In this document: positions 1 to 38,268 of the stretch, in pieces
Position numbering within the stretch: position 1 is the first letter of the stretch
Layout of the letters: each line of letters begins with the position of its first letter
NCBI GenBank assembly: GCA_002269645.1
Contig: NIVC01004681.1
Span: forward strand, 1 to 38,268
Length of the DNA: 38,268 nucleotides
From: Macrostomum lignano
Lineage: Eukaryota
Direction: 5' to 3'
The notes under the pieces: model-generated
Told to the model about the DNA's origin: nothing
The model's database searches: none
What the model saw: the letters and a program-made list of their open reading frames with translations, nothing else
Position numbers and translations under genes: made by a program

Positions 1-865
1 AAAACACTGTCATGCCTCTTTTTATACTTTTGTAACGAGGATCAGTTCCCAAATCAATCACAGTCCGTTTGCTTTGATATGCGCTCCTCTTGGAAAAAAA
101 AGATTACATGTTCGTAGCTTTGTATCTTTTCCCTGTGTTTGCTTTTCATTCTTTGAGTAGACGAAACCAAGGATTTGCCGTTGCTTTGCTCACTTTTTCC
201 CTTACTTGTAATGTATCCAATTCCGAACATTGCGACCGATATATCCACTTCTGTCTAAAATCTTTCCATATTTCTTGTCAACTCTAGGAACTGTATTTGA
301 TGAAAATGTGTACACCATAAACTTTCATTTGCTTTGCCATTTGCCTGAGCAGCTGCTTAATTTCGGTCCTTTCTCAGGCTACTCAATGTTTTACTTATAG
401 CCATAGGCATAATAATGTTATGACTCATGCAATTATGAGATACTATATTTTATTCTACTTTTTACTTGATATCTATCTAATTGACTGAAATAGAATTAAT
501 AACTCTACTTCTTGTGCTTAGTACACTTCGAAAACTTCTTACTCGTGTAGTGACTGGTAACACTAATAATTGCCAGTTGTCAGTCGTTATCTACGCATGC
601 CTACATACCTACGCATTTATGTTTTTAATGCGCAATTGTGTGATTCAAATATATTTAAATTGAAATGAATCTATCAGCTGTGGATTCGCTTCTTGCTATG
701 CAGCTTGTATAAAAAGACTTCAATACTTGTGTGCATGAGTACTTCTTGAAAGTGTCATCATTCATTTATTGGTAGATGTAATGGAATAAAAATGAGCACA
801 AATATTACAAATGACACAATTTTATTCCTTAATTAAATCATGCATCTTACTATTAGTAGCAATGT

Positions 866-1005
866 GATACCTCAATTATGCCAATTGTAATCCGATCGCA
901 ATCAAAATTTATAAAATTGCAATTCACTTACGTCCAATTGTTACAATTGAAATCTGCTTAAGACGGATTGCCAAGATTGTGATGTAACCACGCTCTGGTC
1001 GCGGG
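866..1005 (+). mobile_element. Left arm of an imperfect CAATTG-rich inverted repeat, paired with ~17840-17990
   Basis: TGATGTAACC (980-989) is the exact reverse complement of GGTTACATCA (17857-17866). 883-901 matches the reverse complement of 17943-17961 at 15/19, all mismatches C/T. GATTGCCAA is shared. No TSD seen. Confidence 0.55.
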
Positions 1006-1827
1006 ATAGGGCATGGGAACTTTTTCGAAAGTGCCTCCTATCCCGTGTACCCCCCTGCACAGAGCTGTCGAGACTCGGCCAGGTCTCCGACCAGGCCTGG
1101 AGACTCCCGCTCTGCTGCACCCCCCTGCTGCCTTGGTTCCGTCTCCCCTGCCGCCACACCTGCCTTTCCGGAGCTCCCGATCCTCTCTGTACCTTCCCCA
1201 TCTACCTTGTCTCCCCTGTGCTCCACCCTATTCTTCTTGTACTTTCCCTATCCCCCCTCTTTTTGTGTCTCTCTGCACTATTTTCCTGCGCTGCCCCCTC
1301 TTTCTCTGCGTCTACTTACAGTATTTTGTGTGCTCACCGACCTTCCATCCCTTCCCAAACTCCCAAACGGTGACACAAGTCCTGTGACCCCTTCTTCCCC
1401 TCGATGACTCATCGATGACTCATCCCCCTCTCTTGCGCAACCTTTTCTCATGCTATTGTTCTCCTCCCCAAATTTCATGCGACACCCACCCCACCTCCGC
1501 GTCTATTGTTCTCGTTTTTGATTCTTTTGTTCTCCTTACCCCCACAAATTATCACATTTTCTCCGATTTTCTCTTTCTTTTTTTCTCGTTTTCGCACCTA
1601 ATTATCACCTTTTCTCCAATGTTTGTTTTTCTATTGTTCTCGATTCTCCCCAATTATCCCCGATTTCCAATTCCCTTTGTTCTCGACCCCGGCCCCATTG
1701 TTCTCAATGTTTGCTTGCGCACCACTTTCGCGACCACCCGCTGCGCCAATTATCCCCCCACCCCACCTCCGGATTGCGCAATTTCCCTTTTTCTCATGTT
1801 GCTATGCCGGTCTCATGTTTCTCATCA

Positions 1828-1946
1828 TGACTCATTCTGACGTCATTCGACCGGCAGCCAATCAGAGAGAGAGGGCCGGAGTCATGGAAACGACCTTGGA
1901 GCGGCGGCTGGGAAGGCTATAAAAGGAGGCGGTTTTCGGCCTTTCA
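1828..1946 (+). promoter_or_regulatory. Pol II promoter-like cluster: AP-1, CRE, CCAAT, TATA, Inr-like
   Basis: TGACTCA 1828-1834, TGACGTCA 1838-1845, CCAAT 1858-1862, TATAAAA 1918-1924, and TCA ending at 1946. Two more TGACTCA sites at 1405-1411 and 1416-1422. Confidence 0.55.
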
Positions 1947-4024
1947 AAGCTGAAATATCAAAGCTGAAGAGAGAATGAACTGAGGTATCAAGGCTTGGAG
2001 GGAATTGTTGAGATGTCAAGTCTTGGGGGGGGGGGAATTCTGTGGATTGGGGATTCCTTCCATGAGGGCTGCTTCTAATGGATATCTTTAGATAGGTGAT
2101 TCATTGGGAAATTCCATCGATGGGGGATTCTTTCGATGGAGGGTTCTTTGAATGGGGGATTCTTTAGATGAAGGATTTTTTGGCCTAGGATTTTATTGAT
2201 GGGGGATTATTTAGACGGGAGACTCTTTGAATTCTTTAGATGGAGTTTATTTGGAGTATGATTCTTTGGATTATTTGGACGGGGTTCTTTAGATGAGGGG
2301 ACTCAGATTCAGATTCTTCAGATTCAATGATTCTTTTGATGGAGGTTTATTTGGATGAGAGAATATTTGCATTATTTTGATCGGGATTCTGTGGATGGGG
2401 GATTCTTTGGATAGGGATGGATGGGGGATTCTTTAGATTGGGATGGATGGGGGGATTCTTTGGATAGGGACGGATGGGGATTCTTCGGATCGGGGATTCT
2501 ATCGATGGGGGTTTCTTTGGATGGGGATTCTCTGCATGTGAGATTCTTTGTATCGTGGATTCTATGGGTGGTGGATTCTTTGGATGGGGGATTCTTTAAA
2601 TTTGAGATTCAGTTGGGTGAAATTTTATTGCGTGGAAAAACTGTGGTTTGAGTTTGGACGAATAGCCCCAACGGGGGTTGGAATTAGATAGCTGAGGAAA
2701 TTGTTTCACTAATCTTGGTGGGGGTAGTTTCTATCAGGGGATGCTTGCTCGGAAGAGAATTCTAAGATGTCAAGATTTATAGGGGGAATTATTGAAATAC
2801 CAGGTACATGTATAAAATCTTACCTATTGGAATTAATGAGATGTGAAGGCTTAAGAGGGACTTTGGGGGATTGCAAGGCTTAAGAGGGACTTGCTGAGAT
2901 GCAAGACTTGTGGGGGAGAATTGCTGAGATTTCAAGGCTTAACGGGGAACTGCTGAGATGTCAAGGCTTTGGACGGGGATAAATTGGTAAGATGTCAAGG
3001 CGTTGGACGGGGAGAAATTGGTAAGATGTCAAGGCGTTGGACGGGGAGAAATTGGTAAGATGTCAAGGCGTTGGACGGGGAGAAATTGGTAAGATGTCAA
3101 GGCTTTGGACGGGAAGAAATTGGTAAGATGTCAAGGCTTGGGGGAATTTTATGAGGTGTCGAGGCTCGGGGGAATTGCTGAGATGTTAAGTTTTGGGGGG
3201 AATTCTATGGATTGATGATTCTTTGGATGAGGGATGCTTCTAATGGATGGATATCTTTGGATAGATGATTCATTAGGGAATTCCTTTGATGGGGCATTGT
3301 TTCGATGGAGGGTTTTTCGAATAGTTGATTCTTTAAATGAAGGATTCGTTAGATGGGGGTTATTTGGACGGGGGTTCTTTAGATGAGGGGATTCTTTGGC
3401 CAAGAATTCTATTAATAGGGGGATTATTTGGATGGGAGATTCTTTGGATTCGTTGGATGGGGATTATTCGGACGGGGTTCTTTAGATGAGGGAATTCTTT
3501 GGCCAGTTATTTCTTTGATGGCGGATTATTTAGATGGGAGATCTATGGATTATTTAGATGGGAGATCTATGGTTTATTTAGATGGGGATTATGATGTGAA
3601 TTATGATGTGATGTGATTCATTGGGGGGATTCTTTGGATATGGATGGATGGGGATTCTTTAGGTAGGAATGAATGAGGAAATTCTTTGGATAGGAATGAA
3701 TGAGGAAATTCTTTGGATAGGGATGGATGGAGGATTCTTTATATTTGGATTCTGTGGATGAGGGATTCTTTGGATGGGGATTCTGTGGATGAGGGATTCT
3801 TTGGATGGGGATTCGTTAGATAGGGGGCTTCTGTAGATCGGGAATTTCTTGAGTAGGGGATTCATTGAATGGGGAATTATTCGGATCGGTGATTCTATCG
3901 ATAGGGGTTCTTTGGATGGGGGATTCTTTGCATGTGAGATTCTTTGCATCGGGGATTTTGTGGATGGGGAAAACTGTGGTTGGAGTTTGGACGGAAAGCC
4001 CCAACGGGGGTTGGGATTGGCTAG
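1947..4024 (+). mobile_element. Non-autonomous Helitron-like segment of G-rich degenerate minisatellites, ending in a canonical 3' terminus
   Basis: Recurrent GAGATGTCAAGGCTT and GGGGATTCTTTGGAT motifs. ~2010-2690 is duplicated at ~3175-4020. Terminal hairpin CCCAAC-GGGG-GTTGGG (4000-4015), then ATTGG-CTAG|T. 5' TC end not found. Confidence 0.65.
2971..3139 (+). repeat. 34-bp tandem repeat, 5 copies (GGACGGGGAGAAATTGGTAAGATGTCAAGGCGTT)
   Basis: Units read directly starting at 2971, 3005, 3039, 3073 and 3107. Confidence 0.95.
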
Positions 4025-4639
4025 TCCATCCAATATACTAAAAATGAAAATCTTGCTTGTTTGTTTGTTTGTACGCAATCGATTAGAGAAAAAATGGCTG
4101 GACCGATTTTCATGAGACTTGCACTGTTCGATCAGAAATTTTCCCGTGACGGTACATGCATCGTGGCTAAGAAATTTCTCGATGCTAAAGGCATAAAATA
4201 TTCGAAAAACATGCTTTTTTGCAAAGTTCAAGCAAACTTTTCGACTTGAAATGCATTGTAAGAATGCTAGAGAAAAAACTGACTGGTTGAATTATGATTC
4301 TGAAATAGATTGCATCATAACTGAATTGTAACTCCGACTTGAATTGCGTCACAGTATTGAAAATGCTGTGTGGAAGCGTAGCAACAGACTTGATTTAGAT
4401 TGCGTAACCATATTGTTAACTGATACTGACTGACTGAGAAATTGTTTATGTCATAACTGCCTCGTGTGATTTACTCTATGCTTGGAGTTTTGAAACTCCA
4501 AATAGAAGTGCTAAAATTCATGTTATCAAAACGATGAGAGCTAGCCTAGAGGTAAACAGACTGACTGCTAAATGCAGGGACGATGGTTCGAATTTTTAGA
4601 GAGTTTTTTTAATTAAAGTTTTTTAACGCCAAGAAAACT

Positions 4640-5160
4640 AAAAAATCATGGAAGCGTCATGTAAAAAATCATAAAAGCGTTATGTAAAAAATCATAAAAG
4701 CGTCATGTAAAAAATCTTAGAAGCGTCATGTAAAAATTATAGAAGCGTCATGTAAACAATCATAGAAGCGTCATGTAAAAAATCACAGAAGCGTCATGTA
4801 AAAATCATAGAAGCGTCATGTAAACAATCATAGAAGCGTCATCTAAACGATCATAGAAGCGTCATGTAAAAAATCATAGAAGCGTCATGTAAAAATCATA
4901 GAAGCGTCATGTAAACAATCATGGAAGCGTCATGTAAAAAAATCATAGAAGCGTCATGTAAAAAGCATAGAAGCGTCATATAAACAATCATAGAAGCGTC
5001 ATATAAAAAATCATAGAAGCATCATGTAAAAATCATAGAAGCGTCATGAAAAATCATAGAAGCCTCATTTAAAGACTAATGAAAGTGTCATTTAAAAAAT
5101 TAAGAAGCATCATGGTAGAATAAAAGAAGCGTCATGTCAGACATGAAAGGTGTCATGTAA
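4640..5160 (+). repeat. 22-23-bp minisatellite (AAAAAATCATAGAAGCGTCATGT), about 19 good and 4 degenerate copies
   Basis: Tandem units read directly. Confidence 0.95.
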
Positions 5161-5189
5161 AAATTAAATGCAGCTATAATGCTGTGCTG

Positions 5190-5919
5190 GGGAGAAAAAC
5201 TGAGACGTCAAGGCTCTCAGAGAATAACTAAGATTACGGGGGGGGGTTTCTGAGATGTTAAAGCAAAAGTCAGAAGCTACTTCAGAGTTCATGTACTTTA
5301 CTCAATTTTTTTATTACATTCTTTGTTGGCTCGCCACGGGGGGGGGGCGCTGATAGAAGAAGAGTCATGTAAAAAATAAAAGTAGCACTATGTATACATA
5401 AAAGAAAAGTCATGTCGAAGTTAAAAGATTAATTTGGGAATTGCTACGATGTCAAAGCTTGGTGGAAATCGTTATAGTGCTGTGATTCTTAAAAAAGGAA
5501 TCACTAAAATGTCAAGGCTTAGGGGAGAAGAATTGCTGAGATTTCAAGGCTTTAGGTTGGGTTAAAGTAACAGGGGATTTTTTAGATTTCAAGGTTTATG
5601 GGGGCCATCGCTGACATGTCAAGGCTTACGGGGGGAATAGCTGAGATGTCAAGGCTCACTGGGGTATAAATGAGATTTCAAGGCTAAAGCCAGAAGCTAC
5701 ATGTAGTTTATTAAAAACTTTTTGTTACATTATTTGATGCCTCCTCAGGGGAGGGATCGCTGATAAAAAAACCGTAATGTAAAAAATAAAAGAAGCTTCA
5801 TGTCGAAGTTAAGAGATTGATTTGGGAATTCCTACGATGTCGAGGCTTGCAGGGAATCGCTATAATGCTGTAGTAGTGCTATAATGACTCTTAGAGAGAA
5901 TTACTGAAATTTCAATGCT
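5190..5919 (+). repeat. Two diverged ~420-bp tandem units of the Helitron 3'-region repeat
   Basis: CAGAAGCTAC at 5271 and 5691 (offset 420). Each unit has a degenerate C-run/G-run hairpin and a CTGATA end, and resembles 12487-12711. Confidence 0.7.
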
Positions 5920-5990
5920 TTAGGGTTAGGTTAGGGTTAGGGCTAGGGTTAGGTTAGGGTTGGGGTTAGGTTAGGGTTAGGGCTAGGGTT
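5920..5990 (+). repeat. Interstitial telomere-like array (TTAGGG with TTAGG, CTAGGG and TTGGGG variants)
   Basis: Read directly. Confidence 0.95.
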
Positions 5991-6128
5991 GTCCTTTGAG
6001 GGGCTCAGGGCGGGTTAGAGTCGTGAGGGGCTGAGGGGCCACGCTTCTACGTACAAGAAGCGTGGAGGCAACTAAGATTAAGGAGTAGTCTTTGTAACAA
6101 AAATTCAAACAACTTCCCCCGTATCCAG

Positions 6129-7813
6129 GCTGCGAAACGTCCACTCGTCAACTCGTCAAGTGACCAACCCAGCAAACGGACAAAGGTAAGTATTTCGGTT
6201 CTGCAAACCACTTTTCTAATGATTTTTATACTTTATATAATTTTCTGAAAGCCTGTAGTAACACTTTTTAGAATCAAAATAAATGAATATTGTAATTGGT
6301 TTTCTGTAAGCATTAAGTAACTTTTTCTAGACTATAAAAGTGGTTAGGGTTTTCTAGACTATAAAAGTGTCATCCAAAATCTATTTTTTTCCTCAATCTG
6401 GTTGAATTGCTTTCCCAGTGGCAAACGACTGATGATGATGATGTGCCTTGCGAGCCTCACCTTTCGGCCTCACCTTGCGAGCCTCTGGTGCCTCTGGTGC
6501 CTCAGCGTGGCTCGGCCTCACCTCAGCGGCCACCGCATTCGGCCTCGGCCAGTGCCAGCAGTGCCACAACGGTGCCGAAGTGCCACAGCGGTCCAACCGG
6601 CCGTTCTTCAACGGTCCAACCGACCGGAAATTCTCATGAAGCGGTGAGTGTGTCACAATATTCACGTCATTCCTAAAGAATTTAGCAGACAGTAAATTTA
6701 ATGTATTTTTGTGTCAGAAAGTCAAACATTATTTCGCGTAGTAAGTTTTTCAGGAAGGGCACAATTCTTTTAGTAATCACGTTCAGATCAATACTTGTAA
6801 CCGGAAGTTTTTAATAAAAAGTATTCAGAACGCGATCATTAAGATTTTCAAGGGCAAGAACTTGATTTCTATTTATACTTTATATAATTTTCTGAAAGCC
6901 TGTAGTCACACTTTTTAGAATCAAAATAAATGAATATTGTAATTGGTTTTCTGTAAGCATTAGGTAACTTTTTCTAGACTATAAAAGTGGTTAGGGTTTT
7001 CTAGACTATAAAAGTGTCATCCAAAATCTAAATTTTTCCTCAATCTTGCTGAAATGCTTTCCCAGTGGCAAACCAATGATGATGTGCCCTGCGAGCCTGT
7101 GGTGCCTCTGGTGCCTCAGGTCTCCGGTGACTCGGCCTCACCTCAGCTGCCATCACATTCCGCCTCGGCCAGTGCCACAACGGTGCCAAGGAATTGTCCA
7201 ACCGGCCGTGTACATTCACATGAAGCGGTGAGTGTGTCACAATATTCACGTCATTCCTAAAGAATTTAGCAGACAGTAAATTCAATGTATTTTTGTGTCA
7301 GAAAGTCAAACATTATTTCGCGTAGTTTTTCAGGAAGGGCACAATTCTTTTAGTAATCACGTTCTGATCAATACTTGTAACCGGAAGTTTGAAAGTATTC
7401 AGAACGCGATCATTAAGATTTTCAAGGGCAAGAACTTGTAACTTGATCTTGATCTTAAAATTGGTTTCTTTTCCGTATTGGTTCGTGCATTTAATGTTCA
7501 ATTTTGTTTCATTTAGGATTTGAAGACGCTTGCGTGTAGAACGCACTTTAATTTACTGAATTCTGCGCAAAGTGATCTGGCGCGCAGGATTCAGTACGCT
7601 TCAAGCGAATTCGCAAATTGGACAGAAGACGAGAAGGGCCAGTTTTTACGGGCGTTTAAAAAATTCGGCAAAGAGTTTTCGAAGATCGCCGCCGCCATCA
7701 ATAGCAAGACTATTGCACAATGTGTGGCATTTTATTATAGCTCAAAGTATGAGCCTAAATTTAAGAATATGTACGCCGCCAAGAAGCGAGCAGCCAGGCG
7801 GAAGCGTCGATGA
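6129..7813 (+). CDS. Spliced gene for a small nuclear protein with a corepressor-type SANT domain (MIER/RERE/MIDEAS/NCoR class). Exons 6129-6185, 6419-6643, 7066-7227, 7517-7813.
   Basis: GT-AG junctions, all phase 0, no internal stop. Last exon reads WTEDEKGQFLRAFKKFGKEFSKIAAAINSKTIAQCVAFYYSSK, then a basic tail KKRAARRKRR and AATAAA at 7955. Start is unresolved: CCAG|GCT at 6129 is either an acceptor or a damaged ATG-GCT. Confidence 0.75.
6225..7438 (+). repeat. Tandem duplication of an intron+exon unit (6225-6863 vs 6872-7438)
   Basis: Near-identical intronic sequence at offset ~647. The duplicated exons (WQTTDDDDVPCEP... and WQTNDDVPCEP...) differ by in-frame indels. Confidence 0.95.
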
Positions 7814-8088
7814 ATTACATAATAATTATAATATTATTTCTTTAAGACAATTTATTTGTGCAAATAATTCAGGTTCAGGCATTATCTTATTTGAAAAACT
7901 TTTCTTTCTTTTTATTATATTCTTTCTGATTTTATCTGATTTGTGAGTTTGAGAAATAAATAAACCGTTTAAAAGTATTGTTTTTGATTTTGAGAAAAAA
8001 ATAAGCTGTTTAAAAATATTTAACGATGCGTAATTTTCTCGATTTCCCCTATTTTAAATATATAATTTACTAGAATCGAGAAAAGCAG

Positions 8089-9781
8089 ATGCGAGCTTTG
8101 GAATCAGAAAACGCCTGGCTAAAAGAAATGCTGCGAATTCAGCACGTCCTCATTATAAGCCAACGCAGGACCCTAGAATCGGTTCAAGGTTCTCCAAACC
8201 CAAAAATGCCTAGTGTAAGCCGTAAAATTTTAGATACCAATTCTTAATTCCATATTTTAACTAAGCATTCATAGTCTTTCTGCGAAAGCTTTAAATAAAA
8301 AAAGTAGTCAATTTACAAACTTATAAAAAAGTTTATAAGCACAATCAAGTCGTTTAGTGTTCAGTGTCAAATAATCTTTTTATTATCCAACACGCTTTTT
8401 CCAAGTAAGTTTTCCATGCTTTTAATGGCAAATGAATCAAAATTACATGATAACTTTAGCTAAATATATTTATATAACCTCAAATATAACCTGTCCAGCC
8501 AGCTGAAGGTGCCGGTGCCGGTGCTGCCGGTGCCACTATGACGGCCGCCTACACTGCCACATCCGCTGCTACCGCCACCTCCGCTGCTACTTCCACCACC
8601 GCCACCTCCGCTGCTACCTCCACCACCACCAGCTCCGCTGCTGCCGCTGTAAGTATTTTGTATCTGCTAGTATTCACGTTTACTTACTTGTAGCAGATCT
8701 ATATAAGCGGTATTCAGCACGCTATGCAGAAAGATAGCATAGAAACCCTGGCGCAAATTTTACGAGCTCGTAGTATAGTATAGCATGGCATAGCATGATA
8801 CCTTGCCCCAGATTCTACACAGGCCTACGATATCGTATAGATGTAAATTAGCAAGATGTACATTAATGTTCATTCGATCTAAATACTACTCAATATAGAC
8901 ACCGGACGCGCGTCGGTCCGTTATTAATGGATCCTTGCCTGGAGGGCCATTATTCGATGTATGTAATAAATATTTATTGTCTGGTTTAATTGTTATTTTT
9001 CGTCTTTTATCTACTACTTTTAAAGTACTTTTACTTATACCCGTATTATTTTCTTTTATACCTTTTGTATTTTGAGTCCTAAATCGTAAGTCCATAAGCT
9101 CTTAACCTCGTAGTTGAGGTTATACTTTAAGTCTCTACATGCTCATACAAGCCTCATACATACTTTAATTGAAAAAATATAGGTAGACCTCGATGCCTCA
9201 TTCGGCAGTGGCGACGTCGGCAGTGGCAGTGGCAACGACGAAGGCCCTGCCGACGTCACTATCCGCGGCCCTACGCGGGGAGCTAGCTTAAAGGGTGCCC
9301 GAAAGGCAGCAGGACAAGCAGAAGTCCTCCGGCGGCTCCTTAACAACGATGACTCAGCAGTAACTGTTAGTGCTACCCGGAGCAAAGGCCGCGGAGCTTT
9401 TGCATCGTGTGCCCTCGCCAGAGGAGCATACGTATGCGAGTATGCAGGTAAGCTTCTTAGCAAGACGGAATCCGACACTCGCTACGTCGAGCTCGCCGAG
9501 GCCGACAAAGACACGTTTTTTTATTTAACTTTGATTTCAATGGCCGGGAATATGCTATCGACGCCACGGACACCGATCGCGTCGGAAGGTTCTTAAATCA
9601 TTCTCGGACAAAAAAAAACTGCCGAGTAGTCACCACCGGTGTCCAATGTCCGGGAGGCGTGATTCGACCGGCCCTATATTTCCAGACTACAAAATATGTT
9701 CCGAAGGGACGTGAACTTTTATTCGACTACGGCCCTAGGGACGCGGAAACTCTGGAGAGTTGTAAGTGGCTGAACGATTAA
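8089..9781 (+). CDS. SETD8/PR-Set7 (KMT5A)-like SET-domain lysine methyltransferase. Exons 8089(or 8074)-8214, 8499-8648, 8899-8958, 9183-9781. One 1-nt frameshift in the T7 run at 9516-9522.
   Basis: Motifs KGRGAFA, CEYAG, YAIDAT, GRFLNHS, ELLFDYG and KWL match the SETD8 family. All introns are phase 0 GT-AG. AATAAA directly follows the stop. About 311 aa if the frameshift is corrected. Confidence 0.85.
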
Positions 9782-10229
9782 AATAAAACTCGTTCTAAAA
9801 ATATTCCCGTAAGAAATCAATACAAGATAAAGCTTAAACATACTTAAAAAATCGATTTAGATCACTTACAATTCTTTACTTAATAGCTTAATTGCTTAGT
9901 TGCTTAATACTTAATTACTTCATGGCTGATTTATTGCTCATAATTTTTTTTCATTGACCTCCTTATATTTTCTTTTTTAATTTTTGGTTTGCTTAGTACT
10001 TCGTATTTTACTTTGCTTACAATTTTGTGTTGCTTTGCTTATCATTTTGCTTATTGGCTTGCTTTCCGCATTATTTTGCTTATTATTTTGCTTTTTGGTT
10101 TGATAATTGAAGATTTTCTTTGCCTAGTGTGCCATGCTTCGAAAAAAATAACATGGTCGATAATGAGATAAGAATGTCGCAGCATTTCCAAGAAATAAAT
10201 TCGATTACTTAATTCGAAACTAATTAATG

Positions 10230-11338
10230 TAAAGTTCCCGGTCTTTTTATATTATTTCTAGAACCTGAAGGGAGAATAATGCTCCAGACATATACTCTAG
10301 AAAATCAGTACACTTTCTTAGAAGGTCGGTATACTGATATGAAGTTTCTTCACTTTAGCTTCTGGCCATCCTAGGTTTTGGTAGTCGGACTTTCAGTTGT
10401 GTAAACATTCTGAAATCGTGTATAGACCTCCTAAAGCGAAAAATATCTTAAGTAGTTGTCAAACATTTTTCTATGCGGCCAAGTGAATCTCGACTTGGCT
10501 GTTGTGCGCTCTATTATGCTTGCCCATACAGTTAAGTAGTAAGTTTTTCAGCTCAAAGGTTAGGTACTATTGGGGCATTCAACTGCATGCTCTTGTTCTT
10601 AACCATACAAGTCCATGTTATACACTTTATTATGAGTAGCGCAATGAACGTTTGAGAGTCCTGAAGGTAACTCTCACCCTCGTCAGGAGAACCGACGTAT
10701 GCCTATGTCAGAGTAGTAAGTTTTTCAGGGGACATGCAATATCTGCCGTGTCTTGACCATACTGTCTTTAATGCCTCGTATAAGAATGTTTAAAGTCAAT
10801 TGTTACTCTGAGAATATATCAAGGAACTTATAAAAGTATTTTAGTAGAAATATGAGGGGCTATTCGCCCCTTACGAGGGGCATTTCGCCCCTCATAATTA
10901 TAAGCCCATCTTGACTACTAAATATCGTCGCTCAGTAGAGTGATAAGCGTAATAAAAAGACTGAGCGCACTCTTGCGATAAAGCAAAGATATGATATAAA
11001 TTTCCCTGTCTTTTTATATTATTTCTGGAATCTGAAGAGAGAATAATGCTCCAGACATCTACTCTAGAAAATCAGTACACTTTCTTAGAAGGTCGATATA
11101 CTGATATGACGTTACTTCACTTTAGCTTCTGGCCATCCTAGGTTTTGGTAGTCGGACTTTCAGTTATGTAAATGTGTTCAAAGTCAATTGTTACTCAGAG
11201 AATATAGGAAAGGAACTTATAAAAGTGTTTTAGTAGAGATAGGAGGGGCTATTTGCCCCTCAAGAGGGGCATTTCGCCCCTCATAATTTTAAGCCCATCT
11301 TGACTACTAAATATCGTCGCTCAGTAGAGTGATAAGCG
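10230..11338 (+). repeat. Diverged direct duplication (10230-10412 ~ 11001-11173; 10786-10949 ~ 11176-11338), with a ~370-bp segment present only in the first copy
   Basis: Shared strings such as GAGAATAATGCTCCAGACA...GTAGTCGGACTTTCAGTT and GAGGGGCATTTCGCCCCTCATAAT. Confidence 0.85.
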
Positions 11339-12320
11339 GATAATTCAGATCTAAATCTGAATCTCACCCTATTGGAAAAGAGGCACCCTGAGATCTCACT
11401 GTAGGATTGTAAGATTAGATAGTCCGTATAATATATGTTAGATGTGACCCCTATCTCATACCCGAAAAACGTATCTAAAGGTAAATCTCACCTAATCGGA
11501 AAAGTCTCACCCTGAGATCTCGGATTAGGATGGTATAGAAAATCCTAATGACAAGGTGACCTCTATCTCATACCTTGGAAAAGCGTCGAAAGTAAATGTC
11601 ACTCTATTAAGCTTTTTGGGTTAATTCCCCCCTGACCGCCTACGGAGGTCAATGGACCTCAAATAGTGGCTTAGGTTGATAGAGAAACGAAAGAATTTAT
11701 AGATTGTATTGCGGAAAAAAAAAGAAAAAAATACATGTATTCTTATGGTGAGGGGCTTCTCGCACATGGCGAGGGGCTTCTCGCGCCCCCTGGAGGGTTT
11801 AATAATTTTAAGCCCATCTTGACTACTAAATATCGTCGCTCAGTAGAGTGATAAGCGGATAATTCAGATCTAAATCTGAATCTCACCCTATTGGAAAAGA
11901 GGCACCCTGAGATCTCACTGTAGGATTGTAAGATTAGATAGTCCGTATAATATATGTTAGATGTGACCCCTATCTCATACCCGAAAAACGTATCTAAAGG
12001 TAAATCTCACCTAATCGGAAAAGTCTCACCCTGAGATCTCGGATTAGGATGGTATAGAAAATCCTAATGACAAGGTGACCTCTATCTCATACCTTGGAAA
12101 AGCGTCGAAAGTAAATGTCACTCTATTAAGCTTTTTTGGGTTAATTCCCCCCCTGACCGCCTACGGAGGTCAAGGGACCTCAAATAGTGGCTTAGGTTGA
12201 TAGAGAAACGAAAGGATTTATAGATTGTATTGCGGAAAAAAAAGAAAAAAATACATGTATTCTTATGGTGAGGGGCTTCTCGCACATGGCGAGGGGCTTC
12301 TCGCGCCCCCTGGAGGGGCT
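11283..12320 (+). repeat. Near-perfect 519-bp tandem duplication
   Basis: Units start at 11283 and 11802 and differ by a few substitutions and homopolymer lengths. Confidence 0.95.
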
Positions 12321-12406
12321 TTTCGCAAGGTAAGGGGCGAAGAGCCCCTCGCCGCGAGAACCCCCTCGTGAGGGGGTTAGTCCGCCAGGAGCCCCTCGGA
12401 TGCAGA

Positions 12407-12486
12407 TTAGGGTTAGGGTTAGGGTTAGGGTTAGGCTAGGGTTAGGGTTAGGGTTAGGGTTAGGGTTAGGCTAGAGTTAGGGTTAG
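12407..12486 (+). repeat. Interstitial (TTAGGG)n array with TTAGGC/CTAGGG variants
   Basis: Read directly. Confidence 0.95.
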
Positions 12487-13021
12487 AAGGTTGACAGATA
12501 TTTTTAGATTTCCAAGGCTTATTGGGGGCATTGCTGAGATGTCAAGGGGGGAAGTTGATATGTTAAAGCTTGTGGGGGGGGGAATTACTGACATTTCAAG
12601 GCTGACAAGTTTTGACAGGAGATTTTTTAAGATTTCAAGGATACCTGTAGCTTATTAAAAAAACGTGTATTGCATTTCTTTGGCTCCCCAACGGGGGGCG
12701 TAGATTGCTAGTTAAGAAGCTACTTTTAACATCCACTTTATTTTTAAAATTTACTTTAGAAAGGTGCTTTGATCTGCTCAGGTCTAGAAGAGACAAAACA
12801 CCAGGAAACCAGAGTAGCCAGGGAAGATTTAAATATTTTTATTATACATGATTGCTTTAAATTTGCTTTTAAATTTTATAAGTGACACATTTCAAAGATA
12901 TGCCAAAATCAGTCTGTTCTAAAAGGGCATTTTCCAAAAATCCAGTAACATTTTTATGGAATCCAGGAACATGTTTATCGAATCCAGTAACATGTAACAA
13001 GTAACATAGTAACAAGATCTG

Positions 13022-13874
13022 ATGCTTCAGAATTCCGCGCTAGATTTGCTGGCCGACGCAGCTGTCATGGTGGCAGCTGCAGACAGTACAGGTGACGCAC
13101 CAGGAGTTGGCACCACAAGCGCACCACAGTGCACCACAAGTGAAGCTGTGGCTTCAACCTCTCCGACATATGGGTGGTTATTCGCTTTGCCTAATTTTTT
13201 TAAAAACGTCGGTGAGTCATTTTGCTCATTTGTGCGTTTGGTACCTTGGTATAAAAGACATTTGGTAATACTCGGGCCTAGTGAGTATGGATGGTGATGT
13301 GCCGGACATCGAGGACGTCGAGGAAGATCATCGAGAAGTAGACATAAAAGTGTCATTCATTCGTAACCCCGCAGCTCTGAAGAATGACGAAAATGTCGTC
13401 ACCATTGGTCGGGACATATCATGTACGGAAGTGTTGATGGAAGGAAATGATCCCAATATCCTTCTGTACTCACGAAGGCATTTGGAGATAAAAAGAGTAA
13501 GTCTTATTTCACAGTCGGGACTCCTGAGAATCGGATGAGTCAAGATGAGTCAATCGAACCAAGTTATCCGTTGTTTTGTAGCATAACGCTGGCGGCACTC
13601 CCGTGACGGTGATAAAAGACCTGAGCAGCAATGGCACATTCGTTAATGGCCAAGCAGTTGGTGAGTTTAGATACTTTGCCTTACACTTGTTAATTATACT
13701 TTACTTGCTTTGGTAGTAGCATGGTATACGCAGAATGTAAACGACGGTTTCTTTTCTTAATATTTTTTCTACTCAGGGCGCAATCAGATTCAACGGCTAA
13801 GAAGCGCCGACATCATTTCGCTGGCACTCGCGGCCAACAAGGCCTGGATATACGTTGAAACAAGCCGATTTTAA
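13022..13874 (+). CDS. Stand-alone CHK2-type FHA-domain protein, 193 aa, no kinase domain. Exons 13022-13211, 13282-13496, 13582-13660, 13777-13874.
   Basis: Spliced translation reads VTIGRD...YSRRHLEIKR|HNAGG...IKDLSSNGTFVNGQAVG...IISLALAANKAWIYVETSRF*, with the GR, SxxH and NGTFVN motifs of the CHK2 FHA. Exon lengths sum to 582 nt in frame. Exon 1 boundary is less certain. Confidence 0.85.
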
Positions 13875-15306
13875 AAGCTGCATTTTATGCATTGTATGCA
13901 TTTACATAAGCATATAAACACTTTCTCAAAAATAAGTTCAGATAGTGTAATTGCATGTTTATCCATCGTCAATATCCGTACATCCGGCCTTCGCCCCTCC
14001 TTAGCTCTAATTTTGCGCTAACTGTTTAAATATAACTAGCTGACCACTATGATTTACCATCGCCCATTGTCCGAAAGTGAATGAATAAACATATGCCTGT
14101 AGCATCAAAATGTCCGCTGTACACCAACAGCAGGTAATATAGGAGGGAAAAGGTTATTCTGTTGGCAGTCTTGCATTATTTTAATGACGTCGCAGTTACG
14201 CTACTACTACTAATAAGCAGCCTGAGCAACCTAGAAGTTGGATACTAAGTATTTTGTAGAAGCGTAGAAGCGATTCCCGTCGAAATCCGGGGTCAATAGG
14301 TCACTCTATGGGACCAGTCTGTTGTGCAATACTTAGCCTAGGCAAACGCTATAAAACGACTGAGGGAATTATTACGCTTTACTTGGCGCGTTGCCAAAAA
14401 AAACGGCGGCATCTACCGGCGCGACGCGAGCGTCTATACACACTTTAATAAATACCCAATCGTCTGACGGTAGCGGCGCCACTTTGGCGCCAATAGCGCC
14501 GAAGCTGGAGCCTTGGAAACTTGCAACTCTAGCCCTAAAAATATTGAGGGAATTATTACACTTTGTGGCAACGGCTGCCAGTCGACAGCGGAAGCACATC
14601 TAGCGACGTGTGTGGCGTCGTTAGAGCGAGCACAGCCTGGACTACATAGTGGGCTGGTCGGCCAGTCAGAATAGAACAGCTAAAAACTTCTATACTACTT
14701 ATGGTAGCAAGTAGCGGGTTTCTTAGGTGTAAAACGGCTGAAGATAGTTTAGCTTGCGTCGGACAGTCTCGCGACCGTCAAATTCCGACTATACGTGTCG
14801 AAATACATCGGACTAGGTGTCTTTGTTTTTTTCAAAGTGTCTCTGCCAAAATTTTGTACTTCGGGGTCTAAGGGATTGACTGGCCACTTTCCGGAAGTCT
14901 GTCGCGGCGGAATCTACCACGAGCAGGTGGCACCCAATTCCGATGAATGCAATTCGATAGAGCATCACTAGAGCTTTCCAACGACACCAAGAACGTCCGG
15001 AAATACCCAGGGGAAGGCTGGCTAATCGCACTCAAAGTGTCCAGCGTACCTCCATGCGCAGAAACGGTGAGGGGGCAATTACACTTTGCGGGAACGGCTG
15101 CCAGCCGGAAACGGTAGCACATCTATTGATGAGACAAACAGCATCCGACGCATGGATAGATGCTCTATCACTTCTTAAATTCTCACCTGCCCAGACATCG
15201 GTCACGAAAGTGATTTCCGAGTGCCCCTTAATTTTGATGGATCTCGGCCGGACTTGACCCCCTGTACTCTTGGATAAATGTAGAAGCGATCCCCGTCGAA
15301 ATCGAT

Positions 15307-16095
15307 AACCCTAACCCTATTTAACCCTAACCCTATTTAACTCTAACTCTATTTAACCCTCACCCTTTTTAACCCTAACCCTATTTAACCCTAACCCTAT
15401 TTAACCATAACCCTATTTAACCGTAACCGTCTTTAACCCTAACCCCATTTAACCCTAACCCTATTTAACCCTAACCCTATTTAACCCTAACCCTATTTAA
15501 CCCTAACCCTATTTAACCCTAACCCTTTTAAACCCTCACCCTTTTTAACCCTAACCCTTTTAAACCCTCACCCTTTTTAACCCTAACCCTTTTAAACCCT
15601 CACCCTTTTTAACCCTAACCCTATTTAACCCTAACCCTATTTAACCCTAACCCTATTTAACTCTAACTCTATTTAACCCTCACCCTTTTTAACCCTAACC
15701 CTATTTAACCCTAACCCTATTTAACCATAACCCTATTTAACCGTAACCGTCTTTAACCCTAACCCCATTTAACCCTAACCCTATTTAACCCTAACCCTAT
15801 TTAACCCTAACCCTATTTAACCCTAACCCTATTTAACCCTAACCCCATTTAACCCTAACCCTTTTAAACCCTCACCCTTTTTAACCCTAACCCTTTTAAA
15901 CCCTCACCCTTTTTAACCCTAACCCTTTTAAACCCTCACCCTTTTTAACCCTAACCCTATTTAACCCTAACCCTATTTAACCCTAACCCTATTTAACCCT
16001 AACCCCATTTAACCCTAACCCCATTTAACCCTAACCCTATTTAACCCTAACCCTATTTAACCCTAACCCAATTTAACCCTAACCCCATTTAACCC
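15307..16095 (+). repeat. Telomere-like 16-bp satellite (AACCCTAACCCTATTT), about 49 units with higher-order structure
   Basis: Strict 16-nt period. Variant units AACTCT, AACCAT and AACCGT recur after exactly 20 units (320 bp). Confidence 0.97.
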
Positions 16096-16216
16096 AATGT
16101 CACCTTATGTGACGCTATGTAAACCTAATAGTAACAGTAGCACTAGCACTCCATAGTGTTGTGTAGTTACATGTTCTGTGTACTCCATAGATAACCCTAA
16201 GGTGAAAAAGCAAAGA

Positions 16217-16340
16217 GGGAGACTAATACACCTTGAGGGTGATACATACACTTCAAACCCTAACCTGGGAGTATGATGCACCAAACTGTATCGGGTTCCC
16301 AGAAGTGTATTAGTCTCCCGAAATACAGTATCAGTCTCCC
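16217..16340. repeat. Perfect 15-bp inverted repeat plus a third partial copy, between opposed telomere-like arrays
   Basis: GGGAGACTAATACAC (16217-16231) and GTGTATTAGTCTCCC (16305-16319); GTATCAGTCTCCC (16328-16340). Confidence 0.9.
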
Positions 16341-16350
16341 AGTGTCCGAG

Positions 16351-16608
16351 TTAGGGTTAGGGTTAGGTTAGGATTAGGGTTAGAAGGTTGACAGATATTT
16401 TTAGATTTTAAAGGCTTATTGGGGGCATTGCTGAGATGTCAGGGGGGGGGGAAGTTGATATGTTAAAGCTTGTGGGGGGAATTACTGACATGTCAAGGCT
16501 TACAAGGTTTGACAGGAGATTTTTTAAGATTTCAAGGATACATTTAGCTTATTAAAAAAACGTGTATTGCATTTCTTTGGCTCCCCAACGGGGGGCGTAG
16601 ATTGCTAG
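16351..16608 (+). mobile_element. Short TTAGGG array plus a second copy of the Helitron 3' terminal segment
   Basis: Nearly identical to ~12455-12711. Similarity stops exactly after CTAG|T (16605-16609). Confidence 0.8.
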
Positions 16609-17990
16609 TGAGAATACTCAACTTTGGCCCACCTTCGGGCTCCTAGTCTTTCTTTAGACTTGCCGTCAGACTGAGTTCTGACCCATTCGTCTATAAGACG
16701 AATCCCTGCCGGTCCGCGGTCTGTTACCGCCAAGTTATCTTCAGCTCCCCAAGTGAGCTCGCCTATCGGCCAGCGGTCTGACACCACCCAGCATCATCAG
16801 CTTCGCCTGATCTACACCAGCGCCTCGTCGCTTCAGCGCATCGCCGCTTCACTGTCCGCCTGACTGCAGCCTACAGCCGCCCTCGGTCACTCCGCCTCTC
16901 TCTCTCTCTCTCTCTCTGTGCAGCTGCCGGTAAGTTCCTGTTACTGATTTGTGCTCTAATTGCATTTGCTTATTTGTCCATTGTCTGATTAGAGAGCTGA
17001 GCCAGTTGTGATACCGTACCTTTTGCTGTATTTTTACTCAATAGTGAAGCCGCCTAATTGCCTGATTATTTGCCTAAGGGCCGAATTATTAACTATTAAC
17101 TAACCTCATCATTATTCACTCTTTCACCATCATTTCACTCATGGCTTGTTAAGCCTTTCTTCCGGGGTGGCAAAGCATAGGGAAGTTTGGGTAAGCTAAT
17201 GGCCTCTCTCCGTGCAAAGCCCGCCTGTGCGAGTGCGTGCCGCGGGTCCGTAAGTGCGTGCAGTAGAGGGTATTAGCGAGTCTTGGCACAGAATGGCAGT
17301 AGGAAGGTTGAAACCCCATGCTAACGCGTCCCTTCGCCCTAAGCAATCTAAACTATAGACAGTACATGTTCGCCTCATACTACTCTTAGTAATCAAAGTC
17401 GCAAGTCAGCCTCGCTCACAGCCACAAAGGATCCCCTGCTGAGAAATCCTCCAGATTGAGCCCAGAGTTTCCGATCATGCCCCAAGCAGAGTCCCTGTAC
17501 TCGGCTGCGTGTGTCTCCCCTGTTAGCCTAAATCTCCTGGTAACCATCCCAGGCGGGGCTCTAGCCTCGAGAGGTCTGGTAGAAAGATCCAGGTGCGCCA
17601 GGTCACATAGAGTGGTGGCAGCCACTCGGTCATACCATGACCGAGTGACCAACTATTGCACCTTGGCTACAGGTGGGGTCCATGTGGGTCCTTGGCCCTC
17701 TGGGCACGAAGCGCTACCAAAGCTACTAATCATGTGGGCGGGACAGTCTGGTGCTGGAGGACCGTCAGGTCATTGCCCGGTCATACGCAGCCTACGGTCA
17801 TTGCCCCCTCTAGCCATGCGTTCGTCTCTCAATAGGAGCGGACCGGCGACAAGGGCGGTTACATCAATTGCAATTAAATTGGCAATCAGCTTGTCAAAAC
17901 CTGCAAGTGACTTGTAATCAATTTGCAATAATTGCCCAATCCTTACAATCAGATTGCAATTTTGGACAATTTCCCACAATTTCGAGTGTC
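16609..17990. mobile_element. GC-richer non-coding element arm with (CT)11, a splice-donor-like GTAAGT and the right imperfect inverted repeat
   Basis: (CT)n at 16896-16917; CCG|GTAAGT at 16930; inverted similarity of 17840-17990 to 866-1005. Confidence 0.4.
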
Positions 17991-18902
17991 TAGGGAAAGA
18001 CTAAAGTTAAGATAAATATAGATATGTAGTCTTAGCCATTTTAGTTTTTAAAAATAAAAAGACCTATCATCTTCAAATATGTTTTCATAATTACTATAAT
18101 TTAAATATGAAATGTCCTATTACATATTAAAATCATAATTTTCAAAGGTATCATATAACAAAATATCTAATTCAAGGAAGGTAAACCAGCTAGCTAGACT
18201 ATTCAAATTTGCAATATACTCGTAATGTACTATAAAAATGTTGAAAATCCAAATTAAAAAAGTCTTAGTGTAGAAACCTAGAAAAATGGTTAGTGCAAGC
18301 CTGGTTGTGACTTGGCTTTAAGTTTAACCATTTTGTCTGCCTTAAACTTAAAGTCTGGCTTAAAAACTGATAGCTTTCTAAATTAAAACTATTCCTAGGT
18401 AAAACAAGAAAATGAAAATGGCATTCGTGAACAAGCTCTTTATTTAATTACATAGGCATTGGCCTAGTCCTAGAAAGGGGCCTAGTAATTATTGTACTTA
18501 CTATTGAAATGGAATTATACCTACAATAATGGCTTAATAGTACCTGAATGCAGCATTTTTATTACAAATATACTTGATTCAAGAGGGTAAAAAACAAAAA
18601 GTTCGGCTAATGCCACTTGTGAGCATTTTGTAACTTGGGGCTTATGAAATAAAAAGAAAATAATATGAAGATGAAACTGTCAATACACAACTATATTAAA
18701 ATATAATAGAGTAACATGTTGTGCGAGCTAAATGAAAATAATGGTTATCTTAGCTGCCATAGATCAAATGCAATCATTGATTTTGTGATGAAAAAAAGAT
18801 TTTCTTTTATCTCCGTCTCCACAGTGTATTTTTTTCTAGGAAATCGTCGTCCTAAAAATTTACACGATCTTTGAGTTTTACGTCCTGCTAGTCTAGAAGT
18901 CC

Positions 18903-20157
18903 ATGTACAAACCGCTCTACGAGTCCACCGTGTGCAAAGCCGAAAAAATCATGGCGTCCGTTTTAAGCTTCGACTACGACCTGAAGGAGTCCGCAGAAGA
19001 AACACCGGCAGCTGCAACGACCTCCCGCACTATGGCAACCACTAATAGTAGCCAGCTGATAGCGTTGACGCCTAGGTAGAAACTCGAAATTTAAACTCGA
19101 AATAAATGGCACGGGCAGCAGCACAGAGCGTGTGAAATTTTGAAAAAATTCTACGTAACTCGTCCAAGTCGCGAACTTCAATGCGCACGTTAACGCAATC
19201 AGCGAGCATGTCTTCGCCGCATTCGCATAATTCACTGCTGACAATCACAACGTCTTCGCCTTTGCCTACGTCGCTGCTGAAACCGACCGCGGCTTCGCCG
19301 CCTCTGCCGACGTCACTGCTCACAACGAGCACGGCTTCACCGCCTTCGCCTATGGCGCTGCTGACAAGGAGCACGTCATTGCCATCGACGACTGCTGAAA
19401 CTCCAAGGGAGCCTCTCTCGACGGCAACTTTAACATCTAGGCCGGCCAAATTTGCAAATTTTTCGTGCAACGCAGTGCATCGGCTGTGCGGTGGGCGGTC
19501 GCCCTGTCTATACAAGTTGCCGAAGCCGACGATTTGAAAGGAGTTGCCTCCCCACTGCATCTGCGCCCTAAGCGATTTAGAACGGCGGGCCGAATTGAGC
19601 TCAAGGAAACTGATAGAGTGAAAGGCTGCATTGCCCATGTGCCACCCGCCTTTAACTCACCTATGGATCCCGCCGGCCAAGGCAGCAGCACGATTCTTGT
19701 TCGGCGAATAAAGACGCCTTGTATAATTTTTTGTCTACAAATTGTCCACTCTGGGCAACTCTGCGAGGTCTGTGTCATATGCGCGACTTAAATTATATTT
19801 TTCTAATTTGCTTAATCGCTCCTAATGGCTTGCGTAAGCACCTCCGGGAAAAGGCTAGAGAAGCATATCGTAAGTTTACATTGCTTTCGAGACATTTACT
19901 GGCTTACAGTTTATGATAGTGCTTTGCTAAATGTCTTAGCTTTTGCTCCTGAGCGGTCAGTGAATTTCGTCATTTTTCACCATTCATTGTTGTAGATGCA
20001 GCAGGATTCAAAGGACCAGTGAAGTGGAAACGGATTCCGTCTATTGGTCACTTCAAGATAGAAATTTTAAACCCAACTTTGATGCCCATCCGTGCAATTA
20101 AATTTGTTCTCAGTCAGCAGCTGTCGTTCCATGTAACGGTTTCTGGCATTTTCTAAA
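18903..20157 (+). pseudogene. Unidentified, probably spliced and disrupted gene with a Ser/Thr/Pro-rich repetitive exon
   Basis: Short ATG ORF at 18903; S/T/P-rich ORF 19181-19537 with SPxLPTSLL-like repeats; donor GTAAGT near 19870 and an acceptor near 19996. No consistent frame could be built. Confidence 0.3.
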
Positions 20158-20518
20158 TGAAAATCTTTTCTTTTAGATTTTCTTATTCACTTGGACTAAC
20201 AATTGTTATCACCATCTAGTTAGAATGAATTCCGGTCTCCTGATTCAAATGGATGAAGTGTATGTAAAATGTGTCATTTAAGTGTATACTTTTAGAAAGA
20301 AAGAAAGAAGTTATTACTCATCGCTCTTATGCAAGTAGTTAATATGTCAGCCTTACTGCATTAAAAGTTAGACCATCTGAAGTACTGTAAGTCTTTTTCG
20401 AGTTAGATAATTGCAATTCGAATGTTTAACAGTATAGTCCATGGGACTTATTGCACTCTTTGTTTATACATTTCGCCTACAGTTGGACCCAACGCCTTGC
20501 AGTCTCCAATAGACCGAA

Positions 20519-23500
20519 GTGACCGAACCTAACCAAACTGTTTCTGCCCCTGCTGCTGCTTACGGTGAGAGGGGTTTTCCTCAAAGGGCTGTACTTGAGG
20601 TGGTTTTCGCAGCCTTCAACAGAATTATGGAAGTTATTTTGGAGCCGCCGCTCACTGACTGGGAAGTAAGCCAGCTTGCTATCTGGACAGTGACGGAGGC
20701 TCTGGCGATTATCCTTAATTCTGGTGGAACTGCAGCCAGGGTAGGTGAAGCCGAAGCCACTTCGGTGAGCGGAGGCGGACCCGTGCCCTGAGCAATTATC
20801 ATAAAAATTTTGAATTGAACTATGGCTGTTAATAATAAAAAATAATTCTCTAAATTCTACCCTAAACATAGGGCACCTTAACTGCAATAAATTAAGCAAT
20901 AAAATGCATGAAATTATAATGTGGTTGCACAATGAAGATATAGACATTGGTCTTTTCTCAGAAACTGACCTCAAAAATGATGACAGGTTCTTTGTTCAAG
21001 GGTATGCGATTATTAGATTTGACATCCCTGACTGTCGAAGAGGACTTGCAATTGCTTATAAAAATAACTTGAAAATTTCGAATGTCAAAAAGTACTATGA
21101 CAACTCTCACCATGAGTTCATAAGCCTTGCTGTCAACCCCAACAATAACCCTAGTAGTACTCTAAGAATTTCCCTTTTATATAGAGCCCCAACCCTGATC
21201 GCATTACCACTGCTACACTTAAACAGCTACTCTCCCAACCTAGAACTCTTCTTATTGGAGAGCTCAACTGTCGCCATCTTATGCTGGGTGGGGACTGTGT
21301 AGAAAATTTTCACGGCAAGCAGCTATTTGAATGGCTTAATAATCATCCTGACCCTCCTTTCATCCTCAATTCCTATGGTGACTGCACCAGAATTAATAAT
21401 GGGGGGCAACACTGTAGGTAACGTCCTGGATCTATGCATTTGCACCCCAGATCTTGCCAACTCAATTAGTGAGGTGCTGGTAGGTGATGACCTCGATAGC
21501 GATCACCTACCTATTATTATTAAAGTCTCTTTAGACCCCAGCTCCAAAAATAGCCCCAAACCACTAAAAGGCTTATGGCTTACAGATTGGGAGGCCTTCA
21601 AATACGCCCTTCAAGATAAGCTTGAAAAGTGTAATTTGATCCAATCCCGAATCTCTACCCCTGAAGACCTTGACAGCGTGGTTGATAAGCTCACGGAAAA
21701 ATTTCGTGAAACTATAGAGGAAGTAGTTCCAGATAGAGATCCTAGAGAACAACTCCCTCCTGACATTATTGAAAAAATTAAGCACAGAAAGCTTAGAAAA
21801 CTTTTTAAGAAAACTAGAACTGACACATTTAGGGTTCAAGCAAATCAAGCTGCCAAAGAAATTAGGATAGCAATCAGAATGCACAGGTACAGAAAATTCG
21901 AAGACCTATGCAAGAAAATTGCCAAAACGAGTTACAGAAGGGAGCCGCGTCAATTCTGGATTGATTTAAGAAAATGACAGGACAAGAAAATAAGGGGTTA
22001 CCGCTGAAACTGAACAAGAAACTGCCAATCTGTTTCAAGATTTCCTAAATGATCAGATGCAGCCCCATCCTGACACCAATTCCCTACTCTACGAGGAGGT
22101 TATGGCCAACAAAGATCATGAGATCTTTCGACCCCATGATAGCATGGTTAGAGCTCTCACCTACCATCGGGACAGGGCTGACCCCGACGACCCCGATAGG
22201 GAAGACACTTAATCAGACATTCTTAACATCCTTGACATTGATGTACTAATGGAAACAAAAAATCTCAGAACTGGGGGTGCCCCTGGTCCTGACAAAATCC
22301 CAAACATTGTACTCAAGCGCGGGCTTAGCCCTGACACTGTAATACCCATAGCAAAAAATTTTAATTCAAGCTTTCTTCTGGGCTACTTCCCCAAGGCCTG
22401 GTAAAAGGCAACCATTAAAATGATCCCAAAGCCTAAGAAATCTAGGCAAGACATCAATAACTATAGACCAAATAGTTTAACCTCCTGCCTGGGAAAGCTT
22501 TACGAAAAAATAATTGCCAGAAATCTCAGAATGATTTTGGAAAACAAGGGGCTTTTAAACGAAGACCAATGTGCGTACAGACAAGACCACTGTACGTTTG
22601 ACAACATTGTGCGACTCACTGACGATATACTAAAAATGAACCAATGGAGACATGCGACCCTTAGTGTATTCTTTGACGTTAAAGGAGCCTTCGATGGCGT
22701 CTGGCACAGCTACCTTAGGCATAGGATCCTTGTAAGCAACCTGCCTCACAATGTGATCCGTATCATCTCCAGCTACCTTGAGGATAGGGGGATTTACATT
22801 CAGATTGGAGGGGCTATCAGCAATGGTTTCCGACCCGCCGCTGGCGTCCCGCAAGGTGGGGTTTTATCCCCGATTCTCTTTATTATATACTTCAGCTCGA
22901 TCCCGATCCCGCGTGACATCAAGTTTAAGAAAAGTCAGTTCGCAGACGACCTTGCTGTCTGGGCAAGTGCCAGGACGTCGGTAATGACGGCTAAGAGGCT
23001 GAACAGCTATCTAGTCGTCCTGAAAAAAGGGCTAGATGATGTAGGTATTACCATCAATCCTAACAAAAGTAAGACGGTAGCTTTTTTCAAGTTTAAGAGC
23101 CATTATTCGACTGGCCCAGCCAGGCCGCCGCTTAAATAAGGACAGGATCTCATCCCTTATCATGACTCGGTCACCTTCCTTGGAGTCACCCTCGACAAAG
23201 ACTTAAGCTACAAGCAGCATATCTCCAAGACTGCAGGCATCACCATCGCCAAGCTTGAAGCCATGAGGAGAATAACTCGCAATACTAGGATTTCGCAACT
23301 GGCGCTTCGGCTGCTCTCCTCCTCAAAGTCTTACATTGAGAGTGGCATGACCTACGGAGCGCCCATACTAGTCAACGCTTCTGATGCTCTCCTCCAGAGA
23401 TTCCAACTCCTCCAAAATCAAGCCCTTAGAATCGCGCTTGGTGCCCCCAGGTACATTAAAATTAGCTATCTACATGAAACTACGAATATGCCCAGGTTCA

Positions 23501-23646
23501 AAGAGAGAATATGGAACCTGGGCCTAGGATGGTTCAAAAAAGTTCTGCTCACAGGGGTGCATAACTTCGATATTGACCTCAAAGAATGGAGCAGACCAGG
23601 GTTTAGAGAACGCGTTACTACTAAATTTAGAAAAGCCAAAAAATAA
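20519..23646 (+). mobile_element. Degenerate non-LTR retrotransposon (Jockey/I-group-like): probable ORF1 tail (20519-20791) and ORF2 APE endonuclease + reverse transcriptase (~20822-23646)
   Basis: APE motifs LNIGHLNC, FSET, GELN, LDL, SDH. RT motifs PGPD, IPKP, YRP, FDGV, GVPQGGVLSP, QFADD, FLGVTLD. C-terminal QNQALR. Several frameshifts and in-frame stops. No RNase H seen. Confidence 0.92.
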
Positions 23647-23835
23647 GCAATAAAAGCCATATAAACTAAAAACTAACTCACCTCGAGACGGCGCCGGAGA
23701 GGTTCCTCAGTCGCGGGCACGACCTGATAAAATCTGTCCAGACTGCTCATTTAATTATTACTAGGAGCTAAATTATTTTACTAACATCATATAATATTTT
23801 CATTTTATCTGACATTGACAATGACAATGATGCTT

Positions 23836-23874
23836 CCGGCGCCTCAGCCAATGAATTAGGCTCTTACGCCACTA
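23836..23874 (-). mobile_element. hAT-like terminal inverted repeat (right-end orientation)
   Basis: GGCTCTTACGCCACT and CCGGCGCCTCAGC are exact reverse complements of blocks at 27764-27778 and 27784-27796. Confidence 0.6.
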
Positions 23875-24204
23875 GTGAAATAAGGTTTCCAGGTTGGGAG
23901 TGTACTAATGTACACTTAAATCCTAATTGGATTTAAGTCATCCTTCATCCTCCACAGTCATCCTAATTGGGACTAAGAGGACTGTACATCGAGCCGGGCA
24001 AGCGGCGCCAGTCAGGCCGAGAGCGGGCCCTACCCCCGACCCTCAGAGCGTACGCCTACCCCAAACCCAATAGGCTTATCTAAACCTCCCCGGGGCTGGC
24101 AGGGGTTAAGTGATTTGTTTTAATTTGTTTTATTTAGTTTAACTTTTTTAATTGCTCCTATTTGTATTACTGAATAATGCTGCTGTTTTATAGATTGTTT
24201 TATT

Positions 24205-25133
24205 CCAAACTCGACACTTATATCGACACCAAACGCGGCCAGTATAGCTGACCAGGCAATCAACAATAACAAAGCTACTCACCAAGAAAATACTCACAGA
24301 CTGGCAGCTGGTATAGCCGACCAAGAACAAAGTAGCAGCCAACCTAAATTCAAGATAACTCCAGTAGTATTTGAGACTGCTCCAGAAGCCAAAGATCCAC
24401 TCAAGTTTGAGTGGTTTCTCAATATAAACTTTCCAAACATCAGAATTCAATCGGTCAAGAACATATATCATGGCGTTGGCTTCTGCGTGTTAACAACGAG
24501 CGAAAAGGACATGAACGCGCGGCTGACATCACCACTCATTGAACCGGAAATAAATGGACAAACTGTGGATCGACGACTACCAAGAAAAAGACCAATTAAG
24601 CAAGGCGATGATGGCTAATTTTTAAACCTCATAGTGGTGTTATACAAGCCATCTCCTACTTCAAATATAAAAATGAGGAGGCTGAGGCGGACTGTGATGA
24701 TGCTTTAGCCTACCTTATGGAAATCATCAACATAGATGTAACTATGGCAATAAGCAGTCTCAGGTCTGGGGGTGCACCTGGGCCAGACAATATCCCAAAC
24801 ATTGTTCTCAAAAAGGGCCTGAGACTAAACTCTATCAGAATTATCACAAAACTTTTCAATACCTGCTCCCTTCTGGGCTACTACCCGCGGCTCTGGAAAC
24901 AGGGTATTGTCAAAATGATTCCCAAACCTAATAAACCAAAACATCAAGTAGATAGCTACAGACCAATTTGTCTAACCTCATGCTTGGGTAAACTTTATGT
25001 GAAAATACTTGCTAGGAATATTCGAACTATACTGGAAAACCTGAATATTATCAATGAAGATCAGTGCGCCTATATACAAGACCATTGCACCTTTGATAAC
25101 ATTGTCAGAATCACCGATGATGTGCTTAAGATG
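24205..25133 (+). pseudogene. Second, internally deleted LINE copy: ORF1-like open frame (24205-24618) and RT N-terminal fragment (~24700-25133)
   Basis: The RT fragment (GAPGPDNIPN...IPKPNK...YRPICLTSCLGK...QDHCTFDNIVR) is paralogous to 22270-22640. The ORF1 assignment is a weaker inference. Confidence 0.8.
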
Positions 25134-26149
25134 TTGCAGCTCACCCCAGTGGCACCGATATTATCGGTAGAGATGTACCAATTGGGACCAATAATATCAG
25201 CTTGCGAGCATGTCGTGTGTCAAGACGACACGATTTCTACCCGAAAATATCATACTGAGCTATGCACTTAAATAGCATAGGGGCCAGTATATTATACCGG
25301 CTAGCTAACGAATCAAACGGCTCAGATTTAAATTTGTTTGACAAAATGAAAAAATTGACAAGTGATTGACAGAAAATGCAATGATGGAATTAATCCAATT
25401 GCATCTTGCACTTGCAGGAGGGAGCATAAATAGCAAATTTAATCAAACAAAATATTGTTGGGTCATTTGTACTTCATATTAGCTTAGGCCTAGTTATCCA
25501 ATAAGACCAACAATCAGCATTATTCCTTGCCTACCTATTCTGCTATCCATATGAATACTATACTATTTAATAAATTGGCAGTTTATTACAGTTCTTGATT
25601 TTCATATTTCTTGTAGCCTCAAGGTCATTTGCATGCAGAGTACTTAAATTTTTAAGTACTCTTACCTAGTACATTAGAAAATCAGAAATCCCTGGCTATA
25701 TAACATATTGGCTATAGCTTAAACTAGCTATTATTATTTTCAACTAGCCAGATTAGCTATTTCACAGAGCAAGCCATACAAAACCAATTATTCAATATTT
25801 CCTTTTAAAATGTCTAGCCAATTACCTGGATTTTCCCTAGCCAACTCTTTGACTACCTGGCTGCCTATTCTCATAATCTAGCTCTTCTTGGTCTCCTCCT
25901 AGTCTATTCTCTCTGACTGCTCTTCCTAGCTTGCTCTCGTCTCACTAAGCCTACTGCCATTAGCCTACTCTGCCTAGCCTACCCTCCCTAACTTGCTCCC
26001 CTAGCCTACTTCTCTTGATCTGTACTCCATGGCTAGGTTTCACTAGCCTGACCATATCCTCCTAGTCACTTTTCCTGTCCATTTCTTTGGCTACCCCCTA
26101 GCCTATTCCTCATATCTTGCTATTCTGCCTGGGTCACTGGCCTACTCCT

Positions 26150-26555
26150 ATGTCCAGCTCTGCTTGCCTTGCTCCCCTGGCCTGCTCCCAGCTCCCCCTG
26201 ACCTGCTCCCAGCTCCCCCCTGACCTGCTCCCAGCTCCAACTGGCCTGCTCCGCTGGTCTGCTACCCTGACCTGCTCACCTGGTCTGCTTCCCTGACCTG
26301 CTCCCCTGGTCTGCTTCCCTGACCTGCTCCCCTGGCCTGCTCCCAGCTCCCCCTGGCCTGCTCACCTGGTCTGCTTCCCTGACCTGCTCCCCTGGCCTGC
26401 TCCCAGCTCTCCTGGCCTGCTCACCTGGTCTGCTTCCCTGACCTGCTTCCCTGACCTGCTCCCCTGGTCTGCTTCCCTGACCTGCTCCCCTGGCCTGCTC
26501 CGAGCTCCCCCTGGCCTGCTCCCCTGGTCTGCTCCCCTGACCTGCTCTCCCTGGC
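26150..26555. repeat. Pyrimidine-rich 13-14-bp minisatellite (CCTGCTCCCCTGG / TCTGCTTCCCTGA variants)
   Basis: Read directly; grades into degenerate copies back to ~25850. Confidence 0.9.
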
Positions 26556-26873
26556 AGACTCTAATTATTATAGCACGGATGTTGTTGCTTTTGTGTTGTT
26601 GATCCGGTGTGTTACGCCAGCAGTGCGATGCACGTTAATTATACCATTAACTTCTAGCATTCCAATCATCATGAAGCGAAAGGCATTCGAAACACGAAAG
26701 ATTAGCGCCTGGACGGCTTCTGTTAGAATGCATGGATCAAGATTCAGAACCTGTAAATATTCTTTACTAGTTGTCTCTATGCACTCTCTGTCTCACTGTG
26801 TACCTTAACGAGTTGCGACACCTTTGTCGTTATTGTTGAAAGTTACATGTTATCCTACTTTGTGATTAGGAAA

Positions 26874-27158
26874 CATGGGGCACCGGTGTTGATACATCTT
26901 ACCGACGCTCAGCTGTCCAAACGTCAACTTCTCCAGAACAAGGCACTTAAGATCACTCCTGATGCTCCAAATTACACTTAGACTAGCTATCTCCATCACA
27001 TTACTAAAATGCCGATGATGAAAGAGCGCATCTGGGGCTTGGCCAAGCGCTGGTCAAAAAAAACTATTGCCAGCGGGGTCCACAGCTTCGACCTTGATAT
27101 AAAACCTTGGGATAGGAGGTTTCGGGTGCCTGCAGTGGCCCGCCTGAGAAATGTTTGA
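26874..27158 (+). pseudogene. C-terminal fragment of the same LINE family ORF2
   Basis: GAPVLIH...QLLQNKALKI...SYLHHITKMP..KERIW...GVHSFDLDIK aligns by eye with 23350-23620. One in-frame stop. Confidence 0.85.
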
Positions 27159-27762
27159 GATACATGTACTTGTAATGATTTGAGCAACGTAATTGTTGCT
27201 GATTCCAAATAAAAGCTCTTTAACTAGTCATCACTGCTTCACTTTAAATTAATTTTCATTGAATGCTATTTACATCTGTTACTAAGTAATGTGCAATTGG
27301 CTGATAACTGTAGTCACTTGAAGTTCTCCTATATCCATGACAATACTTTTAACCAATATTTTAACTACCCAAATCTCCATGACAATACCTGTAACCAAAA
27401 TTTTCATTGCTAATAATTGAGATATCTTTTAACCCCACAATGTTAAATCTTAAATCATTGTACTATAGAATCCAACCATGACCAAATGAAGTGATTCTAC
27501 ATGTACTTTGTGCTCTCTCCTTTGTCATCAATCCTTCATCACCTGCATCTTTTTTATCTCATCTTTTTTTAGCTGTTTTATTGGATATAATTTATTTTAT
27601 TCTGTTTTATTGAATTTCAAATATCAAATCTCCATTATCATTCGATTTGTTTTATACTGTACTTCGATTTACTTCTATAGATGCACTGTTTTATAATTCC
27701 CACATCATTTAATACAATTTGTAACCAATACTAGTAAAAATATTTTGAAACCAAACAATATA

Positions 27763-27800
27763 CAGTGGCGTAAGAGCCGTCAAGCTGAGGCGCCGGGCAT
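27763..27800 (+). mobile_element. hAT-like terminal inverted repeat (left-end orientation, CAGTGGCGTAAGAGCC)
   Basis: CAGTGGCG start typical of hAT ends; matches 23836-23874 in reverse complement. No downstream partner found. Confidence 0.6.
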
Positions 27801-30800
27801 TTTTTCTAAGCCCAAATACCTAACAATGAATGAATGCTCTTGGGAAAGCATCCGTTTGTGATCCCGTTTGCGAAAATTTGCTAACTCAGAACATTAATCA
27901 AGGAATTGGTAAGAGGCAGGGAAATTTTAGGGAAGTAAAGTAAAACTGTTGAGGTAGTCAATGCCGAGACAGTGCACAATGTAGTCAATGCCTAATTTCT
28001 CGCACAATTAACTAAGTAAAGTAGCAGTAACCATTGCATGCTAACATTTTCTCTCTCTTCTGAAATAATAAGTTTCGTTAATTATTGGTTTTCCTGTGTC
28101 ACTCATTTTATCTCTAACTACTAGGATTAGGAAACAGGAAGCCTGGTGGCAGCGAATCTACTAATCTCAAACCAGTATAATAAAATTCACTAAAAATCCA
28201 AACTAGAAAACCAGTAGCTTAGACCGCTAAGACACGGCCCATACCATTCACATGTTTCCCTTTAACTTGCAGCATCGTCAGGTGCGATTGATATTTCAAA
28301 TCCAAATCCAGATTTAAACATAATTGCCAAATGTTTGTAATCATCTTCTTGTTTTTTGAATTTCTTAAGCGAAGTAGCATTCCTAAAAGTTGACTAAAAG
28401 TTAACCAAGAAAATTTTCAGTTATGCTCTGTTATTAGACTTACAGACTACAGTCTACAAACGTTAAAATTTGCTTGGTTAACTTTTGGTCAAATTGATTT
28501 CATAGATTTTCCGTACCTCAATTGGACAAAAGAGGACACTGGGTACGTAGAAGTCGCAGTTTACTTACAGGACGGAAATGGATCAAGTAGATCTATGACC
28601 GATCTGAATGAGACGTTTAAAAAGGCAAGGAATCCGTTGATAAAATGTCTCGTTACAAAAAAAGTTTTTTTGCCGCTTCAAGTCCGGTTGGAATCGGGTG
28701 CCGCCTATGAGGAACATAACTACCGAGTATAAGCAAACCGACACATATTTAGTAGTTGAACGAGTAATTGCTTTACGGGCACAGCATGAATCAATGAATA
28801 AAATGTATTCACAAATGAACCAGCCGTTAAGAATACTGTAGCTGTGCAACGGGTGTCTCTACGAATTTAGCTGGTATCGTTTGGCCCTTAGCTTAGCCCC
28901 ACGGTAGTGGAAGCCCAGTAAAAAATTTACGTCCGGGTCAACGTACGGCCACTCGTTGGCCAGGTCAACTCCTCTGGTCTGTCAATCGTCACTTCTAGTA
29001 GCTCGTAAAATATTTATACCGCAATTTAAATGGCCCACTGTATCCTTCAGATTTTAATTGAGAATTTAATACTTGAAATCAAAGCGTTTCAGTTTAAGCT
29101 GTGAGTATCTTCTCACATCGTCTCATCGAAATGACGAAATTTTGATGTTGAAATTTAAACCTTGTATTTATTGCAGTTACTAAAAATCATGCTAGTAAAT
29201 TATTACTGTGGTAGCATAGCATTTGATTGTGAGACTGCATGAATATTGAATTATTAGCAAAAATTATGAGAACATTATTTAGAGCAAAAAGTAAAAACGA
29301 AAACAATACATCAAATGGATGAGCAAATATGGTGAGAATGTAGTAAATAATTTTGATTTCTCTGATTTCAATCGGCAGCCCTATGCCCTTATATAGTTAT
29401 ACCATACTATCTACATCACAAGGTACCGTCTCTTAAAATTCGAGCTCGTCGACAACTAAGCTCCTAAAAGTTTTACAGCAGAAAGCCTGCGATTTCTGCT
29501 ACTGTTTTTGTTCCACCATAAAATTGCAGTCGTATAATTATACAGACAGTTCAAGACTAGCTCGTAAACAAGCCATCTACGATTACATCTTCATTATCGT
29601 TACAAAAACACTTTGAGCCACATCGGACAGCAGGAGTTGAACTCAGCGATAATGCTGTGTTTGCTGTGGGCGACGCAGTCGCAGCGTAAGCAGCGGCATT
29701 GGAAGCCTGAATTTGGCCTTGTTCAGCAGCTACCGCTGCCGACTTCCGACGCTGAGTATGACCACCCTCACGGTCACCAGCGTGCTTCATTGCTGAGATG
29801 ACCGCCTTCTCAGCATCCCGGTCACTTGGTCGCTCAGCGCCGTACAGAGATTCAATTACATCTGAGATTGTAAAATGAAATAAAAATTACATTTCACATT
29901 TAAGCTTTGCAAAGTACATATTCATCTAAGCATAGTCTTTCTCACCCATAAAAACTGGAAGCAACACCCACTGGAAGCAAGGTTGAGTATCAGTCAGGTC
30001 AGTGCTGCGAGATCGTTTTTTCATTTCTTTGCCGCTGTAGTTGATCTGTCGCTGCATCGGTACGGAAAGCACTCTGTCCAACATTCGGCCCAACGTAGCT
30101 CAACGTACCACGCCAACCACTATCTCTAATGCTCCACATCAATGTACAACATCATGAACATTGTTTATTAAAATTTCTGCTCAACCATTTGTTTGTCTCT
30201 CTCTGTAAAAACCGATTTTGTGGGGGTGGGCGCTGGGCTTTAGGCGCTGGGCCTGGGTGGATCTAGGAACTAGGATACTCTTCCTGTAGAGTATTCCCTG
30301 GCTGCAGGTTCCTACTGGAAAAGAGGCGAAGGCACTCAAGCCAACAGACTGCCAGATAACTAAAAACCCAGGCAAGAAATTTGGAATCAAACTTAAACTT
30401 GTTTTACTTTTTCTGTGGACTAAATCCATGGGACAGAAAAACTTCACGTGTTTCTGTCCCCAAGCAAACGTGCTGAAAAACGGATTTGTCAGAGAAAAAG
30501 TGTAAAGTTTTAATATGCATTCGCGATGCGGGATCTGAAGAGTGGAACAGAAAAATGAAGAAAGTTAGCACAAAGAAATAGGCTGTACAGGTCGAAATCG
30601 TTGGAAAAGCATTGAAATGTTGCTCACGCGAAAATTCTCAAGAGTCAATATTTTTAATCGGTAAAGTATTTCAACGGAGAATCCCAATTTGCGCAGACAG
30701 TTTTTTATCCCATCGGCGTCCATCAGGCAAAATTTTTTTGCGCTGGGTTCATCTATATGTAATTATCAATGTAAAGTGTATATTCTTTATTATTTCCTAA

Positions 30801-31738
30801 AATATCGATCTTGTAATTAGAAAGTCTACTTTACTTCTATGCTTTCCATTTAATGCTGCTTGAAAACTTCCTTAAATAATATATTTAATAATTTGCATCT
30901 TTTTTGTATCGATCAATTCTATAATGTATACTTATGCATAGATTGATTCCGGCATAAACAACCGCTCAATTAAGCAAGTAAGAATAAGTGTTTAACTAAC
31001 AGTTTAACTAACTCAGCACCATCTATCTCACGATTGCTCTCCCCCCCCAATCAGCATTTTCTAGAGGTTTGGCCCCCCGGCCCCTTTACAGCAAGCTTGC
31101 CCCCCTTTAAAGCAAGCTATTGGTCTGCAAACCCCGGCCTGGACCATGCCTGGATCAAACAGAGGCTCGAAAAAAACATTTTCTTATCGGGGGGCATGAC
31201 GAGACGGAGGCAGCTGTGGCCATAAAAAGTTCGGAAGGAGAGGCTCCAGAGGCTTGGAGGAGAATTGCTCCTCCACACGCTCTATCCCCCACAATGCGGT
31301 TCGAAATATTATTAAAATTGATACATACTCCCCCATTAGACTTTTAAATATAACAGCTGCTATCTTCAGACCTCTCTGTCCCCCACCAACAGACTACCGA
31401 TTTTTTCAATTGACTGTGCCATCTCTAGAAATAGTTTAATAACATAAATAGTCACCAGTTATGCGTGTGCCATCACTTTTTGACGACCTTGTAGGCTGGC
31501 CTTCGATGCTGTGTAAGGATTTGAAATTCTGAAATACAAAAATACCGTTTGCTGGAATAGTTGCTACAATTGTGACATAAAAGTGAACAGGCGTGTGCCA
31601 ATCCAAAATTCGTAAACTAACGACTAGAAAATTACTTTCGGACAATAAAATTTGAGCAATCGACATATAGTGTTTCGTTCATTAAAAGTAAAGGACGCAA
31701 AGTGAATTTTTCGCAAGACGGAAAGAACGGAAGAAGAG

Positions 31739-31909
31739 ATGGCTACGGAGGAAGCAGAAGAAAAAGCTCTGAAGGAAGCGGAAGAGAAGGCTCGGAAGGA
31801 AGCGGAAGAGAATGCTCGGAAGGAGGCGAAAGAGAAAGCTTGGAAGGAGGCGGAAGAGAGAGCTGGAGACGAGGCAGAGACTATTAAGGAAAGAGCGACT
31901 AAGAAATGA
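31739..31909 (+). other. Short ORF of 24-nt repeats encoding a charged helix (KEAEEKAR-like), 56 aa; possibly a remnant exon
   Basis: MATEEAEEKALKEAEEKARKEAEENARKEAKEKAWKEAEERAGDEAETIKERATKK*; below the ORF-track length cutoff. Confidence 0.35.
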
Positions 31910-33042
31910 CGACGTAAAGGAAATGTAGGCGAATGCAGTGAAAAATGCTAAATTTCTTAGGAGCTCAGTTTCTACGAAATGTCGCAGAACAGTATGCGAA
32001 TAAGCAAAAAAGTAGTTTGTAACGAGAAGAAATGACTGTTCCGCTTTTGTAGACAAATCGATCTGCTTTCGGGTCTACTTAACTTTTTACTACTTTTGTC
32101 ATCTTTTTGCGGCGTAATAATAATTAAGAGATTCAATTAAGAGAAAAAATTCAATAAAGACAACATTAAAACAATATTCTTTAAAAATCGTCAAGAAGCA
32201 AGTCGAAAAAATTGATTGATATTCTCGTATTTCTACCCTCAACTTACGTCAAGCCCCTAAAATTACTTTAATATTTTACTATTCTACGCAGTTTTACTAC
32301 TTATTATACCACATTTTGTTCCGAGTGTTTTCGTACTGTACTAACAGTACTAACTTACTGTCCCACAACGACCATGGAATGTCTAATCAACTTGTGCATA
32401 CAAGTATGACGAGTGGTGTACTGGTAAAATGAAGATTTATTAAATAGGAGAAGGAACGCAATTCAACCTTAATAAAATTTCTTTGTCCCGTAAAATGCTG
32501 ATCGTGGATAACACACTTGTCTCCTGGCTTGGCCTGGCCTTGAAAGCAGGATCCTCAATGAAAGCCACAGTCAGTGCAGTAAGCAGGTTATCTGCTGTAC
32601 AAGCGATATACACATAAGCGCGAAAGCGTCGCCAATCAGTGTCCGGCACGTCATTGGCCCAACCAGAATTTCGCAGCATGGCGAAGTTCAAAGACTCGCG
32701 GGCATTCTTTTCTGAGAAAGGCCCCTAGAAGCCTGGAAAGTTGATGAGCGATACGATTGAAATAATGTCCAATAATGATTAACACGCTTCTATAGTCACA
32801 GCATTCGCTCGTCACCAACTAAGCCGACAAATTTAAAGATAAATTCTTTAAAAGCCCATTCATACCGCCATCATGAAATGAGGCCAAGTTTCGTCTCCTC
32901 ACACCTTTTGTGCATCAAATTTCATCCCTTGTTAACAATAGTCCTCCGAGTATATGCTGGCTGTTGTGTCTGCTCGAGTCGTTGCAGCTCAAGCAAGTCA
33001 TCGAAATCTGGAATTCCCAACTCAGCTCTACGTAAGCGCGAT

Positions 33043-34930
33043 CAGGGTGGCCGCGGTCAGGGAAAGTCAGGGAAATTCTTAGGAAGTCAGGGAAAATTTG
33101 AAAGTCAATTAGAAAATTGAGAAAAAATTGTGAGACAAGAAAGAGGCTAATCGATAGCACTAAGTAGCTAGAATAGTAAATCATTTTTGTTTGTTCCATG
33201 TATTGTTATTTTAAAAGCTTATTTGAAATAGGCAGATACTTGTTCTTAAATGAATTATTTATTGGCTTGTACATATTGCTAATCTATAATTGCTGTGCTA
33301 ATCACACTGACAGTAAAATATATAGTCCATACTATGATAATATGGTATTAACCAGGCCATTAATAGAAAGGTCCGTCTATATTTTGTTTTAATCACTATT
33401 TATTGCTATTCTTTTGTATAAATTTATATTGCGTTTAGGTTTTTAGTAGACTTATATACGAGCTAAATAAGTTGTTGCAAATACAAAATAGCTTGCTAAT
33501 GTTACAAAGATTATTTTAATTTTATGTACACCTTACTACTAACTCCTTCCAGTTCCAGCCTTATGAGTTCCACTTCAAAAAAACAACTTACTATGACAAG
33601 AAGTGGGAAGAGGAATTCCCCTGGGTGACTTCCTACTCGAGCAATCGAAATGCAGCTTACTGCAAAAGCTGCGAAAAGAAAGTCGAACTTTCCAATATGG
33701 GAAAGACGGCCTTAACTTCCCATGCTAAAAGAAAAACTCATCTAAATCATCTAGTCGCAACAACACCAAGTATTCGAGCATTCCTTATGCCCTCGGGCAG
33801 CACTACTAATGGCGGTACTGTTGCTGCAGTTGCTGCTACAAATGACGAAGTACTAAAAGGCTTAAAAACAGTGCTGAGCAAGCTAAGCTACTATGGGTTT
33901 TTTTACATGGTAGACTAGCACTTTTTATTTCGCTCAGCAGCTGGAATTACTGATCGATTCAAAGCCATGTTTACTGACAGTGCCATTGTAAATGAAATGT
34001 CCCTTGGCTACGACAAAATCCGATACATAATCAACTTCGGATTGGCACCACTTCTAAAGGAGCAGTTAACAACTATTTTGAATAACCAACGGTTCTTTTC
34101 TGTTAACTTTGACGAGAGTTTAAACAAAATCATGCAGCAATCGAAAAAATGGACATTCATGTTCGTGTCTGGACTGAGGAGAAAGACTCAACTGAGCCTC
34201 CGGTAAAGACATTTTACTTCGATTCTCAATTTCTTCTTTCATGCACTGCAGCAAATCTCTTGGAGTCTTTCCTAGCATCTTTCAATGGCATCTCTGTCAG
34301 CAAGATATTACAAGTGGGCATGGATGGACCTAATGTCAACTGGGCCTTTCACAAGCTACTGGATGCCTATGTTGCTAGTAGTAGTGCTACGGATGCAAAG
34401 ATCATTCACTGCTGATCCTGCTCTCTACATCGAGTCCACAGAGCATTTAACCAGGGTGTCTTAGTCAGTGGTTGGGACATTAAAGCTATTTTGAGCTCCT
34501 TTTACTACCTGTTCAAAAATGCGCCTGCACGTCGCAGACTTCATTGAGGCCACAGGTACACGTGTGTTCCCTCTAAAGTTCTGTTGCCTGTCGTTGGCTA
34601 GAAAATGTCACTGTTGCTAAGCGTGCACTTGCCATTTGGCCCGACTTATGTACCTATGTACAAACTGCTTCACAGAATAAGGCAATGAAAGCACAAGTCA
34701 GTGTCAACCGCCACATTGAGCTCCTGCAGTCTTGCACGAAAAGGCCATTGCAAGCGGCGAGGTTTGCATTTTTTATTTATTGCCAAGCCGAATGCGAAGG
34801 GCTTCAGCGGAAGGAACCTGGTTGAGGGGTTCCTGGGCAGCAATTGCATTTGCGACCCTGAATGCATTAGAAAACAGTGTCTTTCTGACTAACTCATTGC
34901 TATTCCCCGGTGAACCGCAGGATGGCTTTC
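33043..34930 (+). mobile_element. Truncated hAT DNA transposon: left terminus plus degenerate transposase (from 33563)
   Basis: CAGGGTGGCC terminus with GTCAGGGAAA subterminal repeats. BED-like CKSC...H...H finger. FDES, MDGPNVN, CSLH, FPLKFC and RWLEN motifs. Multiple frameshifts and stops. Right end not found. Confidence 0.88.
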
Positions 34931-35619
34931 TAGCGGTGCAGTGGTAGCCCGCAGCTCCCATGACATCATGGTGTCGTCTTTATCTTCCACAATGAATGTA
35001 GCTGGGCTATCTAGCCCAATGATCTATGATCCGGTTGGGAATCTATGTTCCGGTGTGTGTAATTTACGGCCCGGTCCGGCCCACTACTGTTGTACTATTC
35101 GAATTTTCCAGCCTTGTAAAACTATTTCCATTGTTGATGTAACGAGCCCGGTATATTTAATATTACTAGCGAAGAGAGAGTATTAGCAACGTATATGGTT
35201 CAGCAGATACGTATGTCAGTCCTGGACGATTTACTATACTCGGAGCATAAGAAATCTTACTGTCTTAGTATGAATGCGTACACTGGTGATCGGCTCTGAT
35301 TATAATTATTGTATCTCACGTACATGCTAGGTTGATCTACGTCCCAGGCTGCCACACGCTTACAGAAAAAGACTAGAACTTACATGTTAAAATTATGAGT
35401 CGCATTTCTTGGAAACGGAAACCAAATTAACAAAATACGTAATATTAAAACCCTAGAATAATTACGCACGTAATCTAAACAGCTAAGGATTTGAATAAAG
35501 TTAAAATACACCATGTTAATAAACTAGATTTGAATTACAGAATTTCCAAACCGTTACACTTTGTAATACTATTATTATTATTGCTCTTGCTCAGACATTT
35601 TTGCATCAAGGTTCTATAG

Positions 35620-35825
35620 TAACTTTACTGTCAATTTCCTTCACATGTACCTTCATATCTGGAACCATATCAAACTCCTTCTCACATATGTAACATTGTT
35701 TAGCCTTACAGAAAGAAGCCTTCCTGTTCGCTGTCAAATTACGATTAATATGTTTAGGCTCCTTCAGACCACTCTCAATTTGTTGATAAAGTTCAACCAT
35801 TCTATCAACATATATTTTCCTTGCC
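35620..35825 (-). pseudogene. Fragment resembling the Polinton/Maverick DNA-polymerase-associated region just upstream of the endonuclease VII-like motif
   Basis: RKIYVDRMVELYQQIESGLKEPKHI...ASFCKAKQCYICEKEF...KV fits the pattern PKxMxxTxxxxxxFxxAxxCxICxxxF...KV(RDH). The HNH-like part is missing. Confidence 0.5.
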
Positions 35826-36197
35826 GGCCGAGGCGGAGGAAGCGGAGGTGGCGGCCGAGGCGGAGGTGGCGGCCGAGGCGGAAGCGGGACGGGGTCAGTT
35901 CAAAGTAAGTCTGTATTAATATATATGTGTACTAGTATTATACATGTACGTATGCATATAAATGGCAAAAATATTTACAAAAAAAATTCTGTATTGTAGA
36001 GGTGTTACGTCTGCAACAAGTTGGGCCATCTGGCCAAGAATTGTTGGCACAGAAAAAAAGACAAAGCAACCACCGACTCCAAACCCAACAGGAACAGGAG
36101 CAAAAGCAACAGGAGTCGCCGCAACAGCAGCACGAGAAGCAAGACTAACAGTCTAAGTTGCATTTTTTGCATTTTTTTCATTTTTGCATTATATTAG
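35821..36197 (+). pseudogene. Two-exon fragment: Ala/Glu-rich exon (to 35904) spliced to a CCHC zinc-knuckle exon (from 36000) with an Arg/Ser/Asn-rich tail
   Basis: AAA|GTAAGT...TGTAG|AGG, a 95-nt phase 0 intron, giving GRGQFK-RCYVCNKLGHLAKNCW (CX2CX4HX4C). 5' end missing. Confidence 0.65.
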
Positions 36198-36621
36198 TGC
36201 CTTGATTCCTTTTTTTCTTGACTAGAACTTAAAATTGTATGTTGTAGGGAACACGAACAAAGTTGCAGCAGTGTAAAAGTGCGACCATCAGATTTTACAT
36301 CAATATAGTTTTGTCTTGGATGAATCGGGAAATCAGTTCTTTAATTTAGTTCATTAATAGTCAGACAATTGTTAAAAATTATCAATATAGAGGCATCCTT
36401 TCATTGGAAAAAAAGCATCAAAGATAAGTGCGACCATCATGTCACGACCATCATTTAAGCGTAGCCAGCATCCCCAAGGTATCAAAAAATTAGTTTTTTT
36501 AACAAAAGAATTGTGTTATGTAATTACAGATTTGCTATCAATGTTTTTGAGCTAGGCCTAGGTATCATTTCTCATTCTAGAACTGATCATTTCAGCCACT
36601 GATTCTAGCTGATCAGCCATA

Positions 36622-38268
36622 ATGAAAACAGCAGCAGAGAACTCAATGCATTATCGAAAAAGGCTCGGCGATGTTCTCAAAGAAAAGGAGAAAATTCGTA
36701 GCAGGGAGCGACGAGCTCAACTTCGAGATGCACTGACGATCACGAAACAACGAGAACAGGCTCGACTTCGTGCTGCAAAAAGCCGCGAGTTAAAGCAACA
36801 GTTGGCCAATGGGCTCGCTGTTGTTGCTAATGATGAACAGTCCGAACAGGTCTATGGCTCTAGGCAGGCTGAGTCACGTGCTGTGAACAGGTGCAGTAAC
36901 TTTTTCAAATTATTAATTTGCTAATTATCTCATTGACCTTGAAACTTTTAAAAGCTAATTAATTCATCTGACATGTACACAGAGCTCATCTGGCACTGCC
37001 AAGCACTCCGAGTCGGCAAGCTATAGTTGTCCGTAAACTGGCCAGCATGGTAGGCCTGCAGCTGCAGCCAGACATCAAAGCTCAATGTAGTCGCTATTCT
37101 CGACTGGCAGATGGCGTTCGTGACCAAGTTGCTAGCTACTTCCTGCGTGAAGATGTGTCGTGATGGGCCCCAGGCCGAAAGGAGTACGTTAAGGTCGGTG
37201 GTCAGCAGGTCCAAAAACGGTATTTGACAGCGAGCCTCAGGGAACATCACGAACTGTTTTCTTCTGAGACTGCAGGCAGCAGAATATCGTTTTCGAAGTT
37301 CTGCACGCTTCGTCCAAAACACATTCTCCCTGTTGGTTCAACGCCACTGCATGCCTGGTGCTGCACTCAACATGAGAATTTTCATAGGTAAGAATTAATC
37401 CGTTTTTTTAAGTATATTTCTCTGTGAATTCTGTTATAAAGTACATGATATGTACATAATTTACATGAATTCATCAATTATCAATACCAAAAGAAGCTTA
37501 TCATCAATTAACTACCCATTATAGCGCCTGCAATACCTATAGCTCAAAATGGCTGCAGGAGTTCGTTCTTTGTAACGTGACATCACCAGATTGCCTTCAA
37601 GGCACATGTGTACTCTGTAAAGACCTAGCAGCCATGCGAATCCCAGCACCTAATGAGCAGGCTGCTTGGTATGCCAATCACCTACCGATTCTGGCAGAAC
37701 AATGCAATTTCTAATCGAGTTGAGCAAGTGTCACTGACAAAAACTGTTGCCGAAGCCCATCAAGTCCTCTTGGACTTGCTGCCGAAATTTGTTATTCACG
37801 AACGAACTCGCGTGCTGCAGGCAGCATTTTACCGCTCGCAGAAAGACAATTTGGGAGAGCATGAGCTACTACTGCATTTCGACTTTGCAGAAAATTACTC
37901 ATGTGCCCACCAAGACGCAACTCAAAGTGCGTACTGGTCACAGACGCAGGTGACTATTTTTACTATTGGTGTCTATCCTGGACCTACTAGTCCAGACAAC
38001 CATGAGATGTCTGCGATTATTAGCGACACTACGGATCACACCAAGACCAGCATTGTGGTCTTTCTTGAGACTCTCTTAAGGTATGTCATCTTGAATAACT
38101 ATTTTATAGCTAACTAATTTAATATATGGATCATCTTTGTTTACTTACTCATTCAATTCCTAATTTTTTATCTACATTTCTTGATCACAGCGTCTGACAA
38201 AGCCAGTAATGACTGTGCATTTCTGGAGCGACGGTCCATCGTCTCAATTTAAGAGTCGATTCATGCAG
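36622..38268 (+). mobile_element. Intron-containing DDD-type transposase pseudogene, Sola-like (subgroup uncertain); continues beyond the window
   Basis: Motifs FLREDVS*WAPGRK, QKRYL, SFSKFCTLRPKH, CxxHEN, DFAENY, QSAYW, SDxxxH and HFWSDGPSSQFK. Introns at ~36891-36980, ~37389-37524 and ~38080-38191. In-frame TGA and frameshifts. Confidence 0.75.

Follow-up and report, generated by a model that had tools for sequence, protein, structure and literature searches.

The closest described counterparts of the locus reported here are the SET8 (SETD8/KMT5A) lysine methyltransferases. In human SET8 the Y334F substitution converts the H4K20 monomethyltransferase into a dimethyltransferase through an altered affinity for active-site water, as described in two reports (PMC3356298; PMC8897848). 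A sequence-only reading of the present DNA had relied on this conversion, and it is documented in the first of those reports and by the mutant structures in the PDB (3F9W-3F9Y). His347 of the same enzyme hydrogen-bonds the backbone carbonyl of H4K16, and the affinity for substrate was found to rise in H347F (PMC3741215). Natural enzymes with a changed channel are also known. Apicomplexan Set8 proteins are mono-, di- and trimethylases of H4K20 because one residue of their substrate channel is changed, according to the passage of PMC5685513 that summarises Sautel 2007, and CpSET8 has Phe537 in place of Tyr334, from which its authors predicted multiple methylation (PMC9487757). In addition, divergent KMT5A-like families have expanded in Hydractinia, Hydra and sea urchin (PMC10368294).

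The locus compared here with these enzymes lies in a window of 38,268 nucleotides, the window being the whole stretch of DNA that was analysed, and its features are collected in Table 1. We read it, with somewhat better than even confidence, as a compact gene of two exons whose product is a lysine methyltransferase of a divergent SET8/KMT5A-like type, or as a very recently damaged copy of such a gene.

Table 1. Features of the SET8-like locus and of the neighbouring SANT/Myb exon, in window positions
Feature	Position	Strand	Description
Terminal SANT/Myb exon	7517-7813		Closest to CoREST SANT1
Proposed exon 1	8538-8648	+	ATG and 36 codons, Ala/Thr/Ser-rich and of low complexity, MTAAYTATSAAT...SSAAAA; ends in phase 0
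Proposed intron	8649-9182	+	534 nt, AT-rich; GTAAGT donor, acceptor ...AAAATATAG
Exon 2	9183-9781	+	Linker, N-flanking helix and entire SET8-like catalytic domain; stop TAA at 9779-9781
CEYAG	9435-9449	+	Tyr equivalent to the catalytic Tyr245 of SET8; Y63 and G65 invariant (alignment A2)
T7 homopolymer with frameshift	9516-9522	+	Downstream part in the -1 frame
RFLNHS	9587-9604	+	SAM-binding NH motif; R, N, H and S invariant or nearly so
ELLFDYG	9713-9733	+	Phe codon TTC at 9722-9724, at the Tyr334 switch; Tyr336-equivalent Tyr kept
ESCKWL, C-flank	9755-9772	+	Cys at the His347 position, Lys at the conserved Pro348 position
AATAAA	9782-9787	+	Abuts the stop codon; possible polyadenylation signal, a role assigned from its position

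The protein encoded at this locus is a SET domain of the SET8/KMT5A family, with a match far beyond chance. It matches the Pfam SET domain with E=7.8e-16, and in a phmmer search of the PDB the best matches were human SETD8/KMT5A chains (E~1e-18), the top-scoring one being the engineered Y334F mutant 3F9W, which also reads ELLFDYG. The next families in that search, SETD2 and EHMT, were at least seven orders weaker (1e-11 to 1e-10), and the Cryptosporidium chain 4LDG was also matched (E=8e-12). An AlphaFold2 model was built from a 111-sequence alignment and covers residues 62-236 of the repaired protein, that is, the product obtained after one T is added to the T7 run; it reached a mean pLDDT of 94.4 and a pTM of 0.86. 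When this model was compared with the PDB by Foldseek, the top 24 matches were all SET8 chains, every one of them human except CpSET8 (4LDG, rank 18), with TM scores of 0.65-0.84 when normalised by the query and 0.58-0.91 when normalised by the target. The chains 3F9W_A and 1ZKK_A superposed on the model with TM scores of 0.84/0.91 and an rmsd of 1.8 Å. The model has the minimal SET fold of the SET8 type, with helices flanking the domain on its N- and C-terminal sides and without pre-SET or post-SET zinc clusters. Calling the product SETD8-like, as had been done from the sequence alone, is therefore upheld by the Pfam match, the PDB chains and the modelled fold.

The GxG, E-Y-x-G, R-x-x-N-H-S and E-L-x-x-D-Y-G motifs are all present. 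A script check found CEYAG and RFLNHS intact and ELLFDYG and ESCKWL present, each at the position at which it had been reported. The window protein retains every one of the seven columns that are invariant across the 111-sequence alignment (Y63, G65, D103, R112, H116, E154 and Y159), and these correspond to the equivalents of Tyr245 and Tyr336, the Gly of EY.G, the Asp of DAT, the Arg and His of R..NH and the Glu of ELL. Since the full SET8 fold is present together with all the residues required to bind SAM and transfer a methyl group, we predict that the repaired protein is active as a lysine methyltransferase. The SET domain is located at the extreme C-terminus, where the protein ends in KWLND-stop with a Lys for the Pro of the family's PWL-x-x ending.

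Several residues that characterise canonical KMT5A are replaced. Phe stands where the monomethylase state has Tyr334, and the groove residues His347, Pro348, Asp338 and Gly269-Cys270-Tyr271 all differ. In total, 16 of 51 conserved family columns deviate in the window protein, which places it among the most divergent ~3%; the deviations include Tyr271 to Phe, Cys to Ala before DAT, Asp338 to Pro, His347 to Cys and Pro348 to Lys. The change of the His347 equivalent, which the sequence-only reading had seen in ESCKWL, is thereby confirmed as a Cys at position 347. The same reading had described the GCYMYYF segment as diverged. The segment does differ, with Thr-Phe-Phe at the positions of Gly269-Cys270-Tyr271 and TFFLFNF for the whole stretch if one T is added, but which residues it holds exactly is set by how the frame is repaired, since the frameshift falls inside it. 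By inspection of the two-exon model protein, no PIP-like motif (Q-x-x-[ILM]-x-x-[FY][FY]) was observed in the 61 low-complexity residues that precede the modelled domain, whereas canonical KMT5A has an extended N-terminal regulatory part that carries a PIP degron. The divergence at conserved columns could reflect relaxed constraint or an altered substrate.

The SET exon contains no in-frame ATG, and the SET frame, which is without Met, opens straight after an AG. About 530 nt on its 5' side there is a GC-rich block with an ATG at 8538, which we propose as the first exon. This exon is 111 nt long, was found by a script check to be followed immediately by GTAAGT, and consists of a 9/27-nt periodic repeat. 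The proposed intron has the donor GTAAGTAT and an acceptor in which ...ATATAG is followed by GTAGACC of the exon, and the SET frame is maintained when 8648 is joined to 9183. Base composition follows the same boundaries: the GC content is 0.35 in the intron against 0.68 in exon 1 and 0.54 in exon 2, the enclosing DNA has 0.30-0.35, and the region of the SET exon forms a GC island (45-66%) between flanks of 25-36%. The acceptor has a poor polypyrimidine tract. With that tract, and with a low-complexity repeat as its first exon, the gene has a start that is no more than a model, and its splicing is predicted from the donor and acceptor. The series of ATG, GTAAGT, in-phase AG, stop and AATAAA makes a gene model that is coherent, although unproven, and its predicted product after the addition of one T has 236 amino acids with a short low-complexity N-terminus and the SET domain at its C-terminus.

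The frameshift that had been noticed in the T7 run is real in the assembled DNA, as the frame changes inside the run and both halves align to homologues. The upstream half of the SET domain reads in the frame of 9183 (...GRGAFASCALARGAYVCEYAGKLL...DKDTFF) and the downstream half, past the run, in the -1 frame (FNFDFNGREYAIDAT...GRFLNHS...GRELLFDYGPRDAETLESCKWLND-stop); in tblastn, homologue queries matched both halves in different frames. Adding one T to the run regains the 236-residue open reading frame (...DKDTFFLFNFDFNGREY...). A one-base difference in the length of a homopolymer is the sole lesion of the reading frame, with no premature stop in either half-frame over 236 codons. It would be an assembly error or the lesion of a very young pseudogene, and we lean slightly to the assembly error.

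If the lesion is genuine, the locus would be a real pseudogene, a functionless SET8-like copy that lost one nucleotide and is decaying in a subtelomere-like repeat region. We regard this as quite possible, at odds somewhat short of even. The frameshift between the two tblastn-matched halves and the SET exon without an in-frame ATG are what such a copy would show, as are the 16 deviating columns and surroundings that hold satellites, dead retrotransposons and interstitial TTAGGG arrays, and a collection of 15 billion proteins holds no identical or close protein. Against it, the lesion is a single one and sits in a homopolymer, a kind of sequence in which assemblies go wrong most often. All residues that are invariant or catalytic are intact, as are the stop codon, the AATAAA and the in-phase splice signals, and both half-frames are free of premature stops throughout. 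The two-exon gene, intact or only just damaged, is the reading that we carry forward.

We then consider what the Phe at the switch would mean for such a gene. The HMMER alignment places this Phe on SET8 residue 334 and the MAFFT alignments agree, which bears out its assignment to the Tyr334 switch in the sequence-only reading. Because Y334F makes human SET8 a dimethyltransferase, methylation beyond the mono state is a reasonable prediction. Loss of the Tyr hydroxyl would free an active-site water and thereby permit a second, and possibly a third, methyl transfer. By analogy with human Y334F and apicomplexan Set8, the predicted product is di- or higher methyl-lysine, and the window protein, if intact, probably has an open channel that allows di- or higher methylation. 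H4K20 would be the default guess for the target lysine, and several positions of the substrate groove differ.

When 1.84 billion cluster representatives were searched exhaustively with HMMER, 2229 relatives were obtained, and the best 153 of these were aligned by MAFFT together with human SET8 and the window protein. The 334 column holds Tyr in 114 sequences (human SET8 among them), Phe in 35 (the window protein among them) and other residues in five, so that Phe was observed in 34 of the 153 SET8-like representatives (22%). Only one relative, P0005, is clearly closest to the window protein (46-47% identity), and it also reads ELLFDYG; it is a protein of 349 residues with a C-terminal SET domain, from a transcript of run SRR19430222. 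A word-indexed search returned three matches only, with 31-33% identity, and all three are Phe-type with ELLFDYG. One of them, a EukProt protein with a 'tig…' gene name, is presumably from Cyanophora. Named Phe-type proteins include three paralogues of the tunicate Clavelina lepadiformis and one protein of the choanoflagellate Salpingoeca infusionum.

Sequences with Phe at 334 seldom have His at 347. His347 is kept in 3 of 25 Phe-type sequences, the window protein included, as against 52 of 83 Tyr-type sequences, and the mean number of deviations at the 51 conserved columns is 9.3 for the 24 Phe-type relatives compared with 4.6 for the 83 Tyr-type ones. In a neighbour-joining tree the cluster around the window protein is entirely Phe-type. 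When the switch column was left out, 83% of 1000 bootstraps gave a Phe-type nearest neighbour and the Phe fraction among the five nearest sequences was 0.40 against a base rate of 0.22. The relatives past P0005 are roughly equidistant from the window protein (36-39% identity) and mix Phe with Tyr, and a discrete Phe clade is therefore only weakly resolved. Since Phe occurs in 22% of the relatives and in P0005, the state is old and shared; and since the Phe-type members are divergent and usually without His347, it is an old subfamily trait rather than a fresh switch. Judged from these alignments, Phe334 with a residue other than His at 347 is a recurring and old combination which the window protein inherited with its subfamily. 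A wider proposal can be built on the same observations, namely that Phe-type SET8-like proteins, with Phe at the switch, no His347 and a divergent groove, form an old, widely scattered and undescribed subfamily of protists, some invertebrates and elements resembling large DNA viruses, with a di- or trimethyl product and perhaps another substrate, and that the window gene is a live member whose telomere-repeat-rich DNA recalls the reported telomeric and pericentric role of apicomplexan Set8. We hold this proposal as tentative and rather doubtful in its full form.

The sequence-only reading had gone in another direction and taken the Phe for a natural switch in a neofunctionalised paralog. Under that explanation the gene would be a recent copy of the host's monomethylase SETD8 which gained the Tyr to Phe change and became an H4K20 dimethylase. 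The Phe at the switch position is in keeping with it, given that the same change makes human SET8 a dimethylase, and so are the differences at His347 and in the GCYMYYF segment. A recent origin is unlikely, however, because the Phe is common to P0005, which is only 46-47% identical, and to 22% of the family, which makes the change ancient. The window protein has only 27-30% structure-based identity to human SET8 and ~33% to the KMT5A of a coral (P0007), it is without any KMT5A-like N-terminal region, and no second SET copy was found in the window by tblastn. Nor would a natural Phe switch be a novelty, as Phe-type or multi-methylating Set8 enzymes of Apicomplexa are already in print (PMC5685513, PMC9487757). 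We read the locus as one more ordinary gene of the known SET8-like family, in which the Phe switch is neither rare nor new.

The surroundings of the gene bear on whether the SET domain, instead of being part of the host's own chromatin machinery, belongs to a mobile element or to a large DNA virus that became endogenised. In the neighbour-joining cluster of the window protein, two Phe-type members are located on virus-like contigs: P0048 adjoins a DUF5906 primase-helicase-like gene and Capsid_N, and P0116 lies among dense same-strand open reading frames with Peptidase_S74. The gene is a GC island amid AT-rich DNA, and the KMT5A-like expansions of Hydractinia, Hydra and sea urchin (PMC10368294) would also accord with such an origin. 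Around the gene itself we found nothing of the kind. Terminal inverted repeats, long terminal repeats and flanking direct repeats are absent at 7800-11300, viral or mobile-element domains are absent within several kb, and the nearest reverse transcriptase is 11 kb from the SET gene. The gene has an apparent spliceosomal intron, there is one copy in the window, and scans of IMG/VR and JGI metagenome contigs gave no relatives. What points to a viral or mobile-element origin is solely the setting of two distantly related Phe-type genes, the locus itself giving it no support, and we consider it improbable.

The window as a whole is eukaryotic and repeat-rich, with satellites and with TTAGGG arrays in both orientations. 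Degenerate pieces of non-LTR retrotransposons are found at 20.8-25.3 kb, where the best matches of the reverse transcriptase frame are metagenome proteins (36-38%), with Lepidoptera at ~33%. Pfam searches of 20 further open reading frames of the window gave only SANT/Myb, APE endonuclease, reverse transcriptase and zinc knuckle domains, and the Rfam and tRNA scans of the window were empty. The one SANT exon, for which a protein search found no matches, is the only other clear host gene in this repeat- and transposon-rich, telomere-repeat-containing region. Its CoREST-like character, the TTAGGG repeats and the non-LTR elements hint weakly at an animal host.

Finally, it is very improbable that the DNA as assembled gives rise to a full-length enzyme by -1 ribosomal slippage or by transcriptional slippage at the U7 run: the downstream frame is exactly -1 and a G-UUU-UUU slip would give the same protein as one added T, but the heptamer is non-canonical for X_XXY_YYZ in frame, the downstream RNA structure is non-significant (z=-1.4) and begins ~18 nt away, and homopolymer indels are a far commoner explanation.

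If the two-exon gene is intact and its product active, it would provide another natural case in which the Phe/Tyr switch sets the methyl number in SET8-type enzymes, and biochemical comparisons would gain a compact, intron-poor enzyme. Mutagenesis and the enzymes of Apicomplexa have already established the mechanism, and a frameshifted locus alters no open question. The frequency of Phe in SET8-like clusters is more useful than the single locus. About one-fifth of these clusters are Phe-type and tend to lack His347, and an annotation as 'SETD8-like' should therefore not be equated with H4K20 monomethylase.

Among the known systems, human SET8 is the best match to the window protein in both sequence and structure. 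The two have in common the minimal fold with its flanking helices, the C-terminal position of the SET domain, and the GxG, EY.G (Tyr245), NHS and DYG (Tyr336) motifs, and the Y334F mutant of the human enzyme (3F9W, 3F9X and 3F9Y) carries ELLFDYG exactly as the window protein does. They differ in that their identity is only 27-30%, that the N-terminal regulatory region of KMT5A is missing from the window protein as modelled, and that 16 of the 51 conserved columns are changed, including His347 to Cys and Asp338 to Pro. The apicomplexan enzymes TgSET8, PfSET8 and CpSET8 (4LDG) are natural members of the SET8 family with a changed channel residue, which is Phe537 in CpSET8. However, they are much larger proteins, other relatives stand closer to the window protein, and the window DNA is unlike that of an apicomplexan, with its TTAGGG repeats, non-LTR retrotransposons and CoREST-like SANT exon.

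The Phe-type relatives resemble the window protein in their ELLFDYG-type motif, in a residue 347 that is usually not His, and in their divergence from the consensus; those other than P0005 are about 30-39% identical to it. P0005 has its SET domain at the C-terminus as the window protein does, whereas its C2H2-like N-terminus is missing from the window. The virus-like contigs encode minimal Phe-type versions of 138-144 residues. The KMT5A-like families of Hydractinia, Hydra and sea urchin share with the window gene a divergent SET domain of the SETD8 type outside the canonical KMT5A gene, and beside them the window gene is short, with its SET domain at the C-terminus.

The SET gene carries its frameshift at a U7 run, and since the correct downstream frame lies exactly at -1, slippage at this run, whether ribosomal or transcriptional, would yield the same protein as that obtained by adding one T. 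No RNA structure supporting such slippage was found 3' of the run (z=-1.4). The exon encoding a SANT/Myb domain is located on the same strand as the SET gene, 0.7 kb 5' of its ATG, and seems to represent the 3' end of a distinct host gene. Its nearest solved structures are those of the CoREST (RCOR1/3) SANT1 domain (~1e-10), and no relatives were found in the protein collection search.

Features of the window and of the contig loci of the Phe-type relatives
Feature	Position	Strand	Detail
Frameshift site of the SET gene	9513-9530		G-UUU-UUU-UAU
Terminal coding exon with SANT/Myb domain	7517-7813	+	Pfam Myb_DNA-binding 2e-10; acceptor ...TCATTTAG; stop TGA 7811-7813
Interstitial (TTAGGG)n arrays	5920-5990, 12407-12486, 16343-16404	+	
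16-bp satellite TAACCCTAACCCTATT	15306-16095		49 copies; derived from complementary telomere repeat
Pair of ~270-bp segments	12444-12712 and 16341-16609		91-96% identity; 3897 bp apart
Nested tandem duplications	10227-12317		spacings ~389, 520, 767 bp
Additional satellites	2392-3970, 4639-5137, 26170-26555		strong strand composition skew
Degenerate non-LTR retrotransposon	20814-23643 and 24612-25268	+	
TE-like ORFs	33520-34412, 36000-36194, 37629-38114	+	
Minimal Phe-type SET8-like proteins P0048, P0116	L002 1007-1423; L004 8001-8435 (also L005, L006)		138-144 aa

The region around the TTAGGG arrays looks subtelomeric, or else like a bearer of telomere-derived satellites. Both of the ~270-bp segments open with a TTAGGG run and the telomere-derived satellite is located between them; the pair may reflect segmental duplication, or alternatively form a composite repeat unit. 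The nested duplications contain a GC-rich palindromic motif, GAGGGGCxATTxGCCCCT (for example at 10845-10902 and 11240-11291), which is surrounded by AT-rich DNA. Types observed among the additional satellites are a 16/31-bp GGATGGGGGATTCTT-type repeat, a 34-bp repeat, a 23-bp repeat (22 copies) and the 13-bp CTGGCCTGCTCCC (25 copies).

In the non-LTR element, the APE endonuclease and reverse transcriptase fragments are split between several frames, and a second, truncated reverse transcriptase copy is also present. The nearest protein relatives share only 36-38% identity, which suggests that the host lineage is poorly sampled. The three TE-like ORFs differ in their motifs. The N-terminus of one is rich in Cys and His (KSCEKK...HAKRKTH), and another encodes a CCHC zinc knuckle (Pfam 1.6e-4), the only significant Pfam match in the three. 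The remaining ORF, of 162 aa, has the motif HFDFAENY...QSAYW, known from repeated 'uncharacterised' animal proteins.

Within the eukaryote assemblies GCA_034680565.1 and GCA_040384225.1, the genes for the Phe-type relatives P0048 and P0116 lie on virus-like contigs. Among the features encoded nearby are a DUF5906 primase-helicase-like gene, a weak major-capsid N-terminal domain and Peptidase_S74, in surroundings that also hold dense, overlapping ORFs, all on one strand. Large DNA viruses, or endogenous copies of them, may carry methyltransferases that are SET8-like and not vSET-like.

Our alignment of 111 SET8-like sequences (A2) shows that the residues at the Tyr334 and His347 columns co-vary. 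Histidine was observed at the 347 column in 52 of the 83 Tyr-type sequences but in only 3 of the 25 Phe-type sequences, the window protein counted, and the latter mostly have Asn or Phe at this position. Where Phe is present, it mimics the affinity-raising H347F mutation of human SET8 (PMC3741215).

Follow-up and report, generated by a model that had tools for sequence, protein, structure and literature searches.

The window analysed, a stretch of DNA 38,268 nt in length, carries on its forward strand (13022-13874) an intact spliced frame of four exons that encodes an FHA domain. Its ATG lies at 13022, with in-frame stop codons immediately 5' of it, and its TAA stop at 13872-13874. The initial annotation had placed the exons at 13022-13211, 13282-13496, 13582-13660 and 13777-13874, separated by GT..AG introns of 70, 85 and 116 nt and joined in frame to give a protein of 193 aa. 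The intact frame and its in-frame joins are upheld, and the spliced product matches the Pfam FHA family (PF00498; E=2.4e-12, 47.5 bits against a curated cut-off of 20.7 bits), but the start of the second exon had to be revised. In the corrected model intron 1 most likely ends, on homology, at 13374 and not at 13281, which gives a coding sequence of 489 nt and a protein of 162 aa, with no stop or frameshift in the frame and six canonical splice dinucleotides.

The Chk2 gene of Macrostomum lignano has a homologous acceptor. There, ..TTCGCAG/ (the slash marks the splice junction) stands in phase 1 before the exon that starts (D)LKEDEKVVIGR, and the matching acceptor of the FHA gene, ccccgcag/ ending at 13374, leads into (A)LKNDENVVTIGR in the same phase, so that the two exon starts align codon for codon (G/CT CTG AAG AAT GAC GAA in the FHA gene, G/AC TTG AAA GAG GAC GAA in M. 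lignano). This acceptor places the GR pair at the usual Chk2 distance from strand beta-1 (YGWLFAL), seven residues and a split codon being followed by L, as a comparison of the junctions shows (PNFFKNV/A-L in the FHA gene, LGSSFVAH/D-L in Lingula, GFWNL/D-C in Hypanus). The alternative acceptor at 13281 (70-nt intron) adds 31 residues, VSMDGDVPDIEDVEEDHREVDIKVSFIRNPA, for which no counterpart was found in 89 Chk2 sequences, and an open stretch of 31 codons arises by chance in about 14% of shuffles (p ~0.14). The exon start at 13282 was accordingly dropped, although both in-frame acceptors may be used alternatively.

Exon 1 (13022..13211, + strand, as are all features of the gene) contains the ATG, an Ala/Ser/Thr-rich N-terminus, FHA strand beta-1 and the PNFFKNV segment, and ends in phase 1. 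It is followed by intron 1 (13212..13374; 163 nt), which runs from GTGAGT to CCCCGCAG and has the homology-supported acceptor. Exon 2 (13375..13496) encodes ALKNDENVVTIGRDISCTEVLMEGNDPNILLYSRRHLEIKR, in which both G-R and S-x-x-H of the pocket lie, and leads in phase 0 into intron 2 (13497..13581; 85 nt). Exon 3 (13582..13660), which encodes HNAGGTPVTVIKDLSSNGTFVNGQAV(G) with the N-G-T motif, shows 85% nucleotide identity to M. lignano Chk2 across 53 nt and ends in phase 1 at intron 3 (13661..13776; 116 nt). Exon 4 (13777..13874) encodes (G)RNQIQRLRSADIISLALAANKAWIYVE, then TSRF and the TAA stop. The first AATAAA 3' of the stop (14084..14089, + strand), 210 nt away, is a candidate polyadenylation signal by motif match only.

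The FHA domain and its kinship with Chk2

When solved structures are ranked by sequence, the FHA domain of human CHK2 (1gxc, E=5e-7) comes first, with Rad53 FHA1, Dun1 and MEK1 below it. An AlphaFold model of the product predicts a complete 11-strand FHA beta-sandwich from residue 48 to 158 (pLDDT >90 for residues 50-158), preceded by some 47-48 N-terminal residues that are predicted to be disordered (pLDDT ~51). In a fold search the six top PDB matches of this model were all human CHK2 (1gxc with a TM-score of 0.91 and an rmsd of 1.3 A), above MEK1, Rad53 and others, a ranking to be read with the fact that the input alignment of the model consisted of Chk2 sequences and therefore biased it towards the Chk2 fold. 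The last strand of the model ends at ...IYVE, and TSRF and the stop then form a tail of four residues, as the initial annotation had described. Also as described there, the residues of the phosphothreonine (pThr) pocket are all kept (G75-R76, S96/H99 and N121-G122-T123 in 162-aa numbering, and the Asn of TFVNG), and they occupy invariant or near-invariant columns of the Chk2 alignment. The motif NNDEI, conserved in Chk2, reads SADII in the FHA gene, and it is there that the gene's own departures from well-conserved Chk2 columns cluster.

The missing SQ/TQ cluster, another feature of the first reading, was borne out: there is no SQ or TQ motif in the whole protein, including its 49 N-terminal residues, whereas 75 of 82 full-length Chk2 proteins have at least one before the FHA domain. 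An alignment with M. lignano Chk2 that is weak, although colinear, pairs its 'PIVGTQ' with 'PGVGTT' of the FHA gene.

An exhaustive HMMER search of 1.84 billion protein representatives gave M. lignano Chk2 (UniRef A0A1I8I977; NCBI BOX15_Mlig002936g1 on NIVC01002576.1) as best match, with E=5.5e-21 and 58% identity over residues 95-190, and the further animal matches that were checked by name (sea spider, dragonfly, tapeworm) were all Chk2. A word-indexed search of proteins with the 193-aa model gave no match, which in view of the exhaustive result is a failure of sensitivity. A neighbour-joining tree pairs the FHA gene with M. lignano Chk2 as sisters (84% bootstrap), the terminal branch of the FHA gene being about 2.5 times longer (0.45 against 0.18). 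Its mean identity to 87 other Chk2 proteins is 33.9%, compared with 40.7% for the M. lignano FHA domain, and the latter is the nearer of the two in 83 of these 87 comparisons. Family membership in CHK2, as first proposed, is thus confirmed: by sequence, fold, three common intron positions (see below) and sister position, the domain is CHK2-derived and does not belong to another FHA family.

Across 94 codons aligned with M. lignano Chk2, dN is 0.37 and synonymous sites are saturated, with identities of 66%, 73% and 38% at the first, second and third codon positions; such a pairwise dN/dS cannot separate selection before the truncation from selection after it. Of the alignment columns, 17 are conserved in at least 90% of Chk2 proteins; the FHA gene deviates at three of these, two of them in common with M. 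lignano, so only one change in these columns is its own, and substitutions on its branch thus spared the core of the domain. The lineage of the FHA gene has thus evolved faster, yet under protein-level constraint, and a longer branch would be expected after a change of constraint.

No second copy or orthologue of the truncated form was found in the collections searched (proteins, viral contigs and metagenome contigs), the metagenome contigs giving only generic, mostly bacterial-type FHA matches at 34-47% identity. When the window was compared with the 22.5-kb M. lignano Chk2 locus by blastn and tblastx, the FHA exons alone matched, without synteny or a common repeat, and the window is therefore probably not that locus.

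Inherited introns and a repeat-rich setting

Annotated Chk2 proteins were placed exactly on the genomic loci of Lingula (a brachiopod), Pocillopora (a coral), Taenia (a tapeworm), Hypanus (a ray, and thus a vertebrate) and M. lignano, and four intron positions were compared. The first (I1, phase 1, before (D/E)-L) and the second (I2, phase 0, after HFxIxR) are present in all five species and in the FHA gene. The third (I3, phase 1, NGxKV/G) is present in Lingula, Pocillopora, Taenia, M. lignano and the FHA gene and absent from Hypanus, and the fourth (I4, phase 1, NK/A) is present in Lingula, Pocillopora, Taenia and Hypanus and absent from both M. lignano Chk2 and the FHA gene. Intron 2 of the FHA gene, in phase 0 after HLEIKR, is I2, for which Hypanus (KRHFRIVR/EE) provides the vertebrate check; we take this position to be that of human CHEK2 c.444/445 (c.444+1). 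The initial annotation had already equated this intron, after SRRHLEIKR, with its CHEK2 counterpart. The intron argument is in fact stronger than was claimed there: given the corrected acceptor of intron 1, all three introns are ancestral, since their positions and phases match the mapped Chk2 genes, and two of them (I1 and I2) occur also in the vertebrate.

Processed retrocopies derive from mRNA and lack introns, and many have a poly(A) tail and target-site duplications. Retrocopying is ruled out for the FHA gene by the three introns kept at parental positions, which place its origin at the DNA level, and the loss of I4 that it has in common with M. lignano Chk2 ties it to the macrostomid Chk2 lineage. 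Judged from gene structure and sequence, it is a DNA-level derivative of macrostomid Chk2.

The window is cellular, repeat-rich animal DNA and not viral, with low coding density and many satellites. Arrays of TTAGGG occur at 5920-5990, 12407-12486 and 16350-16383; as a probe, (TTAGGG)n labels the chromosome ends of Macrostomum (PMC5068713). The FHA gene lies inside a 3.9-kb unit whose start is repeated and which is bounded by direct repeats of 263 nt, the left copy (12453..12712, + strand) starting in a TTAGGG run and ending 310 nt 5' of the ATG, the right copy (16350..16609, + strand) being 93.5% identical to it at a spacing of 3897 nt. Between the gene and the right copy there are about 49 copies of a telomere-derived 16-nt satellite, TAACCCTAACCCTATT (15178..16095, + strand), the 49-copy array itself being placed at 15306-16095, and a degenerate repeat with a period of ~520 nt also lies 3' of the gene, together with this 16-mer array. 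Each direct repeat begins within a TTAGGG run and includes a 29-34-nt satellite that recurs at 2829-3204 and 5589-5685. A decayed non-LTR retrotransposon with endonuclease and RVT_1 ORFs (20904-23646) and a Myb/SANT ORF are also present in the window. An adjoining SET exon of KMT5A/SETD8 type contains a 1-nt frameshift in a T7 run at 9516-9522, probably a homopolymer indel, whether error or mutation. An Rfam search of the window gave no match. Exact look-ups of two ORFs of the window likewise returned nothing, and a protein search with the KMT5A-like SET sequence yielded a single weak match of 33% identity. The setting looks like subtelomere-type, duplication-prone DNA, which favours an origin by segmental duplication; dead gene pieces also accumulate in such DNA.

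The direct repeats, and the kept introns that would be expected of DNA-level capture (for example by Helitron- or Pack-type elements), could also be taken to mean that a virus or mobile element carries the host's FHA module and uses it against the host checkpoint. We regard this as highly improbable. The repeat-bounded unit holds the FHA gene and tandem repeats without a viral or transposase gene, and no viral or transposon hallmark gene was found around the FHA gene. The direct repeats are telomere-repeat and satellite modules found again at 2829-3204 and 5589-5990, unlike LTRs or TIRs, and the LTR/transposon reading of them was dropped for this reason. No relative of the FHA protein was found in 2.9 million viral contigs (IMG/VR), and the TTAGGG arrays, the non-LTR element and the cellular SET and Myb genes of the window likewise speak against a parasite genome. 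When the gene was first described as captured from genomic DNA and not retrocopied, the second half of that statement was right, since the introns were kept at the DNA level; the capture, with the separate host that it implies, is not borne out in cellular DNA that offers no viral or mobile hallmark gene around the FHA gene.

The 3' end and the missing kinase

Homology to Chk2 stops at ...KAWIYVE, mid-way through an exon that is continuous in M. lignano, where this last FHA exon runs on for 25 more codons through FDAILQKQYPACVTEHYTVSKTLG to a donor after TLG. The gene was described from the outset as kinase-less, and tblastn with human and M. lignano Chk2 found no kinase exon on either strand of the 38 kb, that is in 13 kb upstream and 24 kb downstream. 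Nor was any remnant of the linker or kinase found after the stop above shuffled controls, in three frames and at the nucleotide level.

An incomplete view of a normal Chk2 gene could produce the same picture, with the kinase exons beyond a long intron, an assembly error, or a stop that is an indel artefact. M. lignano Chk2 does have a 9.7-kb intron, a homopolymer indel is probable in at least one place in the window, the T7 run of the SET exon, and the stop of the FHA gene itself sits within a TTTTAAAA run. Against this, one T more or fewer in the run still leads to a stop within ~15 codons, as all three frames are closed within ~20, and the homologous M. lignano exon is uninterrupted for its 25 further codons, whereas similarity here ends at YVE. 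The sole GT before the stop, in ACGTTGAA, is a very poor donor, and onward splicing from it was rejected on this ground. The junction lies in unique sequence and not in a repeat prone to misassembly, and a protein without any S/TQ motif is not what a normal Chk2 gene would lead one to expect. Because one-T indels still terminate and neither a kinase exon, a remnant nor a good donor is present, the kinase-less state is not a single-base artefact, and we consider it unlikely that a complete Chk2 gene has been seen in part.

A candidate modulator or a relic

The reading that we tentatively favour, at a confidence that falls somewhat short of even, is that of an expressed FHA-only modulator or decoy derived from Chk2. 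The gene would be a truncated paralogue of flatworm Chk2 of DNA-level origin, either an incomplete duplicate or a gene that lost its 3' part. It would have retained four exons and the introns between them, the first coding exon followed by the three of the FHA domain, and it breaks off within the exon that in Chk2 leads into the linker and kinase. In its product of 162 aa a complete FHA domain of Chk2 type would follow a disordered N-terminus devoid of ATM-type S/TQ sites. Activation of CHK2 proceeds by pThr68-dependent dimerisation that involves the FHA domain (PMC11639082), and a free FHA domain, if expressed, would bind the pThr motifs read by the FHA domain of Chk2, namely its phosphorylated SQ/TQ segment and its pThr partners. 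Being neither activatable nor able to phosphorylate, such a product would compete with the dimerisation and docking of Chk2 and so damp or re-route checkpoint signalling. Such competition is the behaviour of FHA domains in isolation and of Chk2 isoforms that lack the kinase. Over-expressed Rad53 FHA2 is reported to act as an experimental dominant negative. Kinase-defective Chk2 splice variants are dominant negative according to Berge et al. (2010; PMID 20080130), as cited in PMC4693264. Expression, pThr binding and antagonism by the FHA-only protein are all inferred here from sequence and precedent.

Descent from Chk2, the intact frame, constraint on the core of the domain and the loss of features linked to the kinase all argue in favour of a modulator. 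The low dN/dS and the spared core sites may also predate the truncation and stem from a full-length Chk2 in a fast-evolving species. Weighing against a modulator are the change from NNDEI to SADII and surroundings (satellites, telomere-type repeats, decayed elements and a frame-shifted SET exon) that are typical of dead fragments.

These same features enter into a second account, which we hold to be only a little less likely: the gene is a non-functional relic, a young partial duplicate or decapitated Chk2 remnant in a region of telomere repeats and satellites, too young to have acquired disabling mutations and with a product that is unexpressed or without a role. The repeat-rich setting, with a 3.9-kb unit between direct repeats that start in TTAGGG runs, the broken SET exon next to it and the decayed retrotransposon close by are consistent with this, as is the end of homology mid-exon with no trace beyond, such as a random breakpoint would leave. 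So are the degraded NNDEI motif and longer branch, and no similar annotated or transcript-derived protein was found among 15 billion sequences. A relic would nevertheless have had to keep 489 nt of coding sequence and six splice dinucleotides without any disabling change, an intactness that allows less than ~4-5% neutral divergence (on a rough estimate of ~0.14 disabling events per site per unit of neutral divergence), and the excess change on the branch of the FHA gene exceeds ~4-5% and yet spared the conserved core. The break, moreover, leaves a complete domain with a four-residue tail, and the loss of all S/TQ sites would be unexpected if a working Chk2 had been copied very recently.

Compared with Chk2/Cds1/Rad53, among which M. 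lignano Chk2 is nearest, the FHA gene has a 58% identical FHA domain, the pThr pocket and the same layout of the first coding exon, and with M. lignano Chk2 it has in common three introns at equal positions and phases and the lost I4. It differs from these kinases in having no kinase domain, linker or S/TQ cluster, and hence neither ATM activation nor kinase signalling would be expected of it, and from M. lignano Chk2 in its ~2.5 times longer branch and in reading SADII for NNDEI. By analogy it resembles the kinase-less or kinase-defective splice isoforms of human CHEK2, and FHA domains used in isolation as experimental dominant negatives, which contain the FHA domain, are catalytically dead, may still engage in pThr-dependent interactions and are expected to interfere with the wild-type kinase; those forms, however, are isoforms or constructs of one CHEK2 gene, whereas the FHA gene is a separate locus with a predicted product. 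Human CHEK2 itself reportedly has partial pseudogene copies of its 3' exons 10-14 on several chromosomes. Like the FHA gene, these are partial DNA-level copies with introns in duplication-rich regions, but what they comprise is the 3' part with the kinase, and they are considered non-functional, whereas the FHA gene comprises the 5' part with a start codon, a complete domain and an open frame.

Parallels may also be drawn with human SRGAP2C (PMC5435084) and NOTCH2NL (PMC11956922), truncated partial duplicates that antagonise their parent gene and are likewise incomplete DNA-level copies that kept an N-terminal interaction domain and introns, with few foreign residues at the end. As in SRGAP2C, the interaction domain of the FHA gene lies in an open frame that ends shortly after the breakpoint (TSRF and the stop). 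Both precedents lie in duplication-prone, repeat-rich locations and are proposed to act by binding the partners of the parent, as the FHA-only protein might by analogy; unlike theirs, its role is a prediction from sequence. No separately encoded Chk2-FHA regulator was found described in the full-text literature, in searches on Chk2 in Macrostomum and on Chk2 FHA proteins that lack the kinase.

The FHA gene is real and tidy, and far less exotic than the possible checkpoint decoy under which it was first titled. If it is a relic, it would be an ordinary duplication by-product of repeat-rich DNA that could be used as a marker, its three kept introns and the common intron loss dating it to the macrostomid Chk2 lineage. 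A more specific form of the modulator reading, in which a flatworm lineage that regenerates from stem cells fixed a stand-alone Chk2-derived FHA domain as an endogenous competitor that sequesters phospho-SQ/TQ and so adjusts the Chk2 branch of the DNA-damage checkpoint, or sets a higher threshold for it, in stem cells or the germ line, seems to us doubtful. Were such competition real, the gene would be a genetically hard-wired counterpart of the dominant-negative human Chk2 isoforms and, outside the primates, a case in which a truncated duplicate acts against its parent. If expressed, it would be an inhibitor or adaptor of natural origin, encoded by a locus of its own and derived from the recognition domain of Chk2 itself; if the proposed role is true, it would offer an easy way to study what determines the strength of the checkpoint in an animal that regenerates.

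Recovery and modelling of M. lignano Chk2

A word-indexed homologue search with the FHA protein (the kinase-less, Chk2-derived frame at 13022-13874 on the forward strand) gave no match, even though the FHA protein and M. lignano Chk2 have a 12-residue word, DLSSNGTFVNGQ, in common. An empty result in the indexed search cannot be read as an absence of relatives, because an exhaustive search with the same protein recovered M. lignano Chk2 (E = 5.5e-21). The UniRef model of that Chk2 (P0001), which is the best match of the FHA protein, carries a 33-residue Arg/Gly/Ser-rich insert that is coded by positions 5543-5647 of the Chk2 locus L001, within a 9.7-kb intron. Since the NCBI model of the same gene (P0125) does without this insert, it is probably an annotation artefact. 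Exon 1 of M. lignano Chk2 falls beyond the end of its contig (NIVC01002576.1). In P0001 a single residue separates strand beta-1 from I1, the ancestral phase-1 Chk2 intron, where seven would be expected, and given this spacing the exon 1 donor may have been mis-called.

A SET-domain exon and a Myb/SANT ORF upstream of the FHA gene

On the forward strand, a KMT5A/SETD8 (PR-Set7)-like SET-domain exon lies at 9183-9781 (Pfam SET, E = 2e-14; PDB 3f9w, E = 8.5e-18). Upstream exons are to be expected, because the exon is preceded by an acceptor at 9182 and has no in-frame ATG. A single base within a T7 run (9516-9522) breaks its frame, which an eighth T would restore; the exon is thus a pseudogene, or the break is a homopolymer error of long-read sequencing. 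A Myb/SANT DNA-binding domain (PF00249, E = 2e-10) is encoded by an ORF at 7520-7813 on the forward strand, 1.4 kb upstream of the SET exon, and this ORF is also matched weakly by DUF7952.

Mobile-element remains, satellites and tandem repeats

A decayed non-LTR retrotransposon occupies 20904-25271 on the forward strand, with endonuclease-like ORFs at 20904-21977, RVT_1 ORFs interrupted by stops at 22420-23646, and a second RT fragment (24717-25271) of ~70% identity to 22235-22638. ORFs at 37653-38117 and 33625-34500, both forward, were judged transposase-like by eye (FDFAENYSC..QDATQSAYW; a zinc-finger-like N-terminus, CKSCEKK...H..H), and neither had a significant Pfam match. A tandem duplication with a unit of ~640 nt (84% identity) spans 6225-7438. 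Satellites are dense at 2100-4000, 4639-5137, 5589-5990, 10800-12320 and 26170-26555, and include a G-rich 16-mer array, 22 copies of a 23-mer, tandemly repeated units of ~520 nt, a C-rich 13/39-mer array and a 29-34-mer family, 'AATTGCTGAGATGTCAAGG', that adjoins TTAGGG runs. Together, the satellites and TTAGGG arrays of the window suggest a subtelomere-like region.
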